From Conexivisphaerales archaeon (GTDB taxonomy: Archaea; Thermoproteota; Nitrososphaeria; Conexivisphaerales; UBA164): a DNA stretch of 58,649 bases. Below, in pieces: positions 1-58,649 of this stretch (position 1 is its first letter; each line of letters opens with the position of its first letter). A program made the position numbers and the translations under genes. The stretch is from the NCBI GenBank assembly GCA_030756715.1, contig JAVBJD010000003.1, forward strand, positions 1 through 58,649, in the 5' to 3' direction. The notes below the pieces were generated by a model, which saw nothing but the letters and a program-made list of their open reading frames with translations, searched no databases and had not been told where the DNA came from.

Positions 1-96
1 TAAAAGGAGCGTTCAGCGCTTTTACTGGGATTAAGTCTCAAGGATAAAATAAAGTAAGAAAAATTTTTTATATAGTAGCTGCTTTTCAATTTATTA

Positions 97-1548
97 ATGG
101 CTAAGTATAATTATGCTGGAGTAGATTTAGGCTCATCGTTTATAAAAGGCTCTGTTTTGGATGAGGATGGAACCCACATAGTAACCGTCAGATCCAAAGC
201 TCCTCAGATATTATCTCCTAAAACAGGCTGGACGGAAATAGATCCTTTCGAATATTACTTTATATTCAGGAGATTCTTAAGAAAACTTTTGAAATATGTG
301 AAATCGGACAAAATATACTTGGGTTTTTCTTCCATGGCACCAGTATTCATACCAGTTGATAACGAATGCTACCCGCTGTATCGCGGTATTTTGTACAATG
401 ATACTCGAGCAAAAAAAGAGATTGAAGAATTGAACCCTATAATAGGAGATACAGTTTTCAAAGAAAACGGTAATCCGTTAAACATTCAGCAATGGTTGCC
501 AAAGATTTTGTGGTACAGAAAAAACTATCCGAACCTTTATGAAAAAACTTGGAAATTTATTGAATTAACAACTTTTATAATATGTAAACTGACTAACAAA
601 GTTATAACTGACATGACGATGCTACAAGAAGAAGGAGTGCTAAACTATCAGAAAAAAGAAATTTCAGATAAAATACTTGACGTGATGAATCTAAAGCATA
701 ACATGTTGCCAGATTATATAGATTTAAACGAAATGTTAGAACCATTTAGTATCGATGGTAAAGAATTTTATGCTAACGCTGGTACCATAGATCTTATAGG
801 ATCTTCGGTATCATTAAACATGCTTGAAAAAAATAAGCTCGCAATAATTCTTGGATCTACAGGCGTAATAAACTATTCAGCAACAGACCCAAAACCAGAT
901 AAAAGACTTTACCTTGATCTGAGTCCTATACCTGAAATATATTATGTTAACGGATGTACTTCAGCGGCAGGAATATTCCTTGATTACATTATGTACCTTT
1001 TAGGGATGAAAGGTAAGTTTAAAAAAATGGACAAGTATTATTCCGAAAATGAAGTGGAAACCTCAGGTTTGGTAATGTTACCGTATATTTTAGGTGAAAG
1101 AACACCGATCTTCGATCCATACGCAAAATCGGTGATATTCGGAATTACTAACCTTCACAACAAGATGCATCTTATAAAAGCGGCAATAGAATCTATAGCT
1201 TTTTCGATGAAACATCATTATGAAATACTTCAAGAATTGAACTATAAATTTGATCGGGTTTATCTAACTGGCGGTTTATCTAACCTGAAAATAGTACAGA
1301 GAACTCTACCTTCAGTATTAGAAGTTCCAATGATAAAGATTGAAGAAGGCGATGAAACAATAGGCGATGCTAAAATAGCGATGGTCGGTTCAAAAAACTA
1401 TAAATGGGGAGATATAAAATCTTTAGGTGAAAAATCAATTTTTGGTTATAAACTAGATTACGAAAAAATACCTTATTATGATAAAAATTATGTAATTTAC
1501 AAAGAACTATACGCGCGGTTAAAAGACATGTTTAAAACATGTCAGTAG
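97..1548 (+). CDS. FGGY-family carbohydrate kinase (xylulokinase/glycerol-kinase-like; substrate unknown)
   Basis: 483-aa ORF. It has an N-terminal 'AGVDLGSSFIKGSV' actin-fold ATPase motif, plus 'LPYILGERTP' and a C-terminal 'VYLTGGLS', all typical of FGGY kinases. Confidence 0.8.
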   Translation: MAKYNYAGVDLGSSFIKGSVLDEDGTHIVTVRSKAPQILSPKTGWTEIDPFEYYFIFRRFLRKLLKYVKSDKIYLGFSSMAPVFIPVDNECYPLYRGILYNDTRAKKEIEELNPIIGDTVFKENGNPLNIQQWLPKILWYRKNYPNLYEKTWKFIELTTFIICKLTNKVITDMTMLQEEGVLNYQKKEISDKILDVMNLKHNMLPDYIDLNEMLEPFSIDGKEFYANAGTIDLIGSSVSLNMLEKNKLAIILGSTGVINYSATDPKPDKRLYLDLSPIPEIYYVNGCTSAAGIFLDYIMYLLGMKGKFKKMDKYYSENEVETSGLVMLPYILGERTPIFDPYAKSVIFGITNLHNKMHLIKAAIESIAFSMKHHYEILQELNYKFDRVYLTGGLSNLKIVQRTLPSVLEVPMIKIEEGDETIGDAKIAMVGSKNYKWGDIKSLGEKSIFGYKLDYEKIPYYDKNYVIYKELYARLKDMFKTCQ

Positions 1549-1557
1549 CTTTTTAGT

Positions 1558-2448
1558 TTACAGTTGTTTATCTAATGCTTTAGCTATAGCTGGGTAGATT
1601 TCAACAAAGCTAATTGGACTAAGCACTGTATCTGTGCCGATTAGTGCTTTTAAGTTATGTTCAACAAGTTTATGATAGGCTCCTTCAACCAGCAATGGGT
1701 GAACACACGCAACATAAATGTCATTTGCGCCAAGACTTTTTAATAATTTTGTAGCCTCGATTATCGTCCCACCTGTGCTAATTATATCATCGATGATTAT
1801 TGCATCTTTACCTTTAACTTCAGCCTGACCTTCAACCTGTACTTCTCTACCCGATAACCTTTTTTTGCTGAATACGCCATATTCTATGTTAAGATCTTTC
1901 GCTACAAGGCTAGCCCATTGTTTAGCTTCATCGTCAGGTCCTATAACTACGGCATTAGAATATTTGAAATGACTCTTTATGTAGTCAGCTACTTCATGCA
2001 CTCCAGTAATATTGGTGAACTTAGAGCCAAAAACCTTAGAAGGATCAGTTATCCTGTGAAGGTGCATGTCTACTGTTATGATCTGGTCAATGTCTAAAGA
2101 TTTAAACATGTCAGCTATCGTAAGCACGCTGACGGCTTCACCGGGATTAAACATCTCATCCTGCCTAGCATAAGCTAAGTATGGAATTACCGCCACGATT
2201 GATTTAGCATTCTGTTTTTTCAACGCATCAAGGGTTAAGATTGTCTCGACAAGCGATCTGTTTGGATTTGGTTGGAGGCTGTTAACATAAATAACTTCCC
2301 TTTGCTTAACATCCATAGGTATTCTAACATAAAGTTCATTGTCGGGAAATTCTTTTACCTCAACAGTTGAATACATTATATTCATTTTTTTAGAAAGCCT
2401 ATATGCTATGTGTCTTGAATTACTTCCCCCTAAGACTAATTCAGGCAT
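1558..2448 (-). CDS. prs: ribose-phosphate pyrophosphokinase
   Basis: 296 aa. It carries the 'AIIIDDIISTGGTI' PRPP-binding loop and 'ITVDMHL'. Length and motif order are those of Prs. Confidence 0.9.
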   Translation of the reverse strand: MPELVLGGSNSRHIAYRLSKKMNIMYSTVEVKEFPDNELYVRIPMDVKQREVIYVNSLQPNPNRSLVETILTLDALKKQNAKSIVAVIPYLAYARQDEMFNPGEAVSVLTIADMFKSLDIDQIITVDMHLHRITDPSKVFGSKFTNITGVHEVADYIKSHFKYSNAVVIGPDDEAKQWASLVAKDLNIEYGVFSKKRLSGREVQVEGQAEVKGKDAIIIDDIISTGGTIIEATKLLKSLGANDIYVACVHPLLVEGAYHKLVEHNLKALIGTDTVLSPISFVEIYPAIAKALDKQL

Positions 2449-2852
2449 ACAAATTAACCTTTACAGGTCATCTAAATCTTTTTCTATTTTTAATTACGAG
2501 CGTCTTTCTAGCAGTACTTTCGCAGGTATAAATTTCATAATCATATAAAAGCTTACTAAACGCGCCTTAATGATTAACAGGCTAGACAGTGACGCTTTTC
2601 ATGCCAATAAGATCTTTACTTTTGATCAAAAATTTTGTTAAGCCATCCAGCACATATTTTGAATTCTTTCTTACTTTTATGCCAAGGCCATTAATCAAGT
2701 CTAAACTTTAAATTATATTAAAACCCATTGTATTATAATAAAATAAAAAATTATCTTTATAAGAACACTTTACATGAGCAGAGGTTCTTAATTTAGAAAG
2801 TTGAAAATGGGATTAGAAAAACGTAAATATAATTTTTAAAGTCAATAACTTC

Positions 2853-4310
2853 ATGACTGACTTAAAGGATAAGACCGTTAAAGAACTCCAAAGCTTGATT
2901 CCAGATCCTGAAAAAATTATAAAAGCAGCTGATGAGTGGGGTTTAGGACCAAAAAGCAAAGATCTTATAAAAAGAGCGCTAAAAGTCGAAAGCCTCGGCG
3001 CAATGGCATTTTCAGAGTTTGAAACAATACCAATAATAGATAGAAGCGGCGAAGGTGCAGTCGTTTACGATGTTGATGGAAAAAGCTACATTGATCTTAT
3101 GGCTGGATTTTCAGTAAACAACGTTGGTTATAAGAGAAAAGAGATCCTTGAAGCTATAGTAAACCAGTACGAAAAGTTGCCACAGTATGCAGAAATGTTT
3201 TCAGAAGAAAGAATAAAGCTGGGAGAAAAACTCTGCTCGATAACTCCTGGTAAATATGACAAAAAGGTTTTCTATTCTTTAACAGGCAGTGAAGCAAATG
3301 AAATAGCCATAAAATTAGTAAGAATATACACAGGTAAGCCTTATATAATAACACAATACGGCGATTATCACGGTCGTACTATTGGGACAGTCCCTTTTAC
3401 TCATAGCTTTTCTACCTGGTTCCAGCAATATCCTATACCGTCTCTGGATATAGGAGTCGCCAGAATACCGTTCCCCTATGGATACAGATGCCCATGTGGA
3501 AACTTTGATGATGAAGAAGAATGTGCAAATGAATGTTTGCACTATGTTGATTACATGTTGAGCTCATCGTATTATGGACTGTGTGATTCTTCAAAAGGTT
3601 TATGCAACATATCTGCATTCCTGATAGAACCGTTCCAGAGCGCAGCTGGATATTATATTCCGCCTAAAAACTGGTTACCTTCCTTATACAAATTAGCTAA
3701 AGAGCACGGAATATTATTTGTTGTGGATGAAATACAGGCCGGCATGGGCAGGACTGGGAAATGGTGGGCTATACAGCATTACCCCGAAATAGAACCCGAC
3801 ATAACAATAATAGGAAAAGCTCTTGGTGGCGGCTTGCCTTTCCAGGCAACAATAGGCAGACAAGAAATAATGGACTCATGGGGTCCGGGAGCTCACTCTT
3901 CAACTTTTGCAGGCTATTTTGTTGGAGTGGCAGCTGCCTTAGCAACAGTAAATTACATAGAACAGAGCGGTCTGATAGAAAAAACACGCGTTAACGGAGA
4001 TTATTTCATCAAACTGCTAAACGAACTCAAAGGAAAACATCCGATGATAGGAGACGTTCAAGGCAAAGGGTTTTACATAGGCATAGAATTCATAAAGGAT
4101 AGAGAAAAGACGCCTGCAGCGAAAGAAACTACATGGCTAACGATGAAGCTTTTACAGATGGGTGTAATGGTTAAGAAAGCTGGATATTACAGAAACAGAT
4201 TTGCAGTTTCTCCGCCTTTAACAATAGAAAAGGATGAAATAGAAAAAGTTGTTCAGATATTAGATAAGGCTCTTAGCCAGACTGAGGAAAACTTTAATAT
4301 TAAATTCTAA
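2853..4310 (+). CDS. class-III PLP-dependent aminotransferase (GABA/ornithine/omega-aminotransferase family)
   Basis: 485 aa. Motifs include 'SLTGSEANEIAIKL', 'FVVDEIQAGMGRTGKWWA', a PLP-lysine context 'IIGKALGGGLP', and the 'PYGYRCPCG' segment seen in archaeal members. Confidence 0.85.
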   Translation: MTDLKDKTVKELQSLIPDPEKIIKAADEWGLGPKSKDLIKRALKVESLGAMAFSEFETIPIIDRSGEGAVVYDVDGKSYIDLMAGFSVNNVGYKRKEILEAIVNQYEKLPQYAEMFSEERIKLGEKLCSITPGKYDKKVFYSLTGSEANEIAIKLVRIYTGKPYIITQYGDYHGRTIGTVPFTHSFSTWFQQYPIPSLDIGVARIPFPYGYRCPCGNFDDEEECANECLHYVDYMLSSSYYGLCDSSKGLCNISAFLIEPFQSAAGYYIPPKNWLPSLYKLAKEHGILFVVDEIQAGMGRTGKWWAIQHYPEIEPDITIIGKALGGGLPFQATIGRQEIMDSWGPGAHSSTFAGYFVGVAAALATVNYIEQSGLIEKTRVNGDYFIKLLNELKGKHPMIGDVQGKGFYIGIEFIKDREKTPAAKETTWLTMKLLQMGVMVKKAGYYRNRFAVSPPLTIEKDEIEKVVQILDKALSQTEENFNIKF

Positions 4311-4461
4311 AATTTAAAATTCAATTATTGAAAAATTAATTTTGTTATTTATATAAATATACATTTTTTAAATATTTTATAATTAAAATATTATAAAACT
4401 GCTATATCAGATATTTATCGATAATTATAATACTAAAAATATGTAATTCAAGATAGAAAAG

Positions 4462-4468
4462 TATATAA
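4462..4468 (+). promoter_or_regulatory. TATA-like box upstream of the ABC binding-protein gene
   Basis: 'TATATAA' is centred about 29 nt upstream of ATG 4494, consistent with an archaeal promoter driving a leaderless mRNA. Confidence 0.35.
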
Positions 4469-4493
4469 CTCAATTTGAAATTAACGTTTTTTG

Positions 4494-5882
4494 ATGAAAG
4501 CTGCTGTAAGTAAAACAGTAATAGCCGTAATCATAATAGTAATAATCGTTGCAGCAATAGGCGGAGTGTACTACTACTATTATCAAATGCAGCAGGCATC
4601 ACAAAAGACCGTAGTTATATATGCGGATTATAGCGCTAACGTTGCGCAACCATACTTTAACAACTTTACTGCTGACACAGGAATAAAGGTCGTACCTTTA
4701 TACGCATCCATGGGAGAATTAGTTGGTAAACTGGTTGCTGAAAAGTCCAGCCCAGTGGCTGATGTTCTGTTCGGAGGCGCGCCTTCTGCATATATAGGAG
4801 CAGACCAGCAGGGAGTTCTGATGGGTTATGTACCACCTGAAGTCAAAAACGACCAGGTATATCTTGCAGAATCAGGAGTACTGTATTCCAAAGATTGGGC
4901 TTGGTATGCATTCACTTACAACATACTTGGAATAATAATAAACACCCAGCAAATGTCCAAGTACAATCTTCCGACCCCTGAGTCATGGTGGAATCTACTA
5001 AACCCTATTTATAAAGGGCACATAATCATTGAGAACCCATCTACTTCAACTACCACTGGCCTTGGATTCTTTTCGCTAATATGGCAGATATACATAGCCA
5101 AGTATGGTATGCAAAACGGCACCACAGCATTTCAAAACTACGTTAAGACTTTTATGTCAAACGTAGTGTCCCCAATAACCCCCGATGATGAACACGCAGA
5201 AACGGTTCTCGGAGAAAGCACCGATGGTGCGGCAATCACAATAGACTGGATAAACGCAGCACCATTATACAAAGAACTTGACGGATATCCATTACAGGCT
5301 GTAATGGTAAACGATAACATTCTGGGACCAACAGCTATGGGTATAGTTCAGGGGGCTCCACACTTAAAGGCCGCCGAAGCTTATGTTAACTGGGTATTCT
5401 CATATCAGGGACAGAAACTCATCCCATCAGTTTTCCTCAAGCCTGCTCTCTTGTACAACAATATAACACCTCCTGGTAACTTCCCGCCATTGTCTGTAGA
5501 AGAGAAGATGGCATTCCCATATAATCAGACTTTCACAACAGCTTACGCAAACCAGATAGACTCGATATTTAACCAGTATTCAAGCGAAGTGCAGACTGCT
5601 GGAATGATATTTGTATTCTCAGCTTCAACAGTCAAGACAGGAAGCCTCAGCATGCCTCTATTCTCAGCTCAATCATTGAAGCTATGGAACGCTATAATAC
5701 CAACGCAGAGAGAGCCTATATTCTTCGTTTATATGAAATGGTTGTTCTCACCAACTACTGAAGGAACTATACTTTCGTTACTTCCGGGAAGTTTTGCAGG
5801 GCATCTCATGAGCACGCTGATTTCTTTGATTACGCCTTCAACCGCTTTATCAGCTAGCATACCAATGGGGAAACATGAATAG
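4494..5882 (+). CDS. ABC transporter substrate-binding protein (Fe3+/thiamine-type), N-terminally membrane-anchored, with an atypical C-terminal extension
   Basis: An N-terminal TM segment 'VIAVIIIVIIVAAIGGVYYYYY' is followed by a periplasmic-binding-protein-like body ('VVIYADYS...', 'DVLFGGAPS'). The first ATG is at 4494; the ORF track starts at TTG 4491. The gene overlaps the permease gene by 8 nt. Confidence 0.7.
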   Translation: MKAAVSKTVIAVIIIVIIVAAIGGVYYYYYQMQQASQKTVVIYADYSANVAQPYFNNFTADTGIKVVPLYASMGELVGKLVAEKSSPVADVLFGGAPSAYIGADQQGVLMGYVPPEVKNDQVYLAESGVLYSKDWAWYAFTYNILGIIINTQQMSKYNLPTPESWWNLLNPIYKGHIIIENPSTSTTTGLGFFSLIWQIYIAKYGMQNGTTAFQNYVKTFMSNVVSPITPDDEHAETVLGESTDGAAITIDWINAAPLYKELDGYPLQAVMVNDNILGPTAMGIVQGAPHLKAAEAYVNWVFSYQGQKLIPSVFLKPALLYNNITPPGNFPPLSVEEKMAFPYNQTFTTAYANQIDSIFNQYSSEVQTAGMIFVFSASTVKTGSLSMPLFSAQSLKLWNAIIPTQREPIFFVYMKWLFSPTTEGTILSLLPGSFAGHLMSTLISLITPSTALSASIPMGKHE

Positions 5883-7530
5883 AAAAGCTTTAACCTATTT
5901 ATCTACATCTATTTTTTTAATAATTTTGTTTTTCTTTATAGTATTGCCTCTTTTTTCTTTCTTTTTAACCGCTTTTATAGGTAAGCCGGGGGGCTTGTAC
6001 GTCTTCTTAAAGAGCTCATCGGTAACGTTTACTTTAAAATACTACTATAACGTCCTAACTAAACCTTATTTCCAAAAGAGTATATATGATACGATATTGT
6101 TGAGCATTTCTGTCACAGCTTTATCTTTTGCGCTATCTCTTCCTATTTCATATGCCTTATCTAGGACCGTTATGCCATTAAAAGAGCTGATAAGGGTTTT
6201 ACTGGGTCTAGGAATAAGCATCCCAGGCTTTATAGTGATGTATGACCTGATTATAATATCGACGAATATAGGGTTTTTACCTTTTTCACTGTATTCTTAT
6301 TACGGATTGCTTACTGTAATGACCATAGCTTCTATACCGTTCATGGTAATGTATGTGACGTTGGCTTTTGATAACTTAGATTATAGGTTAATCGAAGCGT
6401 CCTATGCAAACGGTGTCTCTAAAACAAAAACCTTCTTCAGGGTTACGATGCCCCTGCTGATGCCAGGATTTGTAAGTGGTTGGGTCATCGTGTTTTTACT
6501 AACTACAGGAACCCTGTCCGTGCCTCTTTTGCTCGCTCCTCCAACTTTTCCTATTGTAACAGCATATGCGTACGTGCAGCTATTTTCGTTCTTTAATTGG
6601 GGAAACGCCGCAGCGTTGTTATCGATATTGCTTTTGATAAACATGTCAGTAATAATTGCCTATACTTTGTATCAGAAGAAGCTTGGGTTTACAATGATTG
6701 GTGGGAAAGGGTTCCATCCAAAATACAACCAGAACAAGTTTGTAATAGCTTTGCTTTTGATATATTCTCTTATCATTGGGCTGTTGCCTATAGTCGAGGT
6801 AATAATACTTGGCTTGGCAGCTTTTTCAAAGTTCTGGGTTCACAGTTTGGTTCCAAGCCAATATACCTTAAGCAACTTTAACGCGGCTTTCCAGCTTTAT
6901 TCGTTTGCTCCTTTTTCAAGTTTGACACTTTCTATTAGCGCAGCAATACTGGCCATATTGATATCTTTTGTATCTACTTATTATACAAGAATGGGTATAG
7001 TAAAGGGCAAAAAGCTCATAGATGTTCTTACTTTAATAATTTTCTCTTTATCGCCAGTTATGATAGGAATAACATACCTTTCCACGTTTTCAAACGACAT
7101 AACAGCGTTTTTCATAAATACGCTGCCGATAGCCGTCATACTTGGTTATACGTTTGGCAGAATAGGTTATTCAACAAGGGCGCTAGACATATCAGTTTCT
7201 TCCATTTCTAGAAGCCTCTTTGAAGCTGCAGATATAATGGGAGCCAGCCTTAACAAGTTCAGGAACATAATTTTGCCGTTGATCATGCCGGGAATAATCG
7301 AGGGATTTTTGCTTGTATTTATAAGATCGATGATAGATTATGGAACTACAGTAATGCTGGCTCCTTATAACTGGGCAACACTTGCCCTAGGGTCATATGC
7401 ATTTATTTCGACAGGCGAAATTCCAGAAGGAGCAGCACTTGGTTTGATCATACTGATCATAAACCTTCCGATAATGAGCTACCTTTATTACAGAAGGGGT
7501 AAGACTTTTCACGAAGCTTTAATAGTATAA
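5875..7530 (+). CDS. ABC transporter permease, duplicated 2 x 6-TM type (FbpB/ThiP-like)
   Basis: 551 aa and highly hydrophobic. There are two EAA-type loops, 'EASYANGVSKTKTFFRVTMPLLMPG' and 'EAADIMGASLNKFRNIILPLIMPG'. Confidence 0.8.
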   Translation: MNRKALTYLSTSIFLIILFFFIVLPLFSFFLTAFIGKPGGLYVFLKSSSVTFTLKYYYNVLTKPYFQKSIYDTILLSISVTALSFALSLPISYALSRTVMPLKELIRVLLGLGISIPGFIVMYDLIIISTNIGFLPFSLYSYYGLLTVMTIASIPFMVMYVTLAFDNLDYRLIEASYANGVSKTKTFFRVTMPLLMPGFVSGWVIVFLLTTGTLSVPLLLAPPTFPIVTAYAYVQLFSFFNWGNAAALLSILLLINMSVIIAYTLYQKKLGFTMIGGKGFHPKYNQNKFVIALLLIYSLIIGLLPIVEVIILGLAAFSKFWVHSLVPSQYTLSNFNAAFQLYSFAPFSSLTLSISAAILAILISFVSTYYTRMGIVKGKKLIDVLTLIIFSLSPVMIGITYLSTFSNDITAFFINTLPIAVILGYTFGRIGYSTRALDISVSSISRSLFEAADIMGASLNKFRNIILPLIMPGIIEGFLLVFIRSMIDYGTTVMLAPYNWATLALGSYAFISTGEIPEGAALGLIILIINLPIMSYLYYRRGKTFHEALIV

Positions 7531-7541
7531 TTTTTAAGAAT

Positions 7542-8600
7542 TTAAGAATTAAAGATATAACCTTTGTTTGGCAAAAATCTTACGTAGACTTTACTGGAAT
7601 CGCTGAAATTGTTTGAATTTGAACCTTGTATAGAAATAGAAAACCTTAATCCGGTAGGGGTTTCAAGGTAGTACTTTACGTTGTTACCGATGACTTTTTT
7701 AGATATTACGTTTGCTTCAAAAGAATCCGGAGTTCTTTCTTTAGTGACTTCCAAATTATTGATCCTGTACACGTAGATCAAATTTTCGCTTGGACTTTCA
7801 AGCGTATTTTTTGTAGCAACTGTAATTTCTCCAATGTTTTCTATGTCAAGGGTGAAACTACTTGGGTTAATAGACTTTAACAATTTGGCTTTGAAAACCA
7901 GATTTTCACCTATAAATGTGGCCACGAATGGTGTTTTTGGGCTTTCAATAAGTTCAGAAGCTGTGCCTATCTGTTCCAATTGTCCCTTGTTTAGAACTGC
8001 TATTCTATCACCAATTTCAAAAGCTTCTTCCTGAGAATGAGTTACAAAAAGTGCAGTAAGCTTGTTTTCCTTGATTATATCTATAAGTTCAATAAGAAGT
8101 TCTTTTCTGATCTTTTCATCAAGGTTGCTCAAAGGTTCATCTAAAAGTAATATTTTAGGGTTTACGGCTAAGGCCCTTGCTATAGCTACTCTTTGCAGCT
8201 CTCCCCCAGAGAGCTGGTTAGGCATGTTTTTTCTCTTATTCAAAAGCCCAACCATATCTAAGGATTTTTTAACTATTTCATCGGCGTTTTCCTTATTCTT
8301 GATTACGAACTTGACATTGTCTTCAACAGACATATGAGGCCATACAGCATAATCCTGAAACACCATACCTATACCCCTTTTGTTCGCAGGTATAGCTGTC
8401 ACATCGGTGTCATCAAAAAGAACTTTACCATCATCTGGAAATTCTAGACCAGCTATTATCCTTAACAGGGTCGATTTGCCAGAACCGCTAGGACCTATTA
8501 TAACGAATATTTCCTTATCTTTGATTTCAAATGTTATGTTTTTTAATGCTTCGAGTTTGCCAAATTTTTTGTTTATATTCACCGCTTTAACATTAACCAT
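7542..8600 (-). CDS. ABC transporter ATP-binding protein with C-terminal TOBE-like domain
   Basis: Walker A 'GPSGSGKST', signature 'LSGGELQR' and Walker B 'ILLLDEPLS' are all present. The C-terminal ~110 aa extra domain resembles that of PotA/FbpC-type ATPases. Confidence 0.9.
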   Translation of the reverse strand: MVNVKAVNINKKFGKLEALKNITFEIKDKEIFVIIGPSGSGKSTLLRIIAGLEFPDDGKVLFDDTDVTAIPANKRGIGMVFQDYAVWPHMSVEDNVKFVIKNKENADEIVKKSLDMVGLLNKRKNMPNQLSGGELQRVAIARALAVNPKILLLDEPLSNLDEKIRKELLIELIDIIKENKLTALFVTHSQEEAFEIGDRIAVLNKGQLEQIGTASELIESPKTPFVATFIGENLVFKAKLLKSINPSSFTLDIENIGEITVATKNTLESPSENLIYVYRINNLEVTKERTPDSFEANVISKKVIGNNVKYYLETPTGLRFSISIQGSNSNNFSDSSKVYVRFLPNKGYIFNS

Positions 8601-8677
8601 GCTAAATTTGATTTGTGTGTTTTTATTTATATTTTATGTTTCTATATTACATGCTACTATATAGCGTGAACAAATTT

Positions 8678-9208
8678 TCATAAATTAGCTTTAGCTTCCT
8701 TTATTTTTTTCTCAAACGTTTTATAAAGTTTAGGATTTCTTAAAACAGCTGCTGGATGATAATCAACCAGCACTTTGGCCCCCATAAGCTCATAATTCTT
8801 TTCTATTGCTATTTTGATTTTCTTTTCGCCAGTTAAAAAATTACAGGCTGTGGAGCCTAGCGCGATAATAATTTTTGGTTTTACGGTTTGTATTTCAGTC
8901 AGAAGAAACTCTGAACAAGCTTTAATTTCTTCTTTTTTCGGTTTTCGGTTGTTAGGAGGTCTGTGCTTTACTACGTTAGTGATATAAACTTCATTTAAAC
9001 TGTTAGAACTTAAAGCATTCCTTAACAACTTTCCGGCTCTGCCAACAAACGGTCTGCCAGTTTTGTCTTCCTCGGCCCCGGGCGCTTCACCGATAACCAT
9101 AACCTTTGAGTTTTCCGGTCCTTCTCCAACAACGGCCTGCTTTGCGTACTTCCAAAGCTCGCATTTCCTGCAGTTTCTTATCTCGCTGAATATTTCTTCT
9201 AATTTCAT
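8678..9208 (-). CDS. uracil-DNA glycosylase, family 4 (Fe-S type)
   Basis: 176 aa. Motifs are 'CRKCELW', 'GEGPENSKVMVIGEAPGAEEDKTGRPFVGRAGKLL' and a C-terminal 'HPAAVLRNP'. Confidence 0.85.
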   Translation of the reverse strand: MKLEEIFSEIRNCRKCELWKYAKQAVVGEGPENSKVMVIGEAPGAEEDKTGRPFVGRAGKLLRNALSSNSLNEVYITNVVKHRPPNNRKPKKEEIKACSEFLLTEIQTVKPKIIIALGSTACNFLTGEKKIKIAIEKNYELMGAKVLVDYHPAAVLRNPKLYKTFEKKIKEAKANL

Positions 9209-9951
9209 TATACTTCAGTTTCAAAAAGATCTTTAGCTATAAAGGTTTCTTTAAAGACCTTAAGTGCTTCTGCTTTTAGCTTTGCTGTCTGGTTTGAAAG
9301 AGCTGGGGTTATATGCGTCAGAAGAAGTTTCTTGGCCTTTGCCTGCAATGCTTCAGTGGCAGCTTGCCTGCCTGAGCTGTGACCAACTTTATTTAAATAA
9401 TCTTCGTTTTCTGAAAGACCAGAAGAGTCGTGTATTAGCAGGGACGCTTTTTTACATAACTCAACTATGCGTTCCGACGGTGCAGTATCACCAGTATAGC
9501 ATAGAGGGCCTATTCTGTATGCTATATCGGTTATCGTATGCTCTCCTTTCTCAGTGTTAACCTCAAAGTCTTCCACCTTTATCCTTTCTCCAGGATCAAT
9601 TTCTTGGTATTCGACATCAAACTTCATGAATGTCTTTGGAGTGTTCGCATTTCGTATCAAAGATTCAAAGGATTCTTTGACGCCTTTAGGTCCTATTACA
9701 GCGACAGGTTCAACCCTACCAAGATAAGACATCCCCCAAAGGAAAGCGCCAATATCAAAAAAATGATCTCCGTGAAGGTGAGTTATAAAAAAATACCTTA
9801 CTTTGAGCGGGTTTCCGCCGTAGCGCAAAAAGTTTCTGTAGGATCCAGGGCCAACGTCAATTACCATGTTAGAGTTAATTAGATAAGAAGAGCAAGCTCG
9901 GTTTGCACTCTCAACTGAACCCCCACTGCCCAAAACCACAACTTTCATCAT
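9208..9951 (-). CDS. MBL-fold metallo-hydrolase (RNase Z/ElaC-like short form)
   Basis: 247 aa with 'ITHLHGDHFFD' (HxHxDH) and a downstream 'GDT...H' pattern. It overlaps the UDG gene by 1 nt. Confidence 0.75.
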   Translation of the reverse strand: MMKVVVLGSGGSVESANRACSSYLINSNMVIDVGPGSYRNFLRYGGNPLKVRYFFITHLHGDHFFDIGAFLWGMSYLGRVEPVAVIGPKGVKESFESLIRNANTPKTFMKFDVEYQEIDPGERIKVEDFEVNTEKGEHTITDIAYRIGPLCYTGDTAPSERIVELCKKASLLIHDSSGLSENEDYLNKVGHSSGRQAATEALQAKAKKLLLTHITPALSNQTAKLKAEALKVFKETFIAKDLFETEV

Positions 9952-10139
9952 AAACTGATAAAAATAATGAAGAAATTAAAGCTTACCATTAAAAAAGTTA
10001 AAACATCTTAATCTAAAGTTTTTGATTGCTTTTAAAAATGATATTATTAAATCTTTTGTAACTAAAACTATTTGAAACCCAGGTTACAGCTTGGAACAGT
10101 TACACTATTTAAAATAAAGCATAAAAATAAAAATTATCC

Positions 10140-10778
10140 ATGAGCAATTTTCAGAGAAATTGGGAGAACAAAAAAGATGAGAGCTTAGGAGATAAAATAA
10201 AAACCGCAGTTAAACCCGACGAACCTCTTAAAAAGAAACTCGAACAGGCGATAAGGCTTTTACAGATACAGATATCAAAGCTTGACGGAACAGCGGCAAA
10301 ACTGAAAGAAAAGGACCAGAAGTACTTTGAAAAGGTTGTCACATACTTGCAGAAACACGATAACGAAAGGGCAAACATATACGCTACAGAACTAGCTGAA
10401 ATAAGGAAGATGTACAAGATGCTTACGCAGGCCAAGCTAGCTTTAGAACAGATTTCAACGAGGCTGTCTACGGCAACGGAGCTCGGAGATGTGGTTGCCG
10501 TGCTTGATCCTGCAATGAAAGTCCTATCTAGTGTAAGGAGAGGAGTAAGCGGTGTAATGCCGGCTGCTGAAGATGAGCTGGGAGAAATTTCAACTCTATT
10601 AAACAACATAATGGTAGATGCAGGGCAAATATACAGCTCAGGAATAAACTTTGAACCAAACAATGATGAAGCTGAAAACATATTATCCCAGGCATCTGCG
10701 GTAGCTGAAGCAAGGATGAAACAGACACTTCCAGACATAAGCGGTTTAGGCCTAGGAACTGAAGGGTCTAAGCAGTAA
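10140..10778 (+). CDS. ESCRT-III/Snf7 (Vps24)-like coiled-coil protein
   Basis: 212 aa and predicted all-helical. It has a basic N-terminal half and an acidic C-terminal tail. The helix pattern 'LEQAIRLLQIQISKLDG...LAEIRKMYKMLTQAKLALEQI...ELGDVVAVLDPAMKVLSSV' matches the Snf7 family layout as I remember it. Confidence 0.55.
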   Translation: MSNFQRNWENKKDESLGDKIKTAVKPDEPLKKKLEQAIRLLQIQISKLDGTAAKLKEKDQKYFEKVVTYLQKHDNERANIYATELAEIRKMYKMLTQAKLALEQISTRLSTATELGDVVAVLDPAMKVLSSVRRGVSGVMPAAEDELGEISTLLNNIMVDAGQIYSSGINFEPNNDEAENILSQASAVAEARMKQTLPDISGLGLGTEGSKQ

Positions 10779-11664
10779 AGTTAACGCAAAAGTCTTTTAT
10801 CCAATCAAATTTTTTTTCAAGTATTATTTTGTTTTTAAAAGAACATATCTCATTTTTCAATTCATCCAGGTCTAAATAAACTCTGCAGCTTTGCATCTCC
10901 TCGGAAAAAACCTGAACGTTTTCCAAAAATTCATCATAACTTTTTATTTCTATCAAACCTGGATTGACTCTTGGACCTCCTAAAATTAGGAGATTTTTGA
11001 TAAAGTTAGGAGCTGATAAAGTGAACAAATTAGAAACAGTTGTTGAACCGTATTCACCAAAAAGCTCCTCCATAACTTTCATCATCTTGCTAAGCCTTTC
11101 AGAAGCTTCATGATAATTCAGAAGATGTTCATTAACTCTCTTAAAAGAATAGCCAAGGTCTGTCAGAACGAGCTTGTCCATGGCGGAGTGCATTCCTCTT
11201 ATACCCGGGATCCAGGTTTCAGCTATCCTAAGCAAATTCTCTGTATTTAAATCATAAATCCGCAGCTTTGCCGTTTCTGAAGCTATATCTATTATTCTGT
11301 TTTCAACATGAAGCGAAAGCTTTTCTGGAAATTCCCTGTCTTTTATAGGTTTTATTTTGACGGTTCTGGGGCTTAAGTGTTCAATGAGATCCTTGATCTT
11401 CTCGATGTAGTTTTGATTAAGTTGTGTGGGATCAAGTATAAAACAGTGATAACCAAGGTACTTAACGGCCCTCCTTTTGAGTATGTTTATCTTTGGAAGA
11501 GAAAAACAGAAGGCCGCACTACTAACAATATAGTCTACTTTAACATAAAAAGACGTTGTAATCCAGAAAGTTTTTTGTACCTGAACGTTATAATTATCTT
11601 TGAGCGTATTAATAAAATCTTCAAAATAGGTTATCTGCGGCAGATTCCTGTCCAATTTAGACAA
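10768..11664 (-). CDS. hypothetical protein (298 aa), no recognisable domain
   Basis: Long ORF with normal-looking codon and amino-acid composition. Its 3' end overlaps the Snf7-like gene convergently by 11 nt, and it diverges from scpB. Confidence 0.5.
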   Translation of the reverse strand: MSKLDRNLPQITYFEDFINTLKDNYNVQVQKTFWITTSFYVKVDYIVSSAAFCFSLPKINILKRRAVKYLGYHCFILDPTQLNQNYIEKIKDLIEHLSPRTVKIKPIKDREFPEKLSLHVENRIIDIASETAKLRIYDLNTENLLRIAETWIPGIRGMHSAMDKLVLTDLGYSFKRVNEHLLNYHEASERLSKMMKVMEELFGEYGSTTVSNLFTLSAPNFIKNLLILGGPRVNPGLIEIKSYDEFLENVQVFSEEMQSCRVYLDLDELKNEICSFKNKIILEKKFDWIKDFCVNFTA

Positions 11665-11727
11665 TCCTCTTATATCTTTTTTACCAAGCTGTTTATATTT
11701 ATTATTTATAATATATAAAGCATTAAG

Positions 11728-12267
11728 ATGCCTGAAGAGACTGGAAAAACAAAGCTGAGAGAGCAGCTTGAGGCCGCTCTTTTAGCTTCGGGAAGGCCTG
11801 TATATATGGAAGAACTCGTTAAAATTTTAAAAGCGAAACCAAAAGACATAAAAGAAGAGCTTGAGCACTTAAAAAAGATCTATTCTGAAGACTCTGCCTT
11901 GGAACTTGTGGAGTTTGAAGAGAGTTTCATGCTGAGAATAAAGCCTGAACTCGTAGCTATAGCCAAAAAGTTTTCAGAAAAACCTTTTCTGAGCAAATCT
12001 TTGGCAAAAACGCTTTCAATCATAGCTTATTATGGTCCTTTAAGCATCAAAGATCTGAAGGAAAAGAGGGGAAGCGTAGTTTACTCACACATAAAAACAT
12101 TAGAAAAATTCAGGTTAGTAAAAAAACAGGTATCAGGAACAAAAAAGGTTTATTCTGTAACAGAAGACTTTTTCAAGCTTTTTAACGTTCCTCAGGACAA
12201 AGATCAGCTTCGAAAAGCTTTATTCAGCAACCTCCAGCAGTTGGAGGGAAAGCAAAAGCTTCCTTAA
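11728..12267 (+). CDS. scpB: segregation and condensation protein B-like (winged-helix)
   Basis: 179 aa. The N-terminal 'LEAALLASGRPVYMEELVKIL' is the typical ScpB opening motif, and a second wHTH-like half follows ('LSIIAYYGPLSIKDLKEKRG'). Confidence 0.65.
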   Translation: MPEETGKTKLREQLEAALLASGRPVYMEELVKILKAKPKDIKEELEHLKKIYSEDSALELVEFEESFMLRIKPELVAIAKKFSEKPFLSKSLAKTLSIIAYYGPLSIKDLKEKRGSVVYSHIKTLEKFRLVKKQVSGTKKVYSVTEDFFKLFNVPQDKDQLRKALFSNLQQLEGKQKLP

Positions 12268-12454
12268 CGTCGGCAAGCACAAAGTCGTCGGGGAGTTTTT
12301 CACCGTTTATTAGCACGATGACTTGTGAAGGATCTACGTTTAAGAGCTTTGAAAGTTTTTCCCTGAGATCTTTTATGTTTGAAGCTTCTACGTCAACGTA
12401 ATCAGCTTTTGCAATTTCTCTGAACTTCGCAAAGATCCTAACTCTCACTTTCAA
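12224..12454 (-). CDS. MoaD/ThiS/SAMP-like beta-grasp protein ending in ...PPTAGGC
   Basis: 76 aa. 'MKVRVRIFAKFREI...' and the C-terminal 'FPPTAGG' are typical of MoaD/SAMP proteins. One extra Cys codon (TGC) precedes the TGA stop. Confidence 0.7.
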   Translation of the reverse strand: MKVRVRIFAKFREIAKADYVDVEASNIKDLREKLSKLLNVDPSQVIVLINGEKLPDDFVLADVKEAFAFPPTAGGC

Positions 12455-12680
12455 TCTTTGTCGCCGCTTCTAAAATTTCTAACACGTTTTTATCTATATC
12501 ATCCTGAAATGGAGATTGAGAAACGGCAAGATACCAATCTTTCAGCTCTCTTATTTTTAACCCTTTTTTCCTGCCCCAGGCTATGAGGTTCAGAGCTAAC
12601 TTTTCCGAGTAGTTAAGATTATCCATGGATACAGTTTTCCCTTCTTTTATGAAAACTCTTAGCGCGTTTTCATCCAACAC
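12438..12680 (-). CDS. hypothetical small protein (80 aa)
   Basis: ORF lying between the DUF2877-like and MoaD-like genes on the same strand. It overlaps the MoaD-like start by 17 nt. No motif recognised. Confidence 0.4.
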   Translation of the reverse strand: MLDENALRVFIKEGKTVSMDNLNYSEKLALNLIAWGRKKGLKIRELKDWYLAVSQSPFQDDIDKNVLEILEAATKIESES

Positions 12681-12712
12681 GTTGCTTAATACTTAGACAT
12701 CGAATAAAAGCA

Positions 12713-13507
12713 TTATGGACGAATAAACGATCTTTTCCTGATTTCCAGCCCTTTTAAAAACCCCAGCAAACTTTCTTTTCCTGATGTGTGACCCTTAAGC
12801 GAAATTTTAAGAAAGTATTTTTCTGCATCTATTTCATCATTTGCTGCCTGAATAAGTTCAGCAAATGAAGCAGAGAACTCCCCTAAGACAGCGCATCTGA
12901 GGAATTCCCGGCTTATCGAATTCGTCTTAATTAGCGCCTTGTTTATCGCTTCTTTTACGCGCTCAAAAAAATAAGAACCCTTTAACGATGCCATCAACCC
13001 CACTAGAAAATCATCACCGGAAGGCGTCATCCCTATTCCGAAACCTATTAGGCTTTCTAAATAATATGAATCATAGAGATTTTCAGGTTTAAATTCCAAG
13101 AGCGTCCTGCATACCTTCTTAACTGACGGAGCATAAAGTTCGCAAGAATAATTTTCACTGATAAACCTGCTTAGTTCATCATAAAAAATTTCATTATACT
13201 TTTTTAAGTACAAATCTGCGGTAGAAAATATTTTAGCATGAGAAAGGTCTAGATGATAACTGCCGATTTTGAGTTTACCTGCATAGTAAACTATGCGTCC
13301 GTGCTCTAGTTTTTTTAGTTCTGGAAAATTTTTAACAACTATTGAAGAAGGTTCGGGATCAACCTCGTCTGAAATTAAAAACAAAGCTCCTTCGTCAGAC
13401 ACGTAATCAATAACCTCTTCATTTTCATATACAAGTTCTGCGCTTAAAGGCCTTATGCAAGAAGATTTCAAGATTGCGAGCGGTTCAGATTTTAGCTTCT
13501 TGGTCAT
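12713..13507 (-). CDS. DUF2877 (YlbF/AllH-like) protein
   Basis: 264 aa. 'GFGIGMTPSGDDFLVGLMASL' and the C-terminal 'GHTSGKESLLG' resemble the DUF2877 signature as I remember it. The gene is paired with FdrA and DUF1116 across the divergent spacer. Confidence 0.6.
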   Translation of the reverse strand: MTKKLKSEPLAILKSSCIRPLSAELVYENEEVIDYVSDEGALFLISDEVDPEPSSIVVKNFPELKKLEHGRIVYYAGKLKIGSYHLDLSHAKIFSTADLYLKKYNEIFYDELSRFISENYSCELYAPSVKKVCRTLLEFKPENLYDSYYLESLIGFGIGMTPSGDDFLVGLMASLKGSYFFERVKEAINKALIKTNSISREFLRCAVLGEFSASFAELIQAANDEIDAEKYFLKISLKGHTSGKESLLGFLKGLEIRKRSFIRP

Positions 13508-13515
13508 TTCATCTT

Positions 13516-14193
13516 TTAAAGTTCTTTAATGACGTTCAAAACTGAGTTTATCCTTTCAGCATATTCTACAGATGAAGTTAAGTAACTTCCTACCACAAAC
13601 ACGTTTACGTTGGTGCCTTTGAACGCCTTTATCTTATCTGGGTTTAAACCGCCCGCTACAGAAATTACGCTTTCGCTTTTACCAAGCATTTTGAGCCTGT
13701 CGAGCAGAAGCTCAGCGCTCGTGGATCTTCTTTTTTGAACGTCTATCGGAACGTGGAAAGAGAAAGCCTTTATTCCTAACTTTTGCAGTTCGTGCATCCT
13801 CTGCAGAGGATCTTCCGTATTTATAAGATCAACTTCCAGTAGCATACCGGTTTTTTCAGCTTCTTCCTTTGCTGCCTGTATTGTATCGTTTGACGCGCAG
13901 CCTAAAACAGTGACTATATCTGCTCCAGCTTCTCCCGCTAGCCTCACTTCCAGATCTCCCACGTCGGCAGATTTCATGTCAGCTAAGATAAGTGATTCTT
14001 TAGCGCTATTTTTTAATTCTTTTATTATTTTTGTGCCGTACCTTTTAATCAGAGGAGTTCCAGCTTCTACAACGCTAACTTTGAGCTTACCAGCAACCAT
14101 AGCTATTTTGGTTGCGAGTTGTCTGTCAGGTACATCAAGGGCAACCTGAAGGTGCCTACCGTCCTTTAATCTGAGGAAAGCTTCTGTCTCCAC
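13516..14193 (-). CDS. OMP-decarboxylase-suprafamily TIM barrel (3-hexulose-6-phosphate synthase / 3-keto-L-gulonate-6-P decarboxylase-like)
   Basis: 225 aa with a GTG start. Motifs are 'LQVALDV', 'VEAGTPLIKRYG', 'ILADMKSADVGDLEV' and 'GADIVTVLG', as in HPS/KGPDC family members. Confidence 0.7.
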   Translation of the reverse strand: METEAFLRLKDGRHLQVALDVPDRQLATKIAMVAGKLKVSVVEAGTPLIKRYGTKIIKELKNSAKESLILADMKSADVGDLEVRLAGEAGADIVTVLGCASNDTIQAAKEEAEKTGMLLEVDLINTEDPLQRMHELQKLGIKAFSFHVPIDVQKRRSTSAELLLDRLKMLGKSESVISVAGGLNPDKIKAFKGTNVNVFVVGSYLTSSVEYAERINSVLNVIKEL

Positions 14194-14311
14194 ATTCAGG
14201 ATATGTTAAATCTTTATAAAAACATTGTCGAGGAGCGCATTTTTGAAAGTCGAACCCGAAACCATAATACCATGGTAAATATATAAATAAGCTGATAATA
14301 AAATAATTGAA
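14194..14311. promoter_or_regulatory. divergent promoter spacer with two TATA-like boxes
   Basis: 'TTTATAAA' (14213-14220) lies about 23 nt from the minus-strand GTG at 14193. 'TATATAAA' (14280-14287) lies about 28 nt from ATG 14312. Confidence 0.4.
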
Positions 14312-15835
14312 ATGGGAAAAAAGTTCACGATCGTGTTGAGAAACGAATACCGCGATTCTGTTTTCCTGATGAGAATAAACGATTTAGTTGAAAAGACAGA
14401 AGGCGTTACAAGGGCTGCGGTCATGATGGGAACAGAGGCTAATAAAGACCTGATGAAAGAAGCAGGACTTTATACTGAAGAAGCCAGGGAAGCCGGTCCA
14501 AACGACCTTATAATAGTCGTAGAAGCCGAAGATGAAAAATCAGCACAGAGAGCCTTAGAGTACGCCAAGAGCTTAGTTTATAAAACAGAAAAAGAAGAAA
14601 GGAAAGAGGAACAGAACTATATGAGCATACGCAGCGCCGTTTCATTTGAACCCGATATAGATCTTGTGTTGGTTTCCACTCCGGGGGAGTACGCTTATAG
14701 GGAAGCCATGAGAGCCTTGCTGCTGAACAAACACGTCATGGTCTTTAGCAGCAACGTCCCCATAGAAAAGGAAAAATCACTTAAAACCTACGCGAAGAGC
14801 AAAAATCTGCTAGTGATGGGGCCGGATGCTGGAACTGCGATCATAGGCTCAGTAGGTCTGGGATTTTTTAACGTAGTTAAAGAAGGGCCTGTGGGAGTTG
14901 TCGGTGCCGCGGGAACCGGCATACAGGTTGTTACTTCGCTTTTAGACCTTGCAGGTTCTGGAATAACCGCTGCTATTGGAACAGGTTCTAACGATGTCAA
15001 AGAAGCTATAGGAGGAATAACGCTAAAAACAGGAATAAACATGCTAGCCTCTCATTCAAGAACCAAGGTCATAACAGTAATCTCAAAGCCCCCTTCTGAA
15101 AAGATAGTTAAAGAAACAGTTGAAGTTCTGTCTAAAATCGGAAAGCCCGGGGTTATGAATTTTATAGGTTACAAGGGGAAAGACATAAGCGATAATCTTA
15201 AGTTCGCTGATACTTTAGAAGACGCCGCTCGCATTTCATACAGCTTTGCCAACAGTGACAGTTTTAAGTTACCTGATTGGACTTCTGAAAACGAAGTTAA
15301 TAAGGCAGAAGAAAAGCTAACAAGTGATCAGGTTTACATAAGGGGTTTATTCTCAGGAGGGACAATATGTTACGAAACCCAGTACTTGATGAGCAAAGAA
15401 GGGATAAAAACATACTCCAACGCGCCCCTCGATAAAGATTACGAAATAGGGGGTTTTGAACCTTCGAAGAAAGATACCGTTCTGGACATGGGAGCAGAGG
15501 AATTTGTGAGGGGTGTTCCCCATCCGATGATAGACTTTAGGTTTAGGAAGGAAAGGCTTTTAAAAGAAGTTGAAGACAAAGAAGTAGCTGTGATACTCTT
15601 TGATATAGTTCTTGGCTACGGAGCAAACATGAATCCAGCAGCAGAAATGGTTGATGCGATAAAAAAGGCAAGAAAAATCAATGAGAGGGTAGCATTTGTT
15701 GCATCTGTAATAGGTACTGAAAAAGACCCGCAGGGTTTGAATTCTCAGGTAGAGCAGCTGAAAAGTGCAGGCGTGCTGGTTTATCCTTCAAGCACAAGAG
15801 CTACTCAGGTGGCTTTGAGGATAGCAAAGAGGTGA
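14312..15835 (+). CDS. fdrA: FdrA/AllF-like acyl-CoA-synthetase (succinyl-CoA synthetase alpha-like) protein
   Basis: 507 aa. The N-terminal 'YRDSVFLMRIN' resembles the E. coli FdrA start as I remember it. SCS-alpha-like segments 'LVLVSTPGEYA', 'VMGPDAGTAIIG' and 'GVVGAAGTGIQ' are present. Confidence 0.8.
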   Translation: MGKKFTIVLRNEYRDSVFLMRINDLVEKTEGVTRAAVMMGTEANKDLMKEAGLYTEEAREAGPNDLIIVVEAEDEKSAQRALEYAKSLVYKTEKEERKEEQNYMSIRSAVSFEPDIDLVLVSTPGEYAYREAMRALLLNKHVMVFSSNVPIEKEKSLKTYAKSKNLLVMGPDAGTAIIGSVGLGFFNVVKEGPVGVVGAAGTGIQVVTSLLDLAGSGITAAIGTGSNDVKEAIGGITLKTGINMLASHSRTKVITVISKPPSEKIVKETVEVLSKIGKPGVMNFIGYKGKDISDNLKFADTLEDAARISYSFANSDSFKLPDWTSENEVNKAEEKLTSDQVYIRGLFSGGTICYETQYLMSKEGIKTYSNAPLDKDYEIGGFEPSKKDTVLDMGAEEFVRGVPHPMIDFRFRKERLLKEVEDKEVAVILFDIVLGYGANMNPAAEMVDAIKKARKINERVAFVASVIGTEKDPQGLNSQVEQLKSAGVLVYPSSTRATQVALRIAKR

Positions 15836-15840
15836 TCCTG

Positions 15841-17247
15841 ATGAGCAGCTTTTTCGATAAAAAGGTAAAAGTTCTCAACGTTGGTCTTGATAGCTTTTAT
15901 CAGGATCTCATCAAAGAAGGTGCGGAAGCTGTAAAGGTTGACTGGAAGCCTCCAGGTGGAGGGGTGCCAAGGCTTTTAAAAGTGCTTGAAGCTCTGGAGA
16001 CCGAAGAAACCGAGGAAGCTAACAGAAAAGCTGTTGAAGCGTTCACATCTTCAGACCCGGTGCTCGTGGACATTAAGCTAGCAAAGGAAGTAATACCAGA
16101 AATCACAGGCAAAAAATTTGGACATGCAGGACCTCCGATATCTTGGGAAAGGATGTCGGGGCCTCTTAAAGGGGCAGTGATAGGAGCGGCAATCTATGAA
16201 GGACTCGCTAAAGACGAAAAACAGGTCGAAGAACTTGTAACTTCAGGGGAACTGAGCTTCATTCCGAATCATGACGTTTCCGCTGTCGGGCCTATGGCTG
16301 GCGTCATCTCACCGGAGATGCCAGTCTTCATAGTAAAAAATTCTAAAGGATCTAATACAGCTTACACTAATTTTAACGAGGGCGTAGGAAAAGTCCTGAG
16401 GTACGGAGCTTATTCAGCTGAAGTTATTGAAAGATTGAAATGGATGAAGAACGTCCTCTTCCCTATACTCAAAGAAGCGCTAGAGGCACACGGTCCGTTG
16501 CCTCTTAGGCCAATAATGTCACAAGCACTGCAGATGGGCGATGAGCTGCATACGAGGAACAACGCAAGCACGCTCCTCTTTCTTGCAGAATTGGGACCTT
16601 ACATGCAAGGCAAAGGCTTCAGCAGAAGCGAAGTTTCTCAAAGCTATGAATTTATAGCCAAGAACCAGCTCTTCTTTTTAAACCTGGCAATGGCGGCTGG
16701 AAAGGTCATGATGGACTCGGCTTCAAACATAAAAAACAGCACTCTTGTGACAGTCATGTCAAGGAACGGGACAGACTTTGGAATAAAAGTCTCAGGGTTG
16801 GGAAAAGAATGGTTTGTAGGATCCGCTCCGGTGCCAAAGACTCTTTTCTTCCCAGGGTTTAAGGAAGGTGATGCAAACCCGGACATAGGAGACAGTGCCA
16901 TAATGGAAACCAACGGTTTCGGTGCCTTCGCATCGGCAGCCTCACCAGCTGTTGCTCAGGTAACCGGTGCATCAGTTAGTGAAGCCCTTAGAATAACGAG
17001 GTTGATGTACGAAATAACCATGATCAGGGACAAAAGTTTCCCGATACCGTACATGAATTTTGAAGGAGTACCTCGTGGAATTGACCTGCGCCTCGTGCTA
17101 GATACCAATACAGCACCTTACATAAACACTGGAGTAGCTCATAAACAAGCTGGAATGGGCACAGTTGGGTTTGGGATAGTCCAGGCGCCGATCATCTGTT
17201 TCACAAAAGCAATAGAGAGGTACGGAGAACTAGTTGGAGCGTTATAA
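15841..17247 (+). CDS. DUF1116 (YlbE/AllG-like) protein
   Basis: About 468 aa, immediately downstream of fdrA. An SD-like 'GGTGATC' sits 5 nt before ATG 15841. GTG 15832 is the alternative start and would overlap the fdrA stop. The family assignment rests on position, size and memory, and needs HMM confirmation. Confidence 0.6.
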   Translation: MSSFFDKKVKVLNVGLDSFYQDLIKEGAEAVKVDWKPPGGGVPRLLKVLEALETEETEEANRKAVEAFTSSDPVLVDIKLAKEVIPEITGKKFGHAGPPISWERMSGPLKGAVIGAAIYEGLAKDEKQVEELVTSGELSFIPNHDVSAVGPMAGVISPEMPVFIVKNSKGSNTAYTNFNEGVGKVLRYGAYSAEVIERLKWMKNVLFPILKEALEAHGPLPLRPIMSQALQMGDELHTRNNASTLLFLAELGPYMQGKGFSRSEVSQSYEFIAKNQLFFLNLAMAAGKVMMDSASNIKNSTLVTVMSRNGTDFGIKVSGLGKEWFVGSAPVPKTLFFPGFKEGDANPDIGDSAIMETNGFGAFASAASPAVAQVTGASVSEALRITRLMYEITMIRDKSFPIPYMNFEGVPRGIDLRLVLDTNTAPYINTGVAHKQAGMGTVGFGIVQAPIICFTKAIERYGELVGAL

Positions 17248-17248
17248 A

Positions 17249-17590
17249 ATGTCCATTTTGTTGAGAACCGATCTTAAGATGAGCAGAGGTAAGATGGTTG
17301 CGCAGGGCGCTCACGCCGCCGTTGCAGCGGCTCTGATTTGCAGGGATCAAAAGCCTGATGTTTTTTATTACTGGTATACGCAGGGGGCAGCAAAAATAGC
17401 TCTTAAAGTTAATTCTGAAGCAGAGATGATAGAACTTGTAAAAAAAGCTGATTCTTTAGGGCTTGTAACTTACATCGTGGAAGACATGGGCTTGACAGAA
17501 GTGTCCCCCGGCACCAAGACGGCAGCTGCCATAGGGCCGGGACCGGAAAGCAAAATAGACCAGGTTACCGGGAACCTTAAGCTGCTATGA
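17249..17590 (+). CDS. pth2: peptidyl-tRNA hydrolase, archaeal type
   Basis: 'LLRTDLKMSRGKMVAQGAHAAV' and the C-terminal 'TAAAIGPGP...ID.VTG.LKLL' are hallmark Pth2 motifs. ATG 17249 is preferred over the track start at 17234. Confidence 0.9.
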   Translation: MSILLRTDLKMSRGKMVAQGAHAAVAAALICRDQKPDVFYYWYTQGAAKIALKVNSEAEMIELVKKADSLGLVTYIVEDMGLTEVSPGTKTAAAIGPGPESKIDQVTGNLKLL

Positions 17591-18576
17591 TACCCGGGGT
17601 AACAGCAAAAGCGTTAAACGAAATAAGAATAAAGGGAAAGATCAAGGTCTTTCCTGAAGATTTTGTTGTGGCAGAAGTTATAAAAAAAGGTCTGTCATTC
17701 AAAGAAGGCAGACACCTTTTAGCGATAGCTGAAAAGAAAGGCGTTGAACACGCTGTTGTAAGTAAGACTTTGGGAAACATTGCGAACTACCTCGGAATAA
17801 AGGATAAAGATGCCCTTGCTTACTTTTTTGTGTCTTTTAAAAGGGTTAAAATAAACATAAAAAACGTGCCGGGGATCCGATTAAGGTTTGTAGGAAAAAC
17901 AAAGACAATTTTAACAAGGAGATACCTGCTGGGAAACGCGTTTAAGGTAAAAATAAGGGATTGTGAGTGTATAGAAAATGCTTTTCAGAACTGGAAAAAC
18001 ATACTTGAAAGATGGGAAGCGCCAAATTTCTATGGCATGCAGAGGTTTGAAAATAATAATTACGTTATAGGAGAAGCTCTGGTGAAAAGGGATTTTAAAA
18101 AGGCAGATGAGCTTGTGCAGGAAGATGGGTACAATGGGATTAAAGATGTACCACTTTGGTTAAGGAGGTTTTATGTTCAGGCTTATCAGTCTTATCTGTT
18201 TAACAGAGAGCTTTCAAAAGTGCTCAACGGAGAAGTTAGTGGCGAACCGATAAGGATGAATTTTTCAGAAGGCTTTTTCAACGGATCTGTTGAAATAGCA
18301 TACCTCCCGGGATACGGGTTCAGGGACAAAGGGGATGTATATTCTAAAGCTTTGATTGAAGTAGCAAAAGAAGAAGGGATAAAATTCAGACATTTTTACA
18401 TCGATGAATATCAAGAAATCAGCCAGGAAGGCGGAATCAGACCTGCAAGAATAATAGCCCACAAAGCCAACTACCGCATAAATGAAGGCCTGAACGAAGC
18501 TATAGTTAACTTTATTCTGTATAAAGGATCCTATGCAACTGTAGCTTTAAGGGAACTCCTATCAGATCTAGGTTAG
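17587..18576 (+). CDS. truD: tRNA pseudouridine synthase D
   Basis: 329 aa. Motifs include 'KVFPEDFVVAEV', 'KDKDALAY', 'APNFYGMQRF' and 'FYVQAYQSYLFN' (TruD family). It overlaps pth2 by 4 nt. Confidence 0.8.
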   Translation: MIPGVTAKALNEIRIKGKIKVFPEDFVVAEVIKKGLSFKEGRHLLAIAEKKGVEHAVVSKTLGNIANYLGIKDKDALAYFFVSFKRVKINIKNVPGIRLRFVGKTKTILTRRYLLGNAFKVKIRDCECIENAFQNWKNILERWEAPNFYGMQRFENNNYVIGEALVKRDFKKADELVQEDGYNGIKDVPLWLRRFYVQAYQSYLFNRELSKVLNGEVSGEPIRMNFSEGFFNGSVEIAYLPGYGFRDKGDVYSKALIEVAKEEGIKFRHFYIDEYQEISQEGGIRPARIIAHKANYRINEGLNEAIVNFILYKGSYATVALRELLSDLG

Positions 18577-19187
18577 TTATTTCCTGTGACCTCATCAGTA
18601 ACTAGGTCTTCAAAATTTACCTGCCACTCATCTATAAAATACTTTGCAGACCATCCATAGGAGGTAAGCCTCCCTTCATTTTCTTTCAAAATTTCAGCTT
18701 TTACTCGCATGTGCACGTATGGATCTGTGTATTTATAACCGAAAGGTTTTCCTCTTAATGATACTATTGGATTCGTTACCGTTATCATGTTACCTTTTAT
18801 AGCGTAAAAAGAAAACAGCCTTGCCAAAAACGAAAGTTCATACGAAACCTGAATTTCATAAAAAGGGAGGGACATTCCATCCCATAGTATAGTCTTATAT
18901 TTTTTATTTGTAATCAACCTCGATATCTTTTCAAATATAAACCCGGGTTCAGTAGCTTTAAGTACATCTATCCTGCCCATTGTTTCAATTTTTACTTTCT
19001 GCGTTTCAACAATCTTTTCGGGCCTGAAAGAACCCCTGCTGTCGATGTACAAAACTATTTCTCCTTTAGAAGCTTTTTCAATGGCTAGAGAAACCAGAAT
19101 CTTTTCTTTTCCAGATTTTTCGTCTCCAAATATTTCAATAAAACAGTTGTTGCATCTTCTGTTTAAGAACTGTTCAGCATTCATCAT
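18573..19187 (-). CDS. RadB-like RecA-superfamily paralog with degenerate Walker A
   Basis: 204 aa. 'FIEIFGDEKSGKEKIL' is a P-loop with GKE in place of GK[ST]. It is followed by 'LYIDSRGSFRPEKIVE', which resembles the RadA/Rad51/RadB 'YIDTEG.FRPER' segment, and by a Walker-B-like 'TILWDG'. Confidence 0.6.
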   Translation of the reverse strand: MMNAEQFLNRRCNNCFIEIFGDEKSGKEKILVSLAIEKASKGEIVLYIDSRGSFRPEKIVETQKVKIETMGRIDVLKATEPGFIFEKISRLITNKKYKTILWDGMSLPFYEIQVSYELSFLARLFSFYAIKGNMITVTNPIVSLRGKPFGYKYTDPYVHMRVKAEILKENEGRLTSYGWSAKYFIDEWQVNFEDLVTDEVTGNN

Positions 19188-19200
19188 AAGTATAATTTTA

Positions 19201-19515
19201 TTACCTTTCGGCTGTTGACCTCTTAAAAACTATGCTACCTTTTTCAAAAGTTATTTCATAAATGTCATTGACTTCAAACTGTAAGCCCAGCTGTAAATAT
19301 TCATTTTCTTTTAAGAAAAGGACTAACTTGGGCGTCCACAGCTCCTTTACTGATTGTATTGGGAATATAGCCTGCAATTGAGATATGAAATTCTTTGTCA
19401 TCTCGTCACCCGGGAAAGGTAATGTTGAATATTCTGTGAACTCTATTAGTCTTCCGGGTGTGCCGGTTATTGGATCATTCATGCCAGTTATTCTGCTTAC
19501 TTTCACAAGTACCAT
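19201..19515 (-). CDS. hypothetical protein (104 aa), upstream partner of the RadB-like gene
   Basis: ORF on the same strand, 13 nt upstream of the RadB-like gene. No motif recognised. Confidence 0.45.
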   Translation of the reverse strand: MVLVKVSRITGMNDPITGTPGRLIEFTEYSTLPFPGDEMTKNFISQLQAIFPIQSVKELWTPKLVLFLKENEYLQLGLQFEVNDIYEITFEKGSIVFKRSTAER

Positions 19516-19619
19516 ACATTATTATGATAAAAACTAGTATAAAAAAGCATTCTTTTATATTCAACAATAAAGGGTTTTGTTTAAATGCAGGCGTTAAAAA
19601 ACGCAGCTAGATGGTAAAA

Positions 19620-19901
19620 TTAGCTTGTTTCACGTATGGTCTCAAGTAAAGACATCATGTTCCATATCAAAACCCTGACATGAGAAGGTATGTTAGGATC
19701 TTGTGATATCTCTTCTAAGACGCTCACCGTGTTAGCAGCCCTTATAGCAGGGCTAACGCTGCTGTCCTGTAACTGATCTAGAGTTTCTTTAAGCATGTTC
19801 CTCAAGCTTCGAGGAATGCCCTTGTTAGCCAGTAATGGGGTAAGTTGCTGAATTACCTGTTCTATCTTTTTTTCATCTTCTAATTTACTTGAGGCCGACA
19901 T
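19620..19901 (-). CDS. UPF0147-family small helical protein
   Basis: 93 aa. 'IPRSLRNMLKETL...AIRAANTVSVLEEISQDPNIPSHVRVLIWNMMSLLE' matches the conserved archaeal UPF0147 pattern as I remember it. Confidence 0.6.
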   Translation of the reverse strand: MSASSKLEDEKKIEQVIQQLTPLLANKGIPRSLRNMLKETLDQLQDSSVSPAIRAANTVSVLEEISQDPNIPSHVRVLIWNMMSLLETIRETS

Positions 19902-19926
19902 ATTTCCAATTTTTTAGTTTTAATAT

Positions 19927-19943
19927 ATTAACATTATGTTAAT
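19927..19943. repeat. perfect 17-nt palindrome ATTAACAT-T-ATGTTAAT
   Basis: Read directly from the sequence. It has 8-nt arms around one central T and lies 26-42 nt upstream of the UPF0147 start codon at 19901. Confidence 0.6.
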
Positions 19944-20050
19944 CCTTTAATGCTTTTAAGAAAAATACAAATATATGAAAGTTTGAACATGTGTGAATCT
20001 TTGTCTATTTTTAGGAAAATTTTTAAAAAGGGATTTGATATATCTTTCTC

Positions 20051-21340
20051 ATGAAAAATGCTCTAGCGCTACTGTTTATATGTATTGTGAGTTTCTTTGG
20101 AGTTGCTGGAATTACTGCGTCTTTCGCTCAAGCACAACCTCCGGAATTTGTGGTTTACTCAGTCTGGGGGACTCAACAATCGCCCATTATTGCTTACCCT
20201 GGAGCCGATGGCCTTCCACTTACTTTACAGGTAACATACATCGGGCCGGTAACTCTTTATGACGTAAACATATCTTATGCGCCAAGTTTTCCCATAAGTT
20301 CTATAGATGGTCAGGGAAATCTTTCTCTGTTTGTTCCTGAATTGAGCCCCGGCCAGGAAGTAAGCTTTGCGGGGTTCTTTAACGTAAACGCGCACTCTAA
20401 GGACATGGCTTACAACCAGACATTAACTGTAAGCTATAAAGTTTTGGTTCAGGTGCCGCAGTTAGGAGAAGAGCTGCTATCAGGGAAAGAAAACGTCAGC
20501 TTTAAGGTACCTATCATAGGGAATTATTCAATAAAACTGGCCGGATACAGAACTTTACCTCTTACGCTTTACTCAGGCATGTATGCTGGCGGGGTTACAG
20601 TATTTCTGACCAATGACGGGAACGTGGCTGCAAAAGATGTTAACATAACTGCAAACTTTAAAGATCCCCTGTGGCCTTTAAACCCGTCTTCTAACAAAGC
20701 CTTTTTGTCATACCTGCCTCCTGGTGACGTCGTGAACATAACTTTTCCTTTTGGAATAACGTATGGATCCAATGTACCGAGCGCCATCAATTCGACAGTT
20801 ATCCTGAATGTAAAAACTTTAGCCAGTTCCTATAACTTTACCTTACCCATTGAAGTAAAACCCGCAGCCTATTTTCAGATAAGCGGGTATAACTATGCGA
20901 AGATGACTCCGGGTGCGAGCGATGAATACGTTAACGTCAACATAACTAATGTAGGTGGTTCCAACGCTAAGTTTGTGACTGTTACGCTGATGTACAATCC
21001 GATTTTTACACCCTACTCACCTTCCAGCGAAAACCCGATCATAGGCGCTTACTCGATCAATGAAACATTTTACAACATCCAAAGCAACAAAACCTTTACC
21101 GTAAGTTACGTAGTCAGCGTTGCTTCAGGCATAAAGCCGTCCACTTATTATCTTCCTTTGCTCATCAGCTGGAAACAACCGCCTACCATGCAAACCATGT
21201 ACCAAATAATAGACGTCCCTATAAATGTGAGCTCATACAGCCTCTTTGATGGTTTGCAGGGCGATATACTCTACATGGTTGCGGGCATAGTAATTGTAAT
21301 ACTTGTCATCATGGCAGTTTATGGTTTAAGGAGGAAGTAA
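20051..21340 (+). CDS. secreted/membrane-anchored surface glycoprotein (S-layer/CARDB-like beta-rich repeats)
   Basis: It has a signal-peptide-like N-terminus 'ALALLFICIVSFFGVAGITASFAQA'. There are about 13 N-x-S/T sequons. A C-terminal TM segment 'ILYMVAGIVIVILVIMAVYGL' is followed by 'RRK'. Confidence 0.6.
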   Translation: MKNALALLFICIVSFFGVAGITASFAQAQPPEFVVYSVWGTQQSPIIAYPGADGLPLTLQVTYIGPVTLYDVNISYAPSFPISSIDGQGNLSLFVPELSPGQEVSFAGFFNVNAHSKDMAYNQTLTVSYKVLVQVPQLGEELLSGKENVSFKVPIIGNYSIKLAGYRTLPLTLYSGMYAGGVTVFLTNDGNVAAKDVNITANFKDPLWPLNPSSNKAFLSYLPPGDVVNITFPFGITYGSNVPSAINSTVILNVKTLASSYNFTLPIEVKPAAYFQISGYNYAKMTPGASDEYVNVNITNVGGSNAKFVTVTLMYNPIFTPYSPSSENPIIGAYSINETFYNIQSNKTFTVSYVVSVASGIKPSTYYLPLLISWKQPPTMQTMYQIIDVPINVSSYSLFDGLQGDILYMVAGIVIVILVIMAVYGLRRK

Positions 21341-21341
21341 A

Positions 21342-22778
21342 ATGAAGGCAGGAAGGGGAGGACCTTACGCAACCCTAGCTGTGCTCACGCTGGTATCTCT
21401 TTTAACCATGTACGTCGAAGCCATGGTTATTCCTTCCCTTCCTAAAATTGAAACAGCTTTATCAGCAACAAGCGAAGAAGCAGCATGGATTGTATCAGCG
21501 TACCTGGTGGTTGGTGCAGCTGTGGCTCCTCTTTTTGGAAAAATGGGAGATGTTTACGGGAAAAAGAAGCTTTACCTAGCCTCGCTTGCAGTTTACACTA
21601 TAGCCGTTCTGCTGGCTGGTTTTTCTCCAAATGTATACTATCTCATAGCTGTTAGGGCTGTGCAGGGATTTGGTTTTTCTCTTTTTCCTCTAAGCCTTGC
21701 AATAGTAACTGATATATTTCCTAAAGAAAGGGTTGCAATGGCTCAGGGCATCATAAGTGCTATGGTTGCTATTGGAATGACGGTAGGCATGATAGCTGGA
21801 GCTTATATTGAAGAGTATTTTGGATGGAGAATGATGTTCCATATCGGGTTTGTTTTTGCTACTCTTATGTTGCTTTTTGCTTACTTGATAATAGCTGGGG
21901 TAGCTCCCCCTCAAAAGGAAAAGGTAGATTATCTGAGCACAGTTATACTTTCCTCAGGTACCGCTCTGATTTTGATCTATCTGACTGAAACGCCCTACAA
22001 AGGATGGTTCAGCATAGAGCAGTTGATTATCCTTGTAGCAGGCGTTGTTCTTTTTTCTGGTTACCTGTTTTATGCTTCAAAAGCCTCTAATCCACTTATT
22101 TCTTTAAGCCTGTTAAAAAAGAGGAACGTATTTGTTGCAAACCTTTCAGGGTTCCTTTCAGGAGTAGCCATGTTCACCCTTTTTCTTGGAGTTATATACT
22201 ATTCAGAAGAACTACCTCCTTATGGTTTGGGTCTCTCGGTATTGAGCGCTGCTCTTACCCTTTTTCCGGCCACACTGGCCATGATTTTTATAGCACCACT
22301 TGCAGGTTCTGCAACATCAACCATCGGGCCTAAATACGTTCTGATTTATGGGAGTCTGGTATCCATGATAGGATTTTGGCTCATGATTAACTATAGAGCA
22401 ACCCCTCTGCAACTGGTAATCGATTCTTTTATTGCAGGCGTGGGTGTTGTATCGATAATGATACCCATGGTTAACATGATTGCCGTTTCTATGCCGCCCG
22501 AAAATGTAGCTGTTGGACTTGGGTTCAATACAATGGTAAGATTTTTGGGATCTTCCGTAGGTCCAGTGCTTGCAGCCACCTTTATGACTGACTATAAGTA
22601 CTATGTGGTTTATGGGACAACGGCTTCAGCTTTTAAAGAAATTTTCAGCGAAGCAGGAACTTTAGCTTTTAATTACATATTCCTAACAGGACTGATTTTT
22701 AGCTTTTTGACTTTGATTGTTGCTTTCTTTGCTAATAATTATAAAAGCGAACACCTTTCTGTTTCAGTACCTGCTTAA
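21342..22778 (+). CDS. MFS transporter, DHA2 (EmrB/QacA-like, ~14 TMS)
   Basis: 478 aa and hydrophobic, with 'GKMGDVYGKKKLYL' (MFS motif A-like). It starts 1 nt after the stop of the glycoprotein gene. Confidence 0.85.
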   Translation: MKAGRGGPYATLAVLTLVSLLTMYVEAMVIPSLPKIETALSATSEEAAWIVSAYLVVGAAVAPLFGKMGDVYGKKKLYLASLAVYTIAVLLAGFSPNVYYLIAVRAVQGFGFSLFPLSLAIVTDIFPKERVAMAQGIISAMVAIGMTVGMIAGAYIEEYFGWRMMFHIGFVFATLMLLFAYLIIAGVAPPQKEKVDYLSTVILSSGTALILIYLTETPYKGWFSIEQLIILVAGVVLFSGYLFYASKASNPLISLSLLKKRNVFVANLSGFLSGVAMFTLFLGVIYYSEELPPYGLGLSVLSAALTLFPATLAMIFIAPLAGSATSTIGPKYVLIYGSLVSMIGFWLMINYRATPLQLVIDSFIAGVGVVSIMIPMVNMIAVSMPPENVAVGLGFNTMVRFLGSSVGPVLAATFMTDYKYYVVYGTTASAFKEIFSEAGTLAFNYIFLTGLIFSFLTLIVAFFANNYKSEHLSVSVPA

Positions 22779-22852
22779 AACACATAATATAATCATACTT
22801 TTTTCAAGTTTAGCATAACATCTTAAATAAGTTCATCTATCATTATAGAGTT

Positions 22853-24429
22853 GTGCTGCCTGCATCTCTGATAGCAGTGCTTGAGCTTTCATTACTTCTT
22901 TTATTGGGAAAACTGGGCGAAGAAAGTTTTTCAGCTCTTGATCTTACGCCTTTTGTAGGAGCTATACTGATAGGGCTCTTGATAGGACCGGGTATCTTTA
23001 AAGTTTTTTATCCATCTCCATACATATCTGATTTTATCAATCTTGGGATTGTTTTTATACTCTTTATGGCGGGTGTCGAAGAAACACGTGGAGGAAGCGA
23101 AATAAGAAAGCCAGCGCTTGCAGGAATAATAAATTTTATCATCGAGTACGTTATCATCTATGCGCTCCTTACCTACCTAGGCTTTGAACCCCTGGTGTAA
23201 TCAATTTTAGCTATAAGCCTTGGAATGGTAAGTGCAGGTCCGTTTCCCCGGACTATACAAGAGATATCTTTTAAAAGTGATGTAAGTCAGCACAGAAAAC
23301 TTTTTGTTGAGGTTCTTTTTAACGAGATTTCGGCAGTTGTGATTTTTTCTTTTTTTTTGCCATCGACGCTTTTAAAAACACCCTCGATATGTTAGAGGGC
23401 ATCGTGAAACTGTTAGTAGTCATAACGATCATTTTACTTTTTGGAAAATTTATAATCGGGAAAGTGTTATTTTTTGTTGAAGCTAGATTCAGGACGTGGG
23501 AGGCTCTTTTTGCTGTAGTGATATCGATTATTCTTTTGTTTGGTTTTATAGCGGACCTCGTAGGATTTAACTCAGCTATTGCTGCCTTTTTTCTGGGCGT
23601 GTTTGCTTCTGAATATATTCTTAACAATGCGTACCTTTTAGAAAAGCTCAGAGCTTTAACGTACGGGTTCTTTGAACCGATGTTTTTTGCAGGACTTGGT
23701 CTTTATTTTGTAAGCATAAACAGTTATGTAATATTTTTAGGTCTTACCGTTTTTGCAATTTCTATCACCGCAAAAATGTTCTCAAGCATTTTTACAAGCA
23801 AATTGGTAAACGTTAGCATAATCAAAAACTTTTTTGCTATAGCACATGAAGGAGGGGTTGACGGTGCAATACTCTTGACGGCACTGCAACTGAGTTTGAT
23901 AAGTTCCAAGTTTTACTCTATAGCTTTGATGGCCGTCATGATAATGAGCGTGATAGCGCCTCTAGGTTATAAAGGTAAAAGCCCCCTCTCTAGACCAAAG
24001 CCTGAACCATCGATTAAGTTCGTTACCTATGAGCTTTCAAAGAGCAGCGCTGAGGATCTTTCTCGCGTTCTTCCGACAGTTGCTGTGAGCGAGGACACGA
24101 CTGTTGAAGAAGCAGTAAAAAAAGCAGACCAACTTAACACTAGGGTCCTAGTAGTTGTTAATAAAGAGGGAAAACCAATAGGCTATTCTACTGTTCATGA
24201 CCTTTTCAAGATGGTTTCATTTGGACAGGGAGATGTTCGTATGCAAGATGTCTTTCTCCTGCCGGTTCCAAGAATTTACAAATCCGCTTCGGGTTCTGAA
24301 GTGCTAGACGTTTTTAAAATGAGCGATGCGCAAGTAGTTGCTGTAATAAATGAACGCGGGGAGCTTGTAGGAACAATACTGGAAAAAGAAGTTCTCAGAT
24401 ATATACTAAAAGGAGAAAAAAAGACTTAA
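22853..24429 (+). pseudogene. disrupted CPA2-type cation:proton antiporter with C-terminal CBS pair
   Basis: The 115-aa N-terminal fragment ends at an in-frame TAA (23198-23200). The same frame then continues as antiporter-like sequence ('SILAISLGMVSAG...VEVLFNEISAVVIFSFF'). A -1 frame change inside the T6-C-T9 tract (23343-23358) is needed to join the 346-aa C-terminal ORF, which carries TM helices and two CBS motifs. Confidence 0.7.
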
Positions 24430-24489
24430 AAAACCCAATTAAAATTAAGTTAAGAAAGGTTAAATTACCCTTTTTGTTTAATTTTTACC

Positions 24490-25818
24490 ATGAAGGTTAT
24501 AGTTGTAGGTGGCGGAGCCGCTGGGATGAGCGCGGCTTCAAGGGTCAGAAAGCTTTTACCGCAATCCGAAATAAAGGTATTCGAAGAGTCGTCGTACGTT
24601 TCATATGCTCCTTGCGGCATACCTTATTATGTTGAAGACCTGGTAAACGATATAAATGCATTGGTAACTTATACGCCAGAATTTTTTAAGAAAGAAAGGA
24701 ACATCGACGTACACATAAAAACAAAGGTAACCAAGGTAAACCTAAGCGCAAAGGAGCTGACTACAGTCTCAGATGAAGGTGAAAAAACAGAAAGCTTTGA
24801 CTACATTGTGCTTTCAACCGGCGCAATTCCATTTGTGCCCGATAAAAGATGGCTCGAAGCAAACCACGTCTATGCTCTGCGTCATCTTGAAGACGGCTAC
24901 ACTTTAAAAAACGACCTGAAAAACCTTCAGAACGTTGCTGTAATTGGAGGGGGTTATGTAGGCGTAGAAATGGCTGAGGCACTATCAAAAATAGGTAAAA
25001 AAGTAACAGTTTTTGAGATGCGTCGATTGATGCCAAACCTAGATCCAGAATATTCTCAGATTATTAAACAGGAAATGGAAAAAAGGTCGATAAAGGTGAT
25101 AGAGGGCTTCACAGTTAAAGCTGTGGAAAACAGCGGAGAAAAGGTAAGAATTGTTGGAGATACTGAGCAACCTCTCTTTGACGCCGCGGTTCTGGGCCTT
25201 GGCGTTAGACCAAACGTGGAGCTCGCAAGGTCTATGGGATTGAAGCTCGGTGAGACTGGAGCTATTTGGGTTGACGATAGAATGAGAACGAGTGAGCCAA
25301 GCGTCTACGCTGCAGGCGATAACGTAGAGGTAAACGACCTTGTCATTAAAGGGAGAAAGAGGTATGCGCCTTTTGCCCCAGAAGCAAACAAAGAGGGATA
25401 CATAGCTGGCTCAAACATAGGGAATCAGAACATAACATTTCCAGGTAGCGCTGGAAGCGCCATAACGAAATTTTATGATTTAGAAATAGGAGTTGTCGGC
25501 ATAACTGAAGATGAAGCAAAAAAATACGGCATTGAAGCTTTTCCCGTGAAGATCAAGCATAACGCAAAAGCAAGCTATTATCCGCCGCAAGAAGAGGTAT
25601 ACCTGAAGATTGTTTTTGATAAAAAAAGGAGAGTTCCGCTGGGAGGCCAGGTAGTCGGTAAGAACGTGTGGGGAAGGTTGGCATACCTTTCTTTGGCCAT
25701 AGAAAACGGTATAACTGTTGACAGAATGTTCTTTTCAGGAGTACCATATGCCCCTCCGTTTGCGCCGGTCTGGGATTCATTGATCGTAGCTTCGAGGATT
25801 TTCTATGAACGCGTATGA
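24490..25818 (+). CDS. NADH oxidase / CoA-disulfide reductase family flavoprotein
   Basis: 442 aa. Motifs are 'KVIVVGGGAAGMSAA', the redox Cys in 'VSYAPCGIPYY', a second dinucleotide fold 'VAVIGGGYVGVEMA', and 'VYAAGD'. Confidence 0.8.
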   Translation: MKVIVVGGGAAGMSAASRVRKLLPQSEIKVFEESSYVSYAPCGIPYYVEDLVNDINALVTYTPEFFKKERNIDVHIKTKVTKVNLSAKELTTVSDEGEKTESFDYIVLSTGAIPFVPDKRWLEANHVYALRHLEDGYTLKNDLKNLQNVAVIGGGYVGVEMAEALSKIGKKVTVFEMRRLMPNLDPEYSQIIKQEMEKRSIKVIEGFTVKAVENSGEKVRIVGDTEQPLFDAAVLGLGVRPNVELARSMGLKLGETGAIWVDDRMRTSEPSVYAAGDNVEVNDLVIKGRKRYAPFAPEANKEGYIAGSNIGNQNITFPGSAGSAITKFYDLEIGVVGITEDEAKKYGIEAFPVKIKHNAKASYYPPQEEVYLKIVFDKKRRVPLGGQVVGKNVWGRLAYLSLAIENGITVDRMFFSGVPYAPPFAPVWDSLIVASRIFYERV

Positions 25819-26362
25819 GCTAGCTGACATCAAAAAGCTCAGAAAAGCTCTAGGTCTTTCTCAGAGGGATTTAGCAAAGCTTTCGGGCTTGAGCCAGTCA
25901 TATATAGCTAAAGTAGAGCAGGGGCATATAGATCCAAGTTACAGCAACGTTCAAAAAATTTTTAAAGCTCTTGAAAATATCAGATCCCTTAACGTAAAGG
26001 TAGCAGCTGAAATAATGACGAGAGATTTAAAATACGTGTTTGTGGGATCTAAGGTTTTGGATGCTATAAAGATCATGCAGGATAATTCAATAAGTCAGGT
26101 CCCCGTTTTAACTGAAGATGGTAAAGTTGTTGGCATGATCAGCGAATCGAACTTGGTACAGCACATGCTCAAAGGAAAAGACATTAAAAAAATTCAGGAA
26201 AGCAAAGTTGAAGAATTCATGGACCCGCCTTATCCCATAGTTGATGAATCAACGCCAGTAAACCTTATAATGAGCATACTGAGCTTTTATAATGCTGTTC
26301 TCGTGTCGCATAAGGGAAAAGTGATAGGTATAATAACCCGTTCTGACATACTTAAAGGATAA
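25805..26362 (+). CDS. XRE-type HTH transcriptional regulator with C-terminal CBS-domain pair
   Basis: 'LGLSQRDLAKLSGLSQSYIAKVEQG' is an HTH motif. Two CBS motifs follow ('IMTRDLKYV...SQVPVL...VVGMISESNL' and 'FMDPPYPIV...VIGIITRSDIL'). It overlaps the upstream gene by 14 nt. Confidence 0.75.
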   Translation: MNAYELADIKKLRKALGLSQRDLAKLSGLSQSYIAKVEQGHIDPSYSNVQKIFKALENIRSLNVKVAAEIMTRDLKYVFVGSKVLDAIKIMQDNSISQVPVLTEDGKVVGMISESNLVQHMLKGKDIKKIQESKVEEFMDPPYPIVDESTPVNLIMSILSFYNAVLVSHKGKVIGIITRSDILKG

Positions 26363-26363
26363 G

Positions 26364-27548
26364 ATGATTATCAGTGCCAAAAAGGTTCCGAAATATGAAC
26401 CCTCTATGGAATTTGTCGAAAGAAAAGGGAAAGGACATCCCGACACTATATGCGACGGTATCAGCGAAAAACTGAGCGTCGCCCTAAGCAAATACTATTT
26501 GGAAAAAACAGGAAGAATACTTCACCATAACGTAGACAAGGCGATTTTGGTAGGCGGACAGGCAAGGGCATGGTTTGGAGGAGGCGAAGTTATAGAACCG
26601 ATATACTTGATGCTGGTAGGCAGGGCCATAGGTAGGCTTGACAAAGAAGATACTGTTCCAATAGGAAGGCTCGCTGTAACTGCGGCCAAATCATACATAA
26701 AAGAAAACCTGAGGTATCTGGATGCTGAAAGCCACCTGATAGTTGACTACAGGATTAAGCAGGGGAGCGCGGACCTTGTAAAGAACTTCGAGGCAGGAAA
26801 CGATATACCCCTAGCAAACGACACAAGCTTTGGAGTGGGATTCTATCCGATGACAGACGCCGAAAAGCTTGCGCTCGAAACTGAAAGATTTATTAATTCA
26901 GAAGAGGGAAAGAAACTTTTCCCGCAGGTTGGAGAAGACATAAAAGTAATGGCGCTAAGACACGAAAAGGAGATAAAGTTAACGATAGCCGCGGCCATGA
27001 TATCTGAGCTGATAAAAAACAAAGAAGATTATCTGGAAATCAAACGTCAGCTATCCATCAAGCTGCTGGAGCTTTCATCAGAAATAACGAAGATGAAAGT
27101 AGACTTGGTGATCAACGGTGCAGATAAACCAGAAAAGAACATATTTTACCTAACAGTAACTGGAACGAGCGCAGAAAACGGCGATGATGGTCAAGTAGGC
27201 AGGGGCAACAGGGCAAACGGCTTGATAACGCCTTTCAGGCCAATGTCTCTTGAAGCAACAGCTGGAAAGAACCCTATAAGTCACACAGGAAAGCTTTATT
27301 CAGTTTTAGCCATGGATATAGCAAAAAAGCTGGTAGAAGAAAACAAGCACATATCAAACGCTAACGTATACATGCTAAGCCAGATCGGATCCCCAATAAC
27401 CGAACCCCAGTCTGTTTACGTTGAAGCGAGTGCAGATATATCTGATGAGGCGGTAAGCAGCTATGCGGAAAGCATAGTCAAAGAAAGCCTGCAGGAAGCT
27501 CCCAAGCTTTGGCTTAAAATACTCGAAGGCAACGTATCCCTCTATTAA
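26364..27548 (+). CDS. mat: S-adenosylmethionine synthetase, archaeal type
   Basis: 394 aa. 'VERKGKGHPDTICDGISE', 'DTSFGVG', 'TGTSAENGDDGQVGRGNRANGLITP' and 'EATAGKNP' are hallmark archaeal MAT motifs. Confidence 0.95.
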   Translation: MIISAKKVPKYEPSMEFVERKGKGHPDTICDGISEKLSVALSKYYLEKTGRILHHNVDKAILVGGQARAWFGGGEVIEPIYLMLVGRAIGRLDKEDTVPIGRLAVTAAKSYIKENLRYLDAESHLIVDYRIKQGSADLVKNFEAGNDIPLANDTSFGVGFYPMTDAEKLALETERFINSEEGKKLFPQVGEDIKVMALRHEKEIKLTIAAAMISELIKNKEDYLEIKRQLSIKLLELSSEITKMKVDLVINGADKPEKNIFYLTVTGTSAENGDDGQVGRGNRANGLITPFRPMSLEATAGKNPISHTGKLYSVLAMDIAKKLVEENKHISNANVYMLSQIGSPITEPQSVYVEASADISDEAVSSYAESIVKESLQEAPKLWLKILEGNVSLY

Positions 27549-27549
27549 A

Positions 27550-28257
27550 TTGAAAATATATATAGAGCTGCCTGAAATTTATTTATCAAATTTTAATGAA
27601 GTCATCAATTATGCTACGTCATTGAGAAATACAATAAACGGAGTTTTTGTTCCAGATCTCCCATTAAATAAGCCAACTTTGGACGCATGCGCTTTTGTGG
27701 GCACACTGAAAGAGAAGCTTAATGATAAAGAACTGGTGATAACGCAATCTGTGGGTCACAGAAGCGTTGTCGCAAATAAATCACGAATGCAGTGCGTTAA
27801 AAAGATGGGCATAGAAAAGATGCTTTTGGTGCAGGGGCCCTACTATTTTACAAAAGTTAAAGACGTTTTAAATTATGCCGTAGAAAGGTTCATCGTAGGA
27901 TCAGTTTTAAACGAAAAAACTTTAGAGTCAAGGATAAAATCCGGGGTTAAGTTTTTTGTGACCCAGTTGTTTCCAAGCATAGGTGAACTGAAGATAGCGG
28001 AAAAGGTTTCCGGTTTTGATTTTTTCCTTTTGATGGGAATCTCTGATAAAAAAGAAGACTACGCTAAATTAAAAGAAAAAGGTTTCAACGTTCCTGAGGA
28101 AATACTGAAAGCTGAAAGCGTACAGAACGGGATAGAAACCTATTATAATGATGTAGCGGACCTTTTGGGGCGGAAGCCGGACATATATTTGGTTCCGCTA
28201 AAGAAGAAAATTGGCAATTCTTTCATCTACGAATTTATTAAAAATATACAAAAATAA
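27550..28257 (+). CDS. short methylenetetrahydrofolate-reductase-like (MetF/MetV-like) TIM-barrel protein
   Basis: 235 aa with a TTG start 1 nt after the mat stop. 'GIEKMLLVQGP' and 'KSGVKFFVTQLFPS' resemble MTHFR 'GI.NILALRGD' and 'AGADF.ITQLFFD'. The similarity is weak and from memory. Confidence 0.4.
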   Translation: MKIYIELPEIYLSNFNEVINYATSLRNTINGVFVPDLPLNKPTLDACAFVGTLKEKLNDKELVITQSVGHRSVVANKSRMQCVKKMGIEKMLLVQGPYYFTKVKDVLNYAVERFIVGSVLNEKTLESRIKSGVKFFVTQLFPSIGELKIAEKVSGFDFFLLMGISDKKEDYAKLKEKGFNVPEEILKAESVQNGIETYYNDVADLLGRKPDIYLVPLKKKIGNSFIYEFIKNIQK

Positions 28258-28313
28258 GTTTTAATTTTTAAAATTTTTCTCTTATTCGGTTCGAATAGCG
28301 GAAATGTAAATTT

Positions 28314-28411
28314 TATGTAAAAAATCAGGCAGAATTATGAATAATTTATGCATTCTGGGACTGATTTTTTATGAAGTATTTCATTATTTAAGCCGAAAAT
28401 ATGTAAAAAAT
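28314..28411. repeat. 12-nt direct repeat pair TATGTAAAAAAT in the ilvB upstream spacer
   Basis: Identical copies at 28314-28325 and 28400-28411, read directly from the sequence. Confidence 0.55.
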
Positions 28412-28484
28412 ATTTTGAAAAATAATTTTTAATTATGTTTTTATATTGCTAAAATTTATAAAACGTCTTCTTTATATCAAAGTA

Positions 28485-30161
28485 ATGGCGTCTTATTTAA
28501 GTGGGGCTCAGGCCTTAGTAAAGGCTTTAGAAAGAGAAAAGGTAGAGGTAATTTTCGGGATACCGGGAGGTGCAACTCTAACTTTTTACGATGCTTTAAA
28601 AGATTCTAGCATAAGACACGTGCTCGCCAGACATGAACAGTCTGCCGCTCATATGGCCGACGGTTATGCAAGAGCGTCAGGGAAAGTTGGCGTCTGCACT
28701 TCAACATCAGGCCCAGGCGCAACAAACCTTTTAACAGGAATAGCTACAGCTTACCTGGATTCTTCTCCAGTAATAGCCATAACTGGACAGGTTGCCAGAG
28801 ATTATATAGGTAAAGACGCATTTCAGGAAATAGACACTGTTGGAATATTTACACCAGTTGTCAAGTACGCTTTTCAGCCTTTATCAGTTTCGGAAATACC
28901 TTTTGATGTTAAAGCCGCATTCTACATAGCCACCACAGGGAGGCAGGGGCCTGTTCTGATAGATCTTCCAAAGGATGTTCAGGCGGAAAAAGCAGAAATA
29001 GAGTTCCCTGAAAGAGTTGAAATAAAGGGCTATAGACCTTACGTAAGACCGGATCCAGAAGTTATAAGAGAGGCCGCTAAACTGATCATACAGTCGCAGA
29101 AACCGGTTATACTTGTAGGTGGAGGAGCGGTTAAGTCAGAAGTTGGGCCAAAGGTTGTTGAACTGGCTGAAATGCTGATGATCCCCATTGCTAGCACTTT
29201 GATGGGGAAAGGTGCTATACCTGAAAACCATTTCCTTGCAGTCGGGCCTATAGGTATGCACGGGACCTATCATGCTAATACGCTCATAATGGAAAGCGAC
29301 CTAGTAATCGGAATAGGTGTCAGATTTTCAGACAGGACCACGATGGACACAAAGGAATTTTCAAAAGACAGGATGATACTGCACTTTGACATAGATCCTA
29401 CAGAAGCAAGAAAAAATATAGTAAACGAATTTCCGGTAATAGGCGACTTAAACGAATCAATTAGCATGCTGGTTTCTGAAATCAGGAAGATGATGCCCTA
29501 CACAAAAGACTCTCCATGGTACAAGAGGGTAAAGGAGCTGAAAGAATATTATGAAGATAAAATATTTGGAGAAAACGTTCTGAGTCCGTTCATAATAAAA
29601 AAGATCAGGGAGATTCTGCACGAAGATGATATAGTTACTACAGAAGTAGGGCAGGCTCAGGCATGGGCTGAGCTTTTTTACAAAGCGTTGAGGCCAAGAA
29701 CCTTCATAACAAGCGGAGGGCTCGGGACCATGGGTTTTGGATTTCCGGCAGCAATAGGGGCAAAAGTCGCAAAATTTGATAAAACTGTAGTCGACATAGC
29801 CGGCGACGGAAGTTTCCTGATGACTTCAAACAGCTTGGCAACCAGCGTAAAGGAAGGAATACCCGTTGTAGTGGTAATTCTGGACAACGCAGTGCTTGGA
29901 ATGATAGCTCAGTGGCAACGTTTGGTTTATAATAACAGGTACATAGCCTCTTCGCTCGGTGAAACACCTAACTTCCCAGCTCTGGCAAAAGCCTACGGTG
30001 CTGAAGGGGTAAGGGTAAACGGATTGGAGGATTTTGAGAAGTATTTTAAAGAAGCTGTAAAAAGCGATGTAACCTATGTGATAGATGTTCCGATATCTCC
30101 TGAGGAAAACGTCTTCCCCTTCGTTCCAGCAGGCAAAAGTCTGAAGGAGATGATAGTGTAA
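28485..30161 (+). CDS. ilvB: acetolactate synthase large subunit
   Basis: 'GAQALVKALEREKVEVIFGIPGG' and the TPP-binding 'IAGDGSFLMTSNSLATSV...VVVILDN' are present. ATG 28485 is preferred over the TTG track start at 28446. Confidence 0.9.
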   Translation: MASYLSGAQALVKALEREKVEVIFGIPGGATLTFYDALKDSSIRHVLARHEQSAAHMADGYARASGKVGVCTSTSGPGATNLLTGIATAYLDSSPVIAITGQVARDYIGKDAFQEIDTVGIFTPVVKYAFQPLSVSEIPFDVKAAFYIATTGRQGPVLIDLPKDVQAEKAEIEFPERVEIKGYRPYVRPDPEVIREAAKLIIQSQKPVILVGGGAVKSEVGPKVVELAEMLMIPIASTLMGKGAIPENHFLAVGPIGMHGTYHANTLIMESDLVIGIGVRFSDRTTMDTKEFSKDRMILHFDIDPTEARKNIVNEFPVIGDLNESISMLVSEIRKMMPYTKDSPWYKRVKELKEYYEDKIFGENVLSPFIIKKIREILHEDDIVTTEVGQAQAWAELFYKALRPRTFITSGGLGTMGFGFPAAIGAKVAKFDKTVVDIAGDGSFLMTSNSLATSVKEGIPVVVVILDNAVLGMIAQWQRLVYNNRYIASSLGETPNFPALAKAYGAEGVRVNGLEDFEKYFKEAVKSDVTYVIDVPISPEENVFPFVPAGKSLKEMIV

Positions 30162-30162
30162 G

Positions 30163-30657
30163 ATGAAAAGGGAAAGGGTTTTCTTCATAACTGTAGCAGA
30201 CAAACCGGGCGTCCTTTTCAAGATAACGAACATATTCAGAAGAAGAAATTTCAACATAGAAAGCGTAACAGTTGGCAAGTCTTTAGCCAAAGATGAGTCT
30301 CAAATAGTAATTACAATCAACGCGGACGATGAAGAAGCTGACAGCTTTGCAAGGATGGTAAAAAAACTTATAGACGTTTATGAAGTTGTAGAAGCTCCAA
30401 AGGAATCATGCTATACACAGGAACTTTTGCTTGCTAAGTTAGAGGGAAGCAAAGAAGAGTTAAGGGAAATAGCAAAAAATTACGGCGCAGAATTGATGGA
30501 GGACGACTCTCTGATATTAAAATATTCAGGCGAGCCTTCGAATGTCGAAGGCCTGGTTAAACAGCTTTCCCGATTCAAGATAATACATATATCGAGGACG
30601 GGTATAACCGCAGTGGTGAAAGAGGATGGTAAAGATATATTACGATTCGGACGCTAA
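30163..30657 (+). CDS. ilvN: acetolactate synthase small (regulatory, ACT-domain) subunit
   Basis: 164 aa. 'FITVADKPGVLFKITNIFRRRNFNIESVTVG' is an ACT fold. The gene lies directly after ilvB. Confidence 0.85.
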   Translation: MKRERVFFITVADKPGVLFKITNIFRRRNFNIESVTVGKSLAKDESQIVITINADDEEADSFARMVKKLIDVYEVVEAPKESCYTQELLLAKLEGSKEELREIAKNYGAELMEDDSLILKYSGEPSNVEGLVKQLSRFKIIHISRTGITAVVKEDGKDILRFGR

Positions 30658-31615
30658 AATAGAAAACCTAAAGAACAAAACGGTTGCGATAATAGGTTAC
30701 GGAAGCCAGGGTAGAGCTCACGCTCTAAACCTCCGGGACTCAGGGATAAATGTAATAGTTGGAGTTAGAGAAAACGGCAAATCATGGGAAAATGCAAAAG
30801 CTGATGGTTTTAATCCTAAAAGCATAGAGGAAGCTTCAAAAGCGGGGGACTTGATAGGCGTGCTGATCCCTGATACTGAACATGGAGTTGTTTACGATAA
30901 ATACATAAAAAGCGGCCTAAAGGAAGGAAAGGGGCTTCTTTTTGCTCATGGTTACAGCATAAGGTTTGGTCTTATAAAACCACCTAGCTATGTGGATGTA
31001 ATAATGGTAGCACCGAAGTCGCCCGGTCCAAAGCTAAGAGAAGCTTATCTTCAGAACTTTGGGGTTCCGTCGCTTGTTGCCGTTCATCAAGATTATTCTG
31101 GAAAGGCAAAGGATATTGCTTTGGCTTATGCAAAAGGAATAGGATCAACAAGGGTAGGAGTATTAGAGACAACTTTTTCAGATGAAACTGAAGAAGATCT
31201 TTTCGGAGAACAGGCGGTTTTGGTGGGCGGGCTGATGTATCTCATAAAGAACGGATTTGATGTGCTTGTTGAGAGCGGTTACCCTCCAGAGCTTGCGTAT
31301 TTTGAAGTTCTGCATGAAATGAAGCTCATAGTTGATCTTGTGTATTCTTCCGGGTTTACCGGTATGCTCAAAGCAGTGAGCGATACTGCGAAGTACGGAG
31401 GGATTACTCGGGGGAACCTTGTCATAGACGAGAGCGTTAAGGAAAAAATGAAAAAGCTCTTAGAGGACATTAAGGACGGAAGCTTTGCTAAAGAATGGAC
31501 GGGTAACCCTGAAGAGAGCAAAAAGAAGCTCGCTAAAATGATGAAAGATATAGAAAACCTAGAAATAGAGCAGGTAGGCAAAAAGATAAGAAAGCTAGCA
31601 GGACTTGAGAAATGA
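30626..31615 (+). CDS. ilvC: ketol-acid reductoisomerase
   Basis: 'KTVAIIGYGSQGRAHALNLRDSG' and 'LFGEQAVLVGG' are present. 329 aa (class I). It overlaps ilvN by 32 nt. Confidence 0.95.
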   Translation: MVKIYYDSDAKIENLKNKTVAIIGYGSQGRAHALNLRDSGINVIVGVRENGKSWENAKADGFNPKSIEEASKAGDLIGVLIPDTEHGVVYDKYIKSGLKEGKGLLFAHGYSIRFGLIKPPSYVDVIMVAPKSPGPKLREAYLQNFGVPSLVAVHQDYSGKAKDIALAYAKGIGSTRVGVLETTFSDETEEDLFGEQAVLVGGLMYLIKNGFDVLVESGYPPELAYFEVLHEMKLIVDLVYSSGFTGMLKAVSDTAKYGGITRGNLVIDESVKEKMKKLLEDIKDGSFAKEWTGNPEESKKKLAKMMKDIENLEIEQVGKKIRKLAGLEK

Positions 31616-33102
31616 CAAGAAGGGTATACGTTTTCGATACAACTCTTAGGGACGGTGAGCAGACACCGGGCGTGAGCCTGAGCATAGATGATAAGTTTGA
31701 AATAGCTAAAGCTCTGGATGCTTTAGGGGTAGATATAATAGAAGCAGGTTTTCCGGCAGCGAGTGAAGGCGAGTTTAACGCTGTAAAGAGGATAGCTGGC
31801 ATAGGGCTAAAAGCTAAAGTAGCAGCTCTAGCGAGGCTTAACAAAAAAGATATAGACGTGACGCTTTCTACTGGCATAAAAAGGATACATGTTTTTATTG
31901 CAACTTCAGACATTCACCTCCAGTACAAGCTCAAAAAGACAAGAGAGGAAGTCCTGCAGATAATAAGGGAAAACATAAGTTACCTAAAAGATAAAGGTGT
32001 TGAGATCGAGTATTCAGCGGAAGATGCCACAAGGACGGAAAAGGATTTTCTGCTTCAGGCATTCAGGGCCGCGGCTGAAAGCGGGGCTTCTACGCTTGAC
32101 ATAGCAGATACAGTTGGCGTTGCATCTCCCAGTTTGATGAGAGAACTGGTTTCAATGATAAAAAGGGAAATGCCGGATATAAGAGTAAGCGTTCATGTCC
32201 ACAACGATCTGGGGCTGGCTACAGCAAACACGCTGGCCGCAATCGAAGCAGGAGCTGATCAGTTCCATGGAACCATAAACGGGATAGGAGAAAGGGCAGG
32301 AAACGTAAGTATAGAAGAAGTAGCTGTAGCCCTCAAAGTCCTTTATGGAATAGAAACCGGCATAAACCTGCAAAAAATATACGAAACGTCAAAACTGGTA
32401 GAAAAGCTAACTGGCGTCAGAATTGCAAAAAACAAGCCAATTGTAGGCGAAAACGCGTTTGGACACGAAAGCGGCATCCATACTCACGGGATACTCAATA
32501 ACCCAAGGACTTATGAGCCTATAAGTCCTGAAATGGTAGGAAGGAAAAGGTGGTTCATGGCAGGAAAGCTTTCCGGCAGTCACGGGATAGCTGCGCAGTT
32601 GAAGGAAATGGGAATAAGCGTTAATGATGTTCAGTTAACAGAAATAGTAAAAAGGGTTAAGGCCCTTGGAGACGCGGGAAAGCATGTGACCGATGCAGAC
32701 CTCTATGCTATAGCAATGTCGGTAACTGGAAGCTCGCCACAAAAGTACTTGAGCCTTAAGGGTATAGTTTCTGTAACAGGTATGAACATTTCGCCTACAA
32801 CTTCGATCAGGGTAAGCTTCAAAGATAAAGACCTGGAGTCTTCAAGCACTGGCATAGGGCCTGTGGACGCTTCATTGAGAGCTATTCAAAAAGCTCTGGA
32901 AGGAGTACTGAAAGTTAATCTGATAGAATACAGCATAGATGCCATAACTGGTGGTTCCGATTCTCTTGCACAGGTAAGCGTAAAAGTAGAAGATGAAGAA
33001 GGGCACATAGCATCATCGACAGCGACGGGTCCGGACATAGTTATGACAAGCGTCGAAGCTATGATCGATGGCATTAATAAACTGCTTTTAAAAAGGGTAT
33101 AG
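31612..33102 (+). CDS. leuA: 2-isopropylmalate synthase / citramalate synthase family
   Basis: 'VFDTTLRDGEQTPGV', 'HVHNDLGLATANTLAAIEAGA' and a C-terminal LeuA-type regulatory domain are present. It overlaps ilvC by 4 nt. Confidence 0.85.
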   Translation: MTRRVYVFDTTLRDGEQTPGVSLSIDDKFEIAKALDALGVDIIEAGFPAASEGEFNAVKRIAGIGLKAKVAALARLNKKDIDVTLSTGIKRIHVFIATSDIHLQYKLKKTREEVLQIIRENISYLKDKGVEIEYSAEDATRTEKDFLLQAFRAAAESGASTLDIADTVGVASPSLMRELVSMIKREMPDIRVSVHVHNDLGLATANTLAAIEAGADQFHGTINGIGERAGNVSIEEVAVALKVLYGIETGINLQKIYETSKLVEKLTGVRIAKNKPIVGENAFGHESGIHTHGILNNPRTYEPISPEMVGRKRWFMAGKLSGSHGIAAQLKEMGISVNDVQLTEIVKRVKALGDAGKHVTDADLYAIAMSVTGSSPQKYLSLKGIVSVTGMNISPTTSIRVSFKDKDLESSSTGIGPVDASLRAIQKALEGVLKVNLIEYSIDAITGGSDSLAQVSVKVEDEEGHIASSTATGPDIVMTSVEAMIDGINKLLLKRV

Positions 33103-33108
33103 TGATAT

Positions 33109-34128
33109 ATGAAATACAGGATAGCCTGGATGAAAGGAGATGGTATAGGCCCTGAAATCTCACAAGCTGCTATAAAGGTAATTGAAGCTTTAGGTGATCT
33201 GTATGACATAGGATGGGAAATAAGATTCTATGAAATGGGCGACGAAACAAAAAAGAGGTTTGGCACGGCTTTACCAGAAGAAACTTTGGATGGGATAAGG
33301 GCTTCGGATTTAGCCATAAAAGGCCCGGTTGGCGAAACTGCTTTTGAAAGCATTGTCTATCTGCGGCAAACACTGGATCTGTATGCGAACATAAGGCCAG
33401 CAAGAAGCTATAAAGGCGTACCCTCAGTAAAACCTATGGATATTTTGATTGTAAGAGAAAACACTGAAGATCTTTACAAAGGTATAGAATTCAAAATAAA
33501 TGACACAGCTGTGGCATTAAAGCTTATAACAGAAAAAGGGACGAGGAGGATAGCTAAAGTAGCTGCCAACTATGCGCTGAACAGAAAGAAAAAAGTTACA
33601 ATAGTGCATAAAGCTAACGTGATGCGCGTAACTGATGGCTTCTTCAGAGACATCGCCAAACAGGAATTGGAAAGGTATGGCTTGGAAGTTGACGAAAAAT
33701 ACGTGGATGCAATGAGCATGGCAATTATACGTAACCCTCAGGATTTTGATGTGCTTTTAACTCCGAACGTCTATGGGGATATTCTTAGCGATGAAGCCGC
33801 ACAGGCAGCAGGTGGATTAGGATTTGCAGCTTCAGCAAACATCGGGGATGAGTCCAACCTTTTTGAGCCTGTACACGGTTCTGCTCCGGACATAGCAGGA
33901 AAAGGGATAGCAAACCCTTATTCTATGTTCAACGTACTTGTTATGGCATTAGATTATTTATGGATAAACAAGAAGGATGCCAACGCTAGGTATGCAAAAG
34001 AGGGTTTGGAAAAGGCTGTAGAAACATGCATAGAAAAGGGCTATCTAACTCCAGATGCAGGGGGTAAGCTTAAAACAGAGGAAGTTACAAAGTATTTGGA
34101 ACAAGAGCTGAAAGCTTATGTCAAGTAA
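33109..34128 (+). CDS. leuB: 3-isopropylmalate dehydrogenase
   Basis: 339 aa with 'GDGIGPEI', 'VRENTEDLY', '[12 protein letters not shown]' and '[18 protein letters not shown]'. The leuA neighbourhood supports the call. Confidence 0.85.
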
Positions 34129-34741
34129 CATCGAAACGATGAAGAACAGGATTAAGGAGATCAACGAACAGCTTGACAAACTTATTCAAGAAGTAAACGA
34201 TTTGAAGGTGCAGAGGGAGCAGGTCCTTTATGAACTGTCTAAAATTAAGACTCCTAAAATACGGGTAAATCAAGAAGAAATAGAAAAGCTTGAGGACATT
34301 TTAAAAAAGTTAGATGATGAAGTTCAAACCAAGGTTCTTAAGCCGGATGAAGAAAGGAGGATTTTCGAAAGAATAAAGGAAACTGAAAAAAGGCTCAGCA
34401 TGTTAAGATCGATTAAAAGTTCTTTAGACAAGGTACAGGAGTTAAGAAACAGGCTTGACAAAATAAAGAAAAGATTAAGAGAGCTTCACGAAGTCATCGA
34501 ACCTTTATTAAACGAAAAAGAAAAGCTAAAGAACGAAATACAGAGGCAGATAATACTCGATAAGCTCAGGAAGTATAAGGCGATGGAAAAAGAAAAGAAG
34601 AAAGAGAAAGGGTATAACATAAATTTAAAGTTCGAAAAAATAAACAGAAATGAGATAAAAGAAGCTATAAAGAAAAAGCTCGAAAAAGGTGAACCTGTTT
34701 CTATAGAAGAGCTCAAGGTGCTTTACGATGAAAGGCAATGA
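34118..34741 (+). CDS. K/E-rich coiled-coil protein (archaeal coiled-coil family-like)
   Basis: 207 aa with continuous heptad-like K/E/L-rich sequence. It overlaps leuB by 11 nt and the downstream HAD gene by 14 nt. Confidence 0.5.
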   Translation: MSSNIETMKNRIKEINEQLDKLIQEVNDLKVQREQVLYELSKIKTPKIRVNQEEIEKLEDILKKLDDEVQTKVLKPDEERRIFERIKETEKRLSMLRSIKSSLDKVQELRNRLDKIKKRLRELHEVIEPLLNEKEKLKNEIQRQIILDKLRKYKAMEKEKKKEKGYNINLKFEKINRNEIKEAIKKKLEKGEPVSIEELKVLYDERQ

Positions 34742-35321
34742 AACGCTATCTCTTGACCTCTGTGGAACTCTGGATGATTGTAACGTCTACAATCATATGT
34801 GGTACAGTGTAATCCCAGAAATGTATGCTGAAGCAAAGGGTATGAACTTTGAAAAAGCGAAATCCGCTGTGACAAAAGCGTATAAAGAAGTTGGCCCTTC
34901 AGAAATTGAATGGTATCTGCCGAGCTACTGGATAAACAGATTTGGATTAAATTATGAAGAATTTTTAAAAAAATGCGAAAACGTCAGAGTGCAGGTCCCG
35001 TATGAACTAAAAAAACTTAAGAATAAATACAGGTTGATACTCTCAACTAACGTTTCAAAAGAGGTCCTGAAATTCTCTCTTCTGGAAAACTTTTTTGATG
35101 AAATATATTCATCTGTTGACTTAGGTTATCCAAAAAAAGACGAAAGGTTCTGGAAGGCTGTAATCGATAAAGAAAACGTAAAACCGTTTGAGATAGTCCA
35201 TTTAGGAGATGACTACGTTTACGATTATTTGATACCGTCTTCACTTGGGATAAGGAGCAAGCTCTCCGACTTAAAACACTTTAGATTCAACCTATTTTAT
35301 GTGACAGGAATTAGACTTTAG
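34728..35321 (+). CDS. HAD-superfamily hydrolase-like protein with atypical motif I (DLCGT)
   Basis: 197 aa. Motif I is 'LSLDLCGTLDD', motif II is 'ILSTN', and motif IV is 'HLGDDYVYD'. Confidence 0.55.
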   Translation: MKGNETLSLDLCGTLDDCNVYNHMWYSVIPEMYAEAKGMNFEKAKSAVTKAYKEVGPSEIEWYLPSYWINRFGLNYEEFLKKCENVRVQVPYELKKLKNKYRLILSTNVSKEVLKFSLLENFFDEIYSSVDLGYPKKDERFWKAVIDKENVKPFEIVHLGDDYVYDYLIPSSLGIRSKLSDLKHFRFNLFYVTGIRL

Positions 35322-35380
35322 TCTAATTTTTATTAAGGTCACAGGCATGTTTATAAAGACAGCAATTTCTGTTGTATAAT

Positions 35381-36403
35381 ATGCATCTGAATTCAGCTAT
35401 ACTCGGTTATGGTGCGTACGTCCCAAAGTACAGGATCAGCACTGAAGAAATAGCAAGGATGTGGGTAGGTGAAGGGTCCGGGCCTAACAGGATGAAAGCC
35501 GTTGCATCATACGATGAAGATGCTCTGACCATGGCATATGAAGCCGCTTCTATTGCAATGAAGATGGCAAACTACCCTGAAATACAGGCCATTCTAGTAG
35601 GTTCAGAGTCAAAGCCCTATGCTGTAAAGCCGATGGGATCGATCCTAAGCGACATTTTAGGTTTTAACAAGGTGCTGGGGGTAGATCTTGAGTTTGCTTG
35701 TAAAGGGGGAACCGAGGCGGTACAGATGATAAGCGGAATGGTATCTGCGGGTGTAATAAAGTATGGTCTTGCTATTGGATCAGACACAGCACAGGGGAGA
35801 CCTGGCGACGATCTGGAATATACGGCGGCTAGCGGTGCGGGTGCTGTTGTTTTAGGGCAGCCAAACGGAAAAGAAATAGCCAAGATTACTCATTCTGTAA
35901 CTTATGTTACAGACACCCCGGACTTCTGGAGGAGACCAAAAGAACACTATCCAATGCATTTAGGTAGATTCACTGGGGAGCCAGCTTATTTCGCACATAT
36001 AATGTCAAGCGTTAAGCTTTTGTTCGAAGAGACGGGGTTCAAGCCTTCAGACTTCAATTATGCAATATTTCACCAGCCAAATCCTAGGTTTCCGGTCGAA
36101 GTTGGAAAAAGGCTAGGTTTTAAGGAAGAACAGCTGAAACCAGGCCTGCTTAACGATGAGCTGGGCAACTCTTATTCTGCAAATACGCTGGTAGCTTTGA
36201 ACCTGGTTCTTGACGTTTCAAAGCCAGGGGACAAGATACTTCTTGCTAGCTTTGGAAGCGGAGCTGGGAGCGATTCATTTGTCATAGAAGTCGTTTCAAA
36301 AGCTGATGATGACGATTATGTGCCTTTGCGGGAAAGGTTAAAGAACTATGTGGAAATAGACTATGCAACTTACTCAAAGTGGAGGAACAAAATAATAAGG
36401 TGA
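35381..36403 (+). CDS. hydroxymethylglutaryl-CoA synthase (archaeal)
   Basis: 'ILGYGAYVPKYRIS' and the catalytic Cys context 'LEFACKGGTEA' are present, and it forms an operon with thiolase and DUF35. ATG 35381 is preferred over TTG 35372. Confidence 0.85.
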   Translation: MHLNSAILGYGAYVPKYRISTEEIARMWVGEGSGPNRMKAVASYDEDALTMAYEAASIAMKMANYPEIQAILVGSESKPYAVKPMGSILSDILGFNKVLGVDLEFACKGGTEAVQMISGMVSAGVIKYGLAIGSDTAQGRPGDDLEYTAASGAGAVVLGQPNGKEIAKITHSVTYVTDTPDFWRRPKEHYPMHLGRFTGEPAYFAHIMSSVKLLFEETGFKPSDFNYAIFHQPNPRFPVEVGKRLGFKEEQLKPGLLNDELGNSYSANTLVALNLVLDVSKPGDKILLASFGSGAGSDSFVIEVVSKADDDDYVPLRERLKNYVEIDYATYSKWRNKIIR

Positions 36404-36408
36404 TCCAA

Positions 36409-37545
36409 ATGTCGAAAGTTTTCATAAAATCCGCAGGTCTTGTGCCTGTTGGGGAACACTGGAATAAATCGCTCACTGACCTTATGGTAGAAGCATCTCT
36501 TAACGCTTTAAAGGGTCAAGAAGGTGTGAAAATAGACAGGATAGTTGTCGGAAACATGATGTCTGGGTATTTGAACAATCAGGAACACCTCGGGGCGCTG
36601 CTGGCCAGCGCTTTAGGAATGAAAGGAGTAGAAGCCCTCAAAGTCGAAGCTGCTTGCGGATCAGGAGGAATGGCAGTCCATGAAGGGTATGTATCGGTAA
36701 AATCTGGGGAATATGAAAACGTTTTAGTTGTAGGGGTTGAAAAAATGAAAGATGTTGACACGCAGGTTCTTACAAAAGCCTTAGCTATGGCAGAAAGCGC
36801 TGAGTTCACTCAGGTGGTCGGCGCTTCCTTTATATCTTTAAACGCTCTGTTGATGCGCATGTACATGAACAGGTATAATGTTCAGGAAGACTATTTGGAC
36901 CATTTCCCAGTTATAGCACATAAGAACGCTGTTACTGCTCCTCACGCGCAGTTCAAGAGAGCATTTACGCTTGAAGAAGTAAAAAGGTCTCCTTATCTCG
37001 CAGAACCTATCAGGCTTTTAAGCAGCGCACCTTCGAGCGACGGAGCCGCCGCCGTCCTTTTGAGTTCAAAACCTTCGGATGTAGAAATCTTGGCATCAGA
37101 AGTGTCAACTAACGAGCTAATTATATCTCAAAGGGAAAACCCTTTAAAGTTTGAAGCCACAGAGAAAGCATTCAAAAAGGCAATTGATAAATCGGGGGTA
37201 AATCCCTCTGACGTAGACTTTCTTGAGGTACACGATGCTTTCCCAGTAGTCGCCGCGCTGAGCCTTGAGGCCATGGGCTATTCAGAAGAGGGAAAAGCAG
37301 GTTTTGACGCCGCAAAAGGAAAGTACAATTTTGATGGAGATCTTCCTATACTTACTTTTGGAGGGTTAAAAGCAAGGGGCCATCCTGTTGGAGGCACCGG
37401 AGTTTACCAGGTAGTAGAGGCTTACATGCAGCTCTCAGGCACAGCTGGCAAAAACCAGATACAGGGCGCAAAGCTGGGGGTTACTCAAAACGTTGGAGGA
37501 GTAGATACAACTTCCGTTGTACACATTTTAAGGAGGGTGAGCTGA
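36409..37545 (+). CDS. acetyl-CoA C-acetyltransferase (archaeal thiolase)
   Basis: Active-site 'EAACGSGG' and the C-terminal 'GHPVGGTGV' and 'NVGG' are present. An SD-like GGTGA sits 5 nt upstream of ATG 36409. The track start is GTG 36379. Confidence 0.85.
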   Translation: MSKVFIKSAGLVPVGEHWNKSLTDLMVEASLNALKGQEGVKIDRIVVGNMMSGYLNNQEHLGALLASALGMKGVEALKVEAACGSGGMAVHEGYVSVKSGEYENVLVVGVEKMKDVDTQVLTKALAMAESAEFTQVVGASFISLNALLMRMYMNRYNVQEDYLDHFPVIAHKNAVTAPHAQFKRAFTLEEVKRSPYLAEPIRLLSSAPSSDGAAAVLLSSKPSDVEILASEVSTNELIISQRENPLKFEATEKAFKKAIDKSGVNPSDVDFLEVHDAFPVVAALSLEAMGYSEEGKAGFDAAKGKYNFDGDLPILTFGGLKARGHPVGGTGVYQVVEAYMQLSGTAGKNQIQGAKLGVTQNVGGVDTTSVVHILRRVS

Positions 37546-37546
37546 A

Positions 37547-37936
37547 ACGATACCCATAGCTTACTGGAGAAACAGGAAGCTCTATACAAGGCTCATAGGC
37601 AGCAGGTGCAAGCGTTGTGGAGCAGAATTTTACCCACCAGTAAAGGTCTGCAAAAAATGCGGTTCAACGGAAATGGAGGAAAAAGAAATGCCAAAAACAG
37701 GTACAGTAGTTTCTTACACAAAACTTACAGAACCCCCTGTAGACTTTAAAGACTATTCCCCTATCTATTTAGCGATGATAAGGCTGGACAACGGGGTAAT
37801 GGTTCTAGGTCAGCTGGCAGATGCTGAAAGCGAAGAGATAAAAATCGGGGCCAGAGTGATGGCAACAATAAGGAAATGGACAGAAGACGGACAGAGCGGC
37901 ATAATATATTACGGCTACAAATTTAAAGTAATTTAA
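37547..37936 (+). CDS. DUF35 OB-fold/zinc-ribbon protein (scaffold of the thiolase/HMGCS complex), apparent non-canonical start
   Basis: The in-frame open region begins at 37541. It encodes 'ETIPIAYWRNRKLYTRLIGSRCKRCGAEFYPPVKVCKKCGS', a CxxC...CxxC ribbon, before the first ATG at 37673. There is no ATG, GTG or TTG between 37541 and 37672. ACG 37547 lies 6 nt after an SD-like AGGAGGGTGA. Confidence 0.65.
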   Translation, partial: TIPIAYWRNRKLYTRLIGSRCKRCGAEFYPPVKVCKKCGSTEMEEKEMPKTGTVVSYTKLTEPPVDFKDYSPIYLAMIRLDNGVMVLGQLADAESEEIKIGARVMATIRKWTEDGQSGIIYYGYKFKVI

Positions 37937-37939
37937 ACT

Positions 37940-39856
37940 TCATTTACACTTACCGTTATTTTTTGCTTCATACAGCTCATCCACGCTTATTATGTATTCT
38001 GCGTGACTCCATACAAGAGGTGATACTGATACTGGTCCTCCATCATACGGGTTTATCTGTTCAGAAAGAACGCCAGATCTCTGACTGTGATTAAGAACCC
38101 ATTTTATAAGAGAAAGCGCGCTGTTGCAATCGCCAATATGTGTGTAGTACCTTGAAGCCCAGAGCGTAGTTATTATCCATGGATTTCCAGGCACTTCTCT
38201 GTCATCTCTTATCCTCTGATACATATCCCCTTCGTACCTGGCCAGGCCTCCTGTGCTTTTGACCCATAGCTTGTTCATTATGACATCCACGTTGGCTTTA
38301 ACCCTGGGGTCTGAAGGGTCCTTCATGCCAAAAAGGAAAAGAGCCATGTTCTGTGAATCTACTGTAAAGTCCGGCTTTCCGTTTATGATGGCTCTTGCGT
38401 AATATCCTTTTTCTGGCAAATAGAAAAACGAATCATATGCTGAAGCCATCCTGCGGGCCGCATCTAAATATTTTTCTGACACATCGTCTTCTTTAAAGAT
38501 CCTTGCGAAGTTTGAAGCCGCTACGAGCGCAGCGTACACGGTTGCAACGGTATATGTATGGATTCCAAAGCGTTCTTCCCATAAATCATAAGATTCTTTT
38601 GGAAGGCCGTCATCGTTTACAAATGAAGACATAAAATCTGCAGCCCTTTTGATAAGCCTTTCATACAAGGGAAAAAAGTATTCGACGTCAAGAGATTTTA
38701 GATAATATTGCCAGAGCGACCATATAACCAATGCCGTCTCATCTTCTTGGATGGGCAAAATCGGTCTTCCTCCAATTATTCTGGGTATCCAGCTGCTGGC
38801 CATGTTTCCGTCAGGAAGGTATTTATGATAAAAGTAACCACCGTCTGATATCGTTGACAGAGCATATTCAAAGAACCTTCTCGCAGCGCTGAAGTGATAG
38901 GTTTTTGTTAAAGCGTAAGCGGCTATTGAAGCATCCCTAGGCCATACATAATAATAGCCATCCTTGCTCCTTTTTAAAATGTCACTGTCTGAAGAAGCCA
39001 TTATAGCCCCCTTGTTGTTCATGTGAATTTTTATTATGAACTGAGATTTTCTGAATAGAGAAAGCATATCTTGTTCTGCAGATATGTTCCTTTTTTCGTT
39101 CCAAACCGTCCAGTAGTTCTTTGTCCTTTTGAACATGTCTCTTAACAAGTTAAAGTTAATTTTTCTTCTTAAAGATAGAAGGGAATCAAGGTCCTCCTGT
39201 GCTATTATAAAATAATACATTTCCTTTGTTTCTCCCGGTAGCAGAAATATGGTGTGTCCTACAACAGAATCAACAGAACCTATTGCTACCGCATTGAACG
39301 ATAGTTTCCCGTCCTCGGCGTCTTTCCAGGTTCCTTCGTAGCCATCAAAGCCTTTTATTCCCACTGCGTACTGATCGATGCTGTTTCCGTACTGATCTAT
39401 TGTTGAAACCAGAAAGAGCCTCCTGTTTTTATAGTGTATTACGGAGTTAAGATGAGGCTCATAAAACGCCGTATCTCCTATGTCATTACCGTAGATATAA
39501 AAATCCTGATGAAAAAACAGTTTAACTTCCAAAGAAGCGTTACCGTTGTTGGTAAGAGCTATTTTCTTAGAATAAACGTCATCATAAATGTCCACAAAAT
39601 CGTTGTTAATAATGCCTATAGGACCGCTTGAAAACTTAACCTCTGTAACCATTGTATCGTCAAGATAATCCATATTGCTTATAATTTCATGACCAACCCA
39701 TTTAAAGCTACCATCTACGGAGAGCCCGTACCTGAAAGGGTGTCCGACAGCGTGATTTTCTGCTTGATCATGAGCGTAATAAAGGTCGACGATCCTGTAA
39801 TCCCTGTCAAAACTCAAGAGCAGCCTGTTGTTGCCTATAGGCAGATAACGAACCAT
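37940..39856 (-). CDS. GH15 glycoside hydrolase (archaeal glucoamylase/trehalase type)
   Basis: 638 aa. It has an N-terminal beta-sandwich region and a C-terminal (alpha/alpha)6 region, with 'YYYVWPRDAS', 'LWEERFG' and 'PLVWSHAEYI' typical of GH15. Confidence 0.85.
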   Translation of the reverse strand: MVRYLPIGNNRLLLSFDRDYRIVDLYYAHDQAENHAVGHPFRYGLSVDGSFKWVGHEIISNMDYLDDTMVTEVKFSSGPIGIINNDFVDIYDDVYSKKIALTNNGNASLEVKLFFHQDFYIYGNDIGDTAFYEPHLNSVIHYKNRRLFLVSTIDQYGNSIDQYAVGIKGFDGYEGTWKDAEDGKLSFNAVAIGSVDSVVGHTIFLLPGETKEMYYFIIAQEDLDSLLSLRRKINFNLLRDMFKRTKNYWTVWNEKRNISAEQDMLSLFRKSQFIIKIHMNNKGAIMASSDSDILKRSKDGYYYVWPRDASIAAYALTKTYHFSAARRFFEYALSTISDGGYFYHKYLPDGNMASSWIPRIIGGRPILPIQEDETALVIWSLWQYYLKSLDVEYFFPLYERLIKRAADFMSSFVNDDGLPKESYDLWEERFGIHTYTVATVYAALVAASNFARIFKEDDVSEKYLDAARRMASAYDSFFYLPEKGYYARAIINGKPDFTVDSQNMALFLFGMKDPSDPRVKANVDVIMNKLWVKSTGGLARYEGDMYQRIRDDREVPGNPWIITTLWASRYYTHIGDCNSALSLIKWVLNHSQRSGVLSEQINPYDGGPVSVSPLVWSHAEYIISVDELYEAKNNGKCK

Positions 39857-39975
39857 AAGGTTTTATATAGACAATCCTATAAAACTGTTATTGTTGCAGC
39901 GGTTGTGTTTTTGTAAAATTAATTTTACGCAAGCAAAAGCATAAATGCAAAGAAGAGAATTTATGGTAAGAGAGT

Positions 39976-41787
39976 ATGAACAACTTTCAAAAAGATCGCG
40001 AATGGATTATTTCAAACAGGAAAGGTAGCTATTCTTCATCGTCTGTATCGTTTGCAAACTTAAGGACATATCACGGAGTTTGCGTAAAAAGGTCTGAGAA
40101 AGATTATAGCGGTAAAGTGCTCCTTTCAAAGCTTTATGAAGATTTTAAAATTAAGAGTAATACTTACAGCATAGATACAAATTATTATGAAGGAGGAATT
40201 TACCCTCAGGGCTATAAACATTTAATAAGCTTCGAAGAGGAGCCGTATCCGCAGTTTGTTTACGATGTAGCTGAAACTCTGATCAAAAAATCTTTAGTAA
40301 TGGATCCGGAAGAAGATTGGCTTGTCATAAGGTATGAGTTTTATGGAACTTTACCAGATACATTTTACCTGCATCCTCTTTTCGCTTTCAGAAATTACCA
40401 TCAGGCGCTCAGGAAAAGGGATTTATCGCTTAAAACGGAAAAGCTTGAAAAAGGATACAGATTTATAGTTGATAAAGATCAGCTGAGCATTTTTGTCGAT
40501 GGCGAATTCGTCAGAGACAGCGTGTGGTACTATGGATTCGAATACCCTGTTGATAAGGATAGAGGTCTTAATTACGTGGAAGACCTCTATCATGAGGGTT
40601 ATTTCGTAATTGAACTCTCTAGCAGAAAGATAGATGTTAAACTTTCCTGTTCCGACATCGAGCCACCTGAGTTTGATACAGTTAAAAAAAGGACGCTAAA
40701 AAGTATTATTACAATAAAGAACGAGCTTGACAAGGTTTTAAGGCGCTCGTCTCTGTTTTTGATTAAAGACGATATAATAGCGGGATATTACTGGTTTGGT
40801 CCATGGACAAGAGATACAATGATATCTTTACCTGGATTGCTTCTTGTAACTAAAAGGTACAGATTGGCAAAAACTATACTTGAAAAATATGCAGGTTTTG
40901 CAGAATCAGGGGTGCTTCCAGTATCTTTGACTGACCCGAAAAACAGGGCATCCGCTGATTCATCTTTATGGTATGTGTACGCGCTTTACAAATATTATGA
41001 ATACACTAAAGACAAGAAAACCTTGGAAAAGCTGTTCCCTGTTTCTGTTTCGATCATTGAGGCTTATGTAAAGGGAAACGAACTCTTTGGATTAAAAGGA
41101 AGCCTCATAGAGACAAAAAAGCCACAGTTAACGTGGATGGACGCTAAAACAGGAGATATCGTATTCACCCCAAGAATCGGTCTTCCCGTAGAAGTAAACG
41201 CACTCTGGTACAACGCTCTAGCTTCCGTTAATTATTTTTCAAACGAATTAAATAGGGAGGTGCCAGAGTATATTTATGAACTGCTCCCTAAAGTAAAAGA
41301 GGAGTTTTTTGCGAAGTTTGTGAAAAACGATACGATCTTAGATGTAGCAGAACCTGACGATTACAGCCTTAGGCCCAACTTTATACTTGCATTTTCGCTT
41401 CCTTATCCACTGCTGAGCGACTTTGCAAAATACAAAAAAGTTGTAGACGATAAGCTGTTAACTCCTTTTGGTTTGAGATCACTTTCTCCTGACGATCCAA
41501 AGTACTCAGGCAGATACGAAGGCGATCAGTTCAGCAGAGACAAAGCGTATCACAACGGATCTGTGTGGCCGTGGCTTGCTGGTCCCTATATCAAAGCTTC
41601 AGTAAGGAGCGGAGCTGATAAGGATCAGCTATACGAGTATTTTAAACCGCTTATTAAAATGGATATGATACCTGAAATTTTCGACGGCGATGAGCCGCAT
41701 GAACCAAAAGGCTGTGTAATGCAGGCGTGGAGCTACGGAGAATTGTTAAGAGCGTACAGCGAGGACCTTACAAAAAACATTCAGTGA
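39976..41787 (+). CDS. glycogen debranching enzyme (archaeal amylo-alpha-1,6-glucosidase, GDE_C type)
   Basis: 603 aa with 'YYWFGPWTRDTMISLPGL', 'LTWMDA', 'VEVNALWYNAL', 'YHNGSVWPWLAGPY' and 'QAWS'. Confidence 0.85.
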   Translation: MNNFQKDREWIISNRKGSYSSSSVSFANLRTYHGVCVKRSEKDYSGKVLLSKLYEDFKIKSNTYSIDTNYYEGGIYPQGYKHLISFEEEPYPQFVYDVAETLIKKSLVMDPEEDWLVIRYEFYGTLPDTFYLHPLFAFRNYHQALRKRDLSLKTEKLEKGYRFIVDKDQLSIFVDGEFVRDSVWYYGFEYPVDKDRGLNYVEDLYHEGYFVIELSSRKIDVKLSCSDIEPPEFDTVKKRTLKSIITIKNELDKVLRRSSLFLIKDDIIAGYYWFGPWTRDTMISLPGLLLVTKRYRLAKTILEKYAGFAESGVLPVSLTDPKNRASADSSLWYVYALYKYYEYTKDKKTLEKLFPVSVSIIEAYVKGNELFGLKGSLIETKKPQLTWMDAKTGDIVFTPRIGLPVEVNALWYNALASVNYFSNELNREVPEYIYELLPKVKEEFFAKFVKNDTILDVAEPDDYSLRPNFILAFSLPYPLLSDFAKYKKVVDDKLLTPFGLRSLSPDDPKYSGRYEGDQFSRDKAYHNGSVWPWLAGPYIKASVRSGADKDQLYEYFKPLIKMDMIPEIFDGDEPHEPKGCVMQAWSYGELLRAYSEDLTKNIQ

Positions 41788-41793
41788 CGCTTA

Positions 41794-42636
41794 TCACAAA
41801 TTTTCCTTTTTAAATCTGAAAAAGGCTGTACCCTTATATTCGGTTTTTATCGCAAACAAGCTGCCGCCTAAGTAATCTTCGGAAGCTGCCGAAGTTATGA
41901 ACAGTGTATTCATATCTTTGCCCCCAAAGGTGCACGAGGATGTCTTTTTAGTTGGAACGTTTATTTCTAAGATTTTCTTATTTGAAAAAGGATCAAACCT
42001 TATTATTTTGCCCCCTCCCCAGACAGCCACCCATATCATTCCATCGGCATCAATAGTCATGCCATCAGGAACGCCATCTTCATTTTTTAAATCAGCCGCA
42101 ACACCCACGTATCTTATGTTCATAGATTTATCGTATTCATAAACGCTGACCTTTTTTGTTGGCGAGTCGATTATATAAAAAAGCTTCCTTTTCAAGTCCC
42201 AGGCAAGACCGTTCGAAATGGTCATCCCGCTTAAAAGTGTCCTGAAATTTTTCCCGTCAAAAGAATAAAGCGAGCCTATTGGATTCTTTTCTTCCAAGTC
42301 CATAGTTCCTATCACAAGAAGGCCATCTGGGCTCACTTTGCCATCATTAAACCTTGTGTTCATGCCTTTTTCTATTTCTGCTATCTTTTTTGTTGAACCA
42401 GATTCTGAAACAAGATACAGGTTATGTCCAGCTGCTGCAATCAATCCGTCCTTATCTGTAAGAACCACGGCTGAAACCATATCATCTAGCTGGAAGTAGC
42501 TTAAATCTCCCTGTAGTTTAGAACGGTAGATCTTCCTGCCAAGAATGTCCACCCAGTAAAGCATATCGTTAATTTCATCGTAAACGGGACCTTCTCCAAG
42601 GATGTTTATTTTCTTAAAAACAACGTTGATTTTCAA
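41794..42636 (-). CDS. SMP-30/gluconolactonase/LRE-family lactonase
   Basis: 280 aa. 'LGEGPVYDE...LYWVDI', 'RFNDGKVSPDG', 'SNGLAWD' and 'PDGMTIDADG' form a six-bladed propeller lactonase pattern. Confidence 0.75.
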   Translation of the reverse strand: MKINVVFKKINILGEGPVYDEINDMLYWVDILGRKIYRSKLQGDLSYFQLDDMVSAVVLTDKDGLIAAAGHNLYLVSESGSTKKIAEIEKGMNTRFNDGKVSPDGLLVIGTMDLEEKNPIGSLYSFDGKNFRTLLSGMTISNGLAWDLKRKLFYIIDSPTKKVSVYEYDKSMNIRYVGVAADLKNEDGVPDGMTIDADGMIWVAVWGGGKIIRFDPFSNKKILEINVPTKKTSSCTFGGKDMNTLFITSAASEDYLGGSLFAIKTEYKGTAFFRFKKENL

Positions 42637-42749
42637 CTGATTGCTTTTGGTTTAGGCGCCTTTAAGCGTTTATCAAGATTATTTTGCGATTAAATAAAAA
42701 GCTGCTAATAGCAATAGACGTTTATATATGTTCCCTGTCTTATATTGTT

Positions 42750-43937
42750 ATGAGTAAAATACAGAAAATAGAACCCATTGTGCTGGGTGAAAGGACAGGA
42801 CCTGCAACATGGGCTTCTTTAATGATCTTGGTAAGGGTAGAAACCTCAGACGGCATGGTAGGTTATGGCGAAGCGGTTCCGACCCTCAGAGTTGGTCCAG
42901 TTGTAGAATCCATCAAAGAAGTGTCAAAAGTGTATGTTGGCAGAGAAGCTTCAGACATCGAGGTCAGTATGAAAGAGTGGGAAAAGCACGATTTTTATCT
43001 CCACAGTTCATTTGAATCTACAACCGCTCTCAGCGCTGTAGATATTGCCCTTTACGACATACTCGGGAAATACCTTAAACAGCCAGTCTACAAGCTTCTG
43101 GGAGGAAAGTCAAGGGAAAAAATCCTAGTTTATGCAAATGGTTGGTACAGCAACTGCAAAAGCCCAGAAGATTTTGCAGGAAAAGCGGTGGAAGCAGTCA
43201 AAAAGGGTTATAAGGGCCTTAAGTTTGACCCGTTTGGAGATCAGTGGGATTCTATTACAGCAGATGCTTTAAAAAAAGCATCTGAAATTGTAAAGTCCGT
43301 TAGGGACGCCGTCGGAGATAACGTTTACCTCATGATAGAGCATCACGGCAGGTTTAACGCGGAGTCTGCAGTAAAGATCGCCCAGGAACTTTCACAGTAC
43401 GACCCGCTATTTATGGAAGAACCGGTACATCCCTGGAACATGATGGCATTAAGAGATTACAGGGCAAAAACATCGGTCAGAGTTGCCTTGGGTGAAAGGA
43501 TAATATCAAAAGAACAGGCCCTAGAATTTTTATCAGAAGATCTGGTAGATGTGTTTCAGCCAGACATATGCAACATTGGAGGCTTTACAGAGTTAAAGAA
43601 ATTTTTAGCAATGACAGAAGCTTACGGAAAGTTATTGGCCCCTCACAATGCATTTGGGCCTGTACAGAATGCTGCAACAATACAGTTTGATGCCTGGGCT
43701 CCAAACCTCTTGATACAAGAATCTTTCTATGACTATTTCCCCGAGTGGAAGAGAAGGCTCATTAAGGATGGAACTCCGGTTGTAAACGGTTATTATGAAG
43801 TTAAAGATGGGCCAGGGCTATCTATAAATATAGACGAAGGAATGATTGATGAATACAGGACGACAGGGCAAGAAGAGTTCAATCCTGAAGAGCCAGTATG
43901 GGTCGTAAGGGGCACATGGTCACCTAGGACCATCTGA
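42750..43937 (+). CDS. gluconate/galactonate dehydratase (enolase superfamily, MR subgroup)
   Basis: 'VRVETSDGMVGYGEA', 'LKFDPFG', 'LMIEHHGR', 'FMEEP' and 'ALGER' carry the metal-ligand D/E/E pattern. ATG 42750 is preferred over the TTG track start at 42684. Confidence 0.8.
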   Translation: MSKIQKIEPIVLGERTGPATWASLMILVRVETSDGMVGYGEAVPTLRVGPVVESIKEVSKVYVGREASDIEVSMKEWEKHDFYLHSSFESTTALSAVDIALYDILGKYLKQPVYKLLGGKSREKILVYANGWYSNCKSPEDFAGKAVEAVKKGYKGLKFDPFGDQWDSITADALKKASEIVKSVRDAVGDNVYLMIEHHGRFNAESAVKIAQELSQYDPLFMEEPVHPWNMMALRDYRAKTSVRVALGERIISKEQALEFLSEDLVDVFQPDICNIGGFTELKKFLAMTEAYGKLLAPHNAFGPVQNAATIQFDAWAPNLLIQESFYDYFPEWKRRLIKDGTPVVNGYYEVKDGPGLSINIDEGMIDEYRTTGQEEFNPEEPVWVVRGTWSPRTI

Positions 43938-45012
43938 CTATTCTCTTTATTTCTCCCTTCCCGTCACCGTTTAATGCTTCTATGCTGTTTTCCGGAACAT
44001 CTTCATCAGTTATCATAAGCTCAAGAGAATTTCCATATGTTTCTTTCCACATCGATAAGTAATTAAGCGCTTCTATATAGTGCTGTTTGGCTCCATCAAC
44101 TGTTCCTATAATCGTTACATTTTTTTCTACAGCTTCTGTCACAAGAGCGCCTGTAATACTATAATTTCCTGCCAGTGTTGTTCCGAACAAAATTTCCACG
44201 CCGTTATATTTGAGAGCCTGAAGCCCCTTCCCGATCACTTCTGGTCTTCCAGTAGTGTCCACAAATACATCTGATACCATTTCTTCTGGGTTAAGCTTTA
44301 TGGCATCTGCTTGTGTAAAATCAGCCCCTATCTTTTTACATATGCTCGTAGCTACGCCTTCTTTATCACTTCTGGATATCAGTCTCACTTGAAAGCCATG
44401 GGTAGAGAAAAGCATCGAAAAGAGTATACCTATGGGTCCTGCCCCAATGACCGTGACTTTTTTACATTCATAAGACCCGTCGGAGCACATTTTTAGATAC
44501 CGGTCAGAAACAGTCTGATATACATCGTAAGCCTTTACGAGATTTTTTAAAGGTTCAGTAAGAACGGCGAGCTTTCCAAGGTTATTGTCCTTAACCTTTA
44601 CAAGGTATTGCTCATCATCTATAAAATATTCCCTCATAAATCCGTCCTTGCCCCTTATGCCCGCTTCTACAAAGTCGCCATCCTCACAGTTATCCTGCCT
44701 GCCGACGCCGCATTGAATACACTTTCCAGGTCTCCTCACCATCGGCACGACAAGGTCTCCAGGTCTTAAAGATCTTACGTTGTCACCTACATCCATCACC
44801 TGGGCAAGGCCTTCGTGCCCTAATATCAGGATTTCTTTTCCGCTTTCAGCTTTGGCGAAGTTCAGAAGCCCGTTTATTATCCCTCTGTCTGTACCGCATA
44901 CCCCTGTGTAAAGTGTCTTAAGCAAAACCTGATTTCCCACCGGCCCTTTAGGAGGTTCTACATTAACTAAAAAAGACCCTTTCTGACCTATTTTAACAGC
45001 TATGGCTTTCAT
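43924..45012 (-). CDS. gdh: glucose 1-dehydrogenase (Zn-dependent MDR family, Thermoplasma type)
   Basis: 'GVCGTDRGIING', 'VVPMVRRPGKCIQCGVGRQDNC', 'DGFMREY' and 'LAVLTEPLKN' closely resemble the remembered Thermoplasma acidophilum glucose dehydrogenase sequence. Confidence 0.85.
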   Translation of the reverse strand: MKAIAVKIGQKGSFLVNVEPPKGPVGNQVLLKTLYTGVCGTDRGIINGLLNFAKAESGKEILILGHEGLAQVMDVGDNVRSLRPGDLVVPMVRRPGKCIQCGVGRQDNCEDGDFVEAGIRGKDGFMREYFIDDEQYLVKVKDNNLGKLAVLTEPLKNLVKAYDVYQTVSDRYLKMCSDGSYECKKVTVIGAGPIGILFSMLFSTHGFQVRLISRSDKEGVATSICKKIGADFTQADAIKLNPEEMVSDVFVDTTGRPEVIGKGLQALKYNGVEILFGTTLAGNYSITGALVTEAVEKNVTIIGTVDGAKQHYIEALNYLSMWKETYGNSLELMITDEDVPENSIEALNGDGKGEIKRIVRWS

Positions 45013-45863
45013 ATCCTGACAACCTCATCTAAAACTCTTTCATCATTTTTATCCAAATCGTTCAGAGGGAATGGCATGTAATTATCAGGGTTCTCTTCTT
45101 TCAGCACCATTTTCCTGAAGAGATAATAATAAGGTTTTGGAAATTCAAACGAGGAAAATGTTTTCATAACTCTCACTATTTCTTCATGCGCTTTTACGGA
45201 TCTTTCCCTGTAAACTTCTACTATCTTTCCAGAAAAGTTCGAAGTTCCGCACACGCCACCTGCTGCCCCAACGCTTAAAGACGGAAGTAGTAGGTCGTCC
45301 TGACCTTGATAAACAAAAAAGTCATCTGGCAGCTCGCTAATGAATGTTTGAAATGATCTCATATCTCCGGAGCTATCCTTTATGCCGTTTATGTTGCTGT
45401 GTTCATTAACAAGGTTTTTTACGGTCTCAGCTGTTATTACGTTGCCGGTAAACTGCGGTATGTTGTAAATTATTATGGATATATCGGTCTTGGCTATTTT
45501 ATCAAAATAAGCGTGGATCGAACCCTGACTTAATTTAAAGTAAAATGGCACAACGACCACAGCTGCATCGTAGCCCAGATCTTTTGCAGCCTTGATCATC
45601 TCAGATGTCTCATCAAAATTGTTCCTGCTTACGCCTGCATATGCCGCAACATTGGCGGGTTTATTTTTTATGGCGAACTCCAGCATCTTTTTATGGTTCT
45701 GTAGGCTAAAAAACGAAAAAAGGCCGGTTGAACCCATAGGAAATATTCCGCTGACCCCGATCTCCTTTAAAAAGTTCAGAAGTTCCTTAACATCTTCTTC
45801 ATTTATAAGGCCGTTCCTTACTGGAGTTACCATCGGCGTGATGATGCCTTTTACTAAGTTCAT
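45009..45863 (-). CDS. kdgA: 2-keto-3-deoxygluconate aldolase (DapA/NAL family)
   Basis: 284 aa. 'GIITPMVTP', 'GSTGLF', 'IYNIPQFTG' and the Schiff-base lysine context 'NGIKDSSGD' are present. It overlaps gdh by 4 nt. Confidence 0.75.
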   Translation of the reverse strand: MNLVKGIITPMVTPVRNGLINEEDVKELLNFLKEIGVSGIFPMGSTGLFSFFSLQNHKKMLEFAIKNKPANVAAYAGVSRNNFDETSEMIKAAKDLGYDAAVVVVPFYFKLSQGSIHAYFDKIAKTDISIIIYNIPQFTGNVITAETVKNLVNEHSNINGIKDSSGDMRSFQTFISELPDDFFVYQGQDDLLLPSLSVGAAGGVCGTSNFSGKIVEVYRERSVKAHEEIVRVMKTFSSFEFPKPYYYLFRKMVLKEENPDNYMPFPLNDLDKNDERVLDEVVRI

Positions 45864-45922
45864 GCTTTTTATTTGATCGATATCGGATTTACACGTTTCT
45901 AAACAAATAGGCTTTTAATTTG

Positions 45923-46531
45923 CTATATGCACTTTTCCATTGACTTAAGGATAATATACATCGCTACAGCTCCGGGGTCAAGATGACCTCTGCTTCTTTC
46001 TCCATAATAACTTGCCCTGCCAACAGTTGCTATCATGTCCTTTGTAGAGGTCATGCCTTCCTCAGCGGCTTTTATAGCTTCTTCAATAACCTTTTTTGCA
46101 GAATCTTTCTGATTTAGCTTTTCCGTAAAAGGATATAGCACATCGAGGAAGGTCTTCTGGCCTCTTTTTGCGCCACCTAACTCTTCAACCACTTTTATTC
46201 CTTCCTCGAACATCTTTTTCATTTCCTGCACGTCAACTTCTTTTTTGCCCCTTGAGGCTTTTCCCATAGCAACCAGCATAGAACCTAAGAGAGTGCCAAA
46301 AGTGCCGGATGCTTCTTCCATTATGGTCTTTCCTGCTTCATCCAGAAGCTTTCCGATCTCCTCTGATTTTAGATCTTTTTCAAGAGCCCTGAAACCTCTG
46401 CTTATGTTTATTCCGAAATCAGAGTCTCCTATTTTAGAATCGAGGTCAGTCAGTTCCGATTCACTTTTCTGGATCTCTTTTGAGGCGTTCAGAAGGAAAC
46501 ATCTAAAAAATTCAACGTTAAAGCTCATCAA
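45923..46531 (-). CDS. dhaL: dihydroxyacetone kinase, nucleotide-binding L subunit
   Basis: 202 aa with 'LDSKIGDSDFGINISRGF' (DhaL 'D..GDGD.G' loop) and 'GRASYYGERSRGHLDPGA'. Confidence 0.85.
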   Translation of the reverse strand: MMSFNVEFFRCFLLNASKEIQKSESELTDLDSKIGDSDFGINISRGFRALEKDLKSEEIGKLLDEAGKTIMEEASGTFGTLLGSMLVAMGKASRGKKEVDVQEMKKMFEEGIKVVEELGGAKRGQKTFLDVLYPFTEKLNQKDSAKKVIEEAIKAAEEGMTSTKDMIATVGRASYYGERSRGHLDPGAVAMYIILKSMEKCI

Positions 46532-47541
46532 GACATCACCGTGCTTGCCATAGGCATGGTCTTTATAACTGGAGTTAATGCTGGAGCAGAGAAAAGCCTT
46601 TTAATCTCTTCGTTGGCTTTCAGCACAGCTACCCTTGCGCCCTGCATTTCTATTGAAGTAAGAAATTCTCCAACCCAGCTAGCGTAAACCTTTAGCTGTA
46701 ATTCTTTTAAGTAATTCATTACATCCCTGTAAAAAACTAGCTTTTCCATATAGGGTGTGCCTCCAGTACCCTGAACTACCAGGATAACTTCGTCGCCTTT
46801 CTTTAGCTTCAAATCGTCCATCAGCTTGTCTACCATCATTTTTGCCAGCTGCGCTGAAGGAATATATTTTATTCTTTGGACCCCGGGTTCCCCATGGATG
46901 CCTATCCCGAATTCTATTTCATCCTCTTTTAATTCAAAGGAGTATTTTCCTGCAGCAGGGACGCTGCATGGCGTTAGCGCGACGCCTATATCTCTACCGT
47001 TATCTATCACTTCCTGAGCGATTTTTTTAACATCGTTAATTTCCATTCCCTCTTCAGCGGCAGCTCCCGCTATCTTATGCGCAAGCACTGTAATGGTCGT
47101 CCCCCTTCTCATTTCTTTATCGGGAAGGGCAACATCGTCGTTTGATATAACGAGGTCTGTTTTTATTCCATCATCCTCAGCGAGCTTCATGGCAGCTTTG
47201 AAATTTATCTTATCCCCTGTGTAATTCATTATTATAGATAACACGCCTTTTTCAGTAGTAACCGTTTTCATGGCCTGATATATCTGCATGGTTGAAGGGG
47301 ATGTAAAAACGGCACCGGCTATAGCAGCATCAAGCATGCCGTAACCAACATAACCGCTATAAGCAGGTTCGTGACCGCTTCCACCGCCGGTTACAATGGC
47401 AACCTTATCTTTCTTTTTGTTTTTTCTGTACACATTGTTGTATTTAGGGTCCAGTTCAATAAGATCTGGAAATGCTATGACGAGGCCTTCAAGCATCTCT
47501 CTGACTTCTTCCCCTGGTTTGTTCAAAATCTTCTTTATCAT
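46528..47541 (-). CDS. dhaK: dihydroxyacetone kinase, substrate-binding K subunit
   Basis: 'VAIVTGGGSGHEPAYSGYVGYGMLDAAIAGAVFTSPS' and 'IGIHGEPG' are present. ATG 47541 is preferred over the longer track ORF to 47649. It overlaps dhaL by 4 nt. Confidence 0.85.
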   Translation of the reverse strand: MIKKILNKPGEEVREMLEGLVIAFPDLIELDPKYNNVYRKNKKKDKVAIVTGGGSGHEPAYSGYVGYGMLDAAIAGAVFTSPSTMQIYQAMKTVTTEKGVLSIIMNYTGDKINFKAAMKLAEDDGIKTDLVISNDDVALPDKEMRRGTTITVLAHKIAGAAAEEGMEINDVKKIAQEVIDNGRDIGVALTPCSVPAAGKYSFELKEDEIEFGIGIHGEPGVQRIKYIPSAQLAKMMVDKLMDDLKLKKGDEVILVVQGTGGTPYMEKLVFYRDVMNYLKELQLKVYASWVGEFLTSIEMQGARVAVLKANEEIKRLFSAPALTPVIKTMPMASTVMS

Positions 47542-47651
47542 GTCATATAATAGTACTACCACGGCTTTATTTATTGTTATAAAATAATCAGGCAATAAAT
47601 CGCGCGATTGAATAAAAAACCTTAAATATGCTTCTTTTATAGTCCTCAATT

Positions 47652-48605
47652 ATGGACTTTGGATTTCTTAAATTCAGGCTTTCCATGTATCTAACGTTAG
47701 TTCTGATTGTTGGCTTTACAGCACTTTTTATAGGCATAATATTTGCGTTAGTTGGCATAACTAACATATTCATAATAACGGGATTTGTAGCCGTTATTAA
47801 CGTAATAGAATGGCTCTATGGGCCCAAGCTGATTGATGCGTTATACCACGTAAAGGAAGCACAACCTGGAGAGTTGCAAGAGATAAGAGATGCGATACAC
47901 AGGATATCTGAAAGAGCAGGGATAAAAGAACCAAAGCTTATGATAGCGGACATAGACATGCCTAATGCTTTTGCTTATGGCTCTCCTCTAACAGGAAACA
48001 GGGTGGCTGTAACACGGGGTATTCTAAAGATACTCAGCCCTCAGGAAATTGAAGCTGTTCTGGGACATGAGCTTGGCCATATCAGGCACAGGGACGTCCA
48101 GGTTATGCTTTTCGTTTCAGTGTTGCCCGCCATACTTTATTACATAGCATATACGTTTATGCTGAGCTCGTTCTTTGACCAGAGGGGCAACGCAAACGTT
48201 CTTGCTATAGTAGGCTTTTTATCTTTTATAGGTTACTTTTTACTGAACCTATTTGTCCTGGCATTCAGCAGGAGCAGAGAAACATATGCCGATCTGCACG
48301 CTACACAGGTTGTAGATGACGGCGCTAAAAAACTCAGGAGCGCACTGGCAAAGCTATATATTTATTCTTACGTTATACACAGCAGAAAGCCCAAAGAAGC
48401 CAAAAAGACTTCCACTACAAGGGCCCTATTTATAATAGATCCTTCGGCTCTGAACCCGGAGGATCTTAAGAGCCTCTCAATGGAAGAGGCCATAGAATAC
48501 GTATCATCGAGAAAGATGAGCACTCTAGAAAGAATCGAAGAGTTGTTTTCAACACATCCCAACATCATAAGAAGATTAAACACTTTGAAGAAACTGGAGA
48601 AGTAA
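47652..48605 (+). CDS. htpX: HtpX-like M48 zinc metalloprotease (membrane)
   Basis: The 'HELGHIRHRD' zincin motif is flanked by TM helices. A downstream 'ETYAD' supplies the third ligand. Confidence 0.85.
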   Translation: MDFGFLKFRLSMYLTLVLIVGFTALFIGIIFALVGITNIFIITGFVAVINVIEWLYGPKLIDALYHVKEAQPGELQEIRDAIHRISERAGIKEPKLMIADIDMPNAFAYGSPLTGNRVAVTRGILKILSPQEIEAVLGHELGHIRHRDVQVMLFVSVLPAILYYIAYTFMLSSFFDQRGNANVLAIVGFLSFIGYFLLNLFVLAFSRSRETYADLHATQVVDDGAKKLRSALAKLYIYSYVIHSRKPKEAKKTSTTRALFIIDPSALNPEDLKSLSMEEAIEYVSSRKMSTLERIEELFSTHPNIIRRLNTLKKLEK

Positions 48606-48606
48606 A

Positions 48607-48897
48607 ATGAAAGAGAAAGATAAACAGGTAATTTGGCTGGATTATTTCGATTCTAACATAAGCAGAAAGCAGGGCAGAAAGGTTGCAAAATCACTTGCAA
48701 TATCAGCGCCAAAGATAGAAAGCATAGAAGAAGGTTTAAAGAGGCTCGGGTTAAAGTACGAAGTGCATCAAGCGAAACACCCGAAGAGGCACTGGAAAGG
48801 GACCTATTATTTTCAGGTTGAAAAGAAAATGAAAAAACAGGAGCTTTTAAGAAAGTTATCTGAAGCTATTAAAGGCATCAAGACTTCTTCTCATTAA
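48607..48897 (+). CDS. srp19: signal recognition particle protein SRP19
   Basis: 96 aa with 'VIWLDYFDSNISRKQGRKVAK...SAPKIESIEEGLKRLGL', typical of archaeal SRP19. Confidence 0.85.
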   Translation: MKEKDKQVIWLDYFDSNISRKQGRKVAKSLAISAPKIESIEEGLKRLGLKYEVHQAKHPKRHWKGTYYFQVEKKMKKQELLRKLSEAIKGIKTSSH

Positions 48898-49072
48898 GCC
48901 ACCAGTTCAAATATTCTTTTTTCGCGTCCAACCTTGGCCTTGCCTTTTTCTTGTCTGAGAGCTCTATCAGCTGCTGCTTTGTTAGGTAAAGGCCACACTT
49001 TTTACAAACATACATCTTTGTAGAAATTTCATAAAAAAGGGGTCCACCGCACTCGGGACAAGTATAATCCAT
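48878..49072 (-). CDS. small zinc-ribbon protein (UPF0148/autoantigen-p27-like)
   Basis: 64 aa with 'CPECGGPLF...YVCKKCG' (CxxC-x14-CxxC) and a basic tail. Its 3' end overlaps srp19 by 20 nt. Confidence 0.5.
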   Translation of the reverse strand: MDYTCPECGGPLFYEISTKMYVCKKCGLYLTKQQLIELSDKKKARPRLDAKKEYLNWWLNEKKS

Positions 49073-49129
49073 GTTAGAAGGTTTTAACGCATGTTATTTT
49101 AATTTTTCCTAAAACTTTAATGTTGCTAG

Positions 49130-49151
49130 TGATTTGAGCTGTATCAAATCA
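49130..49151. repeat. perfect inverted repeat TGATTTGA-gctgta-TCAAATCA in a divergent promoter spacer
   Basis: Read directly from the sequence: 8-bp arms and a 6-nt spacer. It is flanked by two copies of AAAACTTTAA (49111-49120 and 49157-49166). Confidence 0.6.
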
Positions 49152-49171
49152 GCGCAAAACTTTAAAAATCC

Positions 49172-49384
49172 ATGTACAGATTTAGTATGAGTATGAATAA
49201 AGAGCTGCTAAATGTGTTTAAAATAAACGACAGGGTTAAAACAGATTTAAACGTAGAAGGTACTGTAGTCAATTATGTAGAAATTCAGGGTAAAATATAC
49301 ATAAAGGTCAGGTGGAAGAATGGCACCTTTGGCGTTTATGGCCCTGAAGAAGTTAAAAGGTACAATATAAAAAAGGTGGCGTAA
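49172..49384 (+). CDS. hypothetical small protein (beta-rich, SH3/KOW-like impression)
   Basis: 70-aa ORF. Internal ATGs at 49187 and 49193 are alternative starts. No motif recognised. Confidence 0.35.
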   Translation: MYRFSMSMNKELLNVFKINDRVKTDLNVEGTVVNYVEIQGKIYIKVRWKNGTFGVYGPEEVKRYNIKKVA

Positions 49385-49392
49385 CCTAAAAT

Positions 49393-50523
49393 TTGAGCGG
49401 AACTCCCTTTAACCTACTGTTCGGCTATACTCCAAGTTCACCCATACAGTTTATAATTTATATGATAATAATCTGGGTTCCGTACATCATACTCATAATC
49501 TATGGTCAAAGGCTTCAGAGCTACGCTATAATAGCAGACATAAACAGGTATCTCGTCAAGCTGAAGTATGATGCCGACCAGTCAAGGTCAAACCTGATGT
49601 CGTATCTTCAGAGAAAAGGGGTTTCCGGTGATGGCCAAAAAATAATTGAGAACATGATCGAAATGCAGACAATATTCCCGGTAAACCTAGATCCGGTTGG
49701 CATAGTAAAGAAGATGGAACACGTTATAAGGGTACAGGACGAAACGGTAAAATTGAGAATAAAAGAAATCATGAAGAACGCAAACGAAGTAGAAAGAACC
49801 GCAGTGCTCAACATGCTGGAGATAGCATCGGCTCTGGAGTATGTTTATAAAGTCGTTAGGCATTTCTATTTAATAGGAAAAAGGTTCCCTGACAACATAT
49901 ACCTTTTAGCCCAGTTGCAGATGATACTTCCAGGAATTGTTAAACAGGCAGATGCTTATCTTGCTGCAATGGGCGCTCTTGAAAAATCTCTTCCACTGGG
50001 GGACGCAATAGGTCCTATGGTTGTTGCAGAATGGTTAAGGGACAAAACCAAGATCGACCTTGACGAAGAAACAGTCTACGGAGAGAGCGTAATAAATAAC
50101 AGAAGAGTGGCCATAATCAAGGCTAAAGGACCGATGGCAAACGTGGGTAACCCCGACAAGGCGTTGCAGTTCCTTTTGGACGGTCCTTATAAAGACGCTT
50201 CGGCCATAATCATGATTGACGCGGCCTTAAAGCTTGAAGGCGAACAATCAGGCGATGTCGCTGTAGGCATCGGCGCGGCCATAGGCGGCATAGGAACTGA
50301 AAAATTTAACATAGAAAAAGTTGCAACTGAAAAGACGATACCGCTTTACGCTGTTATAATAAAGGAGTCTTTGTTTGAAGCCATTGCTGTGATGACGAGA
50401 GACATAGCTGAAGCGGCAAAGAAAGCCAGAGAAGCAGTTATAGACGTTATAACTAAGAACGTACCAGAAGGCGGTTCTGCTATAATAATAGGCGTAGGAA
50501 ATACGCTCGGTGTTGCTCAATGA
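49393..50523 (+). CDS. conserved archaeal membrane-anchored protein (DUF1512-like)
   Basis: 376 aa with a TTG start. It has one N-terminal TM segment ('FIIYMIIIWVPYIILIIYG') and a soluble body of about 330 aa. The family name is from memory only. Confidence 0.45.
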   Translation: MSGTPFNLLFGYTPSSPIQFIIYMIIIWVPYIILIIYGQRLQSYAIIADINRYLVKLKYDADQSRSNLMSYLQRKGVSGDGQKIIENMIEMQTIFPVNLDPVGIVKKMEHVIRVQDETVKLRIKEIMKNANEVERTAVLNMLEIASALEYVYKVVRHFYLIGKRFPDNIYLLAQLQMILPGIVKQADAYLAAMGALEKSLPLGDAIGPMVVAEWLRDKTKIDLDEETVYGESVINNRRVAIIKAKGPMANVGNPDKALQFLLDGPYKDASAIIMIDAALKLEGEQSGDVAVGIGAAIGGIGTEKFNIEKVATEKTIPLYAVIIKESLFEAIAVMTRDIAEAAKKAREAVIDVITKNVPEGGSAIIIGVGNTLGVAQ

Positions 50524-50705
50524 TGAAACAGAAAACTCCGCAGGTCAAGTATTACAGCGTTGAAGAATGCCCAAAATGCGGCTATAAAGTAAAAAGGGAG
50601 TTTAAAGAAGGGGACTATGTTTTGAAACAGTCTGGCCTGTGCCCCCGTGACAACACGCCCATGATTATCAGCATGATATATGCTGAAGAGCAGAAGTCCA
50701 GTTAA
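50520..50705 (+). CDS. small Cys-containing (zinc-ribbon-like) protein
   Basis: 61 aa with 'CPKCGYKV...LCPRDNTPM'. It overlaps the upstream gene by 4 nt (ATGA). Confidence 0.4.
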   Translation: MMKQKTPQVKYYSVEECPKCGYKVKREFKEGDYVLKQSGLCPRDNTPMIISMIYAEEQKSS

Positions 50706-50739
50706 AAGTTTATAAATCCTAAAATTTAAAAACCTTCTA

Positions 50740-51402
50740 ATGAAAATAGCCATTCTAGGGGGCACAGGGGACCTCGGAAAAGGGCTTGCTTTAAGGTTAG
50801 CAAAAAATAACGAAGTTATAATAGGATCGCGTGAAAAGGAAAAAGCAGAAAGGATAGCTTCTGAATATCGTGAAGAAGGCAAAAAGTTCGGCCTGGATCT
50901 CAGATTTTCTGGGCTTACAAATCAGGAAGCCGTGGATAATTCTGAGAAGATAATCATCAGTGTACCGCATGAAGTTCTTCCTCAGTTTTTATTGACCTTA
51001 AAGAATTACGAGGGGAAGCTTTTTGTTTCTCCAGTTGTTCCTATGGTAAAAACCAAGGCAGGTTTTTCTTATGAACCGTTCAGGGTTGGCGATAGAGAAG
51101 TCTCGGCAGCCGAGCTCATCAAATCCACGCTTGAGGGAGCAAGAGTCGCTTCAGCGTTTCACACAGTTCCGGCTATCAAGCTATCAGACCTTGAGGCTAA
51201 ACTGAACTACGACGTGCTCGTAGCTGCAGACGAGCGTGAAACTTTTACTGAAGTTGCAGAGATCGTGTCGAGCATCGAAGGGTTAAAACCATTTTATGCT
51301 GGTAAGCTTTATACCTCCAAGTACCTTGAGTCCTTAACTCCGCTTTTGCTGAACGTTGCTATAAACAACGGACTGCATTCCCCGAGCTTAAAAATAGTGT
51401 AA
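50740..51402 (+). CDS. npdG: NADPH-dependent F420 reductase
   Basis: 220 aa. 'MKIAILGGTGDLGKGLALRLA', 'VSPVVPM', 'SAFHTVPA' and 'LESLTPLLLNV' closely resemble the remembered Archaeoglobus Fno sequence. Confidence 0.85.
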   Translation: MKIAILGGTGDLGKGLALRLAKNNEVIIGSREKEKAERIASEYREEGKKFGLDLRFSGLTNQEAVDNSEKIIISVPHEVLPQFLLTLKNYEGKLFVSPVVPMVKTKAGFSYEPFRVGDREVSAAELIKSTLEGARVASAFHTVPAIKLSDLEAKLNYDVLVAADERETFTEVAEIVSSIEGLKPFYAGKLYTSKYLESLTPLLLNVAINNGLHSPSLKIV

Positions 51403-51403
51403 A

Positions 51404-52240
51404 ATGATGCTGGGTTTATCCTTAAGGCCTGAAGTCTTTAAACCTTCGGAAACTGTAAAACTTGCTGAAGAGCTCAGCTCACGCTATTTTTTTATACCAG
51501 ATGTTTCTAAAGATGTAGATCCTATTCAGCTATCTTTTTCTATACTCTTAAAGAACAGCAAGGCGATGGCAGGACCAGGGGTCGTAAGAATTAATGAGCT
51601 GCAGATCGATGAACTGATAAGGCAGATAAAGACGATAAACGATATAACTGAAAACAGGTTCTTTCTGGGAGTCGGACTCGGTTCTGTAAAGGAAGATGTA
51701 GGATCGACAATAGCTGAAATGAGCAAAAGGATCGAGGAGGTAAAAAGATCAACAAATACAAGGGTATTTGTAGCCACATTGAGAGAAGGGCTGGCAAAAA
51801 AAGTAAGGGACATAAGCGACGGCATAATACTTAATTTTTCAACTTTTGATCATGCAAAAAGAGTCTCATCTGTTTTCAAAGGCGAGAAAAGGGTTGTAGC
51901 ATCCTATTATAAGATTTTTGTCGCGCAAACCTTTGATGCGGCAGCCTATATGGCAGTTAACGAGCTACAGAAATATTCAGGGTACACACAGTACCTTGAG
52001 CTTTTCAGGAGAGAAAGCATAATTGAAGACATCTCCTATCTTTATTCTAAAAGGGAGGAAGCTTTGAGGAACCTGCAGGCCAAGGGCGTTTTAGCCGTTA
52101 ACCCGAGCACAGACTTCATTAAAAGCGTAGCTGAAGTTTTTTATAAAAACGGCATCGACATATTAGTAGTCTACCCATATTTTTCTTCTGCTTACTCTTA
52201 TGATAAAAGAATTGCTTATTTAAAAGGATTGTTTACATGA
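51404..52240 (+). CDS. luciferase-like monooxygenase (LLM) family, probable F420-dependent oxidoreductase
   Basis: 278 aa. 'LGLSLRP...LAEELSSRYFFIPD' and 'FFLGVGLGS' are LLM-like. It starts 1 nt after the npdG stop. Confidence 0.6.
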   Translation: MMLGLSLRPEVFKPSETVKLAEELSSRYFFIPDVSKDVDPIQLSFSILLKNSKAMAGPGVVRINELQIDELIRQIKTINDITENRFFLGVGLGSVKEDVGSTIAEMSKRIEEVKRSTNTRVFVATLREGLAKKVRDISDGIILNFSTFDHAKRVSSVFKGEKRVVASYYKIFVAQTFDAAAYMAVNELQKYSGYTQYLELFRRESIIEDISYLYSKREEALRNLQAKGVLAVNPSTDFIKSVAEVFYKNGIDILVVYPYFSSAYSYDKRIAYLKGLFT

Positions 52241-52288
52241 AATTTTCAAAAAACCAATTAATAAAAGGAATATGTTTAAAAACCCTGA

Positions 52289-52855
52289 ATGTTAAATCAT
52301 TTTGAACGATATTTGAAATTTCCAATTTGCACTTTTGATGCAAAAGTTGGGGTATTATGTCCTAAATGTGAAGATAGATTAAAAAATGGAGAAATTACAG
52401 AAGCTGACGTTAAAGCATCTTTTGTTCTGGCTAAGTTAGCAAACCAGCTTCCTGTTTTGGATAAGCTTACTCTTAAAAGGGCATACAAGGTCGGCGACGA
52501 CTATGTGCTTTTGTTTAACCAGGGTGAAGCCAAGCAGGTTTTAAACAACAGGCAGGTAATGTCAAAGCTTAAAGAAGCTCTTGGAAACGTATGGGTAACT
52601 GAACAGACATCCGATACCAGGCAGTTTTTGGAGAACTTGATGTACCCTATAAGGCTTTTAACGATAAACATTGTTTGGCTTCCAGACGGTTCTAGGCATA
52701 TTAAAGCGATAATTGCGGGGCAGGAAACCTCCAACCTTCCAATCGATTTAAATAAGGTCAAAGAAATAACTAAGATCATAACGGGGGATGAGATAGTGTT
52801 TGAGTTTGAAAAAGGAAAATTCGCCAAGAAGAGTTCAATCGCCAGAGCTCGGTGA
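52289..52855 (+). CDS. NusA-like KH-domain RNA-binding protein with N-terminal zinc ribbon
   Basis: 188 aa. 'CTFDAKVGVLCPKCEDRL' is followed by two KH-like segments, including 'FLENLMYPIRLLTINIV', which resembles NusA 'FI.NAL.PA.V..V'. The assignment is tentative. Confidence 0.45.
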   Translation: MLNHFERYLKFPICTFDAKVGVLCPKCEDRLKNGEITEADVKASFVLAKLANQLPVLDKLTLKRAYKVGDDYVLLFNQGEAKQVLNNRQVMSKLKEALGNVWVTEQTSDTRQFLENLMYPIRLLTINIVWLPDGSRHIKAIIAGQETSNLPIDLNKVKEITKIITGDEIVFEFEKGKFAKKSSIARAR

Positions 52856-54050
52856 AAATGAAGGTAAAACAGTAGAGCTGCACGGATGGGTACATGACGT
52901 AAGGGTACTTGGAAAACTGACTTTTCTGATCATGGGTGACCCCTACGGTTATTATCAGGCTGTATTGAAAGGGGAACTGGTTGAAAAAGTTTCAAACGTA
53001 CCCAGGCAGAGCTATGTGGTTTTAAGGGGGAAAGTTGTAAAAAGCAGGTCAAAAATAAACCCATACGAAGTTCAGGTTGATTCGCTTGAAGTTGTAAATG
53101 AAGCGGACAAAGTCCTGCCCCTTGACCCCGCTTCAAAAGTAGAGAGCGAACTTATGACGAGGGTAAACAACAGGCCCCTTGACCTGAGAAATGCCGAAGA
53201 AAGGAAAATATTTCTTATGCGGGCTGATACATTAAAAGTAACAAGGGAATTTCTGAGTCAGAAGAAGTTCATTGAAGTGGATACACCAAAGATAATAGCT
53301 ACAGCTTCAGAAGGAGGCGCAGAGCTGTTTAAGGTTGATTACTTCGGAAGGCCGGCATATCTCGCTCAGAGCCCACAGCTTTATAAAGAAGAGCTCGTTC
53401 TTGCTTTGGGGAGGGTTTTCGAAATAGCCCACTATTTCAGGGCTGAAAAATCAAACACCGTAAAGCACCTTAACGAATTCACGAGCATAGATATAGAATC
53501 TGCGATGATGCTGAAGCAGGACGTTATGGGAATACTGGAAGAGCTGATAAAGCATATTTACTCTTCATTAAAATCAATGGGTTATCAGCTGGAAGCTCCA
53601 AACTACAGCTTTCCGGTATACACTTACGAAGAGGTTTGCAAAAGCACTGGGGTAAAATTCGGAGAAGACCTAACAACTGACGTTCTGAACGAATTTGGAA
53701 AAGACAAGGGATTCTATTTCATAATCGAGTGGCCTCTTTCTCTGAAACCCTTTTACACAATGCCAAAGGGAGATAAGCTGAGCGAATCCTTTGACTTGAT
53801 GTACAAGGGCCTTGAACTCGCTTCAGGCGGTCAAAGAATTCACAGATACGATCTTCTGGTTGAGAGGTTAAAGGCTAACAACCTTGATCCTGAAAGCTTT
53901 TCAGAGCACCTTAAGGTTTACAGGTGGGGAATGCCAATACACTCAGGATGGGGACTGGGTTTTGACAGGCTGATGATGGTTCTTAGCGGTAGAAGCAACA
54001 TACGAGAGGTAGTACTTTATCCTAGAGACTCGAGGCATTTAGCTCCGTGA
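52800..54050 (+). CDS. aspS: aspartyl-tRNA synthetase (archaeal/eukaryotic type class IIb)
   Basis: An OB-fold start 'VELHGWVHDVRVLGKLTFL' is present. Class II motifs 'FRAEKS', 'ELASGGQRIH' and 'GWGLGFDRLMM' are also present. The only plausible starts are TTG 52800 or 52806. The first in-frame ATG would delete part of the OB fold. Confidence 0.85.
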   Translation: MSLKKENSPRRVQSPELGENEGKTVELHGWVHDVRVLGKLTFLIMGDPYGYYQAVLKGELVEKVSNVPRQSYVVLRGKVVKSRSKINPYEVQVDSLEVVNEADKVLPLDPASKVESELMTRVNNRPLDLRNAEERKIFLMRADTLKVTREFLSQKKFIEVDTPKIIATASEGGAELFKVDYFGRPAYLAQSPQLYKEELVLALGRVFEIAHYFRAEKSNTVKHLNEFTSIDIESAMMLKQDVMGILEELIKHIYSSLKSMGYQLEAPNYSFPVYTYEEVCKSTGVKFGEDLTTDVLNEFGKDKGFYFIIEWPLSLKPFYTMPKGDKLSESFDLMYKGLELASGGQRIHRYDLLVERLKANNLDPESFSEHLKVYRWGMPIHSGWGLGFDRLMMVLSGRSNIREVVLYPRDSRHLAP

Positions 54051-56852
54051 TTTTTTAACCTTAAGGAAAGATAGGGATCTTTTTCTTTCAGTTTCCATGA
54101 GCGAATAAAAGAACAGGTCATCGTCTTGAATTGAAGCTAGATCTCCCCTCATAGTTTTAGGTATGTCAAAGCAAAGCGTTATAGCCCCGCGCCTGCCGTA
54201 CTTTTTCAGAAACTCCATTATACTCTTTGCTTCGCTGTAATATTTTTTGTTTCTTGATATGCTTTCCCTTACAAAGTCCTCATCTTCGTCAAGCAGAGCT
54301 ATATCAGTGGAACCGCACTGCTCGCATCTTGGGGGATCCCCAAGATAATAAGGCTGTGCTGTGTATATTGCACCGCATGAGAAACAGTAAACCGTCTTAA
54401 CGCAGCCCAGGCTTCTTGCTCTTCCTCCTTCAGTTATAAGCCTTTTAAGCCTGGCAGGATCGATAACTTCTCCCTGCCTTGCCATTTCTTCTATACCTAT
54501 CAACGCAATCGGGGACGGTTCGGCCAATTCGCCAAGATTTGCGATGGTTTTGTTCCCTCTGATCATATCGCTCACAAGTTCATGGACAGATTTCCAGTCA
54601 AGGTCCTGTTCAAGCATCGTTCTCATGGCCTCATCGTAGACAGGGGTTCCCTTTAGAGTTTCAGCGAGAACCTTTGCTTCTGAAAGGGTTATCATCGTAT
54701 TGGGTTCTATGACCCCCATTTTACGCGCTGCCTGTATGAGCCGTCTTCTAAAAATACCTGTATTTTCACATGACCTTTTTGCAAGGTCTTCAAGATCGTA
54801 GTTCGAGAGGCTCCTTAAGAGCCGTTCGAGAAGCTGCGAATCGGCACCCGGGACTTCAAATATTATCCTGTAGGGGTCGTTCTTTACCTTTACCGGCCTT
54901 GCGGTTTCTTCGCTTATAAGAAGGGCAAGCATCCTTGCCAGAGTTCTGTTTCCAAGAAGGCCTATGTGCGTGTGGACAATCAGGTAAGGATTATGCGATT
55001 CGAGTGTTATTACTCGATCGGATGGTACTTCGAGCCCTCTTTTTACCTGCAAAATTATTTCTGTAAGTGTGTTGTTTGCAGATTCTTCATCCAGAGGAAA
55101 GTTTTCTTTCAGGTACTCGATCGCTTCCTGCACTTTACCGGCTTTAACAAAATCTGCTAGTATTCCTCTTATTCTTCCGACTTCCTGAGCTACCTCCTTT
55201 ATAACCGGGATTTCTTCACCTATCCAGCTCGGTATAGCTCCTAGAGGATCTTTTGCAGGTTTTGCGTATACCCTGTTGTTTATTATGTTGGTTAAGATCC
55301 ATGCACTTCCGGCTAGTATGAACTTGGTTCCAATTTCGCCGTATTCTGAAATAAAGCTTTCATCAAGCTGTCCAACCGGGTCGTTTGTGTCTTCGTTTAT
55401 AACTACATAGTTAACTTCTTCGGGTATCATGCTGAGGTTTGAAAAATAATACTCATATAGGGCTCCAGATCTCTGAGGCTTCATGACAGCCCCTTCTCTG
55501 TATCTGAGAAGAGGCGGTTTCCTTTCAGCCATAAAGTTAATTATTTCGTTGAGATCGCTCGATAGAATGTTTCTGTAAGGGTATGTCTTCTTAAATACTT
55601 CGTAAAGCTCGTCCGCCTTTAAAACAAGGTTCTCCATAAGAAGACCCGCTATCTGCTGCATCATAACGTCCTTTGGTTTTTCTGGAATTATTATAGGCTC
55701 AACTTTACCCTCTTTCCCCATACGGGCTAAAACCGAGGCTTCCAGAGCATCATCTGAGTCCTGCACGATTATGACGCCTTTGCTTACCTTTTTTAGGCTG
55801 TGCCCGCTCCTGCCGGTTCTCTGTATAAGTTTTGAAGCCTGTCTCGGAGAATTGTACTGGACTATCAGGTCAAGGTCGCCTATGTCTATGCCGAGCTCAA
55901 GGCTCGAAGTGCATATGACCCCTGATATTTGGCCGTACTTTATGCCTGACTCAGCCCCGCTCCTTGTTTCGGCAGAAAGGCTTCCGTGATGTATAGCTAC
56001 AGGGTACGAAGGATCTATTATCCTTATTTTGCTTGCCAGAGATTCAGCTTCACTCCTGGTGTTAGTAAAGATCAGAGCTTTCTTACCCTTTACTTCTTTT
56101 AGGAGTTCTTCAAGCCTCACAGTTAAATCTGGAAGTAAAGGTCCTTCCGACGTTTCCTTGGCTTTATGGTATATTATTTTAAATGAAAAGAGCTTCTTTG
56201 GAAACGCAGAAATGACCCTTATCTCTCTATCCTTCCCTACGAGAAATTTTGCAACCTCTTCAGCATTGCCGACTGTAGCGGAAAGGCCTACTATCTGCAT
56301 GCTTCTGCCTGCGAGCTTTTCAAGCCTCTGAAGGCTAACTGCGAGCTGGGTGCCCCTCTTATCATTAGCAAGCTCATGGACTTCATCAACTACCACGTGC
56401 TTTACGTTTTTCAGAAGCTCCCTGAGCTTTTTTGCAACAAGTATTATCTGAAGTGTTTCTGGTGTTGTTATCAGGATGTTCGGAGGAGCGAGGACCTGCT
56501 GTCTCCTTTCTTCTTTGCTCGTGTCACCATGCCTCACAGCCATCCTGAAGTCAAGCTTCTGGGCCCACCAGCTCAGCCTATCTAACAGATCCCTGTTTAA
56601 AGCCCTGAGAGGGGTAACATAAAGAGTCATTAGCCCTCTTTTTCCCTCTCTTAACATAAGCTCAAAAATGGGTAGCATGGCCGCTTCTGTTTTTCCGGAG
56701 CCTGTCGGAGATATCAGAAGTGCGTTTTCTCCGTTAAGAATTGCGGGTATGGCCAGCTTCTGAATGTCCGAAGGCTCCTCCAAACCCTTTTCCTTTAAAA
56801 GAGTTTTTATAGGCTCGCTTAAAATCTCAAAACCCTCTTTATTGTCATACAT
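54039..56852 (-). CDS. lhr: Lhr-family ATP-dependent DEAD/DEAH-box helicase (large archaeal type) with C-terminal zinc ribbon
   Basis: 937 aa. Motifs are 'SPTGSGKTEAA', 'VVVDEVHEL', 'SAT', 'HHGSLS' and 'QRTGRSGH', plus a C-terminal 'CFSCG...CEQCG'. Confidence 0.85.
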   Translation of the reverse strand: MYDNKEGFEILSEPIKTLLKEKGLEEPSDIQKLAIPAILNGENALLISPTGSGKTEAAMLPIFELMLREGKRGLMTLYVTPLRALNRDLLDRLSWWAQKLDFRMAVRHGDTSKEERRQQVLAPPNILITTPETLQIILVAKKLRELLKNVKHVVVDEVHELANDKRGTQLAVSLQRLEKLAGRSMQIVGLSATVGNAEEVAKFLVGKDREIRVISAFPKKLFSFKIIYHKAKETSEGPLLPDLTVRLEELLKEVKGKKALIFTNTRSEAESLASKIRIIDPSYPVAIHHGSLSAETRSGAESGIKYGQISGVICTSSLELGIDIGDLDLIVQYNSPRQASKLIQRTGRSGHSLKKVSKGVIIVQDSDDALEASVLARMGKEGKVEPIIIPEKPKDVMMQQIAGLLMENLVLKADELYEVFKKTYPYRNILSSDLNEIINFMAERKPPLLRYREGAVMKPQRSGALYEYYFSNLSMIPEEVNYVVINEDTNDPVGQLDESFISEYGEIGTKFILAGSAWILTNIINNRVYAKPAKDPLGAIPSWIGEEIPVIKEVAQEVGRIRGILADFVKAGKVQEAIEYLKENFPLDEESANNTLTEIILQVKRGLEVPSDRVITLESHNPYLIVHTHIGLLGNRTLARMLALLISEETARPVKVKNDPYRIIFEVPGADSQLLERLLRSLSNYDLEDLAKRSCENTGIFRRRLIQAARKMGVIEPNTMITLSEAKVLAETLKGTPVYDEAMRTMLEQDLDWKSVHELVSDMIRGNKTIANLGELAEPSPIALIGIEEMARQGEVIDPARLKRLITEGGRARSLGCVKTVYCFSCGAIYTAQPYYLGDPPRCEQCGSTDIALLDEDEDFVRESISRNKKYYSEAKSIMEFLKKYGRRGAITLCFDIPKTMRGDLASIQDDDLFFYSLMETERKRSLSFLKVKKSRS

Positions 56853-57112
56853 TTTACAAGGTTTTAAAAATAACTGATTATATATAAATTATGCAAGATT
56901 ATAAATTGATCTGAATTCCATCAGAAATCTTCTTCATTTTAATTTAAAAATGCGCTTTAAGTTTTTACCAAATGATGCAATAACCTTTAAAACAGTCAAG
57001 GAATTAAAAGTTGTGGGGTCTTTGAACAATGTTCATAATTATGGATTTATTATTCATTAAAAATAAATAATCTTGAAAATAAATAAAATTTGTTCATTAA
57101 AATAGCGCAAGA

Positions 57113-57121
57113 TTTATAAAA
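57113..57121 (+). promoter_or_regulatory. TATA-like box upstream of glnA
   Basis: 'TTTATAAAA' is centred about 30 nt upstream of ATG 57147. Confidence 0.35.
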
Positions 57122-57146
57122 TATTCAAATTTAAATATATGCTATC

Positions 57147-58592
57147 ATGCCGTACATACTAAAAGATGGCGTTAAGATGCCAAAGATAACCACAGTAGAG
57201 GATGTAATGAAATCTCTTGAGGGTTTAAAATTTATCAATATGCAATTCGTGGACCTGAGAGGAAAGCTCCAGCATTTTTCTGTGCCGTCTTATGAAATCA
57301 GCGAGAACTCTCTAAAAGAAGGCTTTCCAAAGGTTGACGGAAGCAGCATAGTTGGTTTTACCAGCATAGAAGATTCAGATCTCGTATTTGTTCCAGACGT
57401 TTCCACTTTTTCAAAAATTCCCTGGAATCAGAAAGAAGGGAGGTTTCTGGGCGGGATAATGTCTGAAATGGGCACTGTTAGGTTGAGCAGCGATTCAAGA
57501 GCTGTTGCTGAAAACGTCCAGAAGTTTTTGAGCGATAAGGGCCAGACCGCCTTCTTTGGACCTGAGGTTGAATTCTTTGTTTTTGACGATGTAAAATTTA
57601 GCGCGCAGAGCGGTTACGAGCAATACTATAGAGTATCCTCTAACGAAGCTCCGTTTTCTGAAAACCCTTTAAAGATGAGAGAAAAGGAAGGGTATTACCC
57701 AGAAACACCAGTGGACTCTCTGGCCGAGTACAGAAGCGCTGTATCTGATTACCTCTTTCAGTTTGGATACGTGCCTCTGATACATCATCACGAAGTTGCT
57801 GCAACTGGCCAGGTCGAAATAAACTTTGAAAAAGAAACCCTGCTAGGAGCGGCTGACGGCATAATAACGATCAAATATGTTGCATCTAACACTGCCCGTT
57901 TGATGGGCAAGTACGCAACGTTTATGCCAAAACCTGTTTTTGGCGAAAACGGGAGCGGGATGCACGTCCACATAAGCATATGGGATGGAGAGGGTTACAC
58001 AGCAAAAAAGAACATGTTTTATGACGAAAACGACAGTTACGCGGAGCTCAGCCAGATGGGCAGGTATTTTGTAGGGGGTCTGCTGGAACACAGCAGATCT
58101 CTTGCAGCCATAGTAGCACCGACAACAAACAGTTACAAAAGGCTTGTGCCAGGTTATGAAGCGCCCACTTTTATAGCGTGGAGCAAGGGCAACAGGAGCG
58201 CAAACGTAAGGATACCGGTTTACAGGAAAGCGGCCCCAGGTGAAAAGAGGGTTGAATTCAGAACGCCGGACCCGAGCTGCAACCCGTACCTTGCGCTTTC
58301 CGCAATACTGCTCGCAGGGATTGATGGGATAAACAAAAAAATAGACCCTGGTAGCCCGGTTGATAAAAACCTGTACGAGCTTTCAGAATCAGAACTAAGA
58401 AACTACAAAGTTAGGAGGCTTCCCGGAAGCTTAAAAGAAGCTCTGGATGAACTGTTATCGGACAATCAATACCTGAAGCCATTCTTTTCAGAAGATCTTA
58501 TAGAAAAGTACGTAGAGATAAAGCGCAGCGAGTATCATTCGGTTGAAGCAAGGCCGCATCCTTATGAATACAAACTTTACTTCGACTTTTGA
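57147..58592 (+). CDS. glnA: glutamine synthetase type I
   Basis: 481 aa with 'FGPEVEFFVFD', 'MPKPVFGENGSGMHVHISIW', 'NSYKRLVPGYEAP' and 'RVEFRTPDPSCNPYLA'. ATG 57177 is an alternative start. Confidence 0.9.
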   Translation: MPYILKDGVKMPKITTVEDVMKSLEGLKFINMQFVDLRGKLQHFSVPSYEISENSLKEGFPKVDGSSIVGFTSIEDSDLVFVPDVSTFSKIPWNQKEGRFLGGIMSEMGTVRLSSDSRAVAENVQKFLSDKGQTAFFGPEVEFFVFDDVKFSAQSGYEQYYRVSSNEAPFSENPLKMREKEGYYPETPVDSLAEYRSAVSDYLFQFGYVPLIHHHEVAATGQVEINFEKETLLGAADGIITIKYVASNTARLMGKYATFMPKPVFGENGSGMHVHISIWDGEGYTAKKNMFYDENDSYAELSQMGRYFVGGLLEHSRSLAAIVAPTTNSYKRLVPGYEAPTFIAWSKGNRSANVRIPVYRKAAPGEKRVEFRTPDPSCNPYLALSAILLAGIDGINKKIDPGSPVDKNLYELSESELRNYKVRRLPGSLKEALDELLSDNQYLKPFFSEDLIEKYVEIKRSEYHSVEARPHPYEYKLYFDF

Positions 58593-58649
58593 ATTTAAAA
58601 AGCCCTTATAAAATTTTACTTATCGCAAGTAACGATAAGCTGCTCTTCT

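Follow-up and report, generated by a model that had tools for sequence, protein, structure and literature searches.

An AllFGH-type gene trio parted from its usual neighbours in a Nitrososphaeria lineage, and the HPS-like, p80 and MoaD-like genes beside it

In E. coli, AllF, AllG and AllH co-purify, and the complex interconverts oxamate plus carbamoyl phosphate and oxalurate plus Pi (Kim & Kim 2024, PMC11326118). A second E. coli set, YahE-YahF-YahG(-YahI), is the best match for many loci in a blastp census, and no paper testing YahEFG function was found in the literature. Ammonia-oxidising archaea (AOA) and comammox carry allFGHK together with biuret/triuret hydrolase genes (PMC12625717).

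The window analysed here, a 58.6-kb stretch of archaeal DNA, encodes proteins of the same three families as the E. coli AllFGH oxamate carbamoyltransferase (OXTCase; fdrA-ylbE-ylbF). The window proteins are 37%, 44% and 23% identical to E. coli FdrA, YlbE and YlbF, and the values against E. coli YahEFG are similar (36%/44%/24%). Both the PHPMID loop and the GxGLTPSxDD motif of AllH are common to the window and E. coli AllFGH. Unlike the E. coli AllFGH genes, however, those of the window are accompanied neither by the carbamate kinase gene allK nor by allECD or allB; allH is encoded on the other strand, after an HPS-type gene, allFG stands in one operon with pth2-truD, and AllF carries C173A and further substitutions. 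Between allF and allG the boundary falls as in YahF/YahG, with 507+468 aa versus 555+419 aa in E. coli AllFGH (YahF has 515 aa and YahG 472 aa). The AOA genes likewise form an archaeal (Nitrososphaerota) trio, known from annotation, but the AOA and comammox clusters retain allK and the biuret/triuret hydrolase genes, neither of which occurs in the window.

An initial annotation had described an archaeal AllFGH-type trio near which neither carbamate kinase nor allantoin genes were to be seen, and had called the function of such a module in archaea uncharacterised. Both statements hold, the literature mentions that we found being at the level of annotation only, and the interpretation as a whole is partly supported. 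The six genes of the proposed module are real, but they probably represent a mosaic rather than a single new machine; to our judgement the balance tips slightly towards a composite of three units in place of one six-gene module.

Gene layout and host lineage

The features of the region are as follows.

10140-10778, plus strand: cdvB/Snf7 (Pfam)
10768-11664, minus strand: 298-aa gene of unknown family (X298)
11728-12267, plus strand: scpB (Pfam)
10140-12267, no strand: neighbourhood cdvB-X298-scpB
12224-12454, minus strand: MoaD/ThiS-like beta-grasp gene (PF02597)
12438-12680, minus strand: p80, an 80-aa ORF without family match
12713-13507, minus strand: allH (DUF2877; PF11392)
13516-14193, minus strand: HPS-type OMPDC-suprafamily barrel gene (PF00215, TIGR03128)
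14194-14311, no strand: divergent promoter region, 118 bp, read directly from the sequence
14312-15835, plus strand: allF (FdrA/YahF-like; NF004760, PF00549, PF02629)
15841-17247, plus strand: allG (DUF1116/YahG-like; PF06545)
17234-18576, plus strand: pth2 and truD (PF01981, PF01142)

Profile searches upheld all of the earlier FdrA, DUF1116, DUF2877, OMPDC-suprafamily and MoaD-like calls, and direct reading confirmed the two TATA-like boxes claimed for the 118-bp divergent spacer. The boxes are A/T-rich, one per direction, about 25-30 nt 5' of each start, and the allF-proximal one, ATATATAAATAAG, is kept among lineage members. The stop of allG lies at 17247 and pth2 starts at ATG 17249 or TTG 17234; pth2-truD runs in the same direction as allF-allG, and the tight junctions, given earlier as 1-4 nt, are 1-nt and overlapping, with 4 nt common to pth2 and truD. 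On the minus strand, the HPS-type gene heads the string 8 nt upstream of allH, and the MoaD-like gene has 17 nt in common with p80 and 44 nt with scpB, which is convergent to it.

The attribution of the host to Thermoplasmata was wrong, because the closest relatives (AllG 82-99% identical) carry the label Nitrososphaeria archaeon MAGs and the window also encodes CdvB/Snf7 and Arcadin-1; the host is a member of a Nitrososphaeria MAG lineage. In all lineage members, the four minus-strand genes overlap or lie at most 32 nt apart (AllH identity down to 39%), and the minus-strand string and allF have a common divergent promoter region. About 15 kb, housekeeping genes included, is syntenic across the lineage, and co-location inside it therefore says little. 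In the sister (next-closest) lineage, to which AllG is 68-70% identical, allF-allG-pth2-truD is kept, the gene order of the Conexivisphaerales-type loci L089-L091, and all four minus-strand genes are absent nearby; at one sister-lineage locus (L090), scpB is directly divergent from allF. The minus-strand genes stand beside AllFG throughout the lineage. Elsewhere, HMMs built for the HPS-like, p80 and MoaD-like proteins scored hits at 0/79 AllG loci.

The AllFGH proteins and the usual company of AllFG

AllF, AllG and AllH all exceed the curated model cutoffs, and the three subunit families are found together. AllF (507 aa, the YahF-type length) is an SCS-alpha-like subunit with a GVPHPMID loop. 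It scores 449 bits with NF004760 (cutoff 433), contains Ligase_CoA (PF00549) and CoA_binding (PF02629) domains, and matches FdrA (3dmy, E=1.5e-70) and SCS-alpha (E=4e-8) in the PDB. It keeps 72/78 family columns (those at least 95% conserved), the changes at conserved columns including C173A, A186F, D248H, T399V and N494S. The GPDCGT motif, presumably the counterpart of GPNCPG in SCS-alpha, has Ala in place of its Cys in the window AllF, and C173A and T399V alter conserved positions close to the presumed active site.

AllG (468 aa; the database copy begins at ATG 15841) matches PF06545 with E=1e-90 and 303 bits (cutoff 27), and 3clq in the PDB with E=8e-108. In E. coli, its N-terminal ~50 aa have their counterpart at the C-terminus of FdrA: positions 508-554 of NF004760 align to AllG residues 9-55, and 3dmy residues 429-474 to AllG 8-53. 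This ~47-aa segment forms the FdrA C-terminus in E. coli and the AllG N-terminus in the window and in YahG. An identity of 50% to bacterial homologues and the retention of 94/99 family columns (at least 95% conserved) point to purifying selection on AllG. AllH (264 aa; PF11392 E=1e-20, 74.5 bits, cutoff 25) consists of an N-terminal beta domain and a C-terminal all-alpha domain bearing GxGxGxTPSGDDFLVG; the motif GFGIGMTPSGDDFLVG, invariant family-wide, is present, and the other family invariants are kept. AllH is fast-evolving, with nine full-length close relatives, and its AF2 model (pLDDT 91) found no fold match in the PDB.

The company that AllFG usually keeps was surveyed at 79 AllG loci of other species, outside this lineage, 44 of them long. 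The usual partners are a PF04199 cyclase, AllH, a Mo-hydroxylase, a xanthine/uracil permease and carbamate kinase. A PF04199 cyclase-family gene lies within 10 kb of allFG at 43/44 long loci, where AllH (36), MoCoBD (27), permease (24) and carbamate kinase (17) genes also recur. Islands of the yahEFG type, widespread in bacteria and archaea, nearly always contain the cyclase gene, and many add genes for PucR, carbamate kinase, a permease and a Mo-hydroxylase; the window has none of these. Some archaeal loci (L092, L094, L095) have the usual context. Of these usual partners, AllH alone occurs in the window and in the rest of the lineage: the PF04199 cyclase was found at 0/15 lineage loci, the whole window included, and carbamate kinase (allK) and allantoin/ureidoglycolate genes at none of the 15. 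Blastp, HMM and Pfam surveys agree that the window holds no homologue of carbamate kinase, allantoinase, AllC, AllD or AllE, as the initial annotation had said of carbamate kinase, allantoinase and ureidoglycolate enzymes. The idea that a missing carbamate kinase marks this locus out is not supported, one being present within 10 kb at only 22/79 other loci. What is truly unusual is that the PF04199 cyclase, near-universal elsewhere, is missing, together with the set of Mo-hydroxylase and permease.

The HPS-type barrel and the p80 and MoaD-like pair

The barrel belongs to the OMPdecase family (PF00215, E=9e-31). Its best model is HPS (TIGR03128), at 167.2 bits below the curated cutoff of 200, and its best PDB matches are the HPS structures 9lj9 and 3ajx, with which it has the LQVALD, EAGTP, ADMK..D, H147 and AGGL motifs in common. 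The metal- and phosphate-binding motifs are retained. Three positions, numbered 112/139/169 in KGPDC (UlaD; 1kv8), tell HPS and KGPDC apart, and there the barrel is of the HPS type, with D122/I150/A180. Yew and colleagues reportedly described, in 2005, the significance of these positions for HPS versus KGPDC. The barrel also aligns better to the HPS-enhanced KGPDC mutant 1xbx than to the wild type. Unlike known HPS, it falls under the TIGR03128 trusted cutoff and has no SIS/PHI (6-phospho-3-hexuloisomerase) gene, fused or nearby, in the window, and its identity to the remaining stand-alone HPS homologues that were recovered is only ~39%. This is probably an ordinary-looking hexulose-phosphate synthase gene.

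The p80 protein has no Pfam, NCBIfam or PDB match. It is conserved among its relatives as an 80-83 aa ORF; a search of 1.84 billion representatives yielded six true relatives. Its AF2 model (pLDDT 87) has four helices and no fold match. The MoaD-like protein (76 aa) scores 29.9 bits with PF02597 (ThiS/MoaD; gathering score 22.5); with TIGR01687 it scores 30 bits, under the cutoff, as with the TIGR01682 and SAMP1 models. It has the ThiS-family fold signature and the C-terminus ...AFPPxAGG of MoaD/SAMP1-type carriers (...AFPPTAGG-C in the window). Unlike those carriers, it has a Cys after GG; the GG that such carriers offer for adenylation or thiocarboxylation is kept throughout the lineage, with Cys or a longer tail of varying sequence after it, and distant orthologues (L105, L106) end exactly at GG. 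No E1-like (MoeB/UbaA/ThiF), MoaE or JAMM gene is found in the window.

The p80 gene always precedes and overlaps the MoaD-like gene. The overlapping pair also occurs in two more distant lineages (L105-L108), beside cdvB/scpB; at L105 and L106 its neighbours are scpB, a homologue of X298 and a cdvB gene of 70% identity. Directly upstream of the pair, L105-L108 show neither AllH nor HPS; they are short contigs of 1.4-2.4 kb, past whose ends AllFGH could sit. With neither gene upstream at these cdvB/scpB sites, the pair therefore appears to be a separate cassette.

Competing readings of the locus

The best reading of the trio is an AllFGH-family carbamoyl-transfer (phosphorolysis) enzyme, YahEFG-like in architecture and with a few subfamily-specific substitutions. 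The first unit would comprise allF-allG, co-transcribed with pth2-truD, and the divergently transcribed allH, encoding an enzyme of YahE/F/G-type gene architecture with AllF as its putative succinyl-CoA-synthetase-alpha-like core. By homology with E. coli, the complex would most likely cleave an N-carbamoyl (ureido) compound with phosphate, yielding carbamoyl phosphate, or do the reverse. In this lineage and its sister, the enzyme seems to be detached from the ring-opening cyclase, the Mo-hydroxylase, the permease and carbamate kinase; its substrate may be an imported or endogenous ureide, which need not be oxalurate, and the carbamoyl phosphate would pass to unlinked enzymes. A handful of subfamily-specific substitutions at conserved positions hints weakly at a possible different substrate. 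It is unlikely that AllF-AllG, with or without AllH, is instead an SCS-like NDP-forming acyl-CoA/acyl-phosphate enzyme on a small acid and not a transcarbamylase. The CoA_binding and Ligase_CoA domains and the SCS-alpha alignment of AllF would suit such an enzyme, as would the CoA-transferase, thiolase and DUF35/zf-ChsH2 genes next to allFG in Hadarchaeota and Bathyarchaeia and the absence of AllH within 10 kb of the sister-lineage allFG. But the Cys-to-Ala change in GPDCGT does not favour CoA chemistry, carbamate kinase recurs as a neighbour, and the sole biochemical data on the family are of carbamoyl transfer without CoA (PMC11326118). The older annotation 'acyl-CoA synthetase FdrA' corresponds to the acyl-CoA reading. 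That the trio is a decaying, functionless remnant of a lost catabolic island is very improbable: a context stripped of cyclase, Mo-hydroxylase, permease and carbamate kinase would fit decay, as would the fast evolution of AllH, but reading frames are unbroken in every lineage member, AllG identity is high inside the lineage and still 68-70% to the sister lineage, the conserved columns of AllG and AllF are kept, and the invariant motif of AllH is unbroken.

A true six-gene module, in which the HPS-like, p80 and MoaD-type proteins are new accessory or pathway components and the substrate is novel and possibly sugar-phosphate-derived, seems quite unlikely. The operon-like HPS-allH-p80-moaD string with its divergent promoter region in every lineage member speaks for it, as do the subfamily-specific substitutions of AllF and AllG and the departure of the usual partners, by which the substrate must come from something else. 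Against it, the active-site residues of the barrel are those of an ordinary HPS, the neighbourhood is syntenic anyway, and the earlier idea that barrel and ubiquitin-like carrier are accessory parts finds no support in the 0/79 outside loci (0 among the 44 long ones), in the sister lineage without the block, or in the independent occurrence of p80 and the MoaD-like gene by cdvB/scpB. Under the composite reading, the second unit would be an HPS-type enzyme (ribulose-5-P + formaldehyde <-> hexulose-6-P). An accessory role for it in the AllFGH enzyme is unlikely: its gene adjoins AllFG in this lineage only and is probably a neighbour, not a subunit, because only here does it have a transcript in common with allH. 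Nonetheless, HPS and AllH may be co-expressed, and hence to some extent functionally coupled, because of the tight packing and the common promoter region. The third unit, p80 and the MoaD-like gene, for which an accessory role is unsupported, would be an independent conserved two-gene cassette of the cdvB/scpB neighbourhood, specifying a MoaD/SAMP-type sulfur-carrier or modifier protein and its putative small helical partner.

Gene content and affiliation of the locus

Six genes make up the cluster, and the ORF listing and profile searches bear out the identities that the initial annotation had given them:

12224-12454, minus strand: ThiS/MoaD-family gene (PF02597, 29.9 bits; cutoff 22.5)
12438-12680, minus strand: p80, an 80-aa ORF without a family match
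12713-13507, minus strand: AllH (DUF2877; PF11392, E=1e-20)
13516-14193, minus strand: OMPdecase-family barrel (top model 3-hexulose-6-phosphate synthase (HPS), TIGR03128, 167 bits; cutoff 200)
14312-15835, plus strand: AllF (FdrA; NF004760, 449 bits; cutoff 433; Ligase_CoA and CoA_binding)
15841-17247, plus strand: AllG (DUF1116; PF06545, E=1e-90)

The divergent spacer (14194-14311, 118 bp) contains two TATA-like boxes, as had been described, one ~25-30 nt upstream of each start, and the box nearer allF is kept in relatives. A TATA-like CTTTTATT also lies ~25 nt upstream of p80. The ORF coordinates agree with the tight run of the plus-strand pair into pth2 and truD: allG and pth2 are separated by 1 nt, or overlap by 14 nt, according to the choice of pth2 start, and pth2 and truD overlap by 4 nt. 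A 471-aa, GTG-started version of AllG gave no match in an exact-sequence lookup; the recorded protein begins at 15841.

The absence of carbamate kinase and allantoin-pathway genes from the window was confirmed: blastp with E. coli AllK, YahI, AllB, AllC, AllD and AllE gave no match across the 58.6 kb, and neither an HMM census nor Pfam annotation of the other window genes revealed homologues of them. By the same three approaches, no E1-like, JAMM, MoaE or 6-phospho-3-hexuloisomerase gene was found in the window, and Rfam and tRNA scans of it gave no matches.

An earlier attribution to Thermoplasmata was wrong, because the close homologues (AllG 82-99% and AllH 39-85% identical) come from MAGs labelled "Nitrososphaeria archaeon" and the window encodes CdvB/Snf7 and Arcadin-1. 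GCA_049966455.1, GCA_049976285.1, GCA_964343315.1, GCA_049966115.1 and JAWDMM01 are assemblies of this lineage, and GCA_013285345.1 is an example of a Conexivisphaerales-type MAG. Downstream of truD, at 18573-19901, lies a gene set (a Rad51/KaiC-like ATPase fragment family, Arcadin-1 and UPF0147) that is syntenic through this lineage and partly so in the Conexivisphaerales-type loci of its sister.

The AllF-AllG-AllH trio and its usual genomic context

E. coli has two paralogue sets, allFGH and yahEFG, and the archaeal proteins are about equally identical to both (AllF 36-37%, AllG 44%, AllH 23-24%). Since identity fails to separate the two sets, assignment of a substrate by the closest paralogue was rejected; a search of the literature turned up no test of YahEFG. 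The two genes are divided as in YahF/YahG: the first ~50 residues of AllG match the tail that closes E. coli FdrA (NF004760 positions 508-554; PDB 3dmy residues 429-474). A ~47-aa segment that is C-terminal in E. coli FdrA (~508-554) is N-terminal in AllG/YahG, here at 15841-15990, and the boundary has shifted between the paralogue types. Such movement of a segment from one gene to the other is evidence of the Rosetta-stone type for AllF and AllG acting as one unit. The AlphaFold model of AllH is confident (pLDDT 91) and combines a beta domain at the N-terminus with a helical one at the C-terminus; Foldseek matched it to no PDB structure at E <= 0.001 (best E 0.1).

For the context census, 80 AllG loci with 10-kb flanks were taken from GTDB species representatives, one of them belonging to the window's own lineage. 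Neighbours were clustered, named by Pfam and counted by HMM.

Genes near AllG in the 44 long loci (at least 15 kb) outside the lineage
PF04199 cyclase-family protein: 43/44
AllH: 36/44
Mo-hydroxylase FAD subunit: 28/44
Mo-hydroxylase large subunit (MoCoBD): 27/44
xanthine/uracil permease: 24/44
carbamate kinase: 17/44
HPS-like, MoaD-like, p80: 0/44 (0/79 overall)

PucR, an amidase, and a thiolase with zf-ChsH2 also recur, and the Bathyarchaeia and Hadarchaeota loci (L092, L094 and L095 among the archaeal ones) likewise show a Mo-hydroxylase/cyclase/thiolase/CoA-transferase context. Therefore, the normal setting of the family is an N-heterocycle (purine-like) catabolic island; a literature search for a characterised YahEFG-type island of this kind found no paper. 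The PF04199 "putative cyclase" is of amidohydrolase type, and the Mo-hydroxylase that often accompanies it has three subunits (L008-L086, L092, L094, L095). A ~231-aa family without a Pfam match (representative, L015 4241-4936) adjoins AllFG in 18 loci, including L042 and L092.

None of the usual partners other than AllH (cyclase, Mo-hydroxylase, permease, carbamate kinase) occurs in the window or in 15 loci of the lineage. The missing carbamate kinase, which had been singled out as unusual, is lacking in 57 of the 79 outside loci, and absence of the cyclase is rarer; it is the latter that constitutes the real anomaly.

The minus-strand genes

The string of HPS-like, allH, p80 and moaD-like genes is present and tightly packed beside allFG throughout the lineage. 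This co-location is uninformative as evidence of functional linkage and was rejected as such, because ~15 kb is syntenic there, and the flanking housekeeping genes (UPF0147, Arcadin-1, truD, pth2, scpB, cdvB, an MBL-fold gene and UDG) are kept just as well. In the next-closest lineage, of Conexivisphaerales type (AllG 68-70% identical), the order allF-allG-pth2-truD is kept and none of the four minus-strand genes occurs within 10 kb; in two of its loci (L090 and L091) scpB is directly divergent from allF.

A p80 profile run against 1.84 billion representatives recovered only six true relatives; a 394-aa LysM-repeat protein was judged spurious. The distant relatives lie on short contigs, in the order cdvB, a homologue of the 298-aa gene, p80-like, MoaD-like and convergent scpB in L105, and cdvB, p80-like, MoaD-like in L106-L108. 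The p80 and MoaD-like genes overlap there as in the window, and no AllH or HPS gene is found upstream of p80 in these four short contigs. Therefore, p80 and MoaD-like form an independent cassette of the cdvB/scpB neighbourhood. The MoaD-like proteins of these contigs end exactly in ...PP(V/Q)xGG, and those of the window lineage have Cys or variable tails after GG. The possibility that p80 is a piece split off a longer AllH was rejected, as its HMM matches no AllH ORF. It matched no known family or fold: Foldseek, queried with its model (pLDDT 87), retrieved no PDB structure at E <= 0.001 (best E 2.8), and the sole sequence match in the PDB, a designed propeller, was spurious.

The pair, an 80-83-aa four-helix protein and a GG-ending MoaD/SAMP-like beta-grasp protein, recurs in three divergent lineages (window 12224-12680, with its neighbourhood at 10140-12267; L105 1484-1946; L106 1015-1499), beside scpB and a cdvB/Snf7 (ESCRT-III) gene ~70% identical across lineages. 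It may represent a small ubiquitin-like system tied to a cell-division/chromosome-segregation locus. The 3' ends of scpB (plus) and MoaD-like (minus) overlap convergently by 44 nt at 12224-12267, an arrangement that is conserved (35-50 nt in L001/L005, longer in L004, 12 nt in L105). The 298-aa protein (10768-11664) has no counterpart in Pfam or NCBIfam, and its gene converges on cdvB and overlaps it at the 3' end; its homologue adjoining cdvB in L105 is 31% identical.

Among solved structures, the barrel aligns best with HPS (9lj9, 3ajx), and it scores higher against 1xbx, an HPS-enhanced triple mutant of KGPDC, than against the wild type (69.5 vs 63.2 bits). Its residues D122, I150 and A180 occupy KGPDC positions 112, 139 and 169, where D/V/A reportedly distinguishes or enhances HPS activity (work attributed to Yew et al., 2005). 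Together, these alignments and residues mark it as an HPS-type enzyme whose catalytic residues are ordinary. It is linked to allH in operon-like fashion, in a single lineage only; when metagenomes were scanned with the HPS-like profile, nothing emerged beyond this lineage and three HPS homologues, 39% identical, whose contexts are unrelated.

Possible roles of the trio, and other features of the window

AllFGH is a recently defined transcarbamylase class whose mechanism is unexplained, and the E. coli complex, which co-purifies and interconverts oxamate plus carbamoyl phosphate and oxalurate plus Pi (PMC11326118), is its sole biochemically assayed member. By homology, the archaeal AllF-AllG-AllH complex would release carbamoyl phosphate from an N-carbamoyl compound by phosphorolysis, or run in reverse, in a reaction resembling the acyl-phosphate half-reaction of succinyl-CoA synthetase, and unlinked enzymes would take up the product. 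A transcript shared with pth2-truD suggests that expression is constitutive and of a salvage type.

At columns at least 95% conserved elsewhere, the lineage keeps 94 of 99 in AllG and 72 of 78 in AllF. The changes are C173A (GPDCGT to GPDAGT), A186F, D248H, A309S, T399V (beside the PHPMID loop) and N494S in AllF, and L94G, A129V, L182V, V372A and G377A/S in AllG, and most are common to the Conexivisphaerales-type loci. For example, AllF residue 173 (14828-14830), Ala in both groups, is Cys in 95% or more of the remaining AllF proteins. Such substitutions are compatible with, and no proof of, altered specificity in a clade without the catabolic partners.

Several further readings are improbable. 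One doubtful reading is that AllFG(H) of the lineage and its sister, once part of an inducible N-heterocycle catabolic island, was taken over by a housekeeping operon with constitutive expression (allF-allG-pth2-truD), has an altered active-site neighbourhood (AllF C173A, T399V), and now acts on a different ureide or acyl substrate (e.g. in salvage or carbamoyl-phosphate supply) with the co-transcribed HPS-type barrel as its true pathway partner. Equally doubtful is the initial view of all six genes as one module, against which stands the absence of HPS-like, MoaD-like and p80 genes from all 79 AllG loci outside the lineage. What stands of that view is the trio in an odd archaeal context, upheld by profile matches and the census; for p80 and MoaD-like an accessory role lacks support, for the barrel it is unlikely, and annotating either the ubiquitin-like protein or the barrel as an AllFGH accessory subunit is unwarranted on present evidence. 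An SCS-like CoA/NDP enzyme is unlikely. That the trio is a decaying relic is very improbable. AllG is highly conserved: it is 50% identical to bacterial proteins, and an alignment of 15 sequences from both domains has ~90 invariant columns. AllH is fast-evolving, yet its invariant GxGxGxTPSGDDFLVG motif is intact. Most relatives belong to an uncharacterised cyclase/Mo-hydroxylase/permease/carbamate-kinase island, and in a single archaeal clade the enzyme has instead been drawn into a housekeeping operon, with a few changes near the active site; this island and the operon variant offer concrete targets for defining the family's substrate range.

Elsewhere in the window, a Na+/H+ exchanger-CBS gene (22853-24429) is split in three frames (22853-23200, 23225-23395 and 23389-24429), where relatives (L005) carry one gene of 524 aa, the split reflecting either a pseudogene or sequencing/assembly frameshifts. 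A carbohydrate-catabolism block at 37940-47649 (GH15 glucoamylase, glycogen-debranching enzyme, gluconolactonase, MR/MLE-type dehydratase, glucose dehydrogenase, a DHDPS-family (KDG-aldolase-like) gene and Dak1/Dak2) suggests a heterotroph of branched Entner-Doudoroff type.

Follow-up and report, generated by a model that had tools for sequence, protein, structure and literature searches.

Methyl-cycle metabolites are sensed in Proteobacteria by MetJ, a ribbon-helix-helix protein with SAM as corepressor, and by the SAH-responsive SahR, which has an ArsR-type fold; both act on methionine and SAM genes and are functional analogues of the protein considered here. As with the HTH-CBS family in this work, they were recognised mainly by comparing operators and gene neighbourhoods across genomes (PMC4239095). 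Their folds are unrelated to that of the HTH-CBS protein, they lack a CBS sensor, and they are confined to bacteria. An N-terminal HTH together with two CBS domains is likewise found in CcpN (YqzB) of Bacillus subtilis, a repressor that binds the promoters of gapB and pckA (PMC7028823). CcpN is bacterial and its targets are gluconeogenic, whereas the archaeal clades near the protein studied here are tied to methionine/SAM genes, and the CcpN model is absent from the NCBIfam matches of our protein, whose HTH is of the XRE-type HTH_3. As for the sensor, the CBS pair of the Methanocaldococcus protein MJ0100 (HcyBio/DUF39) has been solved with SAM and MTA (3kpb, 3kpc) and matches the regulator's CBS module structurally, and in one Bathyarchaeial family MJ0100 orthologs lie head-to-head with the regulator. 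The CBS pair of MJ0100 is fused to an enzyme, whereas that of the regulator is fused to an HTH, and by sequence the best match is another CBS protein (E 3e-13, versus 1e-5 for MJ0100).

Here we analyse a stretch of 58,649 nucleotides (the window) from a hot-spring archaeon of the order Conexivisphaerales, in which an HTH-CBS gene lies inside an apparent SAM-synthetase operon. As relatives of this gene in many other archaea adjoin homocysteine, methionine or SAM genes, its product is a strong candidate for a regulator of archaeal methionine/SAM metabolism. To our knowledge such a regulator is still undescribed in archaea, and we found no published description of the regulator-SAM gene pair in the literature.

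Organization of the locus

The close chaining of four genes that was noticed originally holds at every coordinate. The nox stop (TGA, 25816-25818) lies beyond the ATG of the HTH-CBS gene at 25805, producing a 14-nt overlap, and single nucleotides separate the HTH-CBS stop (TAA, 26360-26362) from the mat ATG at 26364 and the mat stop (TAA, 27546-27548) from TTG 27550, the earliest start codon in the frame of the 235-aa ORF (Table 1). SD-like sequences, GAGGA and AAGGA, precede the HTH-CBS and mat starts, and none was seen before the TTG. The 1-nt gaps are repeated in 8/8 genomes of the genus, and two more genera of the family have gaps of 2 to ~10 nt, indicating that the close packing is no local accident. 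The mat product is a clear archaeal-type SAM synthetase, matching PF01941 (AdoMet_Synthase) with an E value of 1e-152 and 508.9 bits (cut-off 27) over residues 5-389 of 394, and exceeding the cut-off of NCBIfam NF003366 (472.8 bits; cut-off 435). Within the family, only three genera carry a nox gene 5' of the regulator.

Table 1. Positions of genes, promoter element and key codons in the window.
Feature	Positions	Strand	Remarks
nox-family gene (NADH oxidase / CoA-disulfide reductase family flavoprotein)	24490..25818	+	opens the putative operon
HTH-CBS regulator gene, 185 aa	25805..26362	+	XRE-type HTH, residues 9-56; CBS pair, residues 68-184
mat, archaeal-type methionine adenosyltransferase (SAM synthetase), 394 aa	26364..27548	+	PF01941
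Short divergent MTHFR-fold barrel gene, 235 aa	27550..28257	+	predicted fold, family profile
Putative BRE/TATA promoter element AGAAAGGTTAAATTAC	24453..24468	+	~22-37 nt 5' of nox ATG
Predicted recognition helix QSYIAKVEQ, codons of residues 31-39	25895..25921	+	helix in AF2 model
CBS2 ribose-binding-type motif GIITRSD, codons of residues 175-181	26327..26347	+	conservation
E6 codon of the 235-aa protein	27565-27567	+	key residue
P97 codon of the 235-aa protein	27838-27840	+	key residue
Q139 codon of the 235-aa protein	27964-27966	+	key residue

The spacer at 24430-24489 resembles an ordinary BRE/TATA promoter, and the AGAAAGGTTAAATTAC box within it probably serves as the promoter of the operon. 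Of the 8 upstream regions compared within the genus, 7 keep the box while the flanks diverge, and conservation upstream of nox is limited to this promoter-like element. Its short distance from the nox ATG suggests a leaderless or short-leader transcript. We propose that all four genes, from nox to the short MTHFR-like gene, would be expressed as a single operon from this promoter, which lies ~30 nt before nox.

Linkage of the HTH-CBS family to methionine and SAM genes

It had been predicted that the HTH-CBS/mat pair would be enriched across genomes, and the survey bears this out strongly. Within the window's order, where 23 genomes carry a full-length ortholog of the regulator, mat lies directly 3' of the regulator and in the same direction in all of the genomes having both genes (20/20), and these 20 genomes belong to three GTDB families. 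In one genome of the order both the regulator and mat have been lost from an otherwise conserved locus. Among 78 regulator loci examined in other Thermoproteota, 27 adjoin a methionine-pathway gene, counts that cover related genomes and are not phylogenetically independent. SAM synthetase is the neighbour in 13 of the 78; in 11 of these the two genes face each other head-to-head across a short spacer, 95-223 bp in most cases, and in the remaining two they stand ~850 bp and ~1.4 kb apart. The wider family also adjoins other homocysteine/methionine genes, as a Cys/Met PLP enzyme lies head-to-head with the regulator in 10 loci, an MJ0100-type HcyBio+CBS enzyme does so in 2, and in 2 more the regulator is followed by a PALP enzyme. 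By our own estimate, chance adjacency to a few specific targets in a genome of ~1,500 genes would be <1% per genome. In the tree, the regulators linked to SAM synthetase are spread over at least three clades parted by well-supported branches and occur in two gene orientations.

The linkage is not universal. The regulator is kept in genomes in which an unlinked bacterial-type MetK replaces the archaeal SAM synthetase, indicating that its role is not strictly limited to mat, and a large share of the family (among others ammonia-oxidising archaea, Pyrococcus and ~18 GTDB families) has no Met/SAM neighbour.

The regulator, its sensor and its candidate operators

The HTH-CBS protein belongs by its domains, an XRE-type HTH and a C-terminal CBS pair, to the family that JGI labels 'predicted transcriptional regulator with C-terminal CBS domains'. 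It matches PF01381 (HTH_3) at 58.3 bits (cut-off 23) over residues 9-56 and PF00571 (CBS) at 87.3 bits in two stretches, and its AF2 model (pLDDT 91.6) places helices at residues 8-15, 20-27, 31-39 and 46-62. Comparison of homologs shows S30, Q31, A35 and E38 of the HTH to be invariant or nearly so, which argues for a working DNA-binding domain, while the SQSYI variant of the recognition helix is specific to the window's family. In CBS2 the motif G-I-I-T-x-x-D is unchanged at G175, I176, T178 and D181 in 24 diverse homologs; the canonical ribose motif occurs in CBS2 only, and CBS1 lacks the conserved Asp. Motifs of the GIITRSD type presumably bind the ribose of adenosyl ligands, and we assume that the basic residue after the Thr in GIIT-R/K-x-D would also fit a phosphate-bearing ligand. 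In structure comparison the CBS module matches solved pairs for SAM/MTA, AMP/ADP, Ap4A and c-di-AMP to a similar degree. Neither sequence nor fold reveals the ligand specificity, and the suggestion of SAM comes only from the gene neighbours.

Two palindromes found in other clades are candidate operators. In 13 loci ATAAC-N5-GTTAT, with conserved arms and a variable centre, is found 5' of the regulator gene, and ATTCC-N4-GGAAT lies 5' of it in ~16 loci, in spacers that the regulator gene shares with three different pathway genes, as well as at one Micrarchaeota locus. The first accompanies solely the recognition helix SQAH(I/V) (13/13 loci) and the second solely helices of the SQS(L/F)I type; in these clades residues 32-33 of the recognition helix co-vary with the type of palindrome, which is indirect support for the predicted sequence-specific, ligand-modulated DNA binding. 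The original prediction of a SAM/SAH/MTA-responsive factor for the methyl cycle is partly supported, by the linkage to pathway genes. No operator was found in the 24430-24489 spacer, nor was one for the SQSYI helix found elsewhere in the lineage. In the window both palindromes occur at or below chance (one match with one mismatch, within nox, versus 2.5 expected), loci of the window's order show no promoter-proximal palindromes, and in the genomes with replaced mat no such palindrome was found 5' of the unlinked SAM-synthetase genes.

On balance we lean toward a joint reading of one operon, a Met/SAM-dedicated HTH-CBS feedback regulator and a 235-aa methylene-tetrahydropterin reductase. The HTH-CBS protein would be a member of an archaeal family of transcription factors that combine an XRE-type DNA-binding domain with a sensor made of a CBS pair, and its closest clades would be dedicated to the homocysteine/methionine/SAM pathway. 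The CBS pair would bind an adenosyl ligand at its sole canonical site, GIITRSD, for which SAM is the most economical guess and SAH, MTA and ATP are alternatives; the ligand would alter binding of the dimer to a palindromic operator situated at the promoter or close to it, and the regulator would in this way exert feedback on its own gene and on the neighbouring pathway gene. In the window's lineage the regulator would have been built into the mat operon, so that regulator and SAM synthetase would come from one transcript, and the 235-aa protein would provide the methyl-pterin donor for the split MetE.

Could the protein sense energy charge (ATP, ADP, AMP) or another nucleotide, with SAM synthetase as its target because this enzyme consumes a whole ATP? 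Such a factor would resemble the HTH+CBS repressor CcpN, and the range of ligands bound by CBS pairs of the same fold, the conserved Arg/Lys after the Thr of the ribose motif, the many family members beside genes unrelated to methionine and the persistence of the regulator where linked mat is lost are all in its favour. Yet the neighbours in the nearest clades represent three or four stages of a single pathway (homocysteine synthesis, Cys/Met PLP enzyme, SAM synthetase). This argues for an effector specific to that pathway and against a general energy signal, and we regard energy sensing as improbable. Still less probable, in our view, is that the adjacency is an inherited gene order devoid of regulatory meaning and that the regulator acts in trans or on a partner protein, as CBS-only proteins often do. 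The relatedness of the linked genomes and the missing operator in the window's lineage fit such inheritance; linkage in several separated clades, in two orientations and with several different pathway partners does not, and neither do the co-variation of palindrome and recognition helix and the near-invariance of the HTH residues.

The short MTHFR-like protein

The motif that first pointed to MTHFR in the 235-aa protein, KSGVKFFVTQLF, is present in the sequence, and the barrel fold predicted from it is borne out by the AF2 model (pLDDT 91.1), an MTHFR-type (beta-alpha)8 barrel. Its top Foldseek matches are the flavin-independent mycobacterial MTHFRs (TM 0.75-0.80), namely Mfr (MSMEG_6649) and hMfr of M. 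hassiacum, followed by canonical MTHFRs (TM 0.69-0.74 for the enzymes of T. thermophilus, E. coli, yeast and human), and a further structural neighbour is the uncharacterised protein 3ijd, whose solved structure contains methyl-tetrahydrofolate. The protein has no Pfam or NCBIfam match of its own, falling under the thresholds of PF02219 (MTHFR) and PF19345 (MTHFR_2), and yet its family profile matches MTHFRs of the PDB (E 3e-5). Relatives at the same post-mat position score 72.6, 59.1 and 18.3 bits against Pfam MTHFR, and the sister-family scores of 72.6 and 59.1 pass the threshold. The label of a MetV-like subunit finds nothing to support it; the protein is a homolog of the catalytic barrel and nearest in structure to flavin-free enzymes.

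The residues expected of MetF are partly retained. Q139, in FVTQLF, is nearly invariant in the family, aligns with the ITQ motif of the yeast, human and E. coli enzymes and corresponds to the pterin-binding Gln183 of E. coli, whereas the E. coli Asp120 position of the LRGD motif, mapped through the E. coli alignment, is taken by P97 (VQGP), a position at which sister-family relatives keep GD. E6 is nearly invariant as well and stands at the end of strand 3-6 (beta-1), where its equivalence to Glu28 is positional only, as the alignments miss the N-terminus; the catalytic Glu is Glu28 in E. coli, Glu9 in hMfr and Glu6 in jMer (PMC11094777). Mfr and the 235-aa protein share a Gln at the end of beta-6 and, by position, probably the Glu at the end of beta-1, and neither strictly requires an Asp120-type residue. 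The resemblance is structural only; identity is 15-16%, and Mfr has ~290 aa against 235 here. The phylogenetic neighbours of the 235-aa protein are archaeal MTHFR homologs of canonical appearance in which the Asp is retained, so any flavin independence would be convergent. We consider it most likely that the protein is a trimmed, possibly flavin-independent methylene-tetrahydropterin reductase.

We judge it rather unlikely that the protein is instead a non-reductase that binds pterin or folate, a scaffold, or a barrel in need of a separate flavoprotein partner such as the nox product. Several features would suit these roles: the Pro in place of Asp120, as the Asp120Asn mutant of E. coli MTHFR is left with 0.3% of kcat (PMC11094777), a barrel truncated by 50-60 residues relative to characterised enzymes and under all Pfam thresholds, the ligand of 3ijd, and the co-occurrence of nox with the short MTHFR form in the same three genera. 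Against them stand the near-invariance of the catalytic-type Glu and of Q139, and the flavin-free Mfr enzymes, in which the Asp120-equivalent position is not strictly conserved (PMC11094777). The co-occurrence with nox amounts to a single phylogenetic event, and the 235-aa protein is the sole MTHFR homolog that we found in the 91%-complete genome, which also encodes the split MetE.

More tentatively, and with greater doubt than assurance, the HTH-CBS family might be an archaeal protein-based sensor of SAM and the locus a self-contained homeostat of the SAM-synthetase operon with a minimal flavin-independent reductase of 235 aa. If so, the family would play in archaea the role that SAM riboswitches and MetJ have in bacteria, homocysteine/methionine/SAM genes would be controlled via palindromes that track two residues of the recognition helix, and the reductase would be an archaeal enzyme that has converged on mycobacterial Mfr.

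The nox product, for its part, matches Pfam Pyr_redox_2 (1e-56) and Pyr_redox_dim; its best NCBIfam match, under the cut-off of that model, is CoA-disulfide reductase, and Cys42 is present.

Operon layout and its conservation in Conexivisphaerales

The four open reading frames placed by the original prediction at 24490-25818 (nox, of the NADH oxidase family), 25805-26362 (a 185-aa HTH-CBS regulator), 26364-27548 (mat, the archaeal SAM synthetase) and 27550-28257 (a 235-aa MTHFR-like protein) held when their junctions were checked base by base (Table). TTG 27550 is the earliest start codon of its frame, and without it the 235-aa protein would miss its first β-strand. Pfam places the nox product among the pyridine-nucleotide disulfide oxidoreductases, its best NCBIfam match being CoA-disulfide reductase with a score under the cut-off, recognizes HTH_3 and two CBS domains in the second gene and identifies the mat product as archaeal AdoMet synthetase (E 1e-152), while returning no family for the 235-aa protein. 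No Rfam RNA family was found at E up to 1 across 24000-28700, and the terminator and bacterial-type promoter scans gave hits near chance level. Given the ~190 nt of non-coding sequence before ilvB, the operon probably ends at 28257. At its other end, the BRE/TATA-like AGAAAGGTTAAATTAC is conserved across the genus ~22-37 nt before the nox ATG, the sole other conserved piece upstream of nox being a T-rich segment adjoining the start. From sequence we infer that AGAAAGGTTAAATTAC may be the operon promoter, yielding a leaderless or short-leader transcript, and that the SD-like GAGGA and AAGGA may serve the internal genes.

Locations of the features described in the text (L, fetched loci; C, contigs; G, genomes)
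Feature	Location	Strand	Remark
nox stop codon TGA	25816-25818	+	regulator ATG 25805 inside nox end, 14-nt overlap
Regulator stop codon TAA	26360-26362	+	mat ATG at 26364 next
mat stop codon TAA	27546-27548	+	TTG 27550 next, opening the 235-aa ORF
Non-coding gap	28258-28445		between the 235-aa gene and ilvB
Trm112-like gene	L024:3132-3518		PF03966
Trm112-like gene	L025:4739-5104		PF03966
Trm112-like gene	L026:3854-4237		PF03966
Trm112-like gene	L028:2858-3238		PF03966
Trm112-like gene	L029:2906-3271		PF03966
Trm112-like gene, window's genome	C19:1770-2009		separate contig
Split MetE genes	G000 contig 104 = L122:660-2587	minus	Meth_synt_1 + Meth_synt_2
ATGCA-N6-TGCAT	spacers of L034, L035, L037, L042, L016		one Bathyarchaeial family
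ATTCGCATAGGAAT	L114:1196-1209 (G116)		overlaps the metK start codon
Consensus-like ATTCC-type match	contig 22, position 47672		between unrelated genes

The source genome (1.26 Mb, 91% complete, Nitrososphaeria-type), of which the window is contig 3, has close homologs under the database names Nitrososphaeria, Conexivisphaerales and Thaumarchaeota. Three proteins of the window (regulator, SAM synthetase and 235-aa protein) served as queries against 40 relatives, and a full-length regulator ortholog was found in 23 genomes of the order. In all 20 ortholog-bearing genomes with the archaeal SAM synthetase, mat lies directly downstream on the same strand; in the remaining three the archaeal enzyme was not found with the window query, a bacterial-type MetK is encoded on a different contig and the regulator remains at its old locus. 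The full series nox, HTH-CBS, mat, 235-aa gene and then ilvB is preserved in three genera of the window's family, with identical 1-nt gaps in 8/8 genomes of the window's genus, and HTH-CBS followed by mat, without nox, is present in one further genus of the family and in two other families. Regulator and mat are both gone from the same conserved locus in one genome of the order, and one family has mat followed by an MTHFR homolog, yet lacks a regulator ortholog. The order's ancestral block seems to have comprised HTH-CBS, mat, (MTHFR homolog) and Trm112, with an inositol-monophosphatase-family gene on the opposite strand; the window contributes an operon-embedded form of the regulator.

Throughout the order a Trm112-like zinc-ribbon protein (a methyltransferase activator) is encoded after the regulator/mat/MTHFR block, and its gene still adjoins the regulator where mat was lost.

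The archaeal SAM synthetase was not found with the query, and MetK (PF02773) is encoded elsewhere, in genomes G019, G022, G030 and G032 of the window's order; the same pattern recurs in G038 and most of the ammonia-oxidiser family f7, and in G100, G116, G194 and G261 (family f19). This distribution looks like repeated non-orthologous displacement of the archaeal enzyme by MetK within Thermoproteota. As the HTH-CBS regulator is kept in all of the listed genomes except G019, it outlasts the swap for the bacterial-type enzyme.

Linkage of the HTH-CBS family to methionine and SAM genes

By sequence search, the HTH-CBS architecture also turns up in Bathyarchaeia, Thermoplasmata, Pyrococcus and Micrarchaeota. 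Within Thermoproteota, we drew 250 genomes evenly and searched them with a profile, which found a full-length family member in ~135, and with PF01941 to locate archaeal SAM synthetase. A subset of 78 of these regulator loci was scanned with a panel of pathway proteins. Thirteen of the 78 adjoin SAM synthetase, 11 of them head-to-head across short spacers (mostly 95-223 bp), with one ~850 bp and one ~1.4 kb away. A further 10 stand head-to-head with a Cys/Met-metabolism PLP enzyme and two with an HcyBio+CBS enzyme of the MJ0100 type, and a PALP enzyme follows the regulator in two loci, with HcyBio beyond it in one. The pathway-linked loci are drawn from nine GTDB families, and the counts are not phylogenetically independent. 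The ~50 loci that lack these neighbours belong to ammonia oxidisers, most of which rely on bacterial-type MetK, and to roughly 18 other families; there the neighbours include a recurrent MarR-type partner, HypF, PcrB, TiaS and cysteine-desulfurase-like enzymes. The regulator homolog of Pyrococcus abyssi adjoins proline-dehydrogenase-like flavoproteins, that of a Thermoplasmataceae genome lies 1 kb from a Cys/Met PLP enzyme and that of a Micrarchaeota genome sits between MetRS and TruD/Trm1. The linkage predicted from the window is real and wide.

In a maximum-likelihood tree of 54 regulators, those linked to SAM synthetase fall into at least three clades with well-supported branches between them, namely the window's order, where the regulator is co-directional with mat, and one Bathyarchaeial family and a large Bathyarchaeial clade, in both of which it is divergent from mat. 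Three separated clades imply either that the linkage is ancient and was repeatedly kept or that it was gained several times; under either history, the linkage looks to be under selection.

In the literature we found no description of how methionine and SAM synthesis are controlled in archaea, and no paper connecting a regulator of the HTH-CBS type with methionine or SAM genes there. The nearest characterised protein with the regulator's architecture is the Bacillus repressor CcpN, and its nearest functional analogues are MetJ and SahR. An HTH+CBS family whose gene neighbours cover several pathway steps would close this gap and would open archaeal methionine/SAM regulation to direct testing.

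At five loci (L072, L063, L065, L069 and L092) the HTH-CBS gene is followed by that of a MarR/TrmB-type winged-helix protein of 150-250 aa, a two-regulator pair that recurs in several families without a methionine/SAM neighbour. Family f7 has an HTH-CBS homolog with helix STSMI in 34/34 sampled genomes; its neighbours at the one locus inspected (L030, genome G038) include a glyoxalase-fold protein and a TPR protein.

Candidate operators, recognition helix and ligand

Two elements mark the regulator/SAM-synthetase spacer of the large divergent clade: a conserved BRE/TATA on the SAM-synthetase side and, just upstream of the regulator start, an inverted repeat ATAAC-N5-GTTAT with conserved arms and a variable centre. 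The repeat is present at 13 loci of this clade and precedes none of the other regulator genes. In the tree's other half a different palindrome, ATTCC-N4-GGAAT (often TATTCC-N4-GGAATA), is found 25-40 nt before the regulator start. The spacers that carry it are shared with the gene of SAM synthetase, of the Cys/Met PLP enzyme or of HcyBio-CBS, and it is also present at the Micrarchaeota locus. The type of palindrome tracks residues 32-33 of the predicted recognition helix: ATAAC-N5-GTTAT occurs exclusively with SQAH(I/V) helices (13/13 loci) and ATTCC-N4-GGAAT exclusively with helices of the SQS(L/F)I type, though many SQSLI proteins are without a site. This co-variation is the best evidence in our analysis that the palindromes are putative operators of the HTH-CBS protein, and such helix-matched sites could serve as a readable specificity code within the family. 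No convincing copy was found upstream of unlinked SAM-synthetase genes in the palindrome-bearing genomes.

One Bathyarchaeial family has a further palindrome, ATGCA-N6-TGCAT, immediately before the SAM-synthetase BRE/TATA; it does not resemble ATAAC-N5-GTTAT and may belong to another factor. Five Cys/Met PLP spacers (L043-L046 and L049) hold, besides ATTCC-N4-GGAAT, an ATAAC-N3-GTTAT (TATAACGNNGTTATA) closer to the PLP-enzyme gene, with the arms of the other clade's palindrome around a shorter centre. In one genome only, the start codon of an unlinked bacterial-type metK is overlapped by ATTCGCATAGGAAT, which differs from the clade palindrome at one position; this may be chance.

The window's own helix reads SQSYI, a variant seen in its family and in a few distant members. 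No common palindrome precedes nox (family f1) or the regulator (f2, f4), where the search showed only BRE/TATA-like boxes, and the inverted repeats within 24300-26500 are unremarkable. ATAAC-N5-GTTAT occurs in the window at chance level and ATTCC-N4/5/6-GGAAT matches across its genome, one of them consensus-like, look like background, with neither palindrome at a promoter; ATTAC-N5-GTAAT and GAATATTC are absent from promoters of the window and its order. By eye, the upstream regions of split metE, ahcY and trm112 in the window's genome share no obvious element. The proposal that the protein is a SAM-responsive regulator of this operon gains from the linkage and from the helix-matched candidate operators elsewhere and loses from the negative operator search in the window's lineage. 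As far as computation goes, the data support a family that behaves like a pathway regulator with helix-matched candidate operators.

The AF2 model of the regulator (pLDDT 91.6) has a four-helix XRE domain joined through a long helix to a CBS pair, in which the canonical G-h-h-T-x-x-D motif (GIITRSD) is present in CBS2 only and is invariant across 24 diverse homologs. Foldseek found no solved structure spanning the whole architecture; what it matched were generic CBS pairs, with structures that contain SAM/MTA (MJ0100, human CBS), AMP/ADP/Ap4A (AcuB, CBSX2) or c-di-AMP (DarB, CbpB). As the matching pairs bind different ligands, structure does not assign one, and other CBS proteins are closer in sequence than MJ0100. 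We favour SAM, or SAH or MTA, as the putative ligand, the sole ground being that the neighbouring genes belong to the SAM pathway.

The 235-aa MTHFR-like protein

The family of the 235-aa protein is tiny, with nine proteins in a word-index search and six representative clusters in an exhaustive search of 1.8 billion proteins. Two distant members tie it to MTHFR, one being over the Pfam threshold and the other a homocysteine S-methyltransferase-MTHFR fusion, and in sister families the protein in the same place after mat is a Pfam MTHFR member (72.6 and 59.1 bits). The family profile retrieves exclusively MTHFRs at the top of its PDB list (E 3e-5). The AF2 model (pLDDT 91.1) is a (βα)8 barrel that Foldseek matches best to the flavin-independent MTHFRs of mycobacteria (7wmz, 7wmx and 8bgr; TM 0.75-0.80), followed by canonical MTHFRs and then by 3ijd, an uncharacterised protein binding methyl-tetrahydrofolate. 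The anticipated MTHFR-like fold is borne out by model and structural search; the suggestion of a MetV-like subunit is rejected, the homology being to the catalytic barrel.

For the active site, we followed the scheme of four positions in Gehl et al. 2024 (PMC11094777). The catalytic Glu of position A is plausibly E6, from its location at the end of β-1, and the tool alignment places the Gln of position C at Q139. At position D (Asp120 in E. coli) the window's genus and a single sister genus have Pro97, and Asp is retained in longer relatives; in flavin-free enzymes this position is not strictly conserved (PMC11094777). No second MTHFR homolog was found in the 91%-complete genome, which encodes a split MetE and AdoHcy hydrolase. 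The most economical reading would be a trimmed, possibly flavin-free methylene-pterin reductase feeding the split MetE; a serious rival is that the protein is non-catalytic or partner-dependent. Under the reductase reading, the sole MTHFR homolog of a genome with a split MetE, without the Asp that flavin-dependent enzymes need, could represent a minimal flavin-free methylene-pterin reductase in archaea.

Methionine synthase is split into two proteins, one of 308 aa that is homologous to the N-terminal domain of MetE (Meth_synt_1) and one of 334 aa that is the catalytic domain (Meth_synt_2), their genes overlapping by 4 nt.
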